Source: an uncultured virus (IMG/VR IMGVR_UViG_3300028591_000107) | Lineage: Duplodnaviria > Heunggongvirae > Uroviricota > Caudoviricetes | Reading direction: 5' to 3' (one strand) | DNA length: 64,000 nt | Virus record (IMG/VR): IMGVR_UViG_3300028591_000107 | Shown here: positions 1-64,000 of the stretch, piece by piece | Position numbering within the stretch: position 1 is the stretch's first letter | Layout: each line of letters opens with the position of its first letter | The notes under the pieces: generated by a model | What the model was told of the DNA's origin: nothing | Seen by the model: only the letters and a program-made list of their open reading frames with translations | The model's database searches: none | Translations under genes and position numbers: made by a program

Positions 1-432
1 TCCGCTGAAGTTACACATAATCATCCAGAAGGTATTAAAGGGGCTATTACAATTGCTGTTGCAATATATTTAAATAGGCAAGGAAGATCTAAAGATGACA
101 TTATTAACTATATTTTAAATGAAACTGATTATAAATTACAATCATATAATGAATTATATAGAACACATAAATTCATGTGTATTTGTCAATGTTCTGTACC
201 AGCATGCCTGACTTGTTGGTATGAAAGCAATTCATATGAAGATTGTATTCGTAAAGCAGTATCATTAGGTGGTGATGCCGATACAGAAGCATGCATAGCT
301 GGAAGTATATGTAATGCCAATAAAGAAACTTGTATAGATGATGATTTTCTTAATAAATTATGTTTAAATGGTTATATACCAAATGAATTTATTGACATTA
401 TAAATGAGTTTCATGAAAAATATGAAATATAA
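1..432 (+). CDS. ADP-ribosylglycohydrolase (ARH/DraG family), 5'-truncated by window edge
   Basis: Frame 1 is open from base 1: SAEVTHNHPEGIKGA...AVSLGGDADTEACIAGSI; THxHP and GGDxDT are ARH motifs. The track ORF 175..432 is its C-terminus. Confidence 0.88.
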   Translation, partial: SAEVTHNHPEGIKGAITIAVAIYLNRQGRSKDDIINYILNETDYKLQSYNELYRTHKFMCICQCSVPACLTCWYESNSYEDCIRKAVSLGGDADTEACIAGSICNANKETCIDDDFLNKLCLNGYIPNEFIDIINEFHEKYEI

Positions 433-435
433 ATT

Positions 436-696
436 ATGATAGATTTAATAGATGCACAATATTTTTTCCAAACTGATGAAAATGCCATACCAGTATTTTA
501 TATTAATAAAGAAACTTGGAATGATGAATATAAAAGAATTATAAGTTTATGTGCTTATAATAGAAAATGTTACTTAATTATAGAGACAGATCCACAAGTT
601 TGTAATAGATATTGTGAAATAACTTGTATGTGTTTAAGAGACTTTGAAAAAAACTATGAATTAATAAATCATTTATTAGGATTAGATAAAAAATAA
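436..696 (+). CDS. hypothetical protein
   Basis: ORF in tightly packed co-oriented string. Confidence 0.65.
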   Translation: MIDLIDAQYFFQTDENAIPVFYINKETWNDEYKRIISLCAYNRKCYLIIETDPQVCNRYCEITCMCLRDFEKNYELINHLLGLDKK

Positions 697-702
697 TATT
701 TA

Positions 703-903
703 ATGGAGAAGAAAATGATAGGATATAAAATACATTATGGAGAATATGGGTATGATTGTTGGGGAAGATCAGAATGGTGTGGTTGGTATGAATATAATAA
801 TAAAGTTTATACCGATAAAGAAAAATTAAAAATAGCTATTAAAGAAGCAGAAAAAGAATATAAAGATCGTGAATTTGATTTTTACGAAGTTGAAATAATA
901 TGA
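703..903 (+). CDS. hypothetical protein
   Basis: ORF, ATGA overlap with next gene. Confidence 0.7.
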   Translation: MEKKMIGYKIHYGEYGYDCWGRSEWCGWYEYNNKVYTDKEKLKIAIKEAEKEYKDREFDFYEVEII

Positions 904-1142
904 GTAGTTCAGTATATCAAAAAATTAAATTTTCAGATTGTGGTTGGAAAGATGATTTTTACGGTAGTAAATGGCATTATTTGTATATGCATTATGAACC
1001 AACATCTGATATAACCCATATTAAAGATGAAGATGGGGAAACAATTATTTGTGGAGAAGATTCCGGAGCTGTAGAAGCATTACGGAAAATACTAAATTTT
1101 GAAGGTGAAGAAATAAATAGAGAAGAATACGATAAAATATAA
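900..1142 (+). CDS. hypothetical protein
   Basis: ORF coupled to previous gene. Confidence 0.7.
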   Translation: MSSSVYQKIKFSDCGWKDDFYGSKWHYLYMHYEPTSDITHIKDEDGETIICGEDSGAVEALRKILNFEGEEINREEYDKI

Positions 1143-1146
1143 TATT

Positions 1147-1446
1147 ATGAAGACAGGAGCAGAATTAATTACTGAAGAAAGAAATCGTCAAATAAAAATT
1201 GAAGGATATGATAAAGAACATGATAAAAATCATGATGTTGATACATTTGTAAAAGCAGCAATATCTTATTCCGTATTTGATTTGAAGGATTTACAAACAA
1301 ATCATTTATATCATTCATATAAGTGGTGGCCTTGGGAAGAAATTTATTGGAAACCAAAAGATAGATTAAGAAATTTGGTAAGAGCCGGTGCATTAATTGC
1401 AGCTGCTATAGATAAATTGCAAAATGATGAATTAGAAATACAATAA
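1147..1446 (+). CDS. conserved phage hypothetical protein
   Basis: EERxRQ...EG...HD...WPW...WKP...RNLVRAGALIAA pattern, recalled from a widespread uncharacterised phage family. Confidence 0.7.
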   Translation: MKTGAELITEERNRQIKIEGYDKEHDKNHDVDTFVKAAISYSVFDLKDLQTNHLYHSYKWWPWEEIYWKPKDRLRNLVRAGALIAAAIDKLQNDELEIQ

Positions 1447-1467
1447 TATTAAATTTCGAAGAAGGAT

Positions 1468-1806
1468 ATGACAAATTATAAAACATTTAATGAAATACAA
1501 AAAGGAGATATTTTGTATGAGGTTGAAATATCTGATATTGATGTTAAATTTAAACAAATAAAAGTAAAAAATATAGATGATTACTTCTCAACTGATGATG
1601 TTATTCAGACATATATAGATGAATCACCATTAATATTTAGTTTTAGTAGAAATAAGTCATCATGGATGGGTACAATATTTACAACTAAAGAAGAAGCTAT
1701 TGAAAGTGCAAAAAATCAAATTGTCAATAAAATATTAGAATTTACAACTAAAGTAGATGATTTGGCAATAATATTAGGAGGTATAGATGATATTGAATTT
1801 AGATAA
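1468..1806 (+). CDS. hypothetical protein (likely paralog of 14230..14640)
   Basis: KTFNEIQKGDILY...IFTTKEEAI vs KTFKDLKIGDRIY...IFSNKEMAI. Confidence 0.65.
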   Translation: MTNYKTFNEIQKGDILYEVEISDIDVKFKQIKVKNIDDYFSTDDVIQTYIDESPLIFSFSRNKSSWMGTIFTTKEEAIESAKNQIVNKILEFTTKVDDLAIILGGIDDIEFR

Positions 1807-2101
1807 AATAAAATGGAGAAATTTTTGGTTATGGTTTTCTGACCAAGTTAAACGAAGAAGAGTATTTATAAACTTCTTTGTTACAAGAAATGCATGGGGA
1901 GCATTCTCATTAAATAGTCATATTAATCAACATACAGGAAAACCTAAAGTTATGTATAATACCATTAAGTCAGCGCAGAAATCTGCGGAGGCTATGAGTA
2001 AAAAACATAACACTCATTTTTCATATTATAAATGTTTATTTTGTGATGGTTATCATATAGGAAAAAATAGAGAAAATAAAACAGATTATGACAAGAAGTG
2101 A
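1787..2101 (+). CDS. hypothetical protein with CxxC..H zinc-binding motif
   Basis: YYKCLFCDGYHIG. Confidence 0.65.
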   Translation: MILNLDKIKWRNFWLWFSDQVKRRRVFINFFVTRNAWGAFSLNSHINQHTGKPKVMYNTIKSAQKSAEAMSKKHNTHFSYYKCLFCDGYHIGKNRENKTDYDKK

Positions 2102-2312
2102 AGATTTGAAAAAACTCCAAGAAATACAAGAAAAATATATGGGAGTATTAGATATTAACATTGAAACAAGAAATGATCAACAAAAGACAATGTTCACAAT
2201 GACTAATTATCCTTGTTCTAAAAAATTATATATTTATAAATTAAACTGGTATATTGACAATACTAAAATATTTGATGAAATATATGAACAAATAAATAAA
2301 CTTAATAAATAA
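2088..2312 (+). CDS. hypothetical protein
   Basis: ORF, TAATG coupling to clpP. Confidence 0.65.
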   Translation: MTRSEDLKKLQEIQEKYMGVLDINIETRNDQQKTMFTMTNYPCSKKLYIYKLNWYIDNTKIFDEIYEQINKLNK

Positions 2313-2914
2313 TGGCAGAATTTACTATAAAAACGTTTGATGAAAAAATACATAATATTTACTTAAAAGGTGAAGTAGATGAAAGTATGTGGCAAACATT
2401 AGTTGATAAGATTAATGAAATTAAATCAGCCGATGATGATATTACCGATCAAAATTTAGCATCGTTAATGTCAGTTGGTATTGAAGCACAAATAATTAGA
2501 CCAGCAATAAATATTTATTTAAATACTTTTGGCGGATATATTTATGATATGTTTTCTATATATGATGAAATAAAAAATTTAACTACTAAATATATAGTTA
2601 ATATATATTGTGTTGGTAAAGTAATGAGTGCTGGTACAATAATTATGTTAGCAACAGATTTAGAACATAGATTTGCGTATCAAAATACTACATTTATGTA
2701 TCATACATTATCTGATCATATGTATGGAAAAATGAAAGATATGGAAGAAGATATTGAAGAAAACAAACGTCTTCATAAATTAATGTGGAATATATTTAAA
2801 GAAAAAACTGAAATACCTGAAGAAAAACTTGATGAAATATATAAATGTAAAAAAGATTGGTGTATAAATGCAGACCAAGCCAAGAAATTTAAAATAGTTT
2901 CAAAAGTTATATGA
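2312..2914 (+). CDS. clpP: ClpP-like protease proteolytic subunit
   Basis: IYLNTFGG, VMSAG (catalytic Ser), FMYH (His), KDWCINADQA (Asp region). Confidence 0.85.
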   Translation: MAEFTIKTFDEKIHNIYLKGEVDESMWQTLVDKINEIKSADDDITDQNLASLMSVGIEAQIIRPAINIYLNTFGGYIYDMFSIYDEIKNLTTKYIVNIYCVGKVMSAGTIIMLATDLEHRFAYQNTTFMYHTLSDHMYGKMKDMEEDIEENKRLHKLMWNIFKEKTEIPEEKLDEIYKCKKDWCINADQAKKFKIVSKVI

Positions 2915-3081
2915 TAGATTATGTTGAAGAATATATTAAATCAAGATTAGCTGAAGAATATATTCGTAGACAAAAACCAGTAACAAGAGCCGGACAAGAA
3001 TCTATATTAAAATATATAGAAAATGTTTATGGAGGAAAACCAAATAAAAATTTAGATAAATTTATAAATGATAACAGATAA
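2911..3081 (+). CDS. small hypothetical protein (56 aa, not in ORF track)
   Basis: MIDYVEEYIKSRLAEE...; ATGA overlap with clpP stop. Confidence 0.6.
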   Translation: MIDYVEEYIKSRLAEEYIRRQKPVTRAGQESILKYIENVYGGKPNKNLDKFINDNR

Positions 3082-3247
3082 AGAACTTAAAGCTTCAATG
3101 CATAAATTGTTGGAAGAATTATCTAATTCTACCAGTAAAGAAACTGATGGAAAAATAATAGCAAAAGCCGTTAATCTTGGTATGAAATATCAAGAATCTA
3201 AAATTAAAAGTGGAATTGATATTGTTTTTCAAGAATTAAATAGGTAA
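3068..3247 (+). CDS. small hypothetical protein (59 aa, not in ORF track)
   Basis: MITDKELKASMHKLLEE...; fills the gap in the gene string. Confidence 0.6.
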   Translation: MITDKELKASMHKLLEELSNSTSKETDGKIIAKAVNLGMKYQESKIKSGIDIVFQELNR

Positions 3248-3254
3248 TTAAATA

Positions 3255-3851
3255 ATGGTTTATAAAGATTATTCGTATGAATGTTATGGTGGTACAATGA
3301 CCGATAAAGAATATAAAACAATTATAGATTTATTGGAATCAAATAAACCTAAACAAATATGTGAGTTGGGTTCAGGACAATCAACAATAATTTTTGAAAA
3401 TTATTGTTCAAAATATAATTCTAATTTATATTCAATAGAACATGATTTAAAATATAAAAGAAACAATACATTATTATTTGAATTAATAGAATCCACAGAT
3501 ATACAAATATTAGATTATTATTATTCGAATATTAATAAATATAATGGATTTGAAAATTGGTTAATTAATAAAGATAAATTTGATTTTGTATTAATTGATG
3601 GACCTTATGGTTTTGGTTTTAGAATGAATTATAACTATGGAAGAGTTCAATTATTAAGTTTTGTTATATTAAATAAGTTATCAGATATATCAACAGTATG
3701 TGTTCATGATACAGAAAGACCAAACATGAAATCAACATTAAAGGAATTTGAAATATTATTAGAAAAGAATAATTTTACATTTAATAAAACTGTTATAAAA
3801 GAATCACCATGGTTAACAATATATCAAATAATAAAAAATAATTTATTATAA
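3255..3851 (+). CDS. class I SAM-dependent methyltransferase
   Basis: ELGSGQST (motif I), SIEHD, FDFVLIDGP, VHD. Confidence 0.8.
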   Translation: MVYKDYSYECYGGTMTDKEYKTIIDLLESNKPKQICELGSGQSTIIFENYCSKYNSNLYSIEHDLKYKRNNTLLFELIESTDIQILDYYYSNINKYNGFENWLINKDKFDFVLIDGPYGFGFRMNYNYGRVQLLSFVILNKLSDISTVCVHDTERPNMKSTLKEFEILLEKNNFTFNKTVIKESPWLTIYQIIKNNLL

Positions 3852-3869
3852 AAATATTTATAAATAAAA

Positions 3870-4052
3870 ATGGAAGAAAATTTTGATTGTATAGTAGATA
3901 ATGGAAGTATTATAGATACTTCTTCAAATGTAGGTTGGATATGTCCTAAATGTGGTGCATCAGTAGCACCAACAGCAATGTTCTGTCCAGTATGTGGTGG
4001 AAAACGTACTAATGAAAGTTTAACACCTGGAGAAAAAATGATATTTAGTTAA
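3870..4052 (+). CDS. small zinc-ribbon protein
   Basis: GWICPKCG...FCPVCG. Confidence 0.75.
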   Translation: MEENFDCIVDNGSIIDTSSNVGWICPKCGASVAPTAMFCPVCGGKRTNESLTPGEKMIFS

Positions 4053-4056
4053 TTAT

Positions 4057-4521
4057 ATGAATGAGAATAAAGTAATACGTCAAATAAGTGATTATACATT
4101 AGATGAACTTAATGAACATATGGCTACTGTTTACAAAATTCCCGATTATATAATGGATTTTGTAAGAAGACAATATTGGATAGATCAAATAAAGATGTTC
4201 AAAAATATAATATTAGATAATATGGAGCAAAAAACTTGTATATTTGATCGCCATGTTAAAGTTCAAAAATGGATAGATGGTAAAAAACCAAGTTTTGTAG
4301 ATAGTTATAATGATAAATATATTTGGGAAATAAGTGATAGACCAATACAAAAATCATATCATAATTTTTATTTTGACCATAGAGAAGAAATTGAAAAATA
4401 TTTTTTAGATATGATAGAAAAAACCGGAGTAGGTCAACCGGATTTAAATGGTAACTTAAATTTAGAATTAAACTTATTAGATAAATTTAAAAAAGATGAA
4501 GAAATTTATTTAGAAGAATAA
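4057..4521 (+). CDS. hypothetical protein
   Basis: 154-aa ORF in gene string. Confidence 0.7.
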   Translation: MNENKVIRQISDYTLDELNEHMATVYKIPDYIMDFVRRQYWIDQIKMFKNIILDNMEQKTCIFDRHVKVQKWIDGKKPSFVDSYNDKYIWEISDRPIQKSYHNFYFDHREEIEKYFLDMIEKTGVGQPDLNGNLNLELNLLDKFKKDEEIYLEE

Positions 4522-4694
4522 TGTGGGGATTTGAACATCAAAAAACTATAGTTATTAAAGAACCTTATAAAACACAATTATTAGAAAAACTTAAAATGTG
4601 TAGAGAAGGTAAATTGTCTGAAGAAGATTTAAGTGTTTTAAAAAGACAAAAACAAATAATGAAAAAATATATTTGTATATGGAAAGATGAATAA
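4521..4694 (+). CDS. small hypothetical protein (57 aa, not in ORF track)
   Basis: MWGFEHQKTIVIKEPY...; TAATG coupling. Confidence 0.55.
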   Translation: MWGFEHQKTIVIKEPYKTQLLEKLKMCREGKLSEEDLSVLKRQKQIMKKYICIWKDE

Positions 4695-5157
4695 GATAAA
4701 ACCTATTAGAATTTTTTTAGGTGGTACATGTGCAGAAACTACATGGAGAGATGAATTGATTGAATTGCTTAAAAAATATGATGATATTGAATGGTTTAAT
4801 CCGGTTGTTGAAGATTGGACACCAGAATGTCAGGCAATTGAGGAAGAAGAAAAGAATCATAAATGTAATGTCCATTTATATGTTATAACTGATGCAATGA
4901 TGGGTACATATTCTGTGGCTGAATCAATACATTCTGCCCATTTGGCTAATATGTATGGAACTTCGGTTGATTTAGTTATTTTTGCAATTTTAAAATCAGA
5001 TAAATGGAAAAAACATGATGTAAAATCTTTTGATGCCGATATGAGATTAATAATAGATATAGCACCTCATAATTCTATAGTTACTTGGGTAGATAACATG
5101 GAACAATTATGTGAACATATTATATATTATAATAAAGTTATTGATCCTAATATTTAA
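4687..5157 (+). CDS. nucleoside 2-deoxyribosyltransferase-like protein
   Basis: IFLGGTC...TWRDELI...FNPVVEDW...E...YSVAE pattern of NDT-like family. Confidence 0.75.
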   Translation: MNKIKPIRIFLGGTCAETTWRDELIELLKKYDDIEWFNPVVEDWTPECQAIEEEEKNHKCNVHLYVITDAMMGTYSVAESIHSAHLANMYGTSVDLVIFAILKSDKWKKHDVKSFDADMRLIIDIAPHNSIVTWVDNMEQLCEHIIYYNKVIDPNI

Positions 5158-5163
5158 TAAAGT

Positions 5164-5178
5164 TTATTTTTAATAAAT
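5164..5178 (+). promoter_or_regulatory. putative class II (late?) promoter motif TTATTTTTA..TAAAT
   Basis: ttatttttaataaat about 20 nt upstream of a leader-tagged gene; same motif at 16393, 35694, 44293, 57844. Confidence 0.4.
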
Positions 5179-5197
5179 AGGTTTTTAATAATTATTA

Positions 5198-5590
5198 ATG
5201 AAACAACTTAAAACATATATATTAGAAGCTGATGAGGATGATAAAAAACCATCACTTGAAAGAGGAGATATAAAATTTACTATATGGGAAGAACCTGATA
5301 AAAAGGTACATTGGATAAAAAACAATAATAAATATCAAAAAATAGAATATAAATATGAAAATAAAGAAAAAAATATTTATATTGACTTTTTATTAGGATT
5401 CCAAGATGAAGAGTGGAAATTATGGATAGGTAAGATAGGAAGTAATTCTTATGATAATGATCCTTGGTGCTCATTTGAAACAAACTCATTTTCAGAAGCT
5501 ATTGTTGCAGCATTAGATAAAGTAGAAGAATTTTTAGATGATGTAAAAGAAAATCCAGATAATTGGATTCAATTTTATAAAGATATATAA
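5198..5590 (+). CDS. putative capsid-internal protein with capsid-targeting-like leader
   Basis: N-terminus MKQLKTYILE|A. Confidence 0.6.
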   Translation: MKQLKTYILEADEDDKKPSLERGDIKFTIWEEPDKKVHWIKNNNKYQKIEYKYENKEKNIYIDFLLGFQDEEWKLWIGKIGSNSYDNDPWCSFETNSFSEAIVAALDKVEEFLDDVKENPDNWIQFYKDI

Positions 5591-5592
5591 AT

Positions 5593-5616
5593 ATGGGTAG
5601 CAAATAAGCTACCCAT
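5593..5616. terminator. bidirectional intrinsic terminator
   Basis: atgggtagc-aaataa-gctacccat between convergent genes. Confidence 0.75.
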
Positions 5617-5622
5617 TATATT

Positions 5623-5922
5623 TTAATTATATCTTAAATCAACATCTAATTCATCTTCACAAAATATATACTGATAAAATCGTTTTCCAAAATTATATTC
5701 AAATTTATTATTTGTATTAGTTTCAATACAATAGTCTTCATTATTTTGTAATTCTGGATAATGACTCATATGATCATTAAATATTTTAATTTCTTCTTCT
5801 CTTTTATCTTCAAAGAAATTACGAGCTTTATGTTCATCTAATGAATAATATATGGGATAAGGAGAATCATATCCAATATCATCAAATTCATTAGCGCAAT
5901 ATTTCACTATATATAATTTCAT
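5623..5922 (-). CDS. hypothetical protein
   Basis: ORF downstream of class I promoter motif. Confidence 0.7.
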   Translation of the reverse strand: MKLYIVKYCANEFDDIGYDSPYPIYYSLDEHKARNFFEDKREEEIKIFNDHMSHYPELQNNEDYCIETNTNNKFEYNFGKRFYQYIFCEDELDVDLRYN

Positions 5923-5948
5923 TAAATTTATATTATTAATTTATATAT

Positions 5949-5976
5949 AATATAGAAATTTATAAAGAAAATTTAA
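5949..5976 (-). promoter_or_regulatory. class I promoter motif (degenerate upstream box)
   Basis: TTAAAT-N16-TATATT with preceding C. Confidence 0.5.
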
Positions 5977-5992
5977 AAATATTCAAATTATT

Positions 5993-7768
5993 TTAATATC
6001 TATGTTTGCATGATATTTCATCAGAATTACTGTTTCCCACTATTTTGATAAGATTACCAGTAGAACAATCAAATATGACTTCTAATTCATATGTCGTCCT
6101 TATAGTTGGTGCATCAGATGGCCATACATATTTTTTATGCTCTTCTACATCTTTTCTACTACATATTACTTGGTCATGTTTCTCGTCATATTTTATCTTA
6201 TACTTAGATAAATCTTTTTCATTAGACCCAACATAATAAACCGTATTGGCATTATTTGATATAATTACTCTAGAATTAATATTAGATAAAACATAACGAA
6301 ATTGTGCTGATTTAATTGGAATAGAATAACTTAAATTACCATTTTTATCTGCAGAAGATATTATAATATGTTTACACATATCAATTAATTCTTTCCACGA
6401 TTCTTCAACATATTTGTATACTTTTTTCTTATCAATAGCATCTTCTAACCATTCTCCATTTGTTTCATAATTATTTCTATTTGACCTTATACACGTTTTA
6501 TAATAACCATCACCATAATCACTAAATTTTTTCTTAGGATTTTCTGATGTTTTAAAACTTTCTAATTTTTTCGGAGTATTATTTGGTGACCATGAACCAG
6601 GTTGTGCATACCCAGGTATTTTTGAACCTTTTGCTTTACATAATTCTAGCCAAGTTTCTAATCTTCCATCTTCAATTTTTACATTTTGATAGTTTCCATG
6701 TTCTTCCCAACCTACCGAACTAACATGATATTCAAATCCTTGGAATGGTATATATTCAATATTATCTTTAAGAAAATCTTTTAATAATACACTTGTAATA
6801 CATTTTTTTTGTAAATTTTGAAATTTTTCAAATATATCATTATCAAATAAAAACTTAAATCTTTTCTTAAAATCATCTATAGTTTTTAATTGTTTTTCAT
6901 ATCTATTAAGGTAATATTCGTATACTAAAGGATATTTTTTCTTAATATCTTTTTCTGACCTAACTTTTTGGAGCATCCATGCATAACATTCCTCTCTAAT
7001 TTTAGGAATATTTTTTCTAATAGATTCTGATTTTTTACTCCAATAATTTTTTTCCATTGATTTTTTATCATTATCGGATATAAATGCATAATCTTCTCCA
7101 AGTATTTCATCATAAGATGGATTATAAACCATATGAGTATAATGTTCTTCTTCACAACCAATATAATTGTAATATATTGTAAACTCCTTTATTTTTTTAA
7201 ATAATGGTTTAATATTATCTCCATCTTCTTTTTCATCATAATGATATCTATCCACAAGATAATAATCTAAAATATCCCTAAAAGTATCTTCCATATAATT
7301 TTTTATAAAATATGGATGTTTTCCACAAGATACGGCATATATAGTTAATTTTTCATTGAGATGTTCATATTCATCTTTTATATATTGTATTTGTGAAATA
7401 ACGGCATCTACTAATGGTGAATGAATAATAATACTTGCCCCATTAAATCCACCTTCTTCTTTATATTTATTAAGCTTTTGTTTTTGTTGATTCAAAAATT
7501 CTTCAAGATTTTCAGAACATAATTTATATCCTAATGTACCGCCATTGGTGCAATTATCTATTACAGATCTATTTAGTTCTATTTTGGTATCTAACCATTT
7601 AATATGATTATTATTTAATACATCTAATGTTGTACTAGTTTTAGATATAAGAAATGATAGATAAAAAGCCTCAGTCTCTTTAATCATCTCCTGAGCCTTC
7701 TTATATTGGTTTACGAAAAAACGAAGATTTTTTTGATTATCATAGTCTATCTTTGCTAACTTTTCCAT
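5993..7768 (-). CDS. large hypothetical protein (start likely MEKLAKID at 7768)
   Basis: Long ORF; the track start at 7801 lies inside a terminator hairpin. Confidence 0.75.
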   Translation of the reverse strand: MEKLAKIDYDNQKNLRFFVNQYKKAQEMIKETEAFYLSFLISKTSTTLDVLNNNHIKWLDTKIELNRSVIDNCTNGGTLGYKLCSENLEEFLNQQKQKLNKYKEEGGFNGASIIIHSPLVDAVISQIQYIKDEYEHLNEKLTIYAVSCGKHPYFIKNYMEDTFRDILDYYLVDRYHYDEKEDGDNIKPLFKKIKEFTIYYNYIGCEEEHYTHMVYNPSYDEILGEDYAFISDNDKKSMEKNYWSKKSESIRKNIPKIREECYAWMLQKVRSEKDIKKKYPLVYEYYLNRYEKQLKTIDDFKKRFKFLFDNDIFEKFQNLQKKCITSVLLKDFLKDNIEYIPFQGFEYHVSSVGWEEHGNYQNVKIEDGRLETWLELCKAKGSKIPGYAQPGSWSPNNTPKKLESFKTSENPKKKFSDYGDGYYKTCIRSNRNNYETNGEWLEDAIDKKKVYKYVEESWKELIDMCKHIIISSADKNGNLSYSIPIKSAQFRYVLSNINSRVIISNNANTVYYVGSNEKDLSKYKIKYDEKHDQVICSRKDVEEHKKYVWPSDAPTIRTTYELEVIFDCSTGNLIKIVGNSNSDEISCKHRY

Positions 7769-7782
7769 AAATAACCAAAAAT

Positions 7783-7816
7783 GCATAAGGATAATTATCA
7801 CTAACTACCCTTATGC
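7783..7816 (-). terminator. intrinsic terminator
   Basis: Minus strand gcataagggtagtta-gtga-taattatccttatgc followed by attttt; G-U pairs fix the strand. Confidence 0.7.
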
Positions 7817-7836
7817 CAATATATTAAAGTTAATAA

Positions 7837-8289
7837 TTAATCATCTAAAAGGCCATTCAATATATCACCAGCCTCTGCCATTTCACGGTTAAAGATATCA
7901 TCCTCAGAAAGATTACGGAACAAAATTGTACGGGCGTCATTAAGTTTATCAATCTTTTCAATCAACTTAATCTCCTTAACACGAGTCTTAAAATCATTTA
8001 CCCATTCATCATAAGTAAATCCTTTATATGCAAACTCTGCATCTTCACCAATATCTTCAGGTGAAATACCAAGCTCTTCACAAGCATCATCACAATTAGA
8101 CTTATTTTCCTTCAACTTTGACATTGCTTCAACAACCTCTGGTAATTCCATATCAGAAACCGCACCAAAACAATCAAATGAATGATCCTCAGTTACATAC
8201 TTAATTGCATCCAACTCTTTTTCAAATGCCTCAATCTTACTGTCAATCTCGTTAACTTTACTGTTAATGTTTTCTCTTGTCAAATTCAT
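7837..8289 (-). CDS. acidic coiled-coil hypothetical protein
   Basis: 150-aa ORF with its own promoter and terminator. Confidence 0.75.
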   Translation of the reverse strand: MNLTRENINSKVNEIDSKIEAFEKELDAIKYVTEDHSFDCFGAVSDMELPEVVEAMSKLKENKSNCDDACEELGISPEDIGEDAEFAYKGFTYDEWVNDFKTRVKEIKLIEKIDKLNDARTILFRNLSEDDIFNREMAEAGDILNGLLDD

Positions 8290-8348
8290 AGTTGTAAAAT
8301 TTAATTGTTAATATTTATTATTTAAATAATTTACAAAATTAATTACAA

Positions 8349-8383
8349 AAAGATACAACATCTTTAGTGTTGTATATGAATAG
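8349..8383 (+). mobile_element. orphan IS200/IS605-type end hairpin
   Basis: atacaaca-tctttag-tgttgtat followed by atgaatag; a CTTTAG-loop hairpin plus ATGAAT tail resembles IS605/IS1341-group ends; no tnpA/tnpB nearby. Confidence 0.45.
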
Positions 8384-8402
8384 AATATATTTTTATAATT
8401 TA

Positions 8403-8431
8403 TATATAGTATTATTTTTCTTGATTTTCAA
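8403..8431 (-). promoter_or_regulatory. class I promoter motif
   Basis: TTGAAA-N17-TATATA, C before TATA. Confidence 0.65.
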
Positions 8432-8454
8432 CATATTAAAATCTATATCTTCAC

Positions 8455-9021
8455 TTACATTAAACCATGTGATTTTATAATTTCATAAATTGTTTTGATT
8501 ACCTTTGCATCATATAATGAATTATGTTTATTTCCTTCTATTACAATTGCATTATTTTGTAATAATTCTTCTCTTGAAAAATCAAAAGCTTCAGTTTCAG
8601 AGATTTCATAATACCTTGCAATATCTTGATTAATATCATGACATGCTGGATTTACATTTTTAGGTAAATCAAATGCACCACCGAATATATCTATAAATAA
8701 AACCATATCATAATGACAAACATCTGATACTAACTCAACAGTATCATATTTAGATAACCATTGGGTAAGAGTTGTTTGAATCAATAACTTATCTCCTTTT
8801 ACATTACACCAAGTATTTTCATCATTATAATTTAAACATACTGGTTTAGGCAGTAAAAGGTTATTTAATACATTCTCTTTAATCCAATCATCACATTGAG
8901 ATTCATCATAATCTGTAAATTCTGCATAAAATGTTCTGTCATTTTCATCAACCAAACCTATAGATATAAGTGTAGTATCTTTATGAAGTCCTGTAAATTC
9001 TGTATCAAAAAATATTTTCAT
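8455..9021 (-). CDS. DEDDh 3'-5' exonuclease (Rv2179c/RNase AS-like)
   Basis: FFDTEFTGL...LISIGLV...YD...HNSLYDA. Confidence 0.85.
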   Translation of the reverse strand: MKIFFDTEFTGLHKDTTLISIGLVDENDRTFYAEFTDYDESQCDDWIKENVLNNLLLPKPVCLNYNDENTWCNVKGDKLLIQTTLTQWLSKYDTVELVSDVCHYDMVLFIDIFGGAFDLPKNVNPACHDINQDIARYYEISETEAFDFSREELLQNNAIVIEGNKHNSLYDAKVIKTIYEIIKSHGLM

Positions 9022-9024
9022 AAT

Positions 9025-9315
9025 TTAATTTGGTTTAATATGTCTTGTTAAATTCATAATGTTAATTTTTGAATTTACTAATATTTCATCTTTACTATAA
9101 GGTACACTACCTACAATATTAAGATATGTATCAACTATATCTTCATGTAATTTAGATATTGATTCACTTGATGTCTGATTAGAAGCATAGTACCGTTTAT
9201 AAAAATCATCTGATTCAAATACAACATTCCACCATACTCCTTCTAATGATGAATCTAATTCAACGACAACATCAGGTTTATGATCATAATTAATTTTTAA
9301 TATCATATCATTCAA
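9025..9315 (-). CDS. hypothetical protein
   Basis: ORF in gene string. Confidence 0.65.
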   Translation of the reverse strand: MNDMILKINYDHKPDVVVELDSSLEGVWWNVVFESDDFYKRYYASNQTSSESISKLHEDIVDTYLNIVGSVPYSKDEILVNSKINIMNLTRHIKPN

Positions 9316-9595
9316 TTTTTTTATATGAAATCAATCTAATAGGACAAGTAGTAGCTGAAACATAATAATCACCTGGATGTATTCTTATATAATTTGTACC
9401 TTTATATGAACTTGTATAAACTTTAAAAATACTATCATCTAAATATGAATCATACCTACAATTAAATATAGTATCATAAGTTATTGTAGTATCTGGATAA
9501 CATACTTGATATTTACAATTAACTTTATATCTTACAAATGTACAACATGATGTTATACAAAAACATATAAATAAAACTAATAATATTTTTTTCAT
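9308..9595 (-). CDS. putative lipoprotein
   Basis: MKKILLVLFICFCITS|C: basic N-terminus, hydrophobic core, lipobox-like ITSC; start reassigned to 9595. Confidence 0.6.
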   Translation of the reverse strand: MKKILLVLFICFCITSCCTFVRYKVNCKYQVCYPDTTITYDTIFNCRYDSYLDDSIFKVYTSSYKGTNYIRIHPGDYYVSATTCPIRLISYKKIE

Positions 9596-9600
9596 TTTTT

Positions 9601-9741
9601 CTACCATAAATAATATAACTTATATGTATATCCTTCTTGAATAACTGAAACTGGTTCTCTGTAATTACTATTATTAATAAAGTTTAACATTTCCTTTTCA
9701 TTTGAAAATGTCCGAACATCAAATAATTTTTTACCTTTCAT
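9601..9741 (-). CDS. small hypothetical protein (46 aa, not in track)
   Basis: MKGKKLFDVRTFSNEKEML...; fills a gap; TAG stop. Confidence 0.5.
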   Translation of the reverse strand: MKGKKLFDVRTFSNEKEMLNFINNSNYREPVSVIQEGYTYKLYYLW

Positions 9742-9742
9742 A

Positions 9743-10372
9743 TTACCATCTATTTTTTAAATTCATATCACCAAATCGTTGACCAAATTTAGCTATTTCT
9801 TCTTTTGAATAATTACAAAACAGATAATCGATTTTTTCTTCATCCATTTTTGATAATACATAATTGAAACAATCAAGTATCATATATGATTCTCTTGGTG
9901 TTATACTAACACTTTCAGATTCCTTTTCATAATCTTCATCTAAATCATATTTGTCTATAATATCTTCATAAACTTCCAATTCACATGCACCACCATTATA
10001 AAATGACACCGCAAATTCGAATTCATCTTTTGATACTCTATTATGAATATTAATATCAGCTTCATCTAAATCACAATGTTCATGATCAAGATATTTAATA
10101 AGAAGATGTTCGGCATTAGGATTACGTTCATATGACTTAGGATCATGTATATTTGGAAGATAATGCTTATATGTAATCATGTTATATTCATGATCAAACT
10201 CATCACCATTAAATGGTTCATTATCTTCTAAATCATAAATTTTGCCAGTTTCTTCATCTATATCGAGTTCAATTCTTTCTTCAAGATTATTGTCTTTAAT
10301 ATACTTTTTAATAGCTTCATCTCCACGAGCTACTATCTTAATTTTACCTTTATGAAATTCTGTGTAACTCAT
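9743..10372 (-). CDS. hypothetical protein
   Basis: 209-aa ORF. Confidence 0.75.
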   Translation of the reverse strand: MSYTEFHKGKIKIVARGDEAIKKYIKDNNLEERIELDIDEETGKIYDLEDNEPFNGDEFDHEYNMITYKHYLPNIHDPKSYERNPNAEHLLIKYLDHEHCDLDEADINIHNRVSKDEFEFAVSFYNGGACELEVYEDIIDKYDLDEDYEKESESVSITPRESYMILDCFNYVLSKMDEEKIDYLFCNYSKEEIAKFGQRFGDMNLKNRW

Positions 10373-10373
10373 A

Positions 10374-11393
10374 TTACTTTAAATTTTTTGTACAATATTC
10401 ATATAATTTCTCATCTACATCACATTGTTTAGATGCTCTATGATGTACATGGCGACCAATATAATTTGATCTGGTTACATATATATCATTATCTCTAAAC
10501 ATAATACCAGGAATAAAATCTATTAGGTTATAAGTACCAAATAACTCTTTATGTGGATCAAATTCTTGTGGGAATTCAATTTTATAATTATGACAAGGTT
10601 TATAATCACCTACATTATAAAAAACTTCTACTTTATCCCAAGGATATTCCTTAATACGTTCTTTAAAAGCAGCTAATTTTTCTTCAGGAGTTAATTCGAT
10701 AACCAATCCCTTTTTACGTGAAGGATATACATAACCTTCATATGATTTTACAAATTTATATGCTTCAGGATATTTTGCTTCAATTTTCTTTTTTTTATAA
10801 TTATTTCCGGCATAATTAAATATCATATCATAATTAATATCCTCATCGACAATATTAAATTTATCTTTTACAACCCAATAATTTGCCAATGTAGATATTT
10901 GCCAACAATAATTATATAAAACATCTTCTAATGATGATTCTTTAAGATTTTCTTCAAACATATTAATTCCTTTAGAATCAATTAACCTATTATTAAGAAC
11001 ATTATCTTTATTTTTGAAAAAATCATCAAGTTTATCCCAAGAATATCCTATATCTTCTGCAATTTTATATGGTATTAATTGAAAATGTTGGAAATTAAGA
11101 TATTTTGGATCTGTAACAGTTGATTCATAGTCTTCATAAATTACGTTTTTGGTATTTGCCTTTTCAATAAATTCTGTAAGAATACGATTAACTATTGATT
11201 GATCATATCCACGTTTACGTTCACTTTTTATTTTATGAACTTTTATTTCTGTAATAACTTCATTAAGAATCCATTTATCACCATTATTAGGCATTTTATC
11301 TTTTGCCCATTCCTTAAATTCTTCAATACTTGCAAAATGTTTACGTGTATCACCATTTTGAACAATAAATTCTGTAGATTTATTATCTTTCAT
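10374..11393 (-). CDS. hypothetical protein
   Basis: 339-aa ORF. Confidence 0.75.
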   Translation of the reverse strand: MKDNKSTEFIVQNGDTRKHFASIEEFKEWAKDKMPNNGDKWILNEVITEIKVHKIKSERKRGYDQSIVNRILTEFIEKANTKNVIYEDYESTVTDPKYLNFQHFQLIPYKIAEDIGYSWDKLDDFFKNKDNVLNNRLIDSKGINMFEENLKESSLEDVLYNYCWQISTLANYWVVKDKFNIVDEDINYDMIFNYAGNNYKKKKIEAKYPEAYKFVKSYEGYVYPSRKKGLVIELTPEEKLAAFKERIKEYPWDKVEVFYNVGDYKPCHNYKIEFPQEFDPHKELFGTYNLIDFIPGIMFRDNDIYVTRSNYIGRHVHHRASKQCDVDEKLYEYCTKNLK

Positions 11394-11412
11394 ATATTTT
11401 AAATTATTTATA

Positions 11413-11688
11413 TTACCAAGGATTATAACATTTAAATTTATACCATTTTATTTTATCAGGATAACAACCATATTTATTTTTATATTCTTTAAAAGTTATA
11501 TATTTACCATCCTGTATAAAAAATCCTACTAAACTTTTATCATATTCAAAAGCGCTATGTTTTATATAATACATATATTGACTATACAAATAATCATATA
11601 TTGGACTAATAATACAAAAATATATAAAACTAAGTAATATTAATCCACCAATTATCATACAAACATATTCTAATATTGTTAAAAACAT
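11413..11688 (-). CDS. hypothetical membrane protein
   Basis: N-terminal hydrophobic helix. Confidence 0.65.
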   Translation of the reverse strand: MFLTILEYVCMIIGGLILLSFIYFCIISPIYDYLYSQYMYYIKHSAFEYDKSLVGFFIQDGKYITFKEYKNKYGCYPDKIKWYKFKCYNPW

Positions 11689-11689
11689 A

Positions 11690-12169
11690 TTATTTTAGAT
11701 TTTCTTTTATCCATTCTGTAATATTGTCAAATATTCTATATTCACTAAATTCATCTTCAGAATATTTTGAACTTTGTATATTAAATTCGCGTACATATTT
11801 ATCTTTCAATCTACTTAACTCTGATAATTCATATTTATTGCTAAAATATAGTTTATCAAATTCATCTGCCGGTTCATGATTTTTATATGTCTGTACTTCT
11901 CCAAGATTATTGAGAAAATACTTGTCATTTTTATCCAATATGTTTTCCATCTGTTCAATAGTCAGATCTTTACACATGCCAGGATATTCTCTTTTCATAT
12001 TATCAAAATGAATCTTTATGGCTTCTTCATAAGTAATATCGTGGTCAAACTTCATAGCCCACATCTCACTAGCTATGCCCATATATAAACCTTTACGACC
12101 AGAAGTAGTAACATATAAATCTCCTTTATTAAAATGTTTCTCTAAAAATATTGTTTCCTCCATAATCAT
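11690..12169 (-). CDS. hypothetical protein
   Basis: ORF; start moved to 12169 to avoid overlap with the upstream gene. Confidence 0.65.
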   Translation of the reverse strand: MIMEETIFLEKHFNKGDLYVTTSGRKGLYMGIASEMWAMKFDHDITYEEAIKIHFDNMKREYPGMCKDLTIEQMENILDKNDKYFLNNLGEVQTYKNHEPADEFDKLYFSNKYELSELSRLKDKYVREFNIQSSKYSEDEFSEYRIFDNITEWIKENLK

Positions 12170-12174
12170 AACAT

Positions 12175-12396
12175 TTAAATTAAACCATACATACGTGCAA
12201 ATATAGCTTGAACACAAGGATCAACATTACCATCTTTATCTGCATGTTTACTTGCTTCTTTTATTGCATTTTGATGTCTTATTTTAACATCTCCTGAAAG
12301 TTTATCATTATCAACGGCTTTTAAAACTCCGGTTTTACCACAAGCATCTACAACTTTTAGTGCAATTTCATTTTTAACATCTTGATATGTACTCAT
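12175..12396 (-). CDS. hypothetical protein
   Basis: ORF in gene string. Confidence 0.65.
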   Translation of the reverse strand: MSTYQDVKNEIALKVVDACGKTGVLKAVDNDKLSGDVKIRHQNAIKEASKHADKDGNVDPCVQAIFARMYGLI

Positions 12397-12407
12397 ATAA
12401 ATAGAAT

Positions 12408-13031
12408 TTAAATAGTATTACGACACATTCCCAAACTCATCATCTGATTATTTATAATTTGGTCAACTTCTTTCCAAGATACTGGAGTAAAATCATTATT
12501 ATCTACACCAACATCATATTGAGAAGTGAACAACATTTTCATACGTTGTTGGTCAAGACCTTCATCAGTATAAGGTGAAGTATGAACATGACCAAACAAT
12601 TGATATGATGCATCTACACCTCGCCATGCACCAGAAAATGCAAGCATTGGATAATGATTCAAAATAACGTGACGTTTACCAACTTTCATATTGATTTGTT
12701 GAGTCATCAATTCAAATCTCCATGCATGTTGAAATATAATTCTACGCCAATCATGATTACCTATAACAAGATATATAGTACCATTAAGACGTTCAAGAAT
12801 TTTGTCAACTTTATCAGGATCACCAAAGGCCACATCCCCAAGATGAAATACAATTCCATCCTTAGGTACCTTTTCATTCCAACGATAAATTAACTCTTCA
12901 TCATTCTCTTCTACATCTCTAAATGGACGCTTACAATACTTTATAATATTCTCATGACAAAAGTGTGTATCTGAAGTGAAAAACATTTTCTCAGCATCCT
13001 TATCAGTATAAATAAATTGTTTATTATTCAT
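12408..13031 (-). CDS. calcineurin-like metallophosphoesterase
   Basis: FTSDTHF, HLGD, IGNHD, HYP, FGHVH, DVGVD. Confidence 0.9.
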   Translation of the reverse strand: MNNKQFIYTDKDAEKMFFTSDTHFCHENIIKYCKRPFRDVEENDEELIYRWNEKVPKDGIVFHLGDVAFGDPDKVDKILERLNGTIYLVIGNHDWRRIIFQHAWRFELMTQQINMKVGKRHVILNHYPMLAFSGAWRGVDASYQLFGHVHTSPYTDEGLDQQRMKMLFTSQYDVGVDNNDFTPVSWKEVDQIINNQMMSLGMCRNTI

Positions 13032-13053
13032 TATTATATTACTAAATTATTAT

Positions 13054-13314
13054 TTACCATGAAATTATTGTGTCATCTGCTGGATCCCATTGACATCCTG
13101 AAAAATGACTTATTTTAAAACCTTTTGATTTTAGAAATTCTTTTGTGGCTTTCATTAATGTCTTATTTGAAAATGTTATTTCATGTCTACCTCCAAAACG
13201 AGCTTTATCAATTAAACCATAAATCCAATCTAATTCATCTTTTAATTTATCAGAATTGATTGCATCAGAAATTTCTCTTGCCTCTTCAGCACTAAAATAC
13301 TTTTTATCATCCAT
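13054..13314 (-). CDS. hypothetical protein
   Basis: ORF in gene string. Confidence 0.7.
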   Translation of the reverse strand: MDDKKYFSAEEAREISDAINSDKLKDELDWIYGLIDKARFGGRHEITFSNKTLMKATKEFLKSKGFKISHFSGCQWDPADDTIISW

Positions 13315-13328
13315 ATATTTAATGTTTA

Positions 13329-13625
13329 TTATTGTTCATTTTCAGCTTCAATTTCTTTAGCAAAATTATAATTTGTCATATACCATACAAGAGCATCAAT
13401 AAGATTATTATCTTCAAAAATATTAAACCAAGTATCTTTGTTCCAATTATCTAATTTGCTATGGTATTTAAAATAATTATTTATGTTTTTTTGAAGATAA
13501 TTGATGCATTGTGTACGACTGAAGAATCTTGTAACAAAGCCATCAAAGTAATCTTCATCAGATAATACTGTCAAAATACGTCTGGCAGTCATCTTTGCAA
13601 TTAGCATTTTCTTATCTTTATTCAT
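13329..13625 (-). CDS. hypothetical protein
   Basis: First gene after a class I promoter. Confidence 0.7.
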   Translation of the reverse strand: MNKDKKMLIAKMTARRILTVLSDEDYFDGFVTRFFSRTQCINYLQKNINNYFKYHSKLDNWNKDTWFNIFEDNNLIDALVWYMTNYNFAKEIEAENEQ

Positions 13626-13650
13626 AATTCATCCAAATTTATTTTTATAT

Positions 13651-13688
13651 AATATAGAAATTGGTACGTTATATTCAACATACCAATT
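13651..13688 (-). promoter_or_regulatory. class I promoter overlapping a terminator-like hairpin
   Basis: TTGAAT-N16-TATATT (13678..13651) inside the aattggta...taccaatt inverted repeat (13659..13688). Confidence 0.65.
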
Positions 13689-13703
13689 ATTTTTTAATAT
13701 TTT

Positions 13704-13985
13704 TTAAACTTTGAATTCTTTCACAATCTCATAATTTGAATTCCCATAGTGTTCTGCATGAAAACATTTTACATAAGATTCTGCTTCTTCAATTGTATCA
13801 AATTTACTTAATGATATAAAACCACCACCAGAATCCCATACAAAATCACCAACATCATGCCAAAAGCCAAATATTGTACCTTTACGTTTAGCAAAAAACT
13901 TGTCATTTTCAATCAATTCATAAATTCCCTTTTCTTTATTGAATTTATGATCTCTTTCAATATATTTTACAATTTTATATATCAT
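13704..13985 (-). CDS. hypothetical protein
   Basis: ORF in gene string. Confidence 0.7.
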   Translation of the reverse strand: MIYKIVKYIERDHKFNKEKGIYELIENDKFFAKRKGTIFGFWHDVGDFVWDSGGGFISLSKFDTIEEAESYVKCFHAEHYGNSNYEIVKEFKV

Positions 13986-13986
13986 G

Positions 13987-14226
13987 TTATTTTTCGTTTA
14001 ATAATGCGTCTAAATATCTCCATCTTATAATTTTATCTTTTTCACAGAAATAATCATCTGCTTCTTCATCATCCCAACATTGTTCAGTTATATTAAAGTA
14101 TCTAATTCCAAAGAATCCAATATCTTCAACTAAACACGGTATTTGTGGATAATCATCTTTTTCATATTGTCCAAATACCTCTGGATATTCTCCATTATCG
14201 GTATAGTGCCATTTATTGTCTATCAT
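13987..14226 (-). CDS. hypothetical protein (DUF551-like layout)
   Basis: W...P...CLV...W...IIRWRY layout. Confidence 0.6.
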   Translation of the reverse strand: MIDNKWHYTDNGEYPEVFGQYEKDDYPQIPCLVEDIGFFGIRYFNITEQCWDDEEADDYFCEKDKIIRWRYLDALLNEK

Positions 14227-14229
14227 AAT

Positions 14230-14640
14230 TTAATCTGGTATATTTTTGAAACATTCTTTATATTTTTCTACATAAGCATATTCTTTATCGTACTTTTCTT
14301 TAAGCTTTTTTAATTTTTCAACTCTATAATTATACAAATCTGTTACATATTTGATAGCCATTTCTTTATTGGAAAATATCAATGTACTACCATATTTAGT
14401 TTTACTTACGCATTTATTTAAATTATATTCATCAAACTCAACAGTATTTTCTTTACCTTGAGAATTTTTATACGTAACAATGATATATTTGTTTTTTCTT
14501 TTTACCTTTTTATGATCCCAAGTATAATCAACTGAAGTTTCACATAAATTATCAATATTCGTAATTATATAATATCCAATTTGCATTCTTTGATAATTAT
14601 ATATACGATCTCCTATTTTTAAATCTTTAAATGTTTTCAT
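14230..14640 (-). CDS. hypothetical protein (likely paralog of 1468..1806)
   Basis: Start MKTFKDLKIGD at 14640 gives ATGA coupling with the upstream gene. Confidence 0.7.
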   Translation of the reverse strand: MKTFKDLKIGDRIYNYQRMQIGYYIITNIDNLCETSVDYTWDHKKVKRKNKYIIVTYKNSQGKENTVEFDEYNLNKCVSKTKYGSTLIFSNKEMAIKYVTDLYNYRVEKLKKLKEKYDKEYAYVEKYKECFKNIPD

Positions 14641-15107
14641 CGTGGATAAATTATATCTAATTGTTTCCAAGTTAAATTATCGTATCTAAATAATATTTTC
14701 TTTAAAGGTGCATCTTTAAAAGAAGATATTTTTACAAAACCAAGATATTTCATTAAAAAATATTCTTCTTGAAGCATTCCTTGTGGTTTCTTTTCAAAAA
14801 ATTTAGCTTCACAATTCCTATATTTTTCAAAATATATCTTATTATCATAAATAATATCTCTTACAATTTTTTCATGTTCACAAGAATTACATTTAATACA
14901 TTCACCTTCAATTGTAACATATCCAGTAAATGGAAATTTTTCACCTAATTCTACTTGAATTGGTATATCTTGTGTGGACATAAATTCAGTTTTAGCCTTA
15001 TTATAACCAGCATTTACTCCACTATCATAATAATCATCTTCAGTCCATTTATAATTAAAATATAATTTATCTTGATGATTTAATATTCTATGTAATTTCC
15101 AATTCAT
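14637..15107 (-). CDS. hypothetical protein
   Basis: 156-aa ORF. Confidence 0.7.
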   Translation of the reverse strand: MNWKLHRILNHQDKLYFNYKWTEDDYYDSGVNAGYNKAKTEFMSTQDIPIQVELGEKFPFTGYVTIEGECIKCNSCEHEKIVRDIIYDNKIYFEKYRNCEAKFFEKKPQGMLQEEYFLMKYLGFVKISSFKDAPLKKILFRYDNLTWKQLDIIYPR

Positions 15108-15108
15108 A

Positions 15109-15366
15109 TTATAAATTATTTAACATATTTTCTTCATCAGTAATATTTTCAACATAAAATCCATAATGCCATCTTCCATCTTTTTTATATGGTTTTTGAT
15201 GTGTTATAATAATATCATATCCAATTCCTAAAGATTCTTCAGTAGTATATGTAACATATATTTCATCATCTGTAAAATTATGTCTTTCTTTATAAATTTG
15301 AAGTCTTTCTAACTCTAATTTAGTTAATTTCTTATATGGATATTTAATTCTTCTATACATAATCAA
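15109..15366 (-). CDS. hypothetical protein
   Basis: ORF, ATGA overlap. Confidence 0.65.
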   Translation of the reverse strand: MIMYRRIKYPYKKLTKLELERLQIYKERHNFTDDEIYVTYTTEESLGIGYDIIITHQKPYKKDGRWHYGFYVENITDEENMLNNL

Positions 15367-16013
15367 ATATTTTCATAAAGTAATGTTATGTGATTTTTCT
15401 TTACATCCGGGAATTCTCTATCGAATTTATATTCCTCCCACTTATTTCTATACTCCTGCATATTAAATGGTCTAGTCAAAATATGTATGCCACTACGAGT
15501 AGGAATTCGATTGATTATTACTGGAGCATATTTTGAGTTACAACTATTAATAATCTTAGTTAATTGATTCAAATAATGAACATCGGATTCATTATTCATA
15601 TTAATATCATCTACATCAATTAACCAAGTATTATCATTCTTAGCTGTTATCTTTCCAAATACATGATCACCAACTCTCCAAGGCTTCTTATATTCATTAT
15701 TGAGAATATTCTGAGTGAACTTGAATGCACACATCTTAGAATATTCCTCTTTTGATTTTACATTCACTGATACATAAGCACGTAAACCAAACAATTCACA
15801 ACACTTAATCATTTCATCCTTAAGATGGTCAAACTTTTCTATACTATCAATATAATATGACTTAAATGTATAATTAGCTGCTGGTAAATTTGGATGATCT
15901 TTACCACGACGAATTAAACTAACAACAAAGAAAAGGTCTCCCATATCTTTATCTTTCAATGGAATACCTTCTTTAATCATATAATATTTTATTAAATCGA
16001 AATTATTTGTCAT
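15363..16013 (-). CDS. conserved phage protein, possible AEP/Prim-Pol-like fold
   Basis: WLIDVDD and PTRSGIHIL resemble AEP motifs I and II. Confidence 0.45.
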   Translation of the reverse strand: MTNNFDLIKYYMIKEGIPLKDKDMGDLFFVVSLIRRGKDHPNLPAANYTFKSYYIDSIEKFDHLKDEMIKCCELFGLRAYVSVNVKSKEEYSKMCAFKFTQNILNNEYKKPWRVGDHVFGKITAKNDNTWLIDVDDINMNNESDVHYLNQLTKIINSCNSKYAPVIINRIPTRSGIHILTRPFNMQEYRNKWEEYKFDREFPDVKKNHITLLYENI

Positions 16014-16015
16014 AT

Positions 16016-16297
16016 TTAATCTTCTGAATGATAATATGTATAACTTATAATCATTTCAGGGCTCTTACGCTCATCATTTACAATACATTCTCTGATTTGA
16101 ACTTTATCAAAACCATTATAGATAACCTCATCAGAATCAACTAACTTATTAGTTTCTCTATCTAATATCTGATAATGTTTATTTAGGTTTTCTTCCATCC
16201 ACTTCTTCATCCACTTCTTAGCACCTTTAAATGTAAAAGTGCGATTAAGAACTTGACCTTTAAATGAAATCTCCCAGAATGTAAATTTAATCTTCAT
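16016..16297 (-). CDS. hypothetical protein
   Basis: First gene after a class I promoter. Confidence 0.7.
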   Translation of the reverse strand: MKIKFTFWEISFKGQVLNRTFTFKGAKKWMKKWMEENLNKHYQILDRETNKLVDSDEVIYNGFDKVQIRECIVNDERKSPEMIISYTYYHSED

Positions 16298-16324
16298 CGT
16301 TTATTTTATTTGTTTTACATATAC

Positions 16325-16353
16325 AATATAGAAACAAATATAAAAAAATTCAA
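16325..16353 (-). promoter_or_regulatory. class I promoter motif
   Basis: TTGAAT-N17-TATATT, followed by leader gtaaaacaaataaaa. Confidence 0.7.
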
Positions 16354-16392
16354 ATATAATTTATTTTTTATATTCATATTAATAACATATAT

Positions 16393-16408
16393 TTATTTTT
16401 ATATAAAT
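16393..16408 (+). promoter_or_regulatory. putative class II (late?) promoter motif
   Basis: ttatttttatataaat about 21 nt upstream of a leader-tagged gene. Confidence 0.4.
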
Positions 16409-16429
16409 TAAATATTAAAATTATACTTT

Positions 16430-18049
16430 ATGAAACAAATATCTCAATGTATATTTGAGGCTTCTGGGAAGCCATCTGACCTAAAGAAATATAAAAGAAC
16501 TGAACGTAAAGAGACTGTCCATTTTAGGGGAGGTGATATGTTTGACACCAAGGATCCTGGATATGATGATGAGTTCTCATATTTTGATGGATCTGGTAAT
16601 GGTTATATAAAAGATAAGCAAGGTCATGTTTATGATGTTATTACTTCTGATAGAGCTGGTGATGCCGGTGCTATTGCCGGTGGTTCACATGATTATTTTG
16701 TAACTATTAAGAAAGCTAATGGTAAAGATGATTTCCATGTTCATGGTTATACTGCAATCATGTCAAACCCACATAATGCCGGTTGTATTGAAGATATTAA
16801 AGCTGGTTATTATCTTGAAGATTATATTGCAAAATATTGGAATGAGTGGGATGATAAAGATGGTAAATTTAAGGAATTGGCAGAAAAGGGTGATAAAAAT
16901 GCTAAAGCTTATGATGATCAAAAAGCAGAAAAAATTCAACAAAAGAAAAATGAATTTGACACAAGATACATCGCCATTCCGGAAAGATTTTCGTGGGAAA
17001 TTATTGATGGTAATTTTAATGTCAATCTAAATCTTACAAGTGGTTCAATAAAAGAGCTTGAAAATAAACGTTCTAAATGGCTCGATCAAAATCATTTAAA
17101 ATCTTGGGAAGCAGAAGATAATCCAGAATTTGTAAAAATAAAAGAAGAAATTTCTACAAAGTATAAAGAATTAAAACAAACTATTTTGGATGTATTAATG
17201 CCAGTACTTATTGATAGATTACAGAAAGTATTTAAGACTAAAGATTTGAAATCACTTTCTGGTTTAACAGGTTCGTTTGTATATGATCATAAACTTGCTA
17301 AAGGAAAGAATTTTGGATATATAAAACTTGCAATTGATACAAAGAAAAAAGAATTTGTTTTTAAAGATGAAGTTAACTACAAAATAGTTGATAGTGATAT
17401 TGAATTACAACTTAATGATAATATAGCTGTCTTTAGAGATAAAGCTTCTGATAAAATGCTTGCATTATTCAAAAAAGTTTCTGAGGCATGGAAAAAATCA
17501 GAAGGTAGAAAACAAACTGAATATGTAAAAGACCATTGGGAGAAGATTTATCATGATTCAGCTGGTGGTTATCGTTGGGGAAATCATTCCAAAACAAAAG
17601 GACAAGCTAAAGCCGAAGCTAAACAAGATTTTGAAAATATAGTTAAGGATCATGATTTTAGTAATGTTTCAAAAAATAGATTTGAATATTCACTGGCATT
17701 AGTACAAGTTTATGTTGAAGGAGATATGGAACCTGAAGCAGAACCAATAGAAAAACCACTTGAAAATCCAGAACCAAAAGAAAAGAAAGAACGTGGTAAA
17801 GATACAAAAATGAGTAAAGGTGCTAATGCAGCTGCTTATGATAAAATGAAAGCATGGCATGAAGGTACTCGTAAGCAAAATCTTTCGAATTGTTCTGATG
17901 CAAAACTTAAGATGAACTATAAAGTTTGTAAAGAGCTTGGGTTTGATAAAGAAATGGGATTACTTAAAGCTGAAGCGGAAAAACGTAATATAAACATTGA
18001 AGAAAAACTTTCAATATCTGAAATTATTCTATGTGAATCTGAAGATTAA
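16430..18049 (+). CDS. putative capsid-internal protein with capsid-targeting-like leader (539 aa)
   Basis: MKQISQCIFE|A; C-terminus LSISEIILCE|S echoes the leader; Lys/Glu-rich. Confidence 0.6.
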   Translation: MKQISQCIFEASGKPSDLKKYKRTERKETVHFRGGDMFDTKDPGYDDEFSYFDGSGNGYIKDKQGHVYDVITSDRAGDAGAIAGGSHDYFVTIKKANGKDDFHVHGYTAIMSNPHNAGCIEDIKAGYYLEDYIAKYWNEWDDKDGKFKELAEKGDKNAKAYDDQKAEKIQQKKNEFDTRYIAIPERFSWEIIDGNFNVNLNLTSGSIKELENKRSKWLDQNHLKSWEAEDNPEFVKIKEEISTKYKELKQTILDVLMPVLIDRLQKVFKTKDLKSLSGLTGSFVYDHKLAKGKNFGYIKLAIDTKKKEFVFKDEVNYKIVDSDIELQLNDNIAVFRDKASDKMLALFKKVSEAWKKSEGRKQTEYVKDHWEKIYHDSAGGYRWGNHSKTKGQAKAEAKQDFENIVKDHDFSNVSKNRFEYSLALVQVYVEGDMEPEAEPIEKPLENPEPKEKKERGKDTKMSKGANAAAYDKMKAWHEGTRKQNLSNCSDAKLKMNYKVCKELGFDKEMGLLKAEAEKRNINIEEKLSISEIILCESED

Positions 18050-18054
18050 ATATA

Positions 18055-18078
18055 AAGGAGTAACTTATGTTACTCCTT
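18055..18078. terminator. bidirectional terminator
   Basis: aaggagtaac-ttat-gttactcctt between convergent genes. Confidence 0.75.
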
Positions 18079-19194
18079 ATTTATTTGTACCTCACCACAT
18101 CCAAAACATACATCATAAGTTTCATCATATAATGTACAAAATTGTCCTGGTGCCATTGTTAAAGGTGTATCAGATATAATCTTCACATCCTTGTCAGAAT
18201 CACAATATATCATCTTACCAGTATAAATCTGTGGTGAATGACGAATTTTAAACTTAACCTTACATATCAATCTAAAATCTTGCTCACCATCCCAGGTACG
18301 ATGTAAATATTCATCTATCATATTTTTTGTAAGCCAATTTACATCTCTACAACAAAACTCACTTACATCGGACTGATCTCTATTAAGAGATACATAAACA
18401 ATATTCTTATCAATATCCTTCTTTACAACATACCAAGGACCTCCTGGCAAACCTAATCCCTTACGTTGACCAATAGTATGGAACCAATATCCATAATGAT
18501 CACCAATCTTTCTATTAGTGTTTATATCAATTATATCACCCTTCTTCTTTCCAAGATATTGCCCAATATACTCATTATAGTTAATCTTTCCAAGGAAACA
18601 AATACCTTGTGAATCCTTACGCTTTGCATTAATAAGATGATTCTCTTCAGCTATTTCACGAACTTCAGTCTTTGTCAAATATCCAATAGGAAACAACATT
18701 TTTGATATTGGAACCTTCTTTGTATCAATATTTGCTATAAAGTCAACTTGATCCTTTACTGGATCTGTTGCAGGACTTATCCACCACTCCTGATTATCTA
18801 TATCACCATATGCTGTTCTTGTTGCATAATGACCAGTTGCTATATAATCATACTTATATCCAATCTTATCATAAAATGCACCAAACTTTATAATAGTATT
18901 GCACATAACATCAGGATTTGGTGTTAGTCCATTACGTACCTTCTCCATAGTATACTTGACAACCTCATCCCAATACTCCTTATGAAGATCAATTATGTCA
19001 AACTTTACCCCATAACGATTAGTAATGGCCCTGCACATCTCAATATCCTCATCCGATGTACAACTATATGTATCATTCTTATCTGGACCTATATGTATAT
19101 AAAAACAATCAGGCTTTAAATTAGCTTGACAAAGCATATGTAATGCCACTGATGAATCTACTCCGCCTGAAAGTAAAAGTGCTATCTTACTCAT
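18070..19194 (-). CDS. mnmA: tRNA 2-thiouridine(34) synthase MnmA
   Basis: LSGGVDSS, TPNPDVMCN, ATGHYA, KDQ, DSQGICF, TIGQRKGLGL, PGQ. Confidence 0.95.
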   Translation of the reverse strand: MSKIALLLSGGVDSSVALHMLCQANLKPDCFYIHIGPDKNDTYSCTSDEDIEMCRAITNRYGVKFDIIDLHKEYWDEVVKYTMEKVRNGLTPNPDVMCNTIIKFGAFYDKIGYKYDYIATGHYATRTAYGDIDNQEWWISPATDPVKDQVDFIANIDTKKVPISKMLFPIGYLTKTEVREIAEENHLINAKRKDSQGICFLGKINYNEYIGQYLGKKKGDIIDINTNRKIGDHYGYWFHTIGQRKGLGLPGGPWYVVKKDIDKNIVYVSLNRDQSDVSEFCCRDVNWLTKNMIDEYLHRTWDGEQDFRLICKVKFKIRHSPQIYTGKMIYCDSDKDVKIISDTPLTMAPGQFCTLYDETYDVCFGCGEVQINKE

Positions 19195-19445
19195 CTTTTA
19201 TATTATAATTTGTAATTACAAAATTCACAATATGCTCTAATAGCCAAGGCTGAATATAATCAACCATTTTGTCATCCTCTAATGCATCAATTATTTCTTG
19301 TCTTGTCATTTCTTACCAATCAAAATATTATACATTCTATTAAGAGCTTCAATTTGATTATGCTCCACCTTTTCATTTTCAATATCATGAGCTACTTCTT
19401 CAAGAAAATAAATGAGCTCCCATGCCTTCTTAATACTTCTCATAA

Positions 19446-19655
19446 TCAAATAAAAAAATAGTTTTTCATTGTTGCCCGAAGTGACTTAATATCATCTTCG
19501 GTAATTTCATTCTTACGACCTTCAATATATCCTTCAAGCCAAAATGATGCTATTTGAAGAGTCATTGCATTCTTTTGGCCATTAAGAGCTTCAACCCCAA
19601 ATGCAACTGCCTTATCAATAATTTCTAATACTTCAAATTCATTAATCTTATACAT
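19446..19655 (-). CDS. hypothetical protein
   Basis: ORF in gene string. Confidence 0.65.
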   Translation of the reverse strand: MYKINEFEVLEIIDKAVAFGVEALNGQKNAMTLQIASFWLEGYIEGRKNEITEDDIKSLRATMKNYFFI

Positions 19656-19658
19656 AAA

Positions 19659-19916
19659 CTAATTATTAAAAGTTACTCCCGTATGTCTATTTCTTACTTG
19701 TTTTCCTTCAAGAATATTGTTTACTACTTCAGTCTCCCATTTTGTTTCTTCTTCATCTCTAAAAATGTATAGATCTTCCTGAAGTTGTTTTACAATTTCA
19801 TTCACAGACATACCATTTTTATGATATTCAAAAACTTTATTTTTAATACCTTCAAAATTTGGTGTCAACCATTCTCTTTCTGGTGGTTCCAAATATTCAT
19901 CAATAAACCATCTCAT
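19659..19916 (-). CDS. hypothetical protein
   Basis: ORF in gene string. Confidence 0.65.
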   Translation of the reverse strand: MRWFIDEYLEPPEREWLTPNFEGIKNKVFEYHKNGMSVNEIVKQLQEDLYIFRDEEETKWETEVVNNILEGKQVRNRHTGVTFNN

Positions 19917-19935
19917 TTCTTATTTGAATTTAATT

Positions 19936-20172
19936 TTAAAATATTACTTCATCCATATTTTCATCATACCAATAATCAATTTCAAAATTTTTATGATTAT
20001 TGAAAAAATTATTAACTAAATGTCCATAATTATTTTTAGAGAGAAACTCAATAAACTGGGGAGTTAAATTTCCACGTCCACTAAAAATTTTTTCAATATC
20101 AAGTGTAGTCTTAAAAATATATTCTTCTTTAAGCTCTTCAAAATCCCAAATCTTAATTGTAATAATGTTCAT
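19936..20172 (-). CDS. hypothetical protein
   Basis: ORF in gene string. Confidence 0.6.
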   Translation of the reverse strand: MNIITIKIWDFEELKEEYIFKTTLDIEKIFSGRGNLTPQFIEFLSKNNYGHLVNNFFNNHKNFEIDYWYDENMDEVIF

Positions 20173-20179
20173 CTCAATA

Positions 20180-20545
20180 TTATGCTATTTTTACAAATTT
20201 ACCATTTTCATTCTTCTTATACCAATCACTTGCTTCTTTCCAACAATTTTTAGAAAAATCTGGAGTAACATCGGTCCAGTAACTATCACCAATCCTAGCA
20301 TAACAAATTTCAAAGATACGGTTTTTAGTACCAATAAGAGGATAATCATATCCAATTCGTACATGAACACCTGTCTTATTATTTGAATAGAATAGATAAT
20401 TGGAAAACTTAAATGGCTTATCTTCGGCGAGGAAACCACCTTCTCTAACAAACTCATAACCTTCATTAACTAAAATCTCCTTAACCTTCTCAAGATTCAA
20501 TGAAGCAAACTTTCTACGAATTGATTTTGGATAAATTACTGGCAT
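20180..20545 (-). CDS. hypothetical protein
   Basis: First gene after a class I promoter. Confidence 0.7.
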   Translation of the reverse strand: MPVIYPKSIRRKFASLNLEKVKEILVNEGYEFVREGGFLAEDKPFKFSNYLFYSNNKTGVHVRIGYDYPLIGTKNRIFEICYARIGDSYWTDVTPDFSKNCWKEASDWYKKNENGKFVKIA

Positions 20546-20575
20546 AATTTTAAATTTTATTTGTTTTATATATAA

Positions 20576-20603
20576 AATATAGTAATTATTCTAAAAAATT
20601 CAA
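20576..20603 (-). promoter_or_regulatory. class I promoter motif
   Basis: TTGAAT-N16-TATATT, leader ataaaacaaataaaa. Confidence 0.7.
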
Positions 20604-20621
20604 ATAATATATAAATTTTAT

Positions 20622-20825
20622 TTATAGATATAGTTCATTATCTTTTTTTGATAGAAATGTACTTTTATAGAATAATTTCCAATATAAATGTATAAATGTT
20701 GAAATTGTATATTCGTCTGTAGATGAACTTTTAATATCTTCACACTGTAATCCACGATTTGCAGTAATAAGATAAAAATGTTCAGACCAAATAATCCTCC
20801 ATATTGCTTTTAATCTATTCTTCAT
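20622..20825 (-). CDS. hypothetical protein
   Basis: ORF in gene string. Confidence 0.6.
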   Translation of the reverse strand: MKNRLKAIWRIIWSEHFYLITANRGLQCEDIKSSSTDEYTISTFIHLYWKLFYKSTFLSKKDNELYL

Positions 20826-20826
20826 A

Positions 20827-21090
20827 TTATGATTCTACTAAATGTACAAAACTTAAATCTCTCTTCATATAAGGTTTTTTACATTCAACTATGTATTGTT
20901 CAACCATTTTCTTTGTATAATCGTAACGACCTTCACCTTTACACCACGTATTCCAATATTTATATTTCCATTGAGAATCATATATTTCAAAATCATCCAA
21001 TGAATAATCAAACTTCTTATTCATCTGTGCTTTAATTGACTTTGAGTTCAATTCTCTCAATACCTGTGCTTCGTCTTTAATCTTTTTCAT
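20827..21090 (-). CDS. hypothetical protein (start MKKIKDEAQ at 21090)
   Basis: The track extension to 21183 runs through a promoter motif. Confidence 0.65.
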   Translation of the reverse strand: MKKIKDEAQVLRELNSKSIKAQMNKKFDYSLDDFEIYDSQWKYKYWNTWCKGEGRYDYTKKMVEQYIVECKKPYMKRDLSFVHLVES

Positions 21091-21116
21091 ACTATATATA
21101 AATTTTATACATATAA

Positions 21117-21144
21117 AATATAGAAACATTTTTAAAAAATTCAA
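21117..21144 (-). promoter_or_regulatory. class I promoter motif
   Basis: TTGAAT-N16-TATATT. Confidence 0.7.
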
Positions 21145-21180
21145 TATAATATTTAAAAAATTAAAAATATTCATAAAATA

Positions 21181-21272
21181 CACTCAAAATCACTTAAATT
21201 AGTGTTTTATATAGATAATTAAAAAGTGATTTTAAGTGTCACGGTGTGTTCATTTGACATGATGGTGTGTGT
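21181..21272. repeat. intergenic inverted repeat and GT-rich structured tract
   Basis: cactcaaaatcactt ... aagtgattttaagtg (15 bp, 1 mismatch), then tgtca-cggtgtgttcatt-tgaca and ggtgtgt twice. Confidence 0.55.
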
Positions 21273-22061
21273 TTATGTTATATAGTTATTATATTTACTT
21301 TTAACATAGTTTAACATTTTATCATTTTTAATAGGGTGTACAAAACAATATTCAGATAATTCTTTAAAAAATAATTCTTGATATAATGTTGCTTCTTGCC
21401 AATTTATATAACAAGGAATATATTTGTTTATTGTTCCAATTTTATATTTATCTTGTTGATTTAAGAAAAATGAATTAATTAATAATTCATGATGTCCATA
21501 CCATTTTGAATTAGCACAAAAATCTTTTAGTTCTTTAAGTGTTTTATTAGAAATTATATAACAATTCAATAAACCTTCATAAGGTGTCCATTTTTTTGGA
21601 ATGTTATATTCACAATTTAATTGCCAAAACCATTCAGGATTATTTATGCGATTATACATAAACATCATATCATAATTTTCAAATGAAATTATATTAAATG
21701 GATTGATATTGTTTTCAAATAAAAAGTTTGTATATAATAAATCATCTTCGTAAAAAATATAATAATCATACTCTGGGTGTAAATCATAAAAATAAAATAA
21801 TGGTAAATGACAAATACCCATAAATTCTTTAAACATAAAAAAATCTACATTATATTTTTTCTTTAATTCATCAAATTTAAATGAAATTGTATGATTATCT
21901 ATTAAATTATTTTTATCTGTTTCTAATAATGTATATAACTCATATTTTTTATTTGAATTAATATCGTTATTTATACATTCACTTAACTTTGTTTTTATAT
22001 AATTAACTATTTGATTATTATTTTTTTTATCTGTAGTTAAAAAACAAATTCCTATATTCAT
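21273..22061 (-). CDS. glycosyltransferase-like protein
   Basis: YDYYIFYEDD (DxD-like) and late VHPIK, a GT-A-like pattern. Confidence 0.45.
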   Translation of the reverse strand: MNIGICFLTTDKKNNNQIVNYIKTKLSECINNDINSNKKYELYTLLETDKNNLIDNHTISFKFDELKKKYNVDFFMFKEFMGICHLPLFYFYDLHPEYDYYIFYEDDLLYTNFLFENNINPFNIISFENYDMMFMYNRINNPEWFWQLNCEYNIPKKWTPYEGLLNCYIISNKTLKELKDFCANSKWYGHHELLINSFFLNQQDKYKIGTINKYIPCYINWQEATLYQELFFKELSEYCFVHPIKNDKMLNYVKSKYNNYIT

Positions 22062-22064
22062 ATT

Positions 22065-23270
22065 TTAATCTAAATATTTCTTAACGTATTCTAAATCTAC
22101 CACCAGTTTTTTGATTTTTGATGATGGTGTTTCAAACATTGCTTTATTCATAACATTTTCCATACATCCACGCAAACCTCTTGCACCTATTTTATTTTCA
22201 ATAGTTTTTTCAACAATATATTCTAATGCATCATCAGTAAATGATAACTTAACACCATCCAATTCAAATATTTTCTTATATTGTTTTACAAGTGAATTCT
22301 TTGGTTCTTTCAAAATTCTCAATAGAGCTTCTTTATCCAATTCATCTGTATAAGTAATAACAGGTAAACGCCCTATAATTTCTGGAATTAATCCAAATGA
22401 CTTCAAATCCAATGGAGATATTTTTGACATGTAATCTTCATCTTTTTTCTTTGGATCAATATTTGCATTAAATCCCATTACTTGTTTATTACATCTTGAT
22501 TTGATTTTCTTTTCCAAACCAACAAATGCACCACCACATATAAATAATATATTCTTAGTATTTATCTTCACTAACGGGATATCCGGGTGTTTACGACCTC
22601 CTTTTGGTGGTATACCTACAACAGATCCTTCCAAAAGTTTAAGCAATCCTTGTTGTACACCCTCACCAGATACATCTCGTGTTATAGAAGGATTATCACC
22701 TTTTCTTGCAATTTTATCTATTTCATCTATAAACACTATTCCACGTTCTGTCTTTTCTACATCATAATCAGCAGCTTGATATAAATTTACCAATACTGAC
22801 TCAACATCATCACCAACATACCCAGCTTCAGTAAGTGTGGTTGCATCAGCTATAGAAAAAGGAACATTAAGGAGTTTAGCAACAGTCTTTGCAATAAGGG
22901 TTTTACCAGTACCCGTACTACCACACATAAGTATATTCGATTTCTCTATTTCAACATCATCAGTTACATTACAATTAATACGTTTGTAATGATTATATAC
23001 AGCAACAGCAACCCTTTCCTTAACACGATCTTGTCCCATAACATATTGATCAAGAAACTTTTTTATCTCCTTAGGTTTAGGTATGTCTTTTAATATATTT
23101 TTGTTTATTGTATTTTTTGATTCTTGAATAACCTTATGTGCCAATTCTATACATTCAGGACATGCAATAACATTATTACCAATTATCATTACATCCTTTC
23201 CATTTTCTAAAATTTTACCACAAAATGAGCATGTTGGAAATTGTTCTTTAATATTTTTATTATCTGGCAT
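22065..23270 (-). CDS. clpX: ATP-dependent Clp protease ATP-binding subunit ClpX
   Basis: CSFCG...CPEC zinc-binding domain, GSTGTGKT, TEAGYVG, FIDEIDK, RDVSGEGVQQ, GGRKHP, GARGLR. Confidence 0.97.
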   Translation of the reverse strand: MPDNKNIKEQFPTCSFCGKILENGKDVMIIGNNVIACPECIELAHKVIQESKNTINKNILKDIPKPKEIKKFLDQYVMGQDRVKERVAVAVYNHYKRINCNVTDDVEIEKSNILMCGSTGTGKTLIAKTVAKLLNVPFSIADATTLTEAGYVGDDVESVLVNLYQAADYDVEKTERGIVFIDEIDKIARKGDNPSITRDVSGEGVQQGLLKLLEGSVVGIPPKGGRKHPDIPLVKINTKNILFICGGAFVGLEKKIKSRCNKQVMGFNANIDPKKKDEDYMSKISPLDLKSFGLIPEIIGRLPVITYTDELDKEALLRILKEPKNSLVKQYKKIFELDGVKLSFTDDALEYIVEKTIENKIGARGLRGCMENVMNKAMFETPSSKIKKLVVDLEYVKKYLD

Positions 23271-23303
23271 AATTTATTTTTAATTAAATTGTTTATATAA
23301 AAT

Positions 23304-23534
23304 ATGGAATTTGTTAAAAAATATACATACGAAAACCTTTGTAAAAAAATTATAGGGAAAAAAGTTAGATTTAAATCTGATTGTGAATTGTTCCTTAATT
23401 TTGATGTTACAGGTAATGTATTGGAAATTAACATAAAAAATTCCGAATATATAATTAAAATCAAAACAAATTCAGGAAAACTATTAGATATAGGTTCTAA
23501 CATGAAAAACCTTGAATTTAATATATTAGTTTAA
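23304..23534 (+). CDS. hypothetical protein
   Basis: Lone plus-strand ORF filling the gap; stop overlaps the convergent gene's stop. Confidence 0.6.
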   Translation: MEFVKKYTYENLCKKIIGKKVRFKSDCELFLNFDVTGNVLEINIKNSEYIIKIKTNSGKLLDIGSNMKNLEFNILV

Positions 23535-24094
23535 CGATATATATTAGTTGTTATTTTAAAAATATTTTCGATATTAATTTCATCTAGTTTATCTTTTATT
23601 TTATATTCATTTTCTTTAAGATGTTTTAATAATTTTATTTTATATTCATTATCTCTAATTTCCTTTATTGCGTCTTGTATATCATCATTTTTAATTTTAA
23701 ATTCATCAATTATTTTAAAATATTTTTCAAAATAATCAGGACTTAAAGATATTCCGGTTGGTTTACAATAACAACTTGCAAAATCTTTACAATATATTAA
23801 ATATTGCCAAGTATTATTAACATAAAATTGATGAAAATAAAATGTATTATAAGATCCTTTACATATTTTTATTGGTTTAAAATATATATCCATAAATATT
23901 AAACTTTCTTCATTATTGAAAGAATTTTTATTGAAAGTATTCTTATTTAATGTACATAAACCATAATTTTGTTGAAACAATTTTAATCTTGAATATTCTA
24001 ATGATAAAGAACGAGAAAATCCCCCTAACACAATATTTTCTTCATCAGGGGTTAATTTACATATATTTAATTTTGAAAAATCTTGATCATTCAT
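23531..24094 (-). CDS. hypothetical protein
   Basis: 187-aa ORF. Confidence 0.65.
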   Translation of the reverse strand: MNDQDFSKLNICKLTPDEENIVLGGFSRSLSLEYSRLKLFQQNYGLCTLNKNTFNKNSFNNEESLIFMDIYFKPIKICKGSYNTFYFHQFYVNNTWQYLIYCKDFASCYCKPTGISLSPDYFEKYFKIIDEFKIKNDDIQDAIKEIRDNEYKIKLLKHLKENEYKIKDKLDEINIENIFKITTNIYR

Positions 24095-24116
24095 AACTAA
24101 AATTTATTTTAAAGTA

Positions 24117-24491
24117 TTAATTTAAACGTTCCCAATATTCATAATTATTTTCATATTTAGGAGCATTAAACGTAATTAACAAATTATATCCAAATATTCT
24201 TATAAATATAAATGGAATAGATTCTAATTGTCTAATTCTATATGTATATTTATATTGTACATCATCAATTATTATAATTAACCATTTCTTTGGAAAATTC
24301 CATACTGTAGGATGATCCCACCAATACCATGTATAAAAATTTTCTACAATCCATTTAAATGATTCACTTCTAAATAAAACTTTTATTTTGGGTATTTGTG
24401 AAATATTTCTATTTTTCCACCAAGTTTTTAATGGCCTAAATATATTTAATGTATTTATATAAAATGGACAATATTTTTTGATTATGTTCAT
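24117..24491 (-). CDS. hypothetical protein
   Basis: 124-aa Trp-rich ORF. Confidence 0.6.
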   Translation of the reverse strand: MNIIKKYCPFYINTLNIFRPLKTWWKNRNISQIPKIKVLFRSESFKWIVENFYTWYWWDHPTVWNFPKKWLIIIIDDVQYKYTYRIRQLESIPFIFIRIFGYNLLITFNAPKYENNYEYWERLN

Positions 24492-24515
24492 TTGATTTTT
24501 TCAATATCGAAAATT

Positions 24516-24860
24516 TTATCGATTTGGATTAACCTTAATATTATTTAGTTTTTCTTCTGATGTGTTATCATTTAATTCATCATTTAATGCGTTATCATTT
24601 AATTCATCATTTAATGCGTTATCATTTAATTCATCATTTAATGTGTTATCATTTAATTCATCATTTAATATTACAAAAATAGTATTAAATTGTTTTTCAC
24701 TAAAGCATTTCCATATATTATATCTATCGTCATATACCCAATAATTAAACAAATTAGTAACATTATACATACGTATTGCCTTATAAGTTTTTCCTCTATA
24801 AAACACATTATATCCATGGGCATCTTTAATTATGCAATTATATATCTTATCGTATTCCAT
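24516..24860 (-). CDS. hypothetical protein with LNDELNDN[AT] x4 repeat
   Basis: ORF directly after the topoisomerase gene. Confidence 0.65.
   Translation of the reverse strand: MEYDKIYNCIIKDAHGYNVFYRGKTYKAIRMYNVTNLFNYWVYDDRYNIWKCFSEKQFNTIFVILNDELNDNTLNDELNDNALNDELNDNALNDELNDNTSEEKLNNIKVNPNR
24561..24669. repeat. 27-bp coding tandem repeat x4
   Basis: unit gttatcatttaattcatcatttaatg[c/t]. Confidence 0.95.
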
Positions 24861-24861
24861 A

Positions 24862-26244
24862 TTATTTAAAATCTTTTTCTATTTCTTTTTTTAGGTTATT
24901 TAAATCGTTTAAATACATTTGTTTTTCGGTAGTATTTCGAATATATTCAAGTTCTTTTTTCATTGCTTCATTTTGTTTAAGTAACTCATCTCTCTCTTCA
25001 ATAGTACATTTTGACATAGGTGTAGATATTAACTCCATAGGTAATTTATAACCATCCATATCTACTTTAATATCTGCTTTAGCTCTATTGCGTATTTTAA
25101 GCTTACCTTTACAAACTAATTCAATAAACTTAACTAACTCATCATTCTTTTTAATTCTTTCTTCAAGAATCTTAACTAACTTTTTCTTTCTGGATGTATA
25201 AATTCCTAAACGATAATTTACAAAATATTCAACTACTTCATTTCTATTTTGGAAATATTTTAATTTATGATTTTCATCAAGTAACCAAAATAAATCAGTA
25301 GGCAATTGTTTTATAAGTTTAAATTTATTTGCAATACGATGACCTGAGCGATCTTTCTTTATTTCAATTGCAAGTTGTTTCTTTGGAAAAGTAATTTCAT
25401 AATTTACATTACCATCAACAGACTTATTCTTCCAATCTTTAATATATTCTTCTCCTTTAAACTTAATCAACAATTTTTCAAAATCTTCATATGATACATC
25501 AGCTGGTAAATCAGTAACAATCATCAAATCTTTTGTTTGATTGAATTTCCATTCTCCATAATTATACCAACCACCTTCTTCATATCTCCAATTTTCATTT
25601 TTAATACCTCTAAGATAAGGTCTTATAATTGTCTTTATTTTGTCTTTCTTATCAGCTCTTGCATTAAGTACTTCTTTACATGCATCTATGACATCAATTG
25701 GGTTATATGCTTGACTATGCATTGAATATCCAACTGCTACACCAATATTGTTCTTACAAAGAATAGTTGGTATGATTGGAAGATAATTCATTGGTTCTAC
25801 AAACTGACCTTCTTCAAACACAAAATCTAATAAGTCATAATCAATCTTGTAAATCAAATCCATGTATTTTGAATGCTTAATATAAAGATAACGTGGAGCA
25901 CCAGCCGAATCAGGATCTCGTAATGAACCTACTTGAGAGTCAGCTTCTAATGGATTGAAGTTATCGTTAAATGATTTACACATATTAACTATAGTCCCTG
26001 ATAAACTTATATCGCCATGGGCATATAAGGACACTCTCATAGTATCACCAGACAAAGCTAATAGTTTATATAGTTTACCATCTTTTGTTGTTCCTGCTAA
26101 ACTTGCATGCATTATTTTACGTGCACCAGGTTTAAATCCATCAATAACTGAAGGAATTGCACGCTCCTCAAGAACACTGAATGCATAATTTAAATATTCA
26201 GTGTTCAAAAAATTAGTTATAGTTCGTTTCTGTATTTTTTCCAT
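24862..26244 (-). CDS. type IIA topoisomerase breakage-reunion subunit (T4 gp52/GyrA-like)
   Basis: ERAIPSVIDGFKPGARKI, YAHGD, GAPRY (catalytic Tyr), YLPIIP, GVAVGY. Confidence 0.93.
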   Translation of the reverse strand: MEKIQKRTITNFLNTEYLNYAFSVLEERAIPSVIDGFKPGARKIMHASLAGTTKDGKLYKLLALSGDTMRVSLYAHGDISLSGTIVNMCKSFNDNFNPLEADSQVGSLRDPDSAGAPRYLYIKHSKYMDLIYKIDYDLLDFVFEEGQFVEPMNYLPIIPTILCKNNIGVAVGYSMHSQAYNPIDVIDACKEVLNARADKKDKIKTIIRPYLRGIKNENWRYEEGGWYNYGEWKFNQTKDLMIVTDLPADVSYEDFEKLLIKFKGEEYIKDWKNKSVDGNVNYEITFPKKQLAIEIKKDRSGHRIANKFKLIKQLPTDLFWLLDENHKLKYFQNRNEVVEYFVNYRLGIYTSRKKKLVKILEERIKKNDELVKFIELVCKGKLKIRNRAKADIKVDMDGYKLPMELISTPMSKCTIEERDELLKQNEAMKKELEYIRNTTEKQMYLNDLNNLKKEIEKDFK

Positions 26245-26330
26245 ATAAAATAAATATAGTAAAATTTAATATAAAATTAAAAGCTGTACCATAAAGCACA
26301 GCTATACTATATTATGATTTTGTTTCTAAA

Positions 26331-26594
26331 TTATTTATTTAACTGATTAACATAAGTTAAACATACTTGTTCAATTAGTTTATAAAGTTCATTATCATCT
26401 ATATGCTTAGGAATGTTGTTTCTAAATACTGCTATTAAATCACTATCTGAACAAATAGGTCCATGTTCATCAAAATTTACTTCATTATGACGAAAATCAT
26501 ATTCCAAACCACTTTCATCAATATCAGGAATTAATTTTTCTGCTATTTCACAAAAATTAATCATCATTTTAACTTCATTCATAATTCTTTCCAA
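26331..26594 (-). CDS. hypothetical protein
   Basis: ORF in gene string. Confidence 0.6.
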   Translation of the reverse strand: MERIMNEVKMMINFCEIAEKLIPDIDESGLEYDFRHNEVNFDEHGPICSDSDLIAVFRNNIPKHIDDNELYKLIEQVCLTYVNQLNK

Positions 26595-27043
26595 TTTTCA
26601 TAATCCCACTTAAAAGTATCTGTACACACTATATTATGCTTAAGTATTTCTATGCATTTTGATTTTGCTAACTTAAATTGTTCTTCTGTTAAATTTCGTT
26701 TATCACAAAATTCTTTAAATAATAAATAAAGTCTATTTCTACATTCATTTGTATTATCTTCCATTAATTCAGTTCCCCAAATGGATTTAAGTGCAATTAA
26801 TGAATCATTAACAGAATTACACCATTTAAGTTTACGCTCATATATATTAACTAAAAAATTTCCATTACCACATGTTGAATCAAGAAATGTCTTAGTTATA
26901 TCTTTCCAATCTTCTTCGGGAATTTTATCTAACATTTCATCACACAAAAACTTTGGAGTAAAAAATTCTTGTGTACCAGAAATTTCAAGATTAGAATTAT
27001 GTTTACGTCGTTCTTTGCGTTTATCAGATATATCTTTAATCAT
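26579..27043 (-). CDS. N6-adenine DNA methyltransferase, SAM-binding half only
   Basis: QEFFTP (motif X), FLDSTCGNGNFL (motif I), IWGTEL (II), NIVCTDTF (III); no NPPY. Confidence 0.8.
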   Translation of the reverse strand: MIKDISDKRKERRKHNSNLEISGTQEFFTPKFLCDEMLDKIPEEDWKDITKTFLDSTCGNGNFLVNIYERKLKWCNSVNDSLIALKSIWGTELMEDNTNECRNRLYLLFKEFCDKRNLTEEQFKLAKSKCIEILKHNIVCTDTFKWDYENWKEL

Positions 27044-27636
27044 AAATATGGTAAAATATATTTTTCCAACAATTTACCAATAATATCAATAATTATTTTT
27101 GTACTTCCTGCTAATACAATTGAATAAATAAATGATTTCAAAGAAATATTAAAAATTGTATTCTTTTGAATTTTATATTCTAAATTATGTTTATGTATTT
27201 CATCTAAACATTCATCGACATATTTTTTAGTAAATTCAATTGGTAAAGGCAATTTAGTTAAAATATCTTTTGATAATTTCGCATTTTTTGATATAAAATT
27301 ATTAATATAATCATGTATTTCTAATGAATCTATATATCTATCAAATTCTTTAATATCACCCCTAATAACAAAATAGTCTTTATTAATTAATTTTGGTTCA
27401 ATATTTTTAATAAATTCTTTAACCGAAATTGTATGTTCTCTGAAGGAATTTTCTGAATATGGATCATAAGGATTGTGATAAATATATGTAATTAATTGTT
27501 TTTGTTCATTAAAATTATATATTACATATGTATATAATAATCCAAATTGGTCAAAACCATAAAAACATTGTTTAACCATATCACATTTAAATAGTGATAC
27601 ATCATTTTTATTATATGTATTAAATATTAATTTCAT
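27040..27636 (-). CDS. hypothetical protein with C-terminal hydrophobic segment
   Basis: 198-aa ORF between the methyltransferase halves. Confidence 0.65.
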   Translation of the reverse strand: MKLIFNTYNKNDVSLFKCDMVKQCFYGFDQFGLLYTYVIYNFNEQKQLITYIYHNPYDPYSENSFREHTISVKEFIKNIEPKLINKDYFVIRGDIKEFDRYIDSLEIHDYINNFISKNAKLSKDILTKLPLPIEFTKKYVDECLDEIHKHNLEYKIQKNTIFNISLKSFIYSIVLAGSTKIIIDIIGKLLEKYILPYL

Positions 27637-27638
27637 AA

Positions 27639-28946
27639 TTAATTTCTCTTCTTTTTATTTTCAAATTCTTTATCTCGTTCTTCTACATAGTTCTTAACAT
27701 ATTCAGCATATTCCTTTGCCTTATCTTTAGGACATCCACATATTTCAAGAAGTCCTTCATCAGTTAAACAACGCTCATCTTCCCAATTAATATTTGGAAT
27801 ATATTTATAAACTCGTCCTTTCATATTTTGATCTATTTGTGTCATAAAACATGTAAATCTAAGTAATGGACGTTGCATTGCATTTTTACAATTTTGTGCA
27901 GATAATAAATTATTAAAATATAAAAGAGTAGAAACACCACCACCTCGTTTAATTAAATTATCTATAACATTTTTTGTTCCTTCACATATAATATTTGTTT
28001 TATCAGTAAAATATGTCCCTGACATTTTTCCATTTGCGGCATTACAAACAATATATGCAGGATTATTTGATTTAATTAAATTTTTAAATCGTGTTTGTTT
28101 AGGTAATTTTATATTTATTTGATAATTATAATTATCATATAAATTATTTTTATTAGATCCCATATAAAGCCAATTCATATGTTCTTTGTCTGCTTCTAAA
28201 TATGATAATATTTCTGTAGTAATTGGATTATAATAATTATCCAATAATGATTTTATATTAACATTATCATTATTAATATATTTAATTTTTATAAAATCAT
28301 CAGTTTGCTTATTTTTATTAAACTCATATACCGCCACATTTGGCATACCAGTACCAACAAATATTGCACTATCATATTCTTGTACTTTTGTTAATGTATT
28401 ATTAAACAGTTTTTTGTATTTTTCTAGTTTTTCACTATTATTTTGTATAAATTTAATTGGCATTACAATTATCATTTTTTTAGTAAAATTATTTAAACAA
28501 TAATTTACGCATTCTAAATGTAAATTTTTTTTCAATCCTTTTGTAACACCATCATCATAAGGAGGATTGCCAACTATATAATCAAATTTCATATTTTTCA
28601 ATAAAGATAATTTTTCAAGATAATCTTTAGGTTCTTTAGTTTCCATGAATTTCCAATTAACTTTAATACCTAAAGATCCAATATAATTAAATAAATTAAT
28701 ATAGTATTCTTTCTCTTCAGATTCTCCTATTATATAAATATTAGTTTTTTCTTTGCATCTTTTCAATAACCACATATAATGATATCTATCGTTTTTATTC
28801 ATAGACATCATATTAATTCGCTCATCATTGAAAAAACCAAAAAAGTTAATCGTATTGCCAATAATTAGAAGATTTTTAATCTTTGTATCTTCAAAATTAA
28901 AATTGACATTATGATTAACTCGAAGTTTAATATCTGAAATTTCCAT
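27639..28946 (-). CDS. N6-adenine methyltransferase catalytic half plus probable target-recognition domain (Eco57I-like)
   Basis: MKFDYIVGNPPY (motif IV), IVMP; no recognisable motif I. Confidence 0.8.
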   Translation of the reverse strand: MEISDIKLRVNHNVNFNFEDTKIKNLLIIGNTINFFGFFNDERINMMSMNKNDRYHYMWLLKRCKEKTNIYIIGESEEKEYYINLFNYIGSLGIKVNWKFMETKEPKDYLEKLSLLKNMKFDYIVGNPPYDDGVTKGLKKNLHLECVNYCLNNFTKKMIIVMPIKFIQNNSEKLEKYKKLFNNTLTKVQEYDSAIFVGTGMPNVAVYEFNKNKQTDDFIKIKYINNDNVNIKSLLDNYYNPITTEILSYLEADKEHMNWLYMGSNKNNLYDNYNYQINIKLPKQTRFKNLIKSNNPAYIVCNAANGKMSGTYFTDKTNIICEGTKNVIDNLIKRGGGVSTLLYFNNLLSAQNCKNAMQRPLLRFTCFMTQIDQNMKGRVYKYIPNINWEDERCLTDEGLLEICGCPKDKAKEYAEYVKNYVEERDKEFENKKKRN

Positions 28947-28966
28947 ATTATATTAATTATGTATAT

Positions 28967-28995
28967 AATATAGTAATATTTTAAATATTATTCAA
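28967..28995 (-). promoter_or_regulatory. class I promoter motif
   Basis: TTGAAT-N17-TATATT overlapping the end of the nuclease gene. Confidence 0.65.
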
Positions 28996-29724
28996 TTTTT
29001 CAATAAGAATATTCCAAAACTCCGGAAATTTACCATTAATATTATCATTCAATTCTTTCTTACCAATAAAGATAATATGATTCCAAAGAAGAGACTGTCT
29101 TAATGCTTTAGATACATTTTTATCATCATTTAACCAACATACAAATATATTTCCATTTTCATTCTTATTAATAAAATCATTTAAATCTGCATCAGTAAAA
29201 ACCTTTGACAGTATAGCATAAGTCATTTCAAAATCTTTATTGAATGGATTCCAAAATTTAACCTGTAGAGCACATTCATATGACTTATTTTCAGTAGAAT
29301 TTGATACAACTCCAGTTAAATCAACTCCATAGTCCTCTTCATCATCAAGACGAGGACATACATAATCAAATCTATATAATTTATTATTTATAACTAAAGT
29401 GTTCTGTTCTTTAAATAATGTTACAAAGAAATATTCACCAATACAACCAATAAAGAATTTCTGTAAAGCATCAACTTCATTATCATTAAGATCTTCAATA
29501 TTCTGACACCACTTTACATAATCAATTTTAATCTTATTTATAAACTTCCAAAAGTCATCGATATTTGAAAACGTTGTTTCTTTAAAAGGTTTAACTTCTT
29601 TAAGAAACTTCATAACATTAATAGTTAACCAAGACTCATCGTTATAAAGTCCATTCCATGTCATTCTTTTAATCCAAGTATTTTCAATATTTGATTGAAA
29701 CTTTATAAATCTATCTTTATTCAT
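28981..29724 (-). CDS. PD-(D/E)XK (Mrr-like QxK variant) endonuclease
   Basis: GCIGEYF...DYGVDLTG...ALQVKFW. Confidence 0.7.
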   Translation of the reverse strand: MNKDRFIKFQSNIENTWIKRMTWNGLYNDESWLTINVMKFLKEVKPFKETTFSNIDDFWKFINKIKIDYVKWCQNIEDLNDNEVDALQKFFIGCIGEYFFVTLFKEQNTLVINNKLYRFDYVCPRLDDEEDYGVDLTGVVSNSTENKSYECALQVKFWNPFNKDFEMTYAILSKVFTDADLNDFINKNENGNIFVCWLNDDKNVSKALRQSLLWNHIIFIGKKELNDNINGKFPEFWNILIEKLNNI

Positions 29725-29750
29725 ATTATTAATATAGTAATTTTTAAATA

Positions 29751-31391
29751 TTATTTAATAATTTCATTCATAATTTTTTCTACCTCATTACGAAGATCTT
29801 TATTCTCAATATATTTGAAAATATAAATTCCATTTAGACTTTCATTATATTTCTTTTCAATAAGATTAATTTCGTTTTCAATATCCTTTTTATAAGGTAC
29901 ACCAAGTTCTTTATTAATATCAATAATAGGCTTTACCTTTTCAATAATATATTTGCGAATATTTGTTTTAATATTTTCCCAGTAGTTAATAGTATCTCCA
30001 GAAGATACATTATTAAACATATTTTCCCAACCAAGATCTACTTCTTCCGTTGTAGATGAATGTTTGATTCCAGCCTTTCCAATATGGAATTCATATTGGC
30101 CAATTCCATAATAACTAATAAGGAATTTTTCAATATCTGAATAAACAGTTTCATTTGTCTCTTCAGTTACAAACAATACATTTGCATATTTCTTTTTTCT
30201 ATCTTCAATTTTATATGTTCGTTCTCCTCCTAATCTAAGTGAACGACCAATAGTCTGAATAACATTTGAATAAGAATTAAAATTATCTGTATCATTCTTC
30301 TGAAGAATACAATCTGAAATTGAACTAACATCAATACCAGAAATCATTTGACGAATATGAAGAATAAAGCAATTTGATTTACAATTATCAATTGCATTAA
30401 TGAAAGATACTACATCATTAAAATTATGATTAGAATTTTCATATTCTACAGTATCTGCCCAATTCATTCCTTCTGCTGAACATGTAGAGAAAACTATATA
30501 ATCATTTTTCTTTAACTCATTTTTAAGAGATTTCAATGATTTTGTATCTTTACAAGTAATAAGAACTTTATGAATATTTCCATCCTTAGTTATCATATTC
30601 ATAAAGTTATTACAAATATCAAAATCAATTTCCCCAAAAGTTGTTTGTTTAATATGAACTTTTGGCGCACAAATTTTATTTTCATTAATTGCCTCTGCAG
30701 GAGTTTCCATGATAATATAAGAATCATCATTAACCCCATCATAACTATTAACAATTTTTACAAGTTCTTGTTTGTTTGTTGCCGATACAAGATATACTGA
30801 AGACTTTTCACAAAGAACATCCAAATTAATTGTTGTATCATCTTGCTCCGTAGCAATTTTTGAAGAAATTGTATGAGCTTCATCAATATATGTTACAATA
30901 TCAATATTTTCATTATCTAAATTCTTTAACCAAGGAATCATTTTTTCAGATAATGATGGATGACAGTTAATAACAATTGCGATATTGCATTTTGAACTAT
31001 TTATGAAATTTTTATTTATTGAACTAAAAGAATGTAATGAAGAAGATTTGTTATTCTTATATGAATCAACATCACCAGAATTATTAATAAAATATTTTAT
31101 TTTATTTGTATTAATTCCATAATATTCTTTAACACCTTCAATAACTTCCATTAAGTCATTACCTTGCTGTTCACAAAGCTTAATAATAGGAGTTGAAATA
31201 TTAATCATTAGTTTTTTATCACCATGATTAATGATTCTATAAATAATATCATTAATAAAAAGGGCTGACTTACCAGAACCAGTTGGCTTAGAAATTGCTC
31301 CATGGTTACGATGTGTTGATTGAATTTCATAAATAATATTTTGATTTTTATGATCTTCAACCAACCAATCCATTTTATTTTTATTTTCCAT
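29751..31391 (-). CDS. SF2 DEAH helicase/translocase (restriction-enzyme type)
   Basis: PTGSGKS, YIDEAH, SAT, ISGIDV, QTIGRSLR. Confidence 0.88.
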   Translation of the reverse strand: MENKNKMDWLVEDHKNQNIIYEIQSTHRNHGAISKPTGSGKSALFINDIIYRIINHGDKKLMINISTPIIKLCEQQGNDLMEVIEGVKEYYGINTNKIKYFINNSGDVDSYKNNKSSSLHSFSSINKNFINSSKCNIAIVINCHPSLSEKMIPWLKNLDNENIDIVTYIDEAHTISSKIATEQDDTTINLDVLCEKSSVYLVSATNKQELVKIVNSYDGVNDDSYIIMETPAEAINENKICAPKVHIKQTTFGEIDFDICNNFMNMITKDGNIHKVLITCKDTKSLKSLKNELKKNDYIVFSTCSAEGMNWADTVEYENSNHNFNDVVSFINAIDNCKSNCFILHIRQMISGIDVSSISDCILQKNDTDNFNSYSNVIQTIGRSLRLGGERTYKIEDRKKKYANVLFVTEETNETVYSDIEKFLISYYGIGQYEFHIGKAGIKHSSTTEEVDLGWENMFNNVSSGDTINYWENIKTNIRKYIIEKVKPIIDINKELGVPYKKDIENEINLIEKKYNESLNGIYIFKYIENKDLRNEVEKIMNEIIK

Positions 31392-31467
31392 ATTATAATT
31401 TAAATTGTTATAATAAATATAGAATAATATTTAAATTCAATAAAATAAAAAGCTCTTAAGAGCTCTT

Positions 31468-31746
31468 TTAGATTTTTTTACAAGCTAGCCATGCTGAATG
31501 GCCACTTGTCTTAAGGAAAAGATTCAATTTCAATCCTTCAATTTCAAAACTTACTCCAAATGGACGTTTTGTGCCTTTAATAAGTTTAACATCCTTCTTT
31601 GTTTCATTTTTGATGGACTGTATCATTGCTTCTGCATAATCATCGAATTTTTCATAACCATTTTCATCCTCCCAACGAAACTTGAGATTAATAAATGTGT
31701 TAAGTACTGTTGAAGAATTTACGAGATTGATAATAGTTGTTTTCAT
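31468..31746 (-). CDS. hypothetical protein
   Basis: RWEDE..YE.F.DY...TKRPFG; own promoter. Confidence 0.7.
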   Translation of the reverse strand: MKTTIINLVNSSTVLNTFINLKFRWEDENGYEKFDDYAEAMIQSIKNETKKDVKLIKGTKRPFGVSFEIEGLKLNLFLKTSGHSAWLACKKI

Positions 31747-31770
31747 ATTATATTATTTAATTACAATATT

Positions 31771-31799
31771 AATATAGAATAATATTTAAAAAAATTCAA
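31771..31799 (-). promoter_or_regulatory. class I promoter motif
   Basis: TTGAAT-N17-TATATT. Confidence 0.7.
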
Positions 31800-31800
31800 A

Positions 31801-31963
31801 TATAATTTAATTTTCTAAAGAAAATAAATGAATTTAGAATATAATTTAATTTTCTAAAGAAATTAAATGAATTTAGAATATAATTTAATTTTCTAAAGAA
31901 ATTAAATGAATTTAAAATATAATTTAATTTTCTAAAGAAATTAAATGAATTTAGAATATAATT
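31801..31963. repeat. 39-bp intergenic tandem repeat x4.2
   Basis: unit tataatttaattttctaaagaaattaaatgaatttagaa; two single-base variants; no spacers. Confidence 0.95.
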
Positions 31964-31967
31964 AAAA

Positions 31968-31993
31968 AAGAGATAGATTTAAATCTATCTCTT
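31968..31993 (-). terminator. terminator-like perfect 26-bp palindrome
   Basis: aagagatagattt|aaatctatctctt, A-run to the left (U-tract on minus strand). Confidence 0.7.
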
Positions 31994-31997
31994 ATAT

Positions 31998-34900
31998 TTA
32001 TTTGTTGTATTTAATATAATCTTTTAATGATATTCTATCAAAACATTCATCTAAAAATTCATCATATTTATTTGGGTTTTGTAAACTTTCATTTAAACTT
32101 TCATCCAAATGTTTTAATACGGAATTAACTTTTTTACCTCTTTCTTTATTTCCACCAAATAAACCTTTTACAAAGTTTTTTAACTTAGTAAATAATCCAC
32201 CAGATTTTTTTGTGTTTTCTGATTTATGTTGTGCCAATGAATAATCTGAAAATATTTGAGGTAATGTTTTTCCATTTTCATCTTTATAATCTTTCTTTAT
32301 CTTACCATCCTTATCGATTGCATCAGGATATGCATTTTTAACTAATTTAATAGTTTCTTCATCAGGATTTTCTAATTTCTTTGTATACTCTTCTTCTTTT
32401 TTAGCAAGATACTCTTTATCTTCTTCAGTTTCAGCTATTTTTATATTATTTGTTTTTTCTGTAATACATTTAACTGCATATTCTTTATCATTTAAAATTT
32501 TTGCAATATCATCATTAGTTAAATTACCAAAATCAGCACGTTCTTCATCACCTTTATTCCATTTATTTAATTCATATTTTTTATCATCACAAGGTTTATT
32601 TGCAACAATATTATATAAATTTTGTGTTTGTCCGGCTAAAATTTCACCTAACATTTTTTGAATATTAGTTTTTGAAGTACCGCCTTCAATTTCATAAAAT
32701 GTTAATGAATGGAATGCACCTTTTAATGAATATGGATCTTTACGTGGACCTTGTTTATTTGCATCGGCTATATCCATTCCATATACATTTGCAAACATTA
32801 ATATAGGTATCTCTTTATCTGAATCTTTATCATCTGATTCATCTTCTTTTTTATCCTTTTTTTCTTCAGATTCATCAGGTATTGGTGCATCTGATTTTTC
32901 TAATTCATCTTTTGCATCTTTCTTTGAAGTTTCAACACCAGCACTTTTTTCTGCATCTTCAACTTTTTCTAAAGAATTATCATCAACTTTACTTTCATCA
33001 AATTTTAATGGTGCCCATTCTTCTCCTCTTTTCCATTCTCTATCTTTAACTTCTTTAGCAATGCTTTCAACTTTTAATAAGTTTTCTATCATTTTTGTAT
33101 ATGCAGCAATAATTATATCTTCATTTTCTTTATTCATAAATTGATTTCTTAATGCAATAACATCAATAAATGCATATACATATGCTTCATATGTTTTATC
33201 ATTATCTGGACCTTTCCATATAGTATAACATACAGCTAATTCTTCAATATCAGTTGGTCCAAATTTATCATTAGATTTATCATCATCATCTGTTCTCTTT
33301 TTAACAATTTCATAAGGTGTTGGTTTATAATCTTTATCATATACAAAATGACTAGCTTTACCTGTATCTTTAGTACTAAAAATTGATTGTAATAACATTC
33401 TTGTATTACCAAGATATGTATTCTTTCCTTTAGTTTCTGTGTTATTATCTTTACCTATTTGATCTAAATATTTTCTTAAATCTATAAAATTAGCTTTAAT
33501 ATCATCTATAGAATATTTAGATTTTTTATTTTCTTCTGCTTCATTAATTATATAATCATATAAAGATTTTATTGAAGATTCATTTTGGGATTCTTCTTTA
33601 ACTCGTTTACCATAGAAAATAATTGCATCTTGTTTATCGATGTTTTCTTTATATTTATCATTAAATTCTTTTAATTTATCTTCTATTTCTTTCTTTTTAT
33701 CGTCATCTAAATCTTCATTATTTTTTAATTCTTCTAAAAATTTAATATTTACATCTTTAACATATTCTTTAATTTTATCATATTGTTCTTTAAAATTTGT
33801 TACTTTATCTTTACGTACACCATTTTCACCAACCTTATATATATAATTATTCTTATCTTTTTCTCCACCTAAACGAACTCTAAATCCACCATTATTTTGA
33901 GGTTCAACTTCTACTGATGGAATTGTAACTAACATACTTGTAGCAGCATTAACTATATCTTCAACCGGAATATTTTGTGTAGCTTCAGCTGTTGCACCAA
34001 TTGCATATATAAAACCATCTTTGGCATATTTCCCTGCATTTTTTAATAATTCCATGGCAACATCTTTAGGTACTTTAATAGAATATACAGACCCTGCTAA
34101 TGCTTTAATACCTTTTAATACTTGATTAACAGCATTATTTGGATCTACTGTAGAACCTGCTGCTTTTACAGCCTTTGTTAATGCTTTACCATATACACTA
34201 TCTGGAGTACCATTAACACATAAATCTATCATTGAATCACTAGGCATTTTTGCAATATCATCTGGATTGATAGATTCTTTACCAATATCCTTTAATGCCG
34301 CAACTGATGAAGTTTTATCATTATCGATAAATTTTTTCATAACATCTTCGGCTTTTTGACCAACATGTCCTGTGTATTTAACAACTTTATCAGCTTGAGG
34401 AATGTGTTCTGCAAATGAATCTGTTATTGATTTAAATGATGCCTGGAAATCTTCCCAACTAAATTTTCCTTCTTTAATCATTTTAACAAGAGAACCAAAT
34501 GCTCTAGTTAATATATCTGGTTGTATACCTAAATTAGCATTAGCCATTAAATCACCACCACTTTTAACAAATGCATCCCAAATTTTTCCAAATGAATTTG
34601 CAATTGAACCAAAGTTAAATGCTAATGCAATAATTGAGGCAATCATTCCAATTGCTGTTATCCATTTTTGACGTTTGGTATAAGTACCCCATTCTTGTTT
34701 TACTTTCTTCCATTGTTTTACCATTTTATAAATTTTATATCCATTCCATAATAATTTACAAACAATAGGAACAATTAAAGCAAGAAATGTTCCAGGGAAT
34801 AAACCACAAACAAAACCAGGTATAACTACACAAACACCGGCCCAAACCATTAATTGTTTAAAGCCTTCCCAAAGCATTTGTTTAGTACTCTTTTTATCTG

Positions 34901-35678
34901 CCTGTTTAACTACTTCTCCTTTATCATTAGTCTTATCTTCTTGATCTTCCTCTTCATTAATTTGATTTTTAATAGAATTGGCAAATGATTCATATACATC
35001 ATTTTTCTTTAAATAATCTGGATTATCAGCTAAACTTGCACCTATAGCTTCAACGTCTTGAGATTCTTTATCGGTGTCAAATCCCATCTTTTTAAATAAT
35101 CCTTCAAGCGTACAATCAAATTTTGATAACAAACTTACTAATTTAATTGCCATTTCTTTAACAGTTTTAACGGCCTTTGTTGCATATTCTTTAATAAGTT
35201 CATTAACTTCCTTTATTTTTGTCTTTAATGTCTCAATTGCTTGATTAACTTTATCTTTACCTAATTCCCATGTTTGTTTAATATTATCAACTAAATTTTT
35301 TGATGCATTTTTAACTTTATCAGTAAACTTACCCTCAGTTATTAATTGACCATCAACTATAAGACTTTCATAAATATTTAATTCTTCTAATAATTTATCT
35401 CTATAATCTTCACATATATAAATCATTAAATCTCTAAATGTTTGAGATTCATTTAAAGTTAATTCATATTGTTTACTATTTTCATTAAATTGATTAGCTT
35501 TATATAAATTATCATAAGTATAATTTTTAAATCTATATAAAAGATTATCAATATCTTTACCATGTTCAGTAATTAATTTAGATTCATTAATTATTCTAGT
35601 ATTATTATCTAATGATTCTTGAACAAATTGCAAGTATTCATTATTATTTTGAGAAATATAATTATTTAAAGATTTCAT
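31998..35678 (-). CDS. 1226-aa putative virion-internal/ejection protein with leader, transmembrane segments and many (I/L)xE sites
   Basis: MKSLNNYISQ...; IINE|S, LITE|H, LITE|G, QINE|E; internal KSLYDYIINE|A; hydrophobic LMVWAGVCVVIPGFVCGLFPGTFLALIVPIVCKLLW and WITAIGMIASIIALAF. Confidence 0.6.
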   Translation of the reverse strand: MKSLNNYISQNNNEYLQFVQESLDNNTRIINESKLITEHGKDIDNLLYRFKNYTYDNLYKANQFNENSKQYELTLNESQTFRDLMIYICEDYRDKLLEELNIYESLIVDGQLITEGKFTDKVKNASKNLVDNIKQTWELGKDKVNQAIETLKTKIKEVNELIKEYATKAVKTVKEMAIKLVSLLSKFDCTLEGLFKKMGFDTDKESQDVEAIGASLADNPDYLKKNDVYESFANSIKNQINEEEDQEDKTNDKGEVVKQADKKSTKQMLWEGFKQLMVWAGVCVVIPGFVCGLFPGTFLALIVPIVCKLLWNGYKIYKMVKQWKKVKQEWGTYTKRQKWITAIGMIASIIALAFNFGSIANSFGKIWDAFVKSGGDLMANANLGIQPDILTRAFGSLVKMIKEGKFSWEDFQASFKSITDSFAEHIPQADKVVKYTGHVGQKAEDVMKKFIDNDKTSSVAALKDIGKESINPDDIAKMPSDSMIDLCVNGTPDSVYGKALTKAVKAAGSTVDPNNAVNQVLKGIKALAGSVYSIKVPKDVAMELLKNAGKYAKDGFIYAIGATAEATQNIPVEDIVNAATSMLVTIPSVEVEPQNNGGFRVRLGGEKDKNNYIYKVGENGVRKDKVTNFKEQYDKIKEYVKDVNIKFLEELKNNEDLDDDKKKEIEDKLKEFNDKYKENIDKQDAIIFYGKRVKEESQNESSIKSLYDYIINEAEENKKSKYSIDDIKANFIDLRKYLDQIGKDNNTETKGKNTYLGNTRMLLQSIFSTKDTGKASHFVYDKDYKPTPYEIVKKRTDDDDKSNDKFGPTDIEELAVCYTIWKGPDNDKTYEAYVYAFIDVIALRNQFMNKENEDIIIAAYTKMIENLLKVESIAKEVKDREWKRGEEWAPLKFDESKVDDNSLEKVEDAEKSAGVETSKKDAKDELEKSDAPIPDESEEKKDKKEDESDDKDSDKEIPILMFANVYGMDIADANKQGPRKDPYSLKGAFHSLTFYEIEGGTSKTNIQKMLGEILAGQTQNLYNIVANKPCDDKKYELNKWNKGDEERADFGNLTNDDIAKILNDKEYAVKCITEKTNNIKIAETEEDKEYLAKKEEEYTKKLENPDEETIKLVKNAYPDAIDKDGKIKKDYKDENGKTLPQIFSDYSLAQHKSENTKKSGGLFTKLKNFVKGLFGGNKERGKKVNSVLKHLDESLNESLQNPNKYDEFLDECFDRISLKDYIKYNK

Positions 35679-35693
35679 AATTTTTTAGTGTTA

Positions 35694-35711
35694 ATTTATA
35701 TATAAAAATAA
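35694..35711 (-). promoter_or_regulatory. putative class II (late?) promoter motif
   Basis: minus strand ttatttttatatataaat before a leader-tagged gene. Confidence 0.35.
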
Positions 35712-35713
35712 AA

Positions 35714-35741
35714 AAGAGATAGAATAATTATTCTATCTCTT
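35714..35741 (-). terminator. terminator-like perfect 28-bp palindrome
   Basis: aagagatagaataa|ttattctatctctt. Confidence 0.7.
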
Positions 35742-35752
35742 ATAATTTTATT

Positions 35753-37645
35753 TTAATTATTTAACATTTGTTTTCTTGTTTCAGAATCACCCTTTGCAAA
35801 CCATTTTCTAAACATACTATCGGCAGCTTCATCTTTTTTAAAGTATAAGAATTTAGGATCTTGATACATTTCTTTTGATTCTTGATTATTCAAACCACCA
35901 AGACCTTTTGCATATTTATGCGAATATCCTTTAAGTTTCTTTTCAGATTCTTTGAACTCATCCATTGAATAGAACTTTCGACAATCCTTTCCTTTTCTTG
36001 AAATAATGATAGGAGACATACTTCTACATACAATTCCCTTTTCAATCAATTCAGGCCAATTATTAAAGAATAACAAAAGTAATGCTGCAATCTTATCTCC
36101 ATCTACATCGGCATCAGTAGATATAACGATTTTACCAAAGTTCAAATCATTTATATTAAATTCTTTACCCCATTTAAGACCAAGAATAGTCACAATATCA
36201 TTAAATACCTCATTCTTCATAATTTGAATTGGAGTAAGCCCATAGCAATTTGGTGGTACGCCTCTCATGGTATATCCAGCTTGAATATCTGGATTACGTC
36301 CTCCTCTAAAACCTGAGCGTGCTGAGTCGCCTTCGAATATCCAAAGTTGCTTATTGTTTTTTATTCTTGAAGAACATGTAATATACTTATCAGGGCGTTG
36401 AAGTCCTTTACTTGTTTCTCTATTTATTTTTCTTAAGGCTTTTTCATCTTCTGCTGCCGATTTTTGTTTATACCAATCACGAACTAATTCAATAATTTCT
36501 GACTTAATAATCTTATTTAAAAATTTATCATTAACACTCCATTTTAGTTTCTCATCTTTAGAAAACTTATCAATTGGAGTTGTTAAAGTATCTTTTGTTT
36601 GTGAGTCATATGCAGGATTTGATACATTAATATTTATGAACACACTATATTTATTATCTACTCCTCTTGTTGTCAAATCCTTAATCTTATCTTTTTTGGA
36701 TATATAATCTACAATAGCTTGGTTAATTTCATTACGTAATGCACGCATGTGTGTTCCTTTTGAACATTCTGCACCATTGACAAAACCTACATCTACAGAA
36801 CTATCTGGAAATATCCAAGCGGTACATAAATCATTTTCAAATGGTATCTTATCTGAAATATTCAAAAGATTAGAATAAAGATCAATATACTCATCTAATT
36901 TCTTAAATTTCCATTCAATATCTTCTTTACCACAATTAAATATAACTTTTAATCCAGGATTAGCTGCTGCTGCATCAATACATCTTTTATGAATTATATT
37001 AATGAAATCATCATCAAAAGTTTTTAAATCAGTATCAAATCTGGAAAAATCTAAAGTAAATCTTGTTTGTGTATAATGAGTTTTCTTACCACATTTATTT
37101 ACATTACGAGAAACAATTTCTCTCATATTATTTTTCCATTGAACAACAATTTCATTTTTTGTATCAGCAGATTTAACTTCGAAATTTGTAGAAAAAATAT
37201 TTGCAATTTTTACCCCAATTCCATTTGTTCCAATTACATTCCTGTCTTCGGTATCATCATAATTTGATGAAGTTCTTAATTGACCAAATATAAATTCTGG
37301 TATATATACTCCTGCATCTTTATGTTTAACAATAGGAATACCACCATTATCTTTAACAATAATTTCTCCATTGTCTTTATTAATCTTAACACAAAGTTCT
37401 GTAAGACCCATATTATCTTTTCTTCTAAATTCATCTGCCGAATTACTAATAACTTCATCTACAACCTTTAACATTGCCGGAATATAATTAACAATTTTCA
37501 TTTCAAATTTTCCAGTTTTGTTATTATATATAAACCAATCTTTTTCTTCATATTTAGTTGAACCAACATACATTCCACTTCTCATTAATATATGAGAAAT
37601 TTCATCCATCGATTTATATTTTTCTTCAATTGTCTTTTTTATCAT
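35753..37645 (-). CDS. type IIA topoisomerase ATPase/TOPRIM subunit (T4 gp39+60/GyrB-like)
   Basis: HILMRSGMYVGS, EVISNSADE, DNGGIP, TSSNY, GTNGIG, EGDSA, MRG, TDADVDG, KGLG. Confidence 0.95.
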   Translation of the reverse strand: MIKKTIEEKYKSMDEISHILMRSGMYVGSTKYEEKDWFIYNNKTGKFEMKIVNYIPAMLKVVDEVISNSADEFRRKDNMGLTELCVKINKDNGEIIVKDNGGIPIVKHKDAGVYIPEFIFGQLRTSSNYDDTEDRNVIGTNGIGVKIANIFSTNFEVKSADTKNEIVVQWKNNMREIVSRNVNKCGKKTHYTQTRFTLDFSRFDTDLKTFDDDFINIIHKRCIDAAAANPGLKVIFNCGKEDIEWKFKKLDEYIDLYSNLLNISDKIPFENDLCTAWIFPDSSVDVGFVNGAECSKGTHMRALRNEINQAIVDYISKKDKIKDLTTRGVDNKYSVFININVSNPAYDSQTKDTLTTPIDKFSKDEKLKWSVNDKFLNKIIKSEIIELVRDWYKQKSAAEDEKALRKINRETSKGLQRPDKYITCSSRIKNNKQLWIFEGDSARSGFRGGRNPDIQAGYTMRGVPPNCYGLTPIQIMKNEVFNDIVTILGLKWGKEFNINDLNFGKIVISTDADVDGDKIAALLLLFFNNWPELIEKGIVCRSMSPIIISRKGKDCRKFYSMDEFKESEKKLKGYSHKYAKGLGGLNNQESKEMYQDPKFLYFKKDEAADSMFRKWFAKGDSETRKQMLNN

Positions 37646-37677
37646 ATTGTTTAACCAAATTTTTGCTTATTATATAT

Positions 37678-37706
37678 AATATAGAAAATAAATAAAAATG
37701 ATTCAA
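37678..37706 (-). promoter_or_regulatory. class I promoter motif
   Basis: TTGAAT-N17-TATATT. Confidence 0.7.
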
Positions 37707-37711
37707 CCTAA

Positions 37712-37912
37712 CTAAGATTGAATCATCAATATAATAGTCATTATAATTCCTCCTGTCATTATAAACAATGTTAAAAAAATTAAATAAAATTGTAATATTG
37801 TGAATGGATTATATTTATTAAATTGATTAAATTTTCTAATTGTATATCTTTTGAAATATTTTTTGTTATACCATTTTAGATATATATCATAAATATAATT
37901 AACTATTTTCAT
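37712..37912 (-). CDS. small membrane protein
   Basis: C-terminal hydrophobic helix. Confidence 0.55.
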   Translation of the reverse strand: MKIVNYIYDIYLKWYNKKYFKRYTIRKFNQFNKYNPFTILQFYLIFLTLFIMTGGIIMTIILMIQS

Positions 37913-38525
37913 ATAACTTACTTAAATCTATTACACAACATCTTGCCCATGTTTTACTATCTTCTTCATCATTGTCATCATTAATAATATCAAAATATTC
38001 ACATGGGTAATTTTTATTTACAACTTCATAATACCAAATATAATCATCATTATACTCCCATTTTACTTCAATATCACATTCTTTTGCATCACTTTCAACA
38101 ACCATATTACATGTGGCTTTATGATATGTATTGTCTTCATTAAAATCTTGATAAAAATCTCCTTTTTTAACAAACTTGAAATACTCACAATCATATGCAC
38201 CAAGTTCATCATCCAACCAACCTCTTACTTCAAAATTATCATCAGAATAAGGGAAACAAACTATCCATTTATTTTGTTTACAAATCTCTTCAATATCAAT
38301 ATTATATGGATTATCTAATTCATTTCCACACATATTATCATTAAGAAGTTTTGCTAAATCTTCAATAGTATTAATCTCACGTGGTTTAATTTCTTTATAT
38401 ACATCTTCAAGTATAGTCTTTTGTATTTCATCTGACCATTCATCCCAACAGTTTTTTATACTATCATAAAAAACTTCTGCTCCATATTTTTCAATATTTT
38501 CTTTGATTAAGTTAGTAATTTTCAT
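37899..38525 (-). CDS. hypothetical protein
   Basis: 208-aa acidic ORF. Confidence 0.7.
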   Translation of the reverse strand: MKITNLIKENIEKYGAEVFYDSIKNCWDEWSDEIQKTILEDVYKEIKPREINTIEDLAKLLNDNMCGNELDNPYNIDIEEICKQNKWIVCFPYSDDNFEVRGWLDDELGAYDCEYFKFVKKGDFYQDFNEDNTYHKATCNMVVESDAKECDIEVKWEYNDDYIWYYEVVNKNYPCEYFDIINDDNDEEDSKTWARCCVIDLSKLYENS

Positions 38526-38551
38526 AATAATTATAATAAATATTTAAATAA

Positions 38552-38581
38552 AATATAGAATAAATATATATTTGAGTTCAA
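38552..38581 (-). promoter_or_regulatory. class I promoter motif
   Basis: TTGAAC-N18-TATATT. Confidence 0.55.
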
Positions 38582-38653
38582 TTCATTTATTATTTATATT
38601 TTATATATTTTAGGTTTAAATGTATCATCATTATTAATATAAGCTTCAATATA

Positions 38654-40303
38654 TCATTTAGAGAAACAACACATATCTATATCTTTAAATTTCATATTTT
38701 TTATATAATTATCCTTTTCAATAGTATGATTATTAATATTAAAATAACCTGAGTTAAAATCATATTTATACATATGATTACCATCATCTTTATTAAATTT
38801 TTTATTAATAAATTCTTCTAATGATTTAGTCATATAATGTTTTATATAACATAAAGTTTCATTATGTTCATTTGACCCATTTTCTTGACTTATATATTCA
38901 CCAATATCATTAACCGAAATAAATTCATTTTCATAATTTACAATATTATGAAATTTATGATCATTAGCATTATTTATATGTAAACCACCACGCAAAAAAG
39001 GTTTATGTAAATTATATATTGGATATTCACTTTTATCATTATTATAATTCATAATTCTTGTAAACCTTTCTTGTACTGGTCTATTTTCATAATAAATTAA
39101 ATCATTATCATCATAAATTAACCAATTTATAAATATTTGATGAACTTTATCAAATATTTTTCTTGATAAATAATCATTAATATTATTATCTTTAACTAAT
39201 GTAATAAATTCATCTGGATCAATAAATAAAAACCAATTATAATTAGAAGAATATTTATTATATACAGTTACATAATTTTTTTGTTGAATATTTTTTTCAT
39301 TATTTCCTCTACAATTAATATATGTGATATAATTTTCATATTTGTTTATAATATTATGAGGATCTTCGCCATTAATATCATTATTATCAATTAAATAAAT
39401 ATGATTAATACCTATTTTTTGATTATATAATATCCATTCATCTAAATATTTATTTTCATTCTTTATTTGAACAATTATTGCAGATGTAGTTTCATTAGTA
39501 AAATATTTTATTTGATATTCTTTATTAAACAATTTATATGTTAAGGGTTTATTTAAATCATATATATTTTCACCTAATGGACCTTTAGCATGAATATGAT
39601 CTTTATATACAATTTCATTACTATAATGAAAACAAAGATCCATATAATCAGAAGATATTATTTGTCTATTTACAAATAATGGGTTAATAATATTTATATA
39701 TTTTGATAAACAATATGTAAAATAACATTGATCATTATTATCGCAAAAATTAGTAGTTTTTTGAATAATATTTGATATATCGTTTATTAAATTTTTAATA
39801 TTTTCATTTATTTTATAAATTTGAAATGTTGTTTCTATTAATCCTGTATTATTAATATTAAATTGTTGATTAAACATTTCACGTAAAAATATATCTTTAT
39901 ATTTTTTGTCATGATTACGTAATGATTCCCATTCATTATATTCGTTAATCATATCATTACGTTCAGGATGTAACATTAAACAACAATCATAATTATTATC
40001 ATCTAAATATTTTACAATATTATATAATGATTTATGTATTTGTATAGAAGCATCTAACCTAATAATATATTTACTATCAGGATTAATATATGTAAATAAT
40101 TTTTTATATTTAACAATAAATGATTTTTGAATTCCTAATTCATAATCATTTAATTCTTCATCATAAATAAATTTCCAAACGTTTGATTGTAAATCTGTTC
40201 TATTTGTTATACATAAATATTCAGCATTAGGATCTATTTCTTCTGGTTCTTTTAATGTATCATAATATCCAAATAAACAAGTAATAATTGAATATTTAAT
40301 CAT
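38654..40303 (-). CDS. two-domain glycosyltransferase (DUF616-like + GT2/GT92-like)
   Basis: TCLFGYYDTLKEP...YLCITNR...RLDAS...HPER; KNENKYLDEWI...GINHIYLIDNN...FIDPDEF. Confidence 0.75.
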   Translation of the reverse strand: MIKYSIITCLFGYYDTLKEPEEIDPNAEYLCITNRTDLQSNVWKFIYDEELNDYELGIQKSFIVKYKKLFTYINPDSKYIIRLDASIQIHKSLYNIVKYLDDNNYDCCLMLHPERNDMINEYNEWESLRNHDKKYKDIFLREMFNQQFNINNTGLIETTFQIYKINENIKNLINDISNIIQKTTNFCDNNDQCYFTYCLSKYINIINPLFVNRQIISSDYMDLCFHYSNEIVYKDHIHAKGPLGENIYDLNKPLTYKLFNKEYQIKYFTNETTSAIIVQIKNENKYLDEWILYNQKIGINHIYLIDNNDINGEDPHNIINKYENYITYINCRGNNEKNIQQKNYVTVYNKYSSNYNWFLFIDPDEFITLVKDNNINDYLSRKIFDKVHQIFINWLIYDDNDLIYYENRPVQERFTRIMNYNNDKSEYPIYNLHKPFLRGGLHINNANDHKFHNIVNYENEFISVNDIGEYISQENGSNEHNETLCYIKHYMTKSLEEFINKKFNKDDGNHMYKYDFNSGYFNINNHTIEKDNYIKNMKFKDIDMCCFSK

Positions 40304-41150
40304 AAATTTTTAATAAATTATATTTTTCATAAAATTCTTTTTTTTCATCCCATTTTAAAAATAATGCAATCATATCTTCTATTTTAGTATATGAAATTTC
40401 CCAGCCATACATATTAAAATGGTTTGTTTGTTTATTATATTGTTCATCACAATGAAATCCACAATATAATTCACTAAAAATTGATCCAATAAATAATTCT
40501 GCACATCTTTTTAATCTTTCATTTTCATTACAAATAAATGGATTAATATCTATATTATTATCTTTAATATATTTATTAATTTTATATGTATTTAACCATT
40601 GAAATGATCCTGAGTAAAACCAATTATTTATATTATTATGTCTATAATCTTTAAAATATAAACACCCATAAGAAAAATAATCATTTTTTAAATATTTATT
40701 AGTTATTAAATATGTATTTAATTTATATTTAACTTCATCAATCCACTTAAAATTTAAATAATATAACGCAAATATCCATAATTTTAAATTATCTAAATTA
40801 TTTAAACCATTTTGATTTGATACACCTTTCGTATGACCAAAAAAAGTTATATATTCATCATATTGATCTAATTTATCAATTATATATTTTTTATATATTA
40901 TTCCTTCTCTATATTCTGGAATATTTTGTTCATAAATAAATGATATATTATTACAATTAGTAATATCTATTAATTTAAACTTAACTCTTTTAACTACATC
41001 ATCATAAATATTTCCATTATGACATATAATAAATATTATTTTATCAAATATATGAGATATTTGATTTAACATATTGTAATGTAATTCATATACTTCATTA
41101 TTGCATTCATTATCTGCAATAAAAAAACTATAAATCATTTGTAATTTCAT
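40296..41150 (-). CDS. glycosyltransferase-like protein (HTKG family), paralog of 41147..41998
   Basis: YREGIIYK..IIDKLDQYDE, FGHTKGVS, WFYSGSFQW, CAELFIG. Confidence 0.6.
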   Translation of the reverse strand: MKLQMIYSFFIADNECNNEVYELHYNMLNQISHIFDKIIFIICHNGNIYDDVVKRVKFKLIDITNCNNISFIYEQNIPEYREGIIYKKYIIDKLDQYDEYITFFGHTKGVSNQNGLNNLDNLKLWIFALYYLNFKWIDEVKYKLNTYLITNKYLKNDYFSYGCLYFKDYRHNNINNWFYSGSFQWLNTYKINKYIKDNNIDINPFICNENERLKRCAELFIGSIFSELYCGFHCDEQYNKQTNHFNMYGWEISYTKIEDMIALFLKWDEKKEFYEKYNLLKIYD

Positions 41151-41998
41151 ATTGTTAAACTATGTAAATATTCTAAAAAAATATCATGTCTATATGAATG
41201 TGATAAATCACTTAAAACATATAAAATATTTTTATAAGGTAATGTTGAATCTTCACACAAAAAATGTGAACATTGTTTATTAAATAAATCATCATCATAA
41301 AATCCTGCATATTTGGTTTCAATATTATCACCAACAAAAGCTTCTGCACAATATTTAATTGTTGTATTAAATGAATAATGATCTTTAATATCTTTATAAT
41401 TTATATTATTTTTTTGAATATATTTCATAAATCTATATGGATATATCCAATGAAATGATCCCGTATATTGCCATTTATACTTTACTAAAGAAGAATCATC
41501 ATAATTATATATTGTACCAAAAGTTATAATATCTTCATTATAAAACTTTTCATAAATAAAATTAATATTACCTAAATTATAAAAATACATAGCAGTTATC
41601 CAATCTACCGTATTCCAATAATATTTATTATTTAATTCATTTGTTACACCTTTAGTATGCATAAATAATATTAATTGGTTTTCATCATATTGATCTAATT
41701 TATCTATTACTTCTGTTTTATAAATTATTCCTTCTCTATAAATTGGATTATTTTGAACTATATGAAAATAAATCTTATAATTATTATTTATATATAATAA
41801 AATATTTTTCTTTGTTTCATTTATTAATTCCTCATTATTTATATCATCAATTAATAAATAAAAATTAATATCTGAAAAATAATTCTCATTATATTTATTT
41901 GTATTTAACATATTATTAAAATTTTTCAAATGATATTTATATAAATCATTAAATTCATTTTTAACATAATACGCATATATAATTTTTAATTTATACAT
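41147..41998 (-). CDS. glycosyltransferase-like protein (HTKG family), paralog of 40296..41150
   Basis: YREGIIYK..VIDKLDQYDE, FMHTKGVT, WQYTGSFHW, CAEAFVG. Confidence 0.6.
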   Translation of the reverse strand: MYKLKIIYAYYVKNEFNDLYKYHLKNFNNMLNTNKYNENYFSDINFYLLIDDINNEELINETKKNILLYINNNYKIYFHIVQNNPIYREGIIYKTEVIDKLDQYDENQLILFMHTKGVTNELNNKYYWNTVDWITAMYFYNLGNINFIYEKFYNEDIITFGTIYNYDDSSLVKYKWQYTGSFHWIYPYRFMKYIQKNNINYKDIKDHYSFNTTIKYCAEAFVGDNIETKYAGFYDDDLFNKQCSHFLCEDSTLPYKNILYVLSDLSHSYRHDIFLEYLHSLTI

Positions 41999-42016
41999 TA
42001 TTTAAATTAAATAAAT

Positions 42017-43237
42017 TTATCCCAATAATTCCGAAACAATTGCTCTATCCTTAGCGGGTATTTTTGATGCAATTATTTTCATTGAACTTGTTAATGAATA
42101 TTTTACTTTATTTGATGTTATTCCTTCATTTTCTGCAATCTCATTTATAGACATAGGAAATGGTAAATCAATACCGAATTTTTTCTTAAGTATACGTCTA
42201 TCTAAAGCATTTAGATTACAAAGTAATTTGTTAATCATTTCTTTAAATATGTTTTGACGTTCCATTTGTTGTATAGATTCATCCTCTACTGCAAATTCAT
42301 CATTAGCAACTTCAGATATTTGATTATCATGATAACAATCATCTGTATGAGGATTTACTGAATCTAATCTGATTACGTTAATATTACCATTTTCTTTATC
42401 TTTTATAGATTTTGGAACTTTTATTATCTTACTATAATTATTTAATTCATTTAATATAATTGCTTTTATCCAGAAGAAAGATATAGAACTAAATGATGCC
42501 TTTTTAATGTATTTGTTTGTCCATTCCAAAAAATCATTTTTAGATGCAAATCCTTCTAAAGGAATATTTTTTAATGTTTCATCTAATAACTTAGTATATT
42601 TAAAATTTCTTAAAATTAATTCTTTTGCATCTTCATATGAAAATACTTTGTATTCTGATTTTTTAATATCTTCAATAATAGATACTCGTAAATTTGAACG
42701 TTCACTATCAAATTTATTAAACGCCATTAATAAACCTAAGTTACCTATTTGTATTAAATCTTCAAAAGGTAAACCTAAGTTTTGATATCTTTTGGCACAT
42801 TCTATAGCTAACTTTAAATTGTTTTTGATAAATATCTCTCTATTTTCATCACAAAATTCAATATCTTCCGATTCTCCTTGTGGATGTAAAATATATTCTC
42901 TTTTTACTTCATTGAAATAAATATCGATATTGTTATCAAATGTTTTTGTTGAAACATATTTTTTTACAAGTTTATGTCTCGTTTGCATCTTTAAATCATT
43001 CATGAAAGTATCTGAAAAATGATCTTTTCGTTTTTTCAATAATTCATGACATGTTTCTAAATAAAAATCTACGATTGATTTCTCTGCACAATCTTTAATC
43101 ATTTTTGAATCATAAACTATTTGATCTAATAATTTATTTCCATTTTCTTCTTCAATATGATTTGATTGTATGTAATTTTCAATTTTGTTTAATGATGTTT
43201 GACTTAGTTTAAATTTTCTACCCACTTTATATTCCAT
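42017..43237 (-). CDS. phage sigma70-family RNA polymerase sigma factor (with insertion in region 2)
   Basis: NNLKLAIECAKRYQNLGLPFEDLIQIGNLGLLMAFNKFD (regions 2.1-2.2); FSSISFFWIK; region 4 LNALDRRILKKKFGI..MSINEIAENEGIT. Confidence 0.88.
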   Translation of the reverse strand: MEYKVGRKFKLSQTSLNKIENYIQSNHIEEENGNKLLDQIVYDSKMIKDCAEKSIVDFYLETCHELLKKRKDHFSDTFMNDLKMQTRHKLVKKYVSTKTFDNNIDIYFNEVKREYILHPQGESEDIEFCDENREIFIKNNLKLAIECAKRYQNLGLPFEDLIQIGNLGLLMAFNKFDSERSNLRVSIIEDIKKSEYKVFSYEDAKELILRNFKYTKLLDETLKNIPLEGFASKNDFLEWTNKYIKKASFSSISFFWIKAIILNELNNYSKIIKVPKSIKDKENGNINVIRLDSVNPHTDDCYHDNQISEVANDEFAVEDESIQQMERQNIFKEMINKLLCNLNALDRRILKKKFGIDLPFPMSINEIAENEGITSNKVKYSLTSSMKIIASKIPAKDRAIVSELLG

Positions 43238-43315
43238 TATTTTTTTATTGGAATTCTGGGTAATAATAAAATATAGAAACTAATTTTAACAAATTTTAAT
43301 TTTATTTAATATTTT

Positions 43316-43774
43316 TTATTCGTAAATTTCACAAGTTATAGGTAATGGATCTAAATATTTTATCATAAGTGGTTTAACTTGATTTTCCCAATCTAATCTA
43401 CCATTTGTACAACCAAGCTTAGGCCACGCAATAGAAGTTATTTTCCAATATTTATAATTTTCAACAAATTCTTTCAACCCACGTTCAATCCATTCTAATT
43501 TTGATGGGTATTGCCAATGTTCTTTAGTTGCAAAACATAATATCTTTTTTTCTTTAAATAAGTCTATATAAGTATATAACCAAAGATCTCCACCATGTTC
43601 AAGACATCTATATTGACCAGGTTTACAAATTTTCTTATATTCTTCAAACATTTTGGGATATCTTTGTTTAAATTGTAAAGCAATACCCTTTCCCATAACA
43701 CCAACACAATTTACTGTATTGACTAAAGTCTTACATTTGGAGTTAAATATATCTCCTGTTTTCCAAATAATCAT
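43316..43774 (-). CDS. macrodomain ADP-ribose hydrolase (DarG-like)
   Basis: GDIF, VNTVNCVGVMGKGIALQFKQRYP, FATKEHW, IAWPKLGCTNGRLDW. Confidence 0.9.
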   Translation of the reverse strand: MIIWKTGDIFNSKCKTLVNTVNCVGVMGKGIALQFKQRYPKMFEEYKKICKPGQYRCLEHGGDLWLYTYIDLFKEKKILCFATKEHWQYPSKLEWIERGLKEFVENYKYWKITSIAWPKLGCTNGRLDWENQVKPLMIKYLDPLPITCEIYE

Positions 43775-44232
43775 AAATATTTTACTAATTCATTATTTTT
43801 TTCTATAAACCCACATTTAACATATTTTTCCTTTAATTTGTCATGTAATGGAAATGTATGTATTTCATTAGGTTTATATGTTTTCTCTACATAGCTCAAT
43901 ACACTATCAAAAACATTACTAACATTATTATTGTGTATTTTTTCTAATATAACTAATTCAATATTGTTATCTTCCAAAAAATGTAATAATTGTAATGCAA
44001 CTATATCATTATTATATATTACAGATATCCATTGATATTTTGTATAATCGTCATTAACATATATATTATCTGATAAATCTTTATTATTTTTAAATTCACA
44101 TATTAAATTACCTTGATATTCGAATATTTCATCTTCCATATGTGATTTTAATATAGGAAATTTTGTTGTACGAAATACATTATATACAACATCATTTATA
44201 TCAATATTTTTAAATTTAAATTTACTTACCAT
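43771..44232 (-). CDS. hypothetical protein, possible degenerate GNAT fold
   Basis: C-terminal KYVKCGF resembles the GNAT Y.K.GF motif; no clear acetyl-CoA motif. Confidence 0.35.
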   Translation of the reverse strand: MVSKFKFKNIDINDVVYNVFRTTKFPILKSHMEDEIFEYQGNLICEFKNNKDLSDNIYVNDDYTKYQWISVIYNNDIVALQLLHFLEDNNIELVILEKIHNNNVSNVFDSVLSYVEKTYKPNEIHTFPLHDKLKEKYVKCGFIEKNNELVKYL

Positions 44233-44292
44233 TTATTTTATATTTTTAATAATATTAAATATAGTATTTTAAAACTATTTTTTATAATATTA

Positions 44293-44308
44293 TTATTTTT
44301 AAATAAAT
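44293..44308 (+). promoter_or_regulatory. putative class II (late?) promoter motif
   Basis: ttatttttaaataaat upstream of a structural-type gene. Confidence 0.4.
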
Positions 44309-44339
44309 ATATAACAAATAAATATAAATAATTTAAGTC

Positions 44340-45314
44340 ATGCCTATAAAACAAATTTCCCAGATTAAATTGGGAGGTGAACTTTATCAAATAAAAGATA
44401 CTACTTATGCACAAGCTACAAGTGATGTTTTAGGTCTTATTAAAATTGGATATACTCCTGCAGAAAATTCACAAAAATATGCAGTGGAATTAAATAATGA
44501 TGGTCAAGCATTTGTTAATGTACCATGGGATAGTGGTGTTGATACCAAATATAAAACTACTCTTAATGGTACACTTTATGGGGATGCAAATGGTATAGAT
44601 TTAGGTACATGGTTTGCCCCAACAACTGCAGGTACAGCTGGTCAAATATTGTCTAGTGCAAATGGTGCTCCTACATGGATTGATTTCCCAGCAGCTGGTG
44701 CAACTTTAGGTGGTATTAAGAATGGATATATATCTACTAGTTCTAATAATTTTGCTGTTAATGTTGTAACAGAAGATCAATATATTGGTACTGCATATGT
44801 TTCTATACCAGAAGGTGCAAAAAATAATATTGTTTCTGCTTCAACAAATCCAATGATTTGGAGTGGTGCAGTATTAAAATCATGGATGGATGACATACTT
44901 GGTGTTGACGCAGCAGCAGTATCTGAATTAGTTAATATACTTAGTGATAATAAGACATCAACAGGTATATTAAAAGCTATTGCAGAAAAAGCTAATGCAG
45001 CAGATATTATTACTTATGCTGCTGGCGGTGGATTAACAGAAAATACATCAGGAACAACTACTACATTTAGTGTTTTAAATGGATATGTACATGCTACTGA
45101 TAGTAATAACTTTAAAATTGATTATACTAGTGATGGATTATATGCAATAGTAACTGATGCATCTACAACAAGTAAAGGTCTTTTAAGTAAAGAAGATAAA
45201 ACAAAAATCGATACTGGATTGGTTGGTAGATATACAGCACAAGGTGAAATATTAGAAATCACATGGGGTGCGGTTCCAAGTGTTCAAACACCAGAAGAAC
45301 AAACTGGAAACTAA
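44340..45314 (+). CDS. tail-fibre-like structural protein
   Basis: Gly/Ala/Thr-rich; DTTYAQATSDVLGLIKIG, GTAGQILSS..GAPTW, ATLGGIK, ASTTSKGLLSKEDKTKID are fibre-type repeats. Confidence 0.65.
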   Translation: MPIKQISQIKLGGELYQIKDTTYAQATSDVLGLIKIGYTPAENSQKYAVELNNDGQAFVNVPWDSGVDTKYKTTLNGTLYGDANGIDLGTWFAPTTAGTAGQILSSANGAPTWIDFPAAGATLGGIKNGYISTSSNNFAVNVVTEDQYIGTAYVSIPEGAKNNIVSASTNPMIWSGAVLKSWMDDILGVDAAAVSELVNILSDNKTSTGILKAIAEKANAADIITYAAGGGLTENTSGTTTTFSVLNGYVHATDSNNFKIDYTSDGLYAIVTDASTTSKGLLSKEDKTKIDTGLVGRYTAQGEILEITWGAVPSVQTPEEQTGN

Positions 45315-45338
45315 ATTGATAACAAATAATGTTAATAT

Positions 45339-45368
45339 AAAATGGGAAAGTTCGAACTTTCCCATTTT
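45339..45368. terminator. bidirectional terminator, perfect 30-bp palindrome
   Basis: aaaatgggaaagttc|gaactttcccatttt between convergent genes. Confidence 0.8.
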
Positions 45369-45937
45369 TATTTTGTATAATTATCAGATAAAGATTCCAA
45401 TTGTTTATTACAATTATCTACTATTGTTTGTGCATATTTTTTTATCATAGATATATTAAAGAAATCCTTTTCATATTGTCCGGTATTATGATATTCAGTT
45501 GACATCATTCTATCATTTATTCCTGATTCAATATCAGAAATACATTTATTAATCAATTCTATTTTTGGAGTAATTCCTCTAATAATAAAATCATCTACAC
45601 AATTACCTTCTTTATTATAATTTATTAAATATTTATTAACAAACAAATAATATGTTTGCCCGGCTTTTCTAATTTTAATAGTTAACTCATTATTATCATA
45701 ACATATAAGTGCTATATAATTAAGATACGTGGTATTATCATCTATATAATAATTATCAATTTTACATAATGTTTTTATTAAATTATCTAAAGAGAATGAA
45801 TTAGTTTTATTTAAATATTTAATAGAAAGTTTTATACTATCCCAAATATTTAAATATGAATTTTCACTATTATCTACATAACACACATCTGGATAAATAT
45901 TATTTTCTAAATCTTTAAATCTTATTTTTATTTTCAT
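45368..45937 (-). CDS. hypothetical protein
   Basis: 189-aa ORF, ATGA coupling. Confidence 0.65.
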   Translation of the reverse strand: MKIKIRFKDLENNIYPDVCYVDNSENSYLNIWDSIKLSIKYLNKTNSFSLDNLIKTLCKIDNYYIDDNTTYLNYIALICYDNNELTIKIRKAGQTYYLFVNKYLINYNKEGNCVDDFIIRGITPKIELINKCISDIESGINDRMMSTEYHNTGQYEKDFFNISMIKKYAQTIVDNCNKQLESLSDNYTK

Positions 45938-46191
45938 ATCTCCAAGGTTTCATAAATTTCTTCCTCTGTTAAATTGACTAATAACTTACAATGTAATTTT
46001 ATAATATTTTTATCATAAAACTTATAATCTATTCCTTCATCAGTTTGCTTATTTATATCATATTTAATGGTTATATGTGATAAATCAATATTTCTATATA
46101 TAGATTTGTCATTATCATCTATACCTGGGAAAAAATATAAATGAACATAATTATCATCATCTCTATATGCAGTAACAAATCCTGGTATCAT
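45934..46191 (-). CDS. hypothetical protein
   Basis: ORF in gene string. Confidence 0.6.
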   Translation of the reverse strand: MIPGFVTAYRDDDNYVHLYFFPGIDDNDKSIYRNIDLSHITIKYDINKQTDEGIDYKFYDKNIIKLHCKLLVNLTEEEIYETLEI

Positions 46192-46208
46192 TTTTTATAT
46201 AAAATAGA

Positions 46209-46238
46209 AATTGGGTAAGAATAAATTCTTACCCAATT
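46209..46238 (-). terminator. terminator hairpin
   Basis: aattgggtaagaat-aa-attcttacccaatt. Confidence 0.7.
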
Positions 46239-46269
46239 CAATATAATTATTTTATGTTTTATCTATAAA

Positions 46270-46800
46270 TTATTTTTTAACCATTCTATTACCAGAAATT
46301 TTTAACTCAGTACCAGGAACGAATTCAATATTAGTTAATTTTAATTTTGGACCTGAACCATCAATTTCATATTCACATAATACAAATATTAATTCATCTT
46401 TATGTTCTACTTGTGCTTTAGTTAATTTTGTATTAGAATATTTCTTACCTTTTTGGAATGATTTTATTTCAAATTTATCTCCACGAATTGTAAAATCATA
46501 CCAAGCTTCACCATCTTCATAAATTTTTGGTGATTCATATTCATCATCACCATATTTATTACCATTTTTATCAGGTTCATTAAGTTCACCTGGTCTCCAC
46601 ATTTTCATTTGAATAACATATTTTATCCATCCTTCAATAATATAACCCGCGCATTTTGCTAAAACCTTTTCATTTAATGGATTAATTTTACCATCTTCAG
46701 CGCTCTTTAATAATCCTGAAGCCATTCTATCAAAATCTTCTTGACTATTATTAAATGCTTCACATATATTATATGTTAAAATATCTTTTAAATTTTTCAT
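46270..46800 (-). CDS. PD-(D/E)XK-fold nuclease with capsid-targeting-like leader
   Basis: MKNLKDILTYNICE|A; GYIIE...WYDFTIRGDKFEIKS. Confidence 0.6.
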   Translation of the reverse strand: MKNLKDILTYNICEAFNNSQEDFDRMASGLLKSAEDGKINPLNEKVLAKCAGYIIEGWIKYVIQMKMWRPGELNEPDKNGNKYGDDEYESPKIYEDGEAWYDFTIRGDKFEIKSFQKGKKYSNTKLTKAQVEHKDELIFVLCEYEIDGSGPKLKLTNIEFVPGTELKISGNRMVKK

Positions 46801-46823
46801 ATTAATTTATTTTAAAAATTTAT

Positions 46824-47327
46824 TTAAGGTTCTGTATTAGTTTCAACATCTACTTGTGATTGTGCTATTTCAACATCAACATCGTCAATGTCATTATCAT
46901 TATCTAAATCAAACTTCTTATTTTCTTCAGTAACTTCTTCTCCTTTATGTGATTCTACTTCTTCAGGTGTTATTGTATTAACAACTGGAGTTTCAGGAGT
47001 TTCAGGTGTTTCTGGAGTCTCTGGATTTACTGGGGTCTCTGGATTTACTGGAATCTCTGGATTTACTGGGGTCTCTGGAGTTTCAGGAGTCTCTGGAGTT
47101 TCTACAGAATCTGATTCAACAACCATTTTTGAACCACCAGGAATATGATTATATAAATATTCTGGAGCTTTTTCGCTTACTATATCATATCCTTCTTTAT
47201 CAAATGTTGTACCTACCATAGCATTATATAATTCATATGCTTCTTTACCTTCAAGTACATCTGCATGAATTGAATTACCTGCTATAGCTGCAATCTTTGA
47301 TTCTAATTGTTCTTTTGTTATAGCCAT
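46824..47327 (-). CDS. acidic protein with Pro-Glu-Thr linker and EF-hand/dockerin-like tail
   Basis: (ETP/VNP)n linker; DLDNDNDIDDVD calcium-loop pattern. Confidence 0.6.
   Translation of the reverse strand: MAITKEQLESKIAAIAGNSIHADVLEGKEAYELYNAMVGTTFDKEGYDIVSEKAPEYLYNHIPGGSKMVVESDSVETPETPETPETPVNPEIPVNPETPVNPETPETPETPETPVVNTITPEEVESHKGEEVTEENKKFDLDNDNDIDDVDVEIAQSQVDVETNTEP
46982..47104. repeat. 9/18-bp coding tandem repeat (ETP, VNPETP)
   Basis: ggagtttca / ggagtctct / ggatttact units. Confidence 0.85.
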
Positions 47328-47384
47328 TTTTATTATATTCGAATATATTTTTGTTAATTAATAATAATATATTTTTAATAATGT

Positions 47385-50153
47385 TTAAAATAAACTTAGT
47401 TGTTGGGCAGTGCCAGATGTCATCAAAGGAATATCCATAACAGCTAAGAATCTATTTATTGGATCTATTACTGTTTTCTGCCATTGAACTATTTTATTTA
47501 TTTTAGGTGCCCAAGAAGGACATTCACCTGCCGGAAATCCAAAATATCCTGTTTTTGTTCCTTCACCAATATTATAATATTTTATTTTACCAGAATAAAA
47601 TTTCTTATTATCTTCACCATTTTTATGTGCAAGATAATTAAATCTTGCAACTGATTGTACAGATACCGGACACCCTTTTTCTAATATAAGTTGATCGGTA
47701 TCATCTTTTACATATTTCTTATATGCTCCTACACCTACTGATTGGGATATATCATCTATATATGCATTATAGAATTGTTTTCTATATTCATTTAGTTTAT
47801 TTATAAATGTCATTATATATTCATCCTTTGTTTCAACATGATAATCAAACATTAATGATCTCATTAAATCATTCAATATAGTCTTACAAAGTTTAGGTGT
47901 TGTTGACTTAATAATCTCAATACCTGTACCTGATATTTTTGGTGTATCATAAAATTTTCCTTTGACATATGCATATCCCTTAAGATACTTTTTCTTCTTA
48001 ATACAAATTTGTGCATATGAAATTGTTTCCAATTCAAATTCATGTACATTTTTACCATGTCTTGGATTATATATTTCTTCACACCATTTGTTATTTAACT
48101 TATCTTGGAACTTCTTACAATAATTCAATACCCAATCAACCTTCTTACGTGGAGTATCGTACTTCTGTTGATATTCTTGAGTCATACACTTAAAGAAATT
48201 ACCGAATGTTGTATAAACAGAATCAGTATCAGAATACACAGATACAGGAGTTGTTCTATACCAATCATGTTTACTTTCATCAAGTTCAAATCCAAATTCT
48301 TGCCACAAATCCTTACGAGTCCAAATACCTTCATGGAACCATTCTTCAAGATTATGCCACATTGTCTTTGTAAGATGACGACATTCACCTGTAATGTCAG
48401 CAGCCAATGATGCATTAAAGAAGAAAAAGAATCTATTAGCACATGCACCATACAGACCATTCATCAATACTTTATGTGCTAACTCAAGAAGACTATATTC
48501 ATGACGTAAATCATCTACTTCAACTCTAAATTTCTTGAGTTCTTCAGGTGTCATTGCATAAAGACTGTCTTGTGTTTTGTTAAACTTTTCTTTAATCAAA
48601 TCCAAAACATCCTGATGTATGTCTATATGATTATTTGAATTATTTAGAATGTTATCAATTTCTACAATTAATTCAGATTCAATTCTTTGTCCTGTATATT
48701 TATATTTATCTCGTAATACTTTAAGATTTGCCTGAATACGACGGAATGCATAATCTTTATCATTTTTATATACATTACCCATTACAGTAACGAAATAATT
48801 TGGATCTTTTCTAAATTCTTCAAGTTCTGTTTCAGACCATTTCATAGTTGTATATCTACCAAAACTATCTGGACCAACTTTCTTTTCATAAAAGTTTTCA
48901 AATGAAAGATTACATGATCTTACTTGTGAAGGATAAAGTGATGCAAAATCAAAACATACATCATATTCATATCTGCCTGGAACACATCCACAAAATGCTC
49001 CTTTATATGCAATGGTTTTTCTTTCAATAGAATCATAATCCCATACAACCTTTTGTCCTTGTTTATAAAATTCTTCAAATACATTAGCTGTTCCTAAAGC
49101 AACCTGTCCAAATGCTGCTTGTAAAGGTACTAATGTTACTGATGATACTGCACATGGAGATTCTATTGATTTAAGTTTATAATGTATTAACTCTCCAATA
49201 CATGAGTCAATGGCGTTATAGAAATAGTACCATTCAGGATCTCTTTCATATAATTGTTGTAATGAACCTTCATATTTAATTTTATGAGCCTTTACTGCTT
49301 CATTACCAACCCAATCAAGAGAGTATGATTCATAAGTTAATATATGATCATATTGTTTTACGATTTCCATATAGTCAAGAATAATTGAATGACATGGACC
49401 AGGTACTTTTACTTTTGTACCGTCCATTTCTTCCCAACTATACATTTTTATTTCATTTGTTGGAGATGATTTACGTATCATATTGTATGCAACACCTCTT
49501 CCAAATAATTTCATTATACGATTAACCAAATAACGATAGTCGAAATTATATGAGTTCCATCCTGCCAAACATGGAATTTTAGGAATAATAATTGTGAAGA
49601 AATGTTTTAATAATTCTTCCTCAGATGAAAAATATTGATATAACACTTTAGGTGTTTTATCTCCTATTATATTCTTTGCAAATTCATTTTGATTAATCCA
49701 ATTCAAATAACGATCTCTAAATCTTTGAATTTGTTCACTATTTAAATTATGTAATCCATAAACAATACAACTTAAATCTGGACCAACCAACGATATTGCA
49801 GTTACCTTTTGTTCTACCTTTTCTGGATCTGGAAATTCATCAGATACTTCAGTTTCGATATCAAAAAAATAAAGTTTAGGAAAATATTGAGCATGCATAA
49901 CTTCATTAAGATCTTTTGGAAGTTCATACATAAACTCTAATATGTCAAATTCATTAGGGGTATAATCAATGGTATCTTTAAAAATCTTCCTACATCTTCT
50001 ACCATTCCATGTAGGATATTCACCTAAATCATCATATTCATAAGTTTTAATATGATGCAAATATTTTTGATAAAATTGTCTATTTCCTTGTTTATCAATA
50101 TATGAAATAGTTAGTTTTTGTTCCTTTTTGTTCCATGTTCTGTCTAATATCAT
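47385..50153 (-). CDS. family B DNA polymerase (T4 gp43-like) with 3'-5' exonuclease
   Basis: FFDIET, GWNSYNFD, YNAID, FDFASLYPS, KVLMNGLYG, YSDTDS, KKKY. Confidence 0.96.
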   Translation of the reverse strand: MILDRTWNKKEQKLTISYIDKQGNRQFYQKYLHHIKTYEYDDLGEYPTWNGRRCRKIFKDTIDYTPNEFDILEFMYELPKDLNEVMHAQYFPKLYFFDIETEVSDEFPDPEKVEQKVTAISLVGPDLSCIVYGLHNLNSEQIQRFRDRYLNWINQNEFAKNIIGDKTPKVLYQYFSSEEELLKHFFTIIIPKIPCLAGWNSYNFDYRYLVNRIMKLFGRGVAYNMIRKSSPTNEIKMYSWEEMDGTKVKVPGPCHSIILDYMEIVKQYDHILTYESYSLDWVGNEAVKAHKIKYEGSLQQLYERDPEWYYFYNAIDSCIGELIHYKLKSIESPCAVSSVTLVPLQAAFGQVALGTANVFEEFYKQGQKVVWDYDSIERKTIAYKGAFCGCVPGRYEYDVCFDFASLYPSQVRSCNLSFENFYEKKVGPDSFGRYTTMKWSETELEEFRKDPNYFVTVMGNVYKNDKDYAFRRIQANLKVLRDKYKYTGQRIESELIVEIDNILNNSNNHIDIHQDVLDLIKEKFNKTQDSLYAMTPEELKKFRVEVDDLRHEYSLLELAHKVLMNGLYGACANRFFFFFNASLAADITGECRHLTKTMWHNLEEWFHEGIWTRKDLWQEFGFELDESKHDWYRTTPVSVYSDTDSVYTTFGNFFKCMTQEYQQKYDTPRKKVDWVLNYCKKFQDKLNNKWCEEIYNPRHGKNVHEFELETISYAQICIKKKKYLKGYAYVKGKFYDTPKISGTGIEIIKSTTPKLCKTILNDLMRSLMFDYHVETKDEYIMTFINKLNEYRKQFYNAYIDDISQSVGVGAYKKYVKDDTDQLILEKGCPVSVQSVARFNYLAHKNGEDNKKFYSGKIKYYNIGEGTKTGYFGFPAGECPSWAPKINKIVQWQKTVIDPINRFLAVMDIPLMTSGTAQQLSLF

Positions 50154-50326
50154 AAAAATTATTAAATATATTTGTAAATCTGCATAATACAGATATCTTC
50201 AAAGAAGATTTTATTAAATGTGTTATTCGCACAATAAGTTTCAATTATTTGTTTTAAACTGTCCCAGATGTTCATTGGATGCACACCGTGAACATATAAT
50301 TATATTTTAATATAAATCTATAATTA

Positions 50327-50767
50327 TTAAAAAATCATATCTGGAAAGACTGTTTGATTGCCGTTCATTTCAATCCATTCTCCTTCCATTTTATTTTTTG
50401 CATAATCATTTACTGGTGATTTCTTACGTTCTGTATAATTTGATTTTTCTTTATCACTTAATGTATTGGTTCCACCTTCAATTTGAACAGTTTTATCAAC
50501 TTTATGTTCATTAAGCTTTCTATTCCACTTTTCACTAAATTCCTTAAATATTTCTAATAATTCATTAAAATCTTCATTTAATTCTGAAGTTAATATAGTA
50601 TCTGCATCTGTTATTTGATTATAACATTTATTAACCTTTAATCCAGGTAAAATTTCTTTTCCATTTATAGAAGCATCCAATAATGCAAATTGCGTATGGT
50701 CATCTAATTTATTAAATTCTACTTCCAAATAAAATGGTGTGTGTTCTTTATACCAATTGTTATTCAT
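50327..50767 (-). CDS. hypothetical protein
   Basis: 146-aa ORF. Confidence 0.65.
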   Translation of the reverse strand: MNNNWYKEHTPFYLEVEFNKLDDHTQFALLDASINGKEILPGLKVNKCYNQITDADTILTSELNEDFNELLEIFKEFSEKWNRKLNEHKVDKTVQIEGGTNTLSDKEKSNYTERKKSPVNDYAKNKMEGEWIEMNGNQTVFPDMIF

Positions 50768-50916
50768 ATCACTGTTGTTGTAAAATAATTTTTAATGTAA
50801 TCCATTATATCTTTATAAATTAAATTTCTAATGTCTTTATTATTTGGTTCAAACAAATAATTTTCTAATATTTTGTATATATCATTAGAAATTTTATTTA
50901 TATATATTTCATTCAT
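50764..50916 (-). CDS. 50-aa protein resembling a tail-sheath C-terminal segment (not in track)
   Basis: MNEIYINKISNDIYKILENYLFEPNNKDIRNLIYKDIMDYIKNYFTTTVI; ATGA coupling to the next gene. Confidence 0.5.
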   Translation of the reverse strand: MNEIYINKISNDIYKILENYLFEPNNKDIRNLIYKDIMDYIKNYFTTTVI

Positions 50917-50943
50917 ATTTTATTTAAGATATCTTTATTTTAA

Positions 50944-50985
50944 AAAATAGAAAAAAATGGAAGCAGTTTTCAACTGCTTCCATTT
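50944..50985 (-). promoter_or_regulatory. class I-like promoter overlapping a terminator hairpin
   Basis: TTGAAA-N18-TATTTT; hairpin aaatggaagcagtt-ttc-aactgcttccattt (50955..50985). Confidence 0.55.
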
Positions 50986-51007
50986 ACAAATATATATAAA
51001 TATAAAA

Positions 51008-51421
51008 TCAAATATCTTCTTCAATATTTATATGTTTTATTTTGTCACTATATTCAGTATCACCTTCAGAAAATATAAGAGGAACATAATTATAATGACC
51101 AGGAGTATCTTCTGTGTATAGTACAAAGTCAAGCAAATCGTAATCATCTTTACCATCACAGAAAAATTTAATCATATTCTCCGAAAGCATTTCAAAATCA
51201 TTATCAAAATCATCTTCCATAATAATAGTGTAAATTTTACCACCCATATCATTGTAACGAGAAGAAATATCCTGAATCTTAACACTAACCAAATTAGGCA
51301 TTGGGTAGTGATTACACTTCATAAAATCTTCTGGGTTACCATGTTCCCATTTCATAAAAACTCGCTTAAAATCCTGAGGACCAATATTTATTAAATTACG
51401 AAATTCTCTAACTGTAATCAT
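51008..51421 (-). CDS. hypothetical protein
   Basis: 137-aa ORF. Confidence 0.7.
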   Translation of the reverse strand: MITVREFRNLINIGPQDFKRVFMKWEHGNPEDFMKCNHYPMPNLVSVKIQDISSRYNDMGGKIYTIIMEDDFDNDFEMLSENMIKFFCDGKDDYDLLDFVLYTEDTPGHYNYVPLIFSEGDTEYSDKIKHINIEEDI

Positions 51422-51427
51422 ATCTAA

Positions 51428-51721
51428 TTAATCTCTTAAATAACTTAAAATAGTATCTAACTCTTCAGTTGTGGATATTGTCATATGTGAATCAATTTCT
51501 CTATAATCACCTCGTGGAGACTGTCCCCAAAACCATACATCCATAACATATTCTTTCTTTTCGTCAGTAATGTCCTTAATGAGATCACTTGTAACAACCA
51601 ATATAATTGCTCTGGTTATATCCTTATCCCACTTAGTATACTGAGTACGATAACCATGTTCCTTTGTCCAACTTGGTGAAAATCCAAGACTCTCTAAATA
51701 AGATTCACTCAAACGTGTCAT
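51428..51721 (-). CDS. hypothetical protein
   Basis: 97-aa ORF. Confidence 0.7.
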   Translation of the reverse strand: MTRLSESYLESLGFSPSWTKEHGYRTQYTKWDKDITRAIILVVTSDLIKDITDEKKEYVMDVWFWGQSPRGDYREIDSHMTISTTEELDTILSYLRD

Positions 51722-51806
51722 AATTTTAATATTTTATTATTTACATATATAATGCAATTTCTTTGTTTAAACAAATCATTGCATAATGATTTTGTTTTAC
51801 AAATAT

Positions 51807-51835
51807 AATATAGTAATTTTTTATATATTATTCAA
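51807..51835 (-). promoter_or_regulatory. class I promoter motif
   Basis: TTGAAT-N17-TATATT, leader gtaaaacaaa. Confidence 0.7.
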
Positions 51836-51852
51836 AAAATAATTAAATAAAA

Positions 51853-51874
51853 ATGACAGGATTAATCCTGTCAT
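51853..51874 (-). terminator. terminator, perfect 22-bp palindrome
   Basis: atgacaggatt|aatcctgtcat. Confidence 0.75.
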
Positions 51875-51879
51875 AATTA

Positions 51880-52941
51880 TTATAAGTTAATAAAATGTGA
51901 AGGTTTTAAAAATTTTGATCCATCATCTCCTTTTTCCCCAATAAGATATCCAGATGTATCATTCATATCTTCACCTTTTATTTTTTGATTTTTTATATCA
52001 TCTTCTCCATCTCTTGACTTATCTCCTTCCAATTCTGTTTGTGTTTGTTCAATTCTTTGTTCGTTATTTCCTGAATTGTTTTCTCCATCCTTTTTAATAG
52101 TTGTTGATGTGATATCTTCTGAAGTTCTATTTTTGGTTGTGGTTTCAATTCCATCTGTTTCCACATTCCGTTTTCCATCATTATTGGATTTATTTTTTTC
52201 TTCATTAAATTGGAGTTTTTCATTTTTTAATTGTTCTAATTCTTTTTTTAAATTGTCAATCTCTGCATCTTTCTTATTAATTGTTGTGTTTAAATTATCT
52301 ATTTCTTCTTGTTCATTATCATCATCTAATTCTTCTCCAACTTCTTCTCCTTCTAATGAATTATCTTGTTCATCTTTATCACCATACACATTTAAAAATT
52401 CTTCTTTATCTTTAATTTCTATTGGTGGATTATTTGGACCTTTATTAGAATTTATTTCCGTAAGTTTAATTGATTTATTTGATTCTTCAGATTGATCTGT
52501 TAAATAATTAGTAATCATTGAAGTTAAAAGTAATGCAGCAACAGGAAGTATTGCGCCTACAAGATATACAATAATTACATTTGCCTGGGCATCCGGTAAA
52601 TCTGTCCAAATAAATATAGGTTCTTTAAAGTACCTAAGATTTTCAACTGAATTATTTATAATGTATTTATATGAACTATATACATTACCAATTACCTGTA
52701 CTAATGTAAACATAGTCATAAGTACCCAAGGCATTATTCTATTTCTATCTTTAGCAGAAGTTAACAAACTAAACAATACTGCTGCCTGACCAACCTCGAA
52801 TGCAAACGCTAATATAATTGACATCCATGAGTTATTTGCTAATCCAAAAAATGCACAGGCATGCCAAAATGAACTAAATGCAACAATTAAATACAAAATT
52901 GCAAAAAGCCCTATATAAATCGTGTGTTTTGTAAATTTCAT
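51880..52941 (-). CDS. multi-pass membrane protein with coiled coil and acidic tail
   Basis: About four N-terminal hydrophobic helices, then EIDNLNTT..EIDNLKKELEQLK. Confidence 0.75.
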   Translation of the reverse strand: MKFTKHTIYIGLFAILYLIVAFSSFWHACAFFGLANNSWMSIILAFAFEVGQAAVLFSLLTSAKDRNRIMPWVLMTMFTLVQVIGNVYSSYKYIINNSVENLRYFKEPIFIWTDLPDAQANVIIVYLVGAILPVAALLLTSMITNYLTDQSEESNKSIKLTEINSNKGPNNPPIEIKDKEEFLNVYGDKDEQDNSLEGEEVGEELDDDNEQEEIDNLNTTINKKDAEIDNLKKELEQLKNEKLQFNEEKNKSNNDGKRNVETDGIETTTKNRTSEDITSTTIKKDGENNSGNNEQRIEQTQTELEGDKSRDGEDDIKNQKIKGEDMNDTSGYLIGEKGDDGSKFLKPSHFINL

Positions 52942-52966
52942 TATTTTTTTATTATCTATAATTTTG

Positions 52967-54487
52967 TTATATCATATAATTACATATATATTGAGTGTTA
53001 TTTAAGTATTTATAATCTGGAATATCTGTGAAATATTTATATTCGCCACTATGTGTATAATTTTCTCCATGATAAAAGTATTCTAAATATTCTGAATCTA
53101 ATATTTGCATACTATAAAAAATATATTGATAATTATCATTATTAAAAAATTTATTTACAAATATTATTGAATAATATATTTGATCTATTCTTTGATTAAA
53201 ATTAAAATTATTCATTAATTCACTTAATACATATTTGTCAAGTTGTTTATTCGTTTCATTATTTTTTACAATCATAAATGTTGTCATTATCATTCCTTTG
53301 GAATTATAATCATAATTATTTTTTTCACAATATTGTAAAAATTGTTCCTTTTGAATTGGATTTAAATGTCGTGTATTAATCCATTCATCATATTCATCTA
53401 AATAATTATCTCTCCATGGATGAAGTAAATATGCACAATTATATGAAGAATACGAATTAAATTGTAATATAAATTTATTAATAGATTTTTTTATATGAAC
53501 TGATGCATCAATTTTTACACAAATATCAGTAGATATATAATCTAGTACAGTATAACGTGCTATCAATGTTTTTTGCCAACTATTATATTGATTAATATTT
53601 GGATAATTTAGTTTTTTAAATTGCCAAACATTTGATTTCAAATCATCTCTATCAGTTAAACATATATATTCTGCATTTTCATCTATTTCATCTGGATCTT
53701 TTAATATATCATAATCACCAAATAAATATGTTACAACACTATATAATTTTTTCTTATATGTTATAAAGTCATCCCAAAAATATGAATGTGTTACTTTATT
53801 ATATGCATGACATCCAAAAGGTAATTTATGATTTGTTACTAAATATAATATATGGGGATTTGTTTCATAAGAAAATTTTGCACATTCATAAAATGAAGGC
53901 ATATTAATATTAATATTAATTCCATAAAATGATAAAGTAGAAATTATGCGATCTTCACCATAATCAACATTTTTATCATTAATTAACTTATTACATACAT
54001 CTTTGTATTTTAAACATAAATTTCTCCAAAATGATATTTTGCGAAGCGAAAACCCCCCATTAGCACTAGTATTACTAAAATAATTTAAATAATTTTTTTC
54101 TTCACAACATACAAAATGTGGTGCACCAATATAATCATAATTTTTATTACACCAATATTCTAATTCATCCCTAAACACCCAACAATCTGGTTGATAAATT
54201 AACATAAATTCATATGATTCAAAATATTCATAAAATCCATAATTTAACATTAAAGAATTATAACCTTTAGGATAATCAATAAAATACGAATCCCAAAAAT
54301 AATATTGTTTGGTAAAATTAAAATTATTAAAATAATATGTTCTATCTAATGATATTGGACCAACTGCAACAATATCATATTTTTCAATTGGTAATATTTT
54401 AAATAATTGTTTTATTGAATTATATTCATCAAAATTAAATTCTTGTTTATATATTGGTACTATTATTACACATTTATTTCTATTCAT
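52967..54487 (-). CDS. two-domain glycosyltransferase-like protein (DUF5672-like + DUF616-like)
   Basis: IVPIYK..YQPDCWVF..YDYIGAP..NGGFSLRK..ED..LPFGCHAY; then TYLFGDYDILKDP..YICLTDR..KIDAS..HPWR..RIDQ. Confidence 0.75.
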   Translation of the reverse strand: MNRNKCVIIVPIYKQEFNFDEYNSIKQLFKILPIEKYDIVAVGPISLDRTYYFNNFNFTKQYYFWDSYFIDYPKGYNSLMLNYGFYEYFESYEFMLIYQPDCWVFRDELEYWCNKNYDYIGAPHFVCCEEKNYLNYFSNTSANGGFSLRKISFWRNLCLKYKDVCNKLINDKNVDYGEDRIISTLSFYGINININMPSFYECAKFSYETNPHILYLVTNHKLPFGCHAYNKVTHSYFWDDFITYKKKLYSVVTYLFGDYDILKDPDEIDENAEYICLTDRDDLKSNVWQFKKLNYPNINQYNSWQKTLIARYTVLDYISTDICVKIDASVHIKKSINKFILQFNSYSSYNCAYLLHPWRDNYLDEYDEWINTRHLNPIQKEQFLQYCEKNNYDYNSKGMIMTTFMIVKNNETNKQLDKYVLSELMNNFNFNQRIDQIYYSIIFVNKFFNNDNYQYIFYSMQILDSEYLEYFYHGENYTHSGEYKYFTDIPDYKYLNNTQYICNYMI

Positions 54488-54526
54488 AAATATATAAATG
54501 AATTTAAATTAAAATAGTTAAATTAA

Positions 54527-54548
54527 AGGGAGAATTTAATTTCTCCCT
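54527..54548 (-). terminator. terminator hairpin closing the leader-tagged gene array
   Basis: agggagaa-tttaat-ttctccct. Confidence 0.65.
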
Positions 54549-54553
54549 GTGTA

Positions 54554-54967
54554 TTATTTTCTAATTATATTTACTTTTATTTTATTTTTTAATATACTAT
54601 CATATTTATCATCTGTATGTTTTTTAATATATTCTTTAATATCTTCATCAGTAACATTATTTAAATCATTTAATTCCCCATCGATTTCCCATACCGTTAA
54701 TCCATATTTTTCTTTATCTTTAAATGATTTAACATATTCCGAATAACAATTTTTTATTTCTCTAATATTTAAAACATACATATAAAATTTAATTCCATAA
54801 TCTCCTCTAATAGTTAATTGTCTATCTTTATATGTTTCATGTAAGCATTTACTTAAATAATCATCTGATTGTATATCATTTAATATTAATTCCATTAACA
54901 CATATACATCATCATTAAGATTTTGTAATGTTAATTTTTCTAAAATTATATTTTTTAAATTTTTCAT
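54554..54967 (-). CDS. leader-tagged putative capsid-internal protein
   Basis: MKNLKNIILE|K. Confidence 0.6.
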   Translation of the reverse strand: MKNLKNIILEKLTLQNLNDDVYVLMELILNDIQSDDYLSKCLHETYKDRQLTIRGDYGIKFYMYVLNIREIKNCYSEYVKSFKDKEKYGLTVWEIDGELNDLNNVTDEDIKEYIKKHTDDKYDSILKNKIKVNIIRK

Positions 54968-54986
54968 TTTAATTTAAAATATGTAT

Positions 54987-55430
54987 TTAAATTTTTATTG
55001 GTTCATTAAGTTTAAAATTTTCTAAATCTTGTTTAATATCATAAAATTCTCCACCCATACCAGATGGTGAACTATTATTTACTTCTATTTCAACAGATCT
55101 TAATGTACCTATAGGATTTCCATCTCTCCATCCACAATCCCATTCAAAACAAAGTTTACCACTTAATTTACTTGGTAATTGTATGTTGATTTTTTCTGGT
55201 AAATCTTTATTGTCTTTTACAACAGCTTTAATTATGTTTTTAATATTCTTATCAATCCATTGATTAATCCAACCAAAATATTTAGATAAAAATTCTTCTT
55301 TATAATATTTTGGGTTAACTGGTTTAATATATTTTTTAGGACATTTTAATTCATGTCCTGGAAATTCAATTACATCAGTCCAATAATTAAATTTAACTGA
55401 TTCTATTATAAAATCTTTTATGTTTTTCAT
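54987..55430 (-). CDS. leader-tagged putative capsid-internal protein
   Basis: MKNIKDFIIE|S. Confidence 0.62.
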   Translation of the reverse strand: MKNIKDFIIESVKFNYWTDVIEFPGHELKCPKKYIKPVNPKYYKEEFLSKYFGWINQWIDKNIKNIIKAVVKDNKDLPEKINIQLPSKLSGKLCFEWDCGWRDGNPIGTLRSVEIEVNNSSPSGMGGEFYDIKQDLENFKLNEPIKI

Positions 55431-55436
55431 TTATGA

Positions 55437-55766
55437 TTATTTTTCACATCTTTTTACTTTTTCTAAATCATTACCTTTAAGAATCGTAGCCCATTTAGGT
55501 GCATTTTCTGGATCTTCACTATCGCGTACAATAGTTCCCCAATAACTATCTTTACCGTGCCAAGCTACACATGCTTCAGGTTCTGAGAAATTTCCTTTAG
55601 TATTATCATTAACTTCCCAATATTCAGCGTTAGAAATAGGTTCTTCCTTAATATCGGCTTCCCAGTTATTAGAATATTTCATGTCATTTCCAACACCCTT
55701 TACATAAAATCTAATAATATATTTTGGTTGTTTTGCTTCTGTTATCTTTTGTATAATATTTTTCAT
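55437..55766 (-). CDS. leader-tagged putative capsid-internal protein (start reassigned to 55766)
   Basis: MKNIIQKITE|A. Confidence 0.6.
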   Translation of the reverse strand: MKNIIQKITEAKQPKYIIRFYVKGVGNDMKYSNNWEADIKEEPISNAEYWEVNDNTKGNFSEPEACVAWHGKDSYWGTIVRDSEDPENAPKWATILKGNDLEKVKRCEK

Positions 55767-55773
55767 TTTTCTA

Positions 55774-56013
55774 TTAATATATTTTCTCATTAATTTCTTT
55801 TAATAAATCTTCTATGCAATCCATGCATCTCTTATTGAATTTTTGATTATCTGACTTATATTGTTCCATACCTGTTTTTACACCTTTAATGAACCAACTA
55901 AGTATATTACCACAATATTCAGGACCCCATTCTTTTAACCAAGATCTACCATAATTTTCTATTTCATTAGATTTGATTTTAGATTCATTTATCTTTAATT
56001 TAATATCTTTCAT
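55774..56013 (-). CDS. leader-tagged putative capsid-internal protein
   Basis: MKDIKLKINE|S. Confidence 0.6.
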   Translation of the reverse strand: MKDIKLKINESKIKSNEIENYGRSWLKEWGPEYCGNILSWFIKGVKTGMEQYKSDNQKFNKRCMDCIEDLLKEINEKIY

Positions 56014-56038
56014 TTATATTTAATTATAATTAATTTAT

Positions 56039-56281
56039 TTATATACAATTTTCTTCTATTATTGTTTCCTCTTTAATAGCTAATTGTAACATTTTAAGTT
56101 TTTGTGTTTCTCCAATAAAATAAATTCCTGAATGAGGATCCCATCCTATTTTAGTTCCTCCAATATCTTTAATTTTTTTACCTTTATCCGATATTGTCCA
56201 AGTATCTGCATTTTCATTTTTTAAATATAATGCAGATAATGCTTCTGTATTTTCATTGATTTTTGTTGTAATATCTTTCAT
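56039..56281 (-). CDS. leader-tagged putative capsid-internal protein
   Basis: MKDITTKINE|N. Confidence 0.6.
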   Translation of the reverse strand: MKDITTKINENTEALSALYLKNENADTWTISDKGKKIKDIGGTKIGWDPHSGIYFIGETQKLKMLQLAIKEETIIEENCI

Positions 56282-56294
56282 AATTATAAGTTAT

Positions 56295-56570
56295 TTAATT
56301 TTTATTTTTAAAAGCATCTGGATATTTTTCCATTGCTTCTTTTGCTTCTGATGTTAAATTATTTAAGTCAATTGGAATAAATCTTAAATTTTTAGCAGAT
56401 TTAATTATTTTTTTAGAAGCTTGAGATCTTTTATCCATATCATCAGCATAATATTGTGCCATTTCCATTTTTGGGAATTTTGCACAAATAAATGCATTTT
56501 CTGTATCTAATACTACACAGGTAAAATTATCTTTTTTTGTTTCTAATATATATTCTTTAATATTTTTCAT
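56295..56570 (-). CDS. leader-tagged putative capsid-internal protein
   Basis: MKNIKEYILE|T. Confidence 0.62.
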   Translation of the reverse strand: MKNIKEYILETKKDNFTCVVLDTENAFICAKFPKMEMAQYYADDMDKRSQASKKIIKSAKNLRFIPIDLNNLTSEAKEAMEKYPDAFKNKN

Positions 56571-56588
56571 AATTTATCTCTATATTTT

Positions 56589-57497
56589 TTATTTTGTAAC
56601 GGATTTCATAAATTTATCATCTTTAAGTTTGTTCATTGCAGAACCTTCTTTATCTGGATAAGCAGAAGATTTATCATCAACGTCTGTACCACCTTTAAAT
56701 ACTTGAGGCATATCATCTCTTGAAGGTGCCGATTCGAATGGATAGTTATTTGCTTTTATATCTAAAAGTCTTTCTGTAATATAATTGATTATATCTTTTT
56801 TTATTTGCTTTGATAATTTTTTTGAAGATAACTTAGGAATATATTTACAATAAACATCTATTAAAGAATCATCAAAAGTATCTTCAAGATATTTTCTAAT
56901 TTTCTTTTCATCAAAATTTTTATCAAAGAAATTAGGACCATCTACTTTATTTGATGGGAGCTTACCATTATTATTGTTATTATCTGCTTTAACGGAAGCA
57001 ATTGTACCTTGAACTGCCTTAAGCATTTGAATTGGAGAAATATCACCATCATAATTGAATGATAATATTTTCCCATTTGGATTTAATGTTATTGCTTGTA
57101 ACCAAGTATGATGACCATCAATAACATAATTTTGTCTAAAAGTGACAATTGGTTTATTTATTTCAATAGGATCACTAAATGTTTTCTTTAATGATTCTTC
57201 GTTAACTAAAGCATGTTTTAATGATTTGTCTAAGTCAATTTCTTTTTGAGTTGGCATTAATTGTGATACTGGTATATTCTTTACAGAAAATGTTAATTTA
57301 GTATCTCCTAACACTCCCCCAAAACCATCCTCAAGCAGAGTTTTTGCTTTAGGATCTTCTAACATCTTATTAAGTGTATCTACATAATCTTCATAATTTT
57401 TATGTTTCAACCACTTCTCAAGCTCTTTACGACGTTGCTTATTAGAAGTAGTTGAAACTTCTCGAGATTCAAATATGTAATTATTTAATGATTTCAT
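56589..57497 (-). CDS. ParB/Srx-fold protein with capsid-targeting-like leader
   Basis: MKSLNNYIFE|S; LMPTQKEID...PIVTFRQNYVIDGHHTW. Confidence 0.65.
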   Translation of the reverse strand: MKSLNNYIFESREVSTTSNKQRRKELEKWLKHKNYEDYVDTLNKMLEDPKAKTLLEDGFGGVLGDTKLTFSVKNIPVSQLMPTQKEIDLDKSLKHALVNEESLKKTFSDPIEINKPIVTFRQNYVIDGHHTWLQAITLNPNGKILSFNYDGDISPIQMLKAVQGTIASVKADNNNNNGKLPSNKVDGPNFFDKNFDEKKIRKYLEDTFDDSLIDVYCKYIPKLSSKKLSKQIKKDIINYITERLLDIKANNYPFESAPSRDDMPQVFKGGTDVDDKSSAYPDKEGSAMNKLKDDKFMKSVTK

Positions 57498-57506
57498 TTA
57501 TGTAAA

Positions 57507-57830
57507 TTATGATAATGTTTCATTATAATACTTACAAACCTTTTCTGCTTCTTTAACATTTTTAAATACTGCAACCTTTGGATTGTTTTTATCTTTATCT
57601 TCAATATTTATAAATGCATTCCATGCTAAAATATCTCTATCATCATCAGGATTTACAAATACAACATCATCATTATGTTTTTTAACAATTACATTATATG
57701 GATATGCATCACCATCTTCATCTATCCAACCCAAAATGATGTTATCACCATCCTTTAAATCTAATATATTAACATAATATTTATTTATATCAACTTTAGT
57801 TTCATTAATATAATCTTTAATTGATTTCAT
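57507..57830 (-). CDS. leader-tagged putative capsid-internal protein
   Basis: MKSIKDYINE|T. Confidence 0.62.
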   Translation of the reverse strand: MKSIKDYINETKVDINKYYVNILDLKDGDNIILGWIDEDGDAYPYNVIVKKHNDDVVFVNPDDDRDILAWNAFINIEDKDKNNPKVAVFKNVKEAEKVCKYYNETLS

Positions 57831-57843
57831 ATATAAAATAATA

Positions 57844-57858
57844 ATTTATTAAAAATAA
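57844..57858 (-). promoter_or_regulatory. putative class II (late?) promoter motif
   Basis: minus strand ttatttttaataaat, between a terminator and the 8-gene tagged run. Confidence 0.4.
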
Positions 57859-57880
57859 TATTTATTAATGTTAAAAAAAT

Positions 57881-57909
57881 AGAAGATTGTTTCTTAGAAA
57901 CAATCTTCT
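57881..57909 (-). terminator. terminator hairpin
   Basis: agaagattgtttct-t-agaaacaatcttct then a T-rich tract on the minus strand. Confidence 0.75.
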
Positions 57910-57914
57910 TTATG

Positions 57915-58436
57915 TTATTTTCTATATTCTAATGAGTCTTCGTCAAATTGTATTTCAATTGGATATTCATTTTCATTATTTGATTCTGATGCTTTAAATA
58001 TATCAATCAATTTTTCTTGTACATTTTCTTCGGTAACATCTATCATATCAAACCTATCAAATTCAATAATATATACCAAATTTTTAATTTTAAAATAGTC
58101 AAGTTTTACGTCATCATTAGTTTTCTTTACATCATATTTCGAATCCCATTCAATATATTCTTTAGGTTCTATGTCAATATGTTCAAATGTATCATATTCA
58201 AAATGTACGTCAACAATGTTTTCAAAATTACTTCCAAAGAATTTTTCCGAATAATCTTGTCCGGATGGCAATTGATTTAACCATCTGTCATCCATATATT
58301 GTTGTATATCTGATTCTTGAAATGTTTCAGGAGCCTGTAATATAATTTCTTCAGGTTGAACTATATATGTTGCAATAACAGAGTTCAATCTGTAATTTTC
58401 AACAGCTTCTTTAATATATGTTTTAAATGATTTCAT
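57915..58436 (-). CDS. leader-tagged acidic putative capsid-internal protein
   Basis: MKSFKTYIKE|A. Confidence 0.62.
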   Translation of the reverse strand: MKSFKTYIKEAVENYRLNSVIATYIVQPEEIILQAPETFQESDIQQYMDDRWLNQLPSGQDYSEKFFGSNFENIVDVHFEYDTFEHIDIEPKEYIEWDSKYDVKKTNDDVKLDYFKIKNLVYIIEFDRFDMIDVTEENVQEKLIDIFKASESNNENEYPIEIQFDEDSLEYRK

Positions 58437-58442
58437 AATAAA

Positions 58443-58784
58443 CTATACAGATATTTTTTCTATATTTGTCATCAAATCATATGCAAACAATAATACATCT
58501 TCCAAAATTTCATCACAATATTTTTTATATTTTATATTATTTTTTAATATTTCAGATAATGTATTTTCAAATTCACTATAATCTGATAATTCCCCTCTAT
58601 CAATTGCATCATTCAAATTATCTGGATCATCAAATTGACCTATTTCATTCATTATACTATCTGGAGTGATTTTACATTTTTTAAGTGCTTCACCAGATAA
58701 TTTTATGATGTCATTTTGACTAATATATTTATTATTCCAAAAGTTATTGGTTTTTTCTACAATATATGTATCAATATTTTTCAT
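58443..58784 (-). CDS. leader-tagged putative capsid-internal protein
   Basis: MKNIDTYIVE|K. Confidence 0.6.
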   Translation of the reverse strand: MKNIDTYIVEKTNNFWNNKYISQNDIIKLSGEALKKCKITPDSIMNEIGQFDDPDNLNDAIDRGELSDYSEFENTLSEILKNNIKYKKYCDEILEDVLLFAYDLMTNIEKISV

Positions 58785-59959
58785 TATTCTTCTATTGATA
58801 TATTCTCTTTAATATTAATATAATAAGGACCTTCATGCATATTACGTTCAATATCATTTTGACATTCCTTCATAAGTTCATATACATTAGTCAATAATTG
58901 TTTAACTTGTTTATTAGTTAAAATAAAGTTAACAACCTTATTACAGAAATATGTAATTTGTGAAGGCGCACATTTATATTTCTTTGCTAAATCTTTATTA
59001 GATATCTTTTTATGATCATTAAGTCCTCTAGCAGCATAAAATATATTCATAGTTTTCTTATCGAAATTTTTCTCAATAAGTTCAAATGCTTTATCCCAAG
59101 ATTTTTTGATATCTTCTTGATCCAAGTTTGCAGAAGCATCATCAACTTGACCCATAAAGTCAAATAATGATTTATTACCATCTTCACCATTCTTAACTGT
59201 CTTATCACCTGATATAGAATAGTTTCTTGTATTCTTTCCTGTTTCTGCCTTTTCTTTTCTTTGTTGAGATACTGGAATCTTCACCAAGTGTGACAATTCC
59301 TTAATTCCATCAAGAATAAAATTTCGAATAATCCATGCAGCATATTGACCAAATGTCAATTTAGTAACATCTTGATCATTACCATCTACATCCTTTTTAA
59401 CTCTTTTAGGGGCACCATATTGTTGCATTGCGTAATGTAAACCTTTATTACCCTCTTGCACCAAATCATCAAATCCCATATTTGATTTACCATCAAATTG
59501 GTGAGCAATTTTCATTACAAGTGGTTGATATTGTTTAGCTGCATTATTACGACCTTGTTCAGTATCAAGAGAAAGAATAAAATATTCAGCAGGTCTTTCC
59601 TTATTTAATATATGTTTAAATTCTTCTTCTGTAAAGAATACTGGAATTTCACGATATCTTCCAGATTTTACGACAGCATATATGTTATCCCATAAATCTT
59701 TATTTGATGCATTGGCTCTACCTTTATTATAAAAACCGGCTAATACATTATCTTCATCTGATTCCAATTCTGTAAGATAGGTGTTATTATGATCTATTAA
59801 ATATTGAATAACATATTTTGTATTAGGAGATAATACTTTGTCTGCTAACTTTAAGTATTTTTCTAAATCACTAGAACTAATATAATTTATTGTTTTGTCA
59901 CCTACATTAATTTTATTAATTTTTGACTGTGCTTCAACAATTGTTGTTAAATTTTTCAT
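58784..59959 (-). CDS. sigma70-family sigma factor with capsid-targeting-like leader
   Basis: MKNLTTIVE|A; QYQPLVMKIAHQF...FDDLVQEGNKGLHYAMQQY...TFGQYAAWIIRNFI...LVKIP; region 4-like IFYAARGLNDHKKISNKDLAKKY. Confidence 0.85.
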   Translation of the reverse strand: MKNLTTIVEAQSKINKINVGDKTINYISSSDLEKYLKLADKVLSPNTKYVIQYLIDHNNTYLTELESDEDNVLAGFYNKGRANASNKDLWDNIYAVVKSGRYREIPVFFTEEEFKHILNKERPAEYFILSLDTEQGRNNAAKQYQPLVMKIAHQFDGKSNMGFDDLVQEGNKGLHYAMQQYGAPKRVKKDVDGNDQDVTKLTFGQYAAWIIRNFILDGIKELSHLVKIPVSQQRKEKAETGKNTRNYSISGDKTVKNGEDGNKSLFDFMGQVDDASANLDQEDIKKSWDKAFELIEKNFDKKTMNIFYAARGLNDHKKISNKDLAKKYKCAPSQITYFCNKVVNFILTNKQVKQLLTNVYELMKECQNDIERNMHEGPYYINIKENISIEE

Positions 59960-60010
59960 AAAAAATCTATTTAATTAAATATTTAATTTGTTATTATTTA
60001 AGTTCAACTT

Positions 60011-60070
60011 TGCAAAATTATTAATAATAATAGAATTAAATTGAAAAAATTCAATCATTAATTTCTATTT
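60011..60070. promoter_or_regulatory. divergent promoter region
   Basis: Minus: TTGAAT-N16-TATTAT (60054..60027) and TAATTTTGCA (60020..60011, Bacteroidota -7 type). Plus: TTGAAA...CTATTTT. Central ttgaaaaaattcaa is quasi-palindromic. Confidence 0.55.
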
Positions 60071-60113
60071 TAACATTAATTAAACTTTTATTAAAAATAA
60101 TTTATTTTAGATA

Positions 60114-60635
60114 ATGAATATAATTAAAACCGTATGTTCATGGACATTAACCTATAAATTTTTTAATTTATTTTATTCTTTATATGTTTATATTAAAGAT
60201 TTAAATTATATAGGAGAAACATTTTATTCTGAAGCATTTAAAAGAGTGTTAAAAGAATATATAAATGTTGATATTGAAAAGGATTGGATAGGTCGTTTAT
60301 ATGGTGTTATCAATCCATTAATTGATATGAATGGAAAATTTAACATTAATAATATGATTATAGTGTTAGATGAAGATAATACAAACAATAATGATCAAGT
60401 TCAATATTTTGTACATAAACAACTATCGCTAATTTCAGAATTATTTAAAATAGAAAAATTATATGATTATATAAATTTATCATTTGAACAAGTTGGTCCT
60501 GAAAATTCAGATAATTATTTATTAATATTTGATATAATATCTCGAAAAGTTTTGGCTAATAATTTCAAGAAATTTATAATACAATTGTTAATTTATGTTA
60601 TAATTTTTCTATCTTTAATTATGTTTGTATTATAA
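60114..60635 (+). CDS. hypothetical protein with C-terminal transmembrane helix
   Basis: FIIQLLIYVIIFLSLIMFVL. Confidence 0.7.
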   Translation: MNIIKTVCSWTLTYKFFNLFYSLYVYIKDLNYIGETFYSEAFKRVLKEYINVDIEKDWIGRLYGVINPLIDMNGKFNINNMIIVLDEDNTNNNDQVQYFVHKQLSLISELFKIEKLYDYINLSFEQVGPENSDNYLLIFDIISRKVLANNFKKFIIQLLIYVIIFLSLIMFVL

Positions 60636-60667
60636 ACAAACTTTAAAAATATATTTTTATAATTAAA

Positions 60668-61177
60668 ATGATTAATCCAGAAGAAAAACAAAAGCAATTG
60701 CAAGAATTTGATGCTTCTTTGGAAGGAAAAACACTTGATGAATTAAAGGCTATTGAACAAGACATTATTAAAGAAGCCGAAGATTTGGATAAAGAAGTAT
60801 CTGAAACAGAATTTAAATTACCTAAAAAGAATTATGCAACAGTAGCTAAGGCTATACATACACTTCTTGAGAAAAAGACAGTACAATGGCAATTTACTCT
60901 TGGAATGATTGCATTATATGATTTTTGGGATGAAAAGAAAAATCCAGGTAAAGTTAAGTATCCTGTGTTAGACAGTACTTTACGTACTCTTGGGGAAGCT
61001 TCATTTACTGGTTATGAAGAGTGGGCTGCCGTAGTAGCTATTAATAAGTATTTTGAAGATATTCGTGAAGAATATATCAATATAACTGAAAAGGTTTATG
61101 ACGTAGCATCTAAACACAATGCAGTAATTGATAGAATTCAAAAGGCAACTCCAATTGGTGAAGTTAAACAACAATAA
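60668..61177 (+). CDS. hypothetical helical protein
   Basis: 169-aa ORF followed by a terminator. Confidence 0.75.
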   Translation: MINPEEKQKQLQEFDASLEGKTLDELKAIEQDIIKEAEDLDKEVSETEFKLPKKNYATVAKAIHTLLEKKTVQWQFTLGMIALYDFWDEKKNPGKVKYPVLDSTLRTLGEASFTGYEEWAAVVAINKYFEDIREEYINITEKVYDVASKHNAVIDRIQKATPIGEVKQQ

Positions 61178-61215
61178 TTAAGCTATTTAAGTTTATTTAT
61201 ATTTAATTTGTTATT

Positions 61216-61247
61216 AAAGTGTAACTCATATGTGGTTACACTTTTTT
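61216..61247 (+). terminator. intrinsic terminator
   Basis: aaagtgtaac-tcatatgtg-gttacacttt + T-run. Confidence 0.8.
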
Positions 61248-61258
61248 ATTTTTAATAA

Positions 61259-61477
61259 ATGGCTAAAAAGAAAAAAATATTATTAAAACCCAAATCTGAC
61301 ATAGGAATGAATAGAGAATTACCTATGTGTTATAATTGTATGTGGAGGCATAAAGATACTGGTTGGTGTCCAATGTATGATGAATTTTATGATTATAATC
61401 ACATATGTCCAACCAAAAAAATATTCAGATACAATTTTGAATTAATGGAATTAGGTTATAAGAATTTACATATTTAA
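61259..61477 (+). CDS. small Cys-rich hypothetical protein
   Basis: CYNC...WCP...HIC. Confidence 0.6.
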   Translation: MAKKKKILLKPKSDIGMNRELPMCYNCMWRHKDTGWCPMYDEFYDYNHICPTKKIFRYNFELMELGYKNLHI

Positions 61478-61891
61478 ATGGGATTAAATGTTGCGATAGT
61501 TGGTTCAAGAGATATAAATAATTTAGAATTATTAGAAAATATATGGAAAGAATTGAAACTTCCATATAATGATGTATGTATTATATCTGGAGGAGCTGTT
61601 GGTGTAGATACTAATGGAGAAGAATTTGCACATAAATATGATATATTAACTCATATATTTAAACCTAATTGGGATAGATATGGTAAACGCGCAGGATTTA
61701 AACGTAATGAAGATATTATTAAAAATTGTGATATATGTATAGCAATTTGGGATGGTAAATCTCCAGGTACAAAACATTCTATGGATTTATGTAAAGCTTA
61801 TTTTAAAAGATTATATGTTTGGAATAATTCACCAGGACAAAAACGATTATATACATATAAATACGAAAACACTCAATTAGAATTGTTTTAA
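61478..61891 (+). CDS. SLOG-superfamily protein (YspA/DUF2493-like)
   Basis: AIVGSR, ISGGAVGVD, PNW..YGKRAGFKRN, IWDGKSPGT. Confidence 0.85.
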   Translation: MGLNVAIVGSRDINNLELLENIWKELKLPYNDVCIISGGAVGVDTNGEEFAHKYDILTHIFKPNWDRYGKRAGFKRNEDIIKNCDICIAIWDGKSPGTKHSMDLCKAYFKRLYVWNNSPGQKRLYTYKYENTQLELF

Positions 61892-61924
61892 GAGTTGAAC
61901 TTAGGTTCAACTCTTTTCTATTTT
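61890..61924 (+). promoter_or_regulatory. terminator hairpin overlapping a class I-like promoter
   Basis: aagagttgaac-ttag-gttcaactctt; TTGAAC-N18-TATTTT with preceding C. Confidence 0.55.
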
Positions 61925-61947
61925 ATTAAAAATATATTAAAAATAGT

Positions 61948-62538
61948 ATGTATTTTCAAGGACCATTCTTGTTATTGAATGAAAAAAATGGACATTATTT
62001 TGAAATTGATAAAATAAATATAACTACAGAATTTGATCAAGTATGTAAAATAGACTTTTATTTATGTCAAAATCATAATAATGAACATGAATTAAATGAT
62101 ATGTTTTATAAAGATAAATTATTTGAATCTATTGATGGTGGACAAGGTTTTTCTAAAAGTTTTTTGGCTGATTATATATTATATGAATTAATTAAAGTGG
62201 ATAAAAAAACTTATAGAAAGAAAAAATCATTAGAATTAAAAGTTGGATTACTTATTTCTCATAATTTTAAAGAATCATATTGTACAGTTCATTTTGATTA
62301 TTTTATTGTTAATTCAGATTCAAAATTACATTCTTATATAAATAAAGAACAAGCTTTATATAATCAAGAACGTCAACTTCGATTAGAAACAGCTAGACTT
62401 TTATTAAATCAAAATTTTTATAATTTTGAAGAATATGAAATAGACCAAAAAGAAAAGGAATTAGATGAAATACAAAATAGTTGGAGAAAATTTACTCCAT
62501 GTGGTCTTTATAAATTATGGGTTAATGGGAGATTTTAA
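61948..62538 (+). CDS. hypothetical protein
   Basis: 196-aa ORF. Confidence 0.7.
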   Translation: MYFQGPFLLLNEKNGHYFEIDKINITTEFDQVCKIDFYLCQNHNNEHELNDMFYKDKLFESIDGGQGFSKSFLADYILYELIKVDKKTYRKKKSLELKVGLLISHNFKESYCTVHFDYFIVNSDSKLHSYINKEQALYNQERQLRLETARLLLNQNFYNFEEYEIDQKEKELDEIQNSWRKFTPCGLYKLWVNGRF

Positions 62539-62540
62539 TT

Positions 62541-64000
62541 ATGATACATTTTATATTTACAGAAGATGATCCAAGATATTTGTTTTTAAAATTTGATAAT
62601 TTAGAAGATGATTTAAATTTACAAAAATTAAAAGAACATATTAATCTTGTAGATCCCATATGTTATTTAGCAACATATCAAGGAAGAGAACCATTTACTC
62701 AAGATTTTTTATACGAATATATTCAACCAACAGGTACAAAAATATATTATTGTTCTATTGGTTTATGGCAAGAGATTTATATATTTTTTAGAGATAATAA
62801 TATTCCATTTGATGGTCTTTTGGATCACCAACAATTCTTTAAAAGAAAAATGCAACATTCATTTGAGGAATTTAAAGAAATTGTTGATAGTTGGGGTATG
62901 TCAAGAACACCAAGACCTTATCAATATGAGTCAGCATATAAAATTTTGACATGGAAACAATCTATAAGTGAACTAGCTACACGTGCCGGTAAAACACTTA
63001 TAGCATATATGGTGTTTAGATATTGTGTAGAATATCTTGGTGCAAAAAGAATGTTAATGATAGTTCCATCAATTGACTTGGTAACACAAGGTTTTAATGA
63101 CTTTAATGAATATAAAGAATTTTTCAAAACTGAATGTATTTGGGCAGGAGGTAAATTAGTAGAATCTGCAAATTTGACAATAGGCACTTTTCAATCTCTT
63201 ATAAAATTCTTGGAGAAAAAAGATGCAAAAGGAAAACCTAATAAAAAATATAATCCGCATTTTTTTGATGGTTATGACATAGTATTTGTTGATGAAACAC
63301 ATAGAGCTACAGCCGAACAAATGAAAACAATTATTAGTCAGCCTTTTATGAAAAGTGTAAAAATAGCCTATGGAATGACAGGTACAATTCCACCAAAAAA
63401 CACTATTCCATATTTTTGTCTTAAATCGTTATTAGGCGCAACCATACAAATTATAAAACCTTATCAATTGATGGAACAAGGTTATATATCAAAGGTTAAG
63501 ATAAAACAAATAAGATTACATTATAAAGATAAAAATTTAGAAAAAAATGCATATATGAAATGTGCAGAATATGCCATTGGGGATTTCAAATTAGAACCAG
63601 ATCCTAAAAAACCTGGTAAGATGAAAAAAATACCTTTAGAAAATCCAATTCATCAATTAAAGTTTGAAAAGAATATACCTGGTGGTGTATTAGATACTAA
63701 ACATTTAATATTTGGTGATAAGAAAGAAGATGATTTAATGTATAATGAAATGAGAGATGCATATATAAAAGCATTAAAAACATTATTAGCAGAATCGAAA
63801 AATTCAAATGCGTTGGTTGTTGAAAGATATACAACCCATTTTATGAATGCTCGTATAGATTATTTATGTAATAATGTTTTACCAATATGTGTTAATAATA
63901 CATTAATACTTGGACATCATACAACTTATTTACAATATTTGACTGAAATAATTAAGCAACGTTTTCCAACTAGAAATGTTGTAACAATTACTGGAAGTGT
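62541..64000 (+). CDS. uvsW: UvsW-like SF2 DNA helicase, 3'-truncated by window edge (absent from ORF track)
   Basis: Own translation from ATG 62541: PRPYQ, ELATRAGKT, IVPSIDLVTQ, VFVDETHRA, GMTGT. Confidence 0.85.
   Translation, partial: MIHFIFTEDDPRYLFLKFDNLEDDLNLQKLKEHINLVDPICYLATYQGREPFTQDFLYEYIQPTGTKIYYCSIGLWQEIYIFFRDNNIPFDGLLDHQQFFKRKMQHSFEEFKEIVDSWGMSRTPRPYQYESAYKILTWKQSISELATRAGKTLIAYMVFRYCVEYLGAKRMLMIVPSIDLVTQGFNDFNEYKEFFKTECIWAGGKLVESANLTIGTFQSLIKFLEKKDAKGKPNKKYNPHFFDGYDIVFVDETHRATAEQMKTIISQPFMKSVKIAYGMTGTIPPKNTIPYFCLKSLLGATIQIIKPYQLMEQGYISKVKIKQIRLHYKDKNLEKNAYMKCAEYAIGDFKLEPDPKKPGKMKKIPLENPIHQLKFEKNIPGGVLDTKHLIFGDKKEDDLMYNEMRDAYIKALKTLLAESKNSNALVVERYTTHFMNARIDYLCNNVLPICVNNTLILGHHTTYLQYLTEIIKQRFPTRNVVTITGS

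Follow-up and report, generated by a model that had tools for sequence, protein, structure and literature searches.

The gene at positions 58784..59959 (minus strand) of the window, i.e. the whole 64,000-nucleotide stretch of uncultured virus DNA analysed here, codes for a protein of 391 aa which, judged from its profile matches and its structural model, is a genuine sigma-70-family factor comprising regions 1.2, 2 and 3.0, probably region 4, and a family-specific N-terminal domain. The protein begins with a short leader of the T4 capsid-targeting type, and it is probably packaged in virions, because the tag is T4-like and conserved, an S77 prohead protease is present in related phages, a motif of head genes precedes the gene, and Sphingomonas phage PAU has a similar leader as well as a sigma-like protein, gp1, annotated as a capsid component. 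The complete explanation, according to which a tagged sigma factor is packaged, cleaved and ejected and then redirects the host core RNA polymerase (RNAP), would go further, and we assign to it a probability of roughly 45%.

Identity and predicted fold of the tagged sigma factor

Sigma region 2, which an earlier note on this DNA had recognised from the sequence, is borne out by several searches. The Pfam family Sigma70_r2 covers residues 142-182 with 32.8 bits (cut-off 24; E 6e-8), there is a match to phrog_351 ('RNA polymerase sigma factor') at 6.7e-13, and a profile built from 39 homologs has 58 sigma chains of the PDB as matches (SigA/RpoD region 2; best E 2.8e-7) between positions ~130 and ~228, the HMM alignment to SigA extending into 'RIPV', the start of region 3.0. 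In the AlphaFold2 model (mean pLDDT 73.8), residues 122-222 superpose on regions 1.2 and 2 of RpoS with a VIA-align Z of 12.3 and an rmsd of 2.7 A over 86 residues, and all 49 Foldseek PDB matches listed are sigma chains from RNAP/sigma entries. By the VIA and HMM alignments, regions 1.2, 2 and the start of 3.0 occupy residues ~122-228, corresponding to 59276..59596 (minus strand).

The region 4-like helix-turn-helix seen in the same note is a candidate. It can be placed at residues ~300-358 (58886..59062, minus strand), where the model has helices (301-311, 321-327 and 332-348) compatible with such a fold, and VIA alignments reach model residues ~348-361 against residues ~600-613 of sigma70, i.e. 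region 4, with an overall rmsd that is large because the domains are placed differently; however, no Pfam region 4 family matched above its cut-off. The ~130 extra N-terminal residues reported before correspond in the model to a confidently predicted, family-specific helical domain of residues ~14-121 (59597..59920, minus strand; pLDDT blocks of 62-93), which is not part of the stretches of the model that align with sigma chains of the PDB and has the invariant columns Y35, L54, N58, Y61, N71 and F76. The motifs for core RNAP binding, for the -10 element and of region 3.0 are conserved in the family as in working sigma factors.

With respect to relatives, a tblastn search of 50,697 phage records revealed no close cultured relative at E <= 1e-5, and the single sequence had no match in IMG/VR, while an alignment-based scan of IMG/VR with the family yielded 11 loci. 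Exact pieces of the sigma gene, of a neighbouring 173-aa gene and of a divergent 169-aa gene are found in RNA-library contigs from four runs (two studies), which indicate the presence of the sequence and not starts, strand or timing, DNA carry-over being possible. The window also encodes a second, untagged sigma-70-family protein of 406 aa (42017..43237, minus strand; Pfam Sigma70_r2 1.1e-6, phrog_351 1e-22) that shares 24% identity with the tagged one over region 2, and whose ortholog in the related genome G002 has a class A promoter (see below) ahead.

The leader and the tagged gene array

The nine-codon leader MKNLTTIVE (59933..59959, minus strand) is present as described earlier. From its sequence and the pattern in homologs, a cut after Glu9 is predicted that would leave a mature N-terminus AQSK, I-V-E/A being a hydrophobic-x-Glu cleavage-type motif with a small residue next (the slash here and below follows the Glu); position 7 is not aromatic. 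Residues 1-13 have a pLDDT below 50 and are therefore likely to form a flexible extension. Conservation in homologs, on which the earlier proposal had been made to depend, is evident: of the 38 close homologs, 34 retain a leader in which hydrophobic-x-Glu ends at residue 9 or 10, the Glu being missing from the other four, and in the wider family of 132 full-length relatives (340-520 aa) it is present in 100, as a 10-aa (39), 9-aa (53) or 6-aa form (8), e.g. MKKFSEFITEA. The chance of the sigma-type 9-aa pattern in any one MK-starting protein is about 0.15%.

As had been noted, the sigma gene is the first of a tagged array, which spans 54554-59959 and consists of 11 genes, all on the minus strand, divided into two units by terminator-like hairpins. 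The other ten genes begin with the pattern MK[DNS][IL]xx[YFK]IxE, and across the related loci it is always the sigma gene that heads the array. It is followed by a tagged gene of 113 aa (58443..58784, minus strand; MKNIDTYIVE/K) and one of 173 aa (57915..58436, minus strand; MKSFKTYIKE/A), the latter a conserved companion of the sigma gene with orthologs in 10 of 11 related loci (35-83% identity), in which the leader residues M1, K2, Y7, I8 and E10 are invariant. The fold of this companion (model pLDDT 84) had no clear match, the best VIA Z over 48,161 chains being 5.5; a search of BFVD gave none at E <= 0.001, and the atlas returned unnamed viral clusters only. A complex prediction of the sigma factor with this neighbour scored 0.00, which is no verdict and evidence neither way.

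A terminator-like hairpin with a 13-bp stem and a T run (57881..57909, minus strand) ends the sigma operon. Beyond it lie eight further genes with the leader pattern (span 54554..57830, minus strand), namely 57507-57830, 56589-57497, 56295-56570, 56039-56281, 55774-56013, 55437-55766, 54987-55430 and 54554-54967, the last followed by another such hairpin (54527..54548, minus strand). Against Pfam, these eight gave no family at E <= 0.01 apart from a sub-threshold match of 57507-57830 to MDN1_4th (17 bits where the cut-off is 27, E 0.0057), and the 302-aa tagged protein had one weak PHROG match. Two tagged genes reside elsewhere in the window on the plus strand, each with a class C motif ahead: one of 539 aa at 16430..18049 (MKQISQCIFE/A; motif at 16393-16406) and one of 130 aa at 5198..5590 (MKQLKTYILE/A; motif at 5164-5177).

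Taken over 124 distinct tagged proteins, the consensus reads M K [DNS] [IL] x x [YF] I x E, with S, A or G coming next in 64% of them (background 15%). In G002, the strict 10-aa leader occurs on 27 of 582 ORFs, where 0.06 would be expected from interior windows, and the DNA pattern is matched 73 times in the relative G003 and 20 times in G001, as against 1 and 0 for the reversed pattern. The same tag is found on about 8% of genes, with unrelated bodies, and the genes immediately upstream of those for protease and major capsid protein (MCP) are tagged in G003. The tagged proteins are not basic. Pfam families were matched by just 9 of 106, among them three DUF285 proteins, a zeta-toxin-like kinase, a ferritin, a HAD hydrolase, a GNAT protein and a nucleotidyltransferase; the cargo is accordingly diverse, which does not decide the function of the leader. 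Internal cleavage-like sites of the form [IL]xE[SAG] number 24 against 31 expected in tagged proteins (z -1.3) and 269 against 222 in untagged ones (z +3.3), counts that weakly favour packaging.

Promoter-like motifs

Upstream of the sigma gene lies a class C promoter-like motif of the structural-gene type, TTATTTTTAATAAA (60087..60100, minus strand), and a second one (57845..57858, minus strand) precedes the remaining tagged genes of the array. The window has nine matches to this motif against 1.08 expected, a number reached in none of 100 shuffles, and four of the nine, including that of the sigma gene, are found ahead of tagged genes. A class C-type motif in the sense of the sigma gene is present in all 12 sigma-upstream regions compared, being weakest in L007. 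In G002, the motif TTATTTTTA precedes 35 genes, including those for MCP, protease, sheath, tube, a baseplate wedge protein and the sigma factor as well as five first genes of tagged arrays. Among the 55 genes of class A, to which those for thymidylate kinase, NrdD, topoisomerase II and an exonuclease belong, a single one bears the tag.

The sigma gene is preceded, in addition, by TTGAAT-N16-TATTAT (60027..60054, minus strand), a class A-like element in degenerate form, with better copies at the equivalent position in L001, L002, L003 and L009, so that the sigma factor may also be made early, like an ordinary one. The early-class (class A) promoter TTGAAN-N16-TATATT can be read as TTTG-N19-TAnnTT as well; the Bacteroidota-type pattern TTTG-N19-21-TAnnTTTG is not enriched in the window (4 against 3.2 expected). 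A generic sigma-70 promoter scan of the array gave 86 matches against 66 expected, which is uninformative at 25% GC, as is, at such distance, the lack of a T4 gp55 homolog at E <= 1 in G001-G003.

Prohead protease and cultured relatives

A prohead protease of the T4 gp21 type (S77) was found in all three related records searched as well as in PAU, pT24 and PTm1. Peptidase_S77 was not found within the window; of the virus's own genome these 64 kb were covered, an exact 34-nt stretch having had no match in viral or metagenome contigs, and the protease is therefore demonstrated in the relatives only. Its N-termini there read MTNKRCLIYE/T, MTNKRCLVYE/T or MANKKCMVFE/T.

The strict 10-aa leader has one match in pT24 and none in PTm1 or PAU. 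PAU, however, has a leader MK[TS][LI]xxL[YF]E on 19 ORFs, and this 9-aa form marks the annotated scaffold and four of the five annotated 'internal capsid proteins'. The nine instead of ten residues of the sigma leader, about which the earlier note had been cautious, are therefore the standard length in PAU, and MKNLTTIVE shares with MKTISKLYE, MKSLTNLYE and MKTLTQLYE of PAU the nine-residue pattern MK-x-[LI]-x-x-hydrophobic-x-E. Further likenesses are the related MCP (34% identity between G002 and PAU), the S77 protease and a sigma-70-like protein annotated inside the capsid, since the GenBank record of PAU gp1, with the product 'RNA polymerase sigma factor', bears the note 'internal capsid vertex protein (mango) subunit 2'. 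These capsid labels are depositor notes, and the literature search found no paper text giving their basis. In contrast to the tagged sigma, gp1 is without the leader, distantly related and outside the tagged family, the profile of which has no member in PAU, pT24 or PTm1; its match to the second sigma, which is untagged, is slightly better (E 3.4e-6) than that to the tagged one (E 0.001).

Comparison with known systems and proposed mechanism

The leader of T4 ipII and ipIII is MKTYQEFIAE/A (NC_000866), and residues 4 and 7 of the T4 capsid-targeting sequence are reported to serve targeting and residues 8 and 10 processing (available text of PMC9026906). The array tag agrees with it at positions 1, 2, 4, 7, 8 and 10, which are conserved here, and both are propeptides of about ten residues with a hydrophobic residue 4, an aromatic residue 7, Ile8, Glu10 and a small residue next. 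Likewise shared are the hypervariable arrays of small proteins with the tag alone in common, and a gp21-type (S77) protease in the phage lineage. On the other hand, the cargo here includes a 45-kDa sigma factor, whose leader is of the 9-residue form without the aromatic residue that helps targeting in T4; the tagged proteins are not basic as the T4 internal proteins are; and 27-73 proteins are tagged per genome, against three in T4. At least 70 tagged proteins per genome, as in G003, would be a large number to load, which counts against packaging.

As to the cargo, T4 Alt modifies the host RNAP (as given in PMC9026906), and a subunit of the virion RNAP (vRNAP) of 201phi2-1 has an N-terminal propeptide removed by a gp21-like protease (according to the part of PMC5694885 available). 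T4 Alt, N4 vRNAP and the vRNAP of phiKZ and SPN3US are packaged in the head, ejected, and control the first round of transcription, as proposed for the tagged sigma; yet in these systems a modifying enzyme or a whole polymerase is delivered, whereas here it would be a specificity subunit for the host core alone. RpoD-like sigmas of jumbo phages belong to the same protein family and are expected to redirect the host core RNAP, but they are treated as made after infection, and propeptides or packaging are not mentioned in the available parts of the two sources (PMC7824862, PMC13282480). The literature search found no paper describing a packaged sigma factor, the sole trace being the note in the PAU record. 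Since that record labels a sigma-like protein as an internal capsid vertex protein, the packaging of a sigma factor alone, which the earlier note had presented as distinct, would be less unprecedented than assumed.

In the mechanism that we infer, the sigma factor would be made alongside the head proteins from a structural-gene-type promoter, and its short N-terminal propeptide of the T4/PAU capsid-targeting type would dock it onto the scaffolding core of the assembling prohead, where the gp21-type (S77) protease would cleave after Glu9 (I-V-E/A). The mature protein, starting with AQSK, would remain inside the head beside the DNA, together with dozens of small proteins bearing similar tags; in the next infection it might be ejected, bind the host core RNAP and direct it to the bipartite early promoters TTGAAN-N16-TATATT, which would have the second, untagged sigma gene among their targets. 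The proposal comprises docking and cleavage, the presence of the protein in virions, its ejection and its choice of promoters, and a role in transcription at time zero can be put forward only tentatively.

Alternative explanations

The protein might instead be an ordinary intracellular sigma factor that is synthesised de novo and serves middle or late transcription, its leader being a pro-sequence or regulatory tag. In Bacillus sporulation, pro-sigma-E and pro-sigma-K are processed, and here, for example, the prohead protease, by removing the leader, could make the activity of the sigma depend on the assembly of heads. This agrees with the class A-like early-type element that precedes the gene in the window as in most relatives, and with each genome having two sigma genes and no fewer than two promoter classes specific to the phage, for which one sigma per class would be enough without packaging. 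As a gp55-type late sigma was not found by sequence, class C, provided that it is a promoter, must moreover be read by some phage sigma, and sigmas of jumbo phages are generally assumed to be active after their synthesis (PMC7824862, PMC13282480, in their available parts). However, de novo synthesis leaves unexplained why the same tag is borne by so many unrelated genes, why in PAU it marks scaffold and annotated internal capsid proteins, and why the sigma gene is constantly first in the array; in addition, proheads are where the T4-type protease is known to act (PMC9026906, available text). On balance we regard an intracellular sigma of this kind as unlikely. If the protein is packaged, it could also be an architectural component of the head interior that reuses the sigma fold and has no role in transcription after ejection. 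The note on PAU gp1, the strong internal densities that PAU and other jumbo capsids have beneath their fivefold vertices (PMC5646251, available text) and the extra conserved N-terminal domain of ~110 residues without sigma counterpart would fit such a role, but the motifs for core RNAP, the -10 element and region 3.0 are conserved as if in use, and PAU gp1 lacks the leader and any close relationship, the profile of the family having no member in PAU, pT24 or PTm1. A purely structural function appears distinctly improbable.

Finally, the leader might be unrelated to the capsid, serving as an N-terminal degron for a phage ClpXP or as a translation-initiation feature of this gene class. The window does encode ClpP (2312-2914; Pfam 2.4e-25) and a ClpX with zinc finger (22065-23270), and MK starts are favoured in genomes as AT-rich as these (182 of 582 ORFs). 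Yet ClpP was found in just one of four leader-bearing genomes searched, and its absence from PAU and from G003 (73 tagged genes, 97% complete) weakens the degron idea, while the Glu with a small residue next to it agrees with a site for a protease. As to translation, the codons of the leader vary while its residues are kept, so that selection acts on the peptide. Either function is very improbable.

Implications for early transcription in giant phages

Phage transcription is started by the host holoenzyme, sometimes together with an injected modifier such as T4 Alt, or else, in N4, phiKZ and crAss-like phages, by a complete RNAP that is injected. If the tagged sigma is indeed packaged and ejected, it would represent a third route to start viral transcription, beside host holoenzyme and injected whole polymerase, and a cheap intermediate solution that would explain the use of promoters poorly read by the host. 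In its broadest form, the proposal is that a clade of uncultured jumbo phages of the ruminant gut, akin to PAU and the Lak megaphages, packages a sigma factor by means of a T4-type propeptide along with dozens of co-tagged effectors, and that this sigma captures the host core at time zero for TTGAAN-N16-TATATT promoters poorly read by the sigma of a probable Bacteroidota host; taken together, this is rather doubtful. From the sequences compared, the T4 capsid-targeting tag appears to be far older than the T-even phages and to extend well beyond them, and it would offer a simple sequence rule to predict the ejected proteome of uncultured giant phages, which is probably rich in host-takeover and anti-defence proteins.

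The tagged sigma factor

The ORF at 58784-59959 (minus strand) encodes a sigma-70-family protein of 391 aa and is assigned as a sigma factor by PHROGs. Residues 142-182 score above the curated cut-off of Pfam Sigma70_r2, 58 solved sigma chains are matched across regions 2.1-3.0 by a profile built from 39 homologs, and VIA-align pairs residues 122-222 with region 1.2+2 of RpoS (Z 12.3, rmsd 2.7 A, 86 residues). With the AlphaFold2 model (mean pLDDT 73.8) Foldseek returned sigma chains only, among the matches listed, and the VIA-align alignments continue as far as the end of sigma70, matched there by model residues 348-361. Region 2, the putative region 4-like HTH and the roughly 130 extra N-terminal residues had thus been described correctly in the earlier note. 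Residues 1-13 are modelled with low confidence, and residues ~14-121 fold into a conserved helical domain that is particular to this sigma family. The leader MKNLTTIVE|A (bar, predicted cut after Glu) is likewise present at the N-terminus.

On the same strand, ten genes 3' of the sigma gene each start with MK[NSD][IL]xx[YFK]IxE. Terminator-like hairpins at 57881-57909 and 54527-54548 bound the first and second units of this array, which comprise the sigma gene with a 113-aa and a 173-aa gene, and eight more genes, respectively. The 124 distinct tagged proteins taken from the window and from related genomes give the consensus M K [DNS] [IL] x x [YF] I x E, with S, A or G right after the Glu in 64% as opposed to 15% in the background, and between copies the codons vary while the residues are constant. 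The tag is far more frequent than expected by chance, occurring in 27 of 582 ORFs of the related 376-kb record G002 (0.06 expected), with 73 DNA-pattern matches in the 410-kb record G003 (1 with the reversed pattern) and 20 in record G001 (0 reversed). As weak evidence, tagged proteins contain slightly fewer internal cleavage-like sites than expected, and untagged proteins more.

Several further features of tagged genes were observed. In G003, the IMG/VR record behind sigma locus L007, tagged paralogs have undergone extensive lineage-specific expansion, with dozens of tandem genes starting MKKLNQFITE (e.g., at 232-238 kb, 250-257 kb and 266-272 kb) and 73 strict matches in this one genome. In another sigma locus (L009:16970-19788), three tagged proteins (MKNLNQYIQE) carry DUF285/BspA-like repeats (Pfam up to 6.5e-99), an unexpected cargo for a head-internal protein. 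The tagged 302-aa protein at 56589-57497 (minus) is kept in nearly all related arrays (MK.LN.YIFESREV...), has a weak PHROG match (phrog_2859, 1.8e-8) and contains a stretch, ...VIDGHHTW..., which we take to resemble ParB/sulfiredoxin-like domains. In metatranscriptome run X21, contig depths of 157 for 60668-61177 (plus) and 37 for 57915-58436 (minus), with little or no cover of the adjoining parts, hint that both are abundantly transcribed, contig depth being unable to rank genes.

Conservation of the leader

A word-indexed search yielded 38 full-length sigma homologs of 40-90% identity. When aligned, all of them have M1 and nearly all K2, and 34 have hydrophobic-x-Glu ending at residue 9 or 10; of the remaining four, P0033 and P0035 carry L-T-E at 4-6, and no such motif is present in P0036 or P0038. 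An exhaustive search gave 246 relatives at E <= 1e-3. From both searches 185 proteins were stored, and after dropping 53 outside 340-520 aa, the 132 left divide into 10-residue (39), 9-residue (53) and 6-residue (8) leaders and 32 for which the patterns failed, several of these deviating at residue 2 only. Some members have a nearly T4-like leader, e.g., MKKFSEFITEA. The leader, whose conservation the earlier note had proposed to check, is kept in 34 of 38 close and 100 of 132 wider relatives.

In all of 11 IMG/VR loci the sigma gene is the first gene facing one and the same divergent block, and in ten of them its neighbour is tagged. The 173-aa protein, more highly conserved than the sigma factor, is found in 10 of 11. 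The array downstream of the sigma gene holds between 1 and ~20 tagged genes and differs in make-up from locus to locus, much like the hypervariable IP loci of T4. The sigma factor bears the tag as a conserved feature.

Comparison with T4 and PAU

In T4 (NC_000866), ipII and ipIII start with MKTYQEFIAE|A and ipI with MKTFKEF...ITE|A. According to an excerpt of PMC9026906, ten N-terminal residues of IPIII are enough to direct it to the capsid, positions 4 and 7 acting in targeting and positions 8 and 10 in processing by gp21; these four positions are the constrained ones of the tag described here. Peptidase_S77, the gp21 family, was found above cut-off in all three related records searched and also in the phages PAU, pT24 and PTm1. 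In this clade it forms the N-terminal part of a ~540-570-aa protein whose gene adjoins the MCP gene, the PTm1 record naming it 'prohead core scaffolding protein and protease'. These proteins themselves start MTNKRCLIYE|T, MTNKRCLVYE|T or MANKKCMVFE|T, again with hydrophobic-x-Glu at 8-10, and the protease and MCP genes of G003 are immediately preceded by several tagged genes in a row.

A pattern search did not find the 10-residue tag in the genome of the cultured relative, Sphingomonas phage PAU, where 19 ORFs start with MK[TS][LI]xxL[YF]E, mostly within the head module. The gene noted 'scaffolding' in the whole annotated record bears this 9-residue leader, as do four of five noted 'internal capsid protein' (gp142, gp154, gp199 and gp270; gp70 lacks it), and since this is the form borne by the sigma factor, the caveat that its leader has 9 rather than 10 residues is removed. 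Many PAU leaders run on as ...YE[AS]KLNE[AS] (e.g., 113313, 106051, 200549, 9332), which places a second hydrophobic-x-Glu site six residues past the first and calls to mind the T4 IPI propeptide, which is longer and has two sites. The likeliest reading of the tag is a capsid-targeting propeptide of the T4/PAU type.

PAU gp1 (NC_019521: 94-1182) is an 'RNA polymerase sigma factor' by product and subunit 2 of an 'internal capsid vertex protein (mango)' by GenBank note, subunit 1 being gp10 (4439-6070); gp9 is noted as 'capsid decoration protein (banana)'. No paper text giving the basis of these three notes was found. gp1 lacks the leader and is distant (E 0.001 to the tagged sigma, 3.4e-6 to the second sigma of the window). 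PMC5646251 reports strong densities inside the PAU capsid and other jumbo capsids, beneath their vertices, and lists the PAU MCP with a full length of 585 residues and, in a second, asterisked entry, with 520, taken to be the virion form; gp1 is not named in its searched text.

Window content and host

The window (G+C ~25% over 64 kb) encodes a T4-type family B DNA polymerase (~23% identity to gp43 of T4-like phages), both subunits of topoisomerase II, RNase H, helicases, a QueC-like enzyme, ClpP (2312-2914, plus; Pfam 2.4e-25), ClpX (22065-23270, minus; AAA_2 and ClpX zinc finger) and two sigma-70-family proteins; genes beyond the 64 kb are read from relatives, not from this genome. ClpP is present in G002 and was not found in searches of G003, G001 or PAU; because it is missing from G003 and PAU, phage ClpXP is an unlikely reader of the tag. 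The MCP of a related complete contig is nearest to those of an uncultured huge phage (38% identity), Tenacibaculum phages pT24 and PTm1 (35-38%), PAU (34%) and Prevotella Lak megaphages (31%). Shine-Dalgarno-like words are rarer 5' of the genes (1.2%, n=82) than in random 17-mers (5.9%). Such depletion would be in keeping with a Bacteroidota host. The segment at 38000-42000 has a very low G+C content (17-20%) and encodes a glycosyltransferase-family protein of 549 aa together with two ~283-aa paralogs.

Promoter-like motifs and a possible transcription cascade

Word enrichment in the upstream regions of G002 gave two motif classes. Class A, ATATTTGAATTTTTT...TTCTATATTATATTTGTAA, takes the form TTGAAN-N16-TATATT in 35 of 43 cases and lies 5' of 55 genes, only one of them tagged; those annotated encode thymidylate kinase, NrdD, topoisomerase II, an exonuclease and an HNH endonuclease. 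Class C, TTATTTTTA[TA][TA][TA]AA, resembles the T4 late motif TATAAATA and precedes 35 genes, including protease, MCP, sheath, tube, a baseplate wedge protein, three giant proteins, the sigma factor and five first genes of tagged arrays, more such arrays lying directly 3' of a class C gene. Within the window, 12 class A sites (2.5 expected) and 9 class C sites (1.1 expected) were found, counts reached in 0 of 100 shuffles each; of the nine class C sites, four stand ahead of tagged genes, namely the genes at 5198, 16430 and 57507 and the sigma gene. A sequence search of G001-G003 did not find a T4 gp55 homolog at E <= 1, which is uninformative at such distance. The second sigma-70-family protein (42017-43237, minus; 406 aa) is without leader, and its G002 ortholog stands behind a class A promoter. 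Residues 16-25 of the 406-aa protein (LNKIENYIQS) have the look of a degenerate tag.

Two further loci in the window touch on these motifs. A 39-bp tandem unit (4.2 copies, 97% matching; 31799-31963) sits directly 5' of a class A promoter and a small gene (31468-31746). The 1226-aa ORF at 31998-35678 (minus), which has no family match, starts with the leader-like MKSLNNYISQ, with Gln where Glu is expected, and has a class C-like motif ~32 nt upstream.

Consistent with these data, though unproven, would be a cascade in which a packaged tagged sigma reads class A, from which the second, untagged sigma would be made; the latter would then read class C, yielding heads, tagged cargo and fresh tagged sigma. 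In 12 of 12 regions upstream of sigma genes a class C-type motif occurs in sense orientation, at varying distance and weakest in L007. However, most of these regions also hold a class A-like element, through which the sigma could be an ordinary early-made factor, and class A can alternatively be read as TTTG-N19-TAnnTT, so that host sigma-A may read it; both count against packaging or a role at time zero. Also counting against packaging are the very large size of the tagged set, the finding that tagged proteins are not basic (set of 124), and position 7 of the sigma leader, which lacks an aromatic residue, unlike the T4 signal. Weighing these points, we consider it probable (roughly 0.6) that the sigma factor is packaged in the virion, while the whole chain including transcription at time zero is a tentative proposal to which we give less than even odds. 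Literature searches found no description of such a combination; the case brings together known kinds, namely cargo with a capsid-targeting sequence, phage sigma factors and virion-delivered transcription factors.
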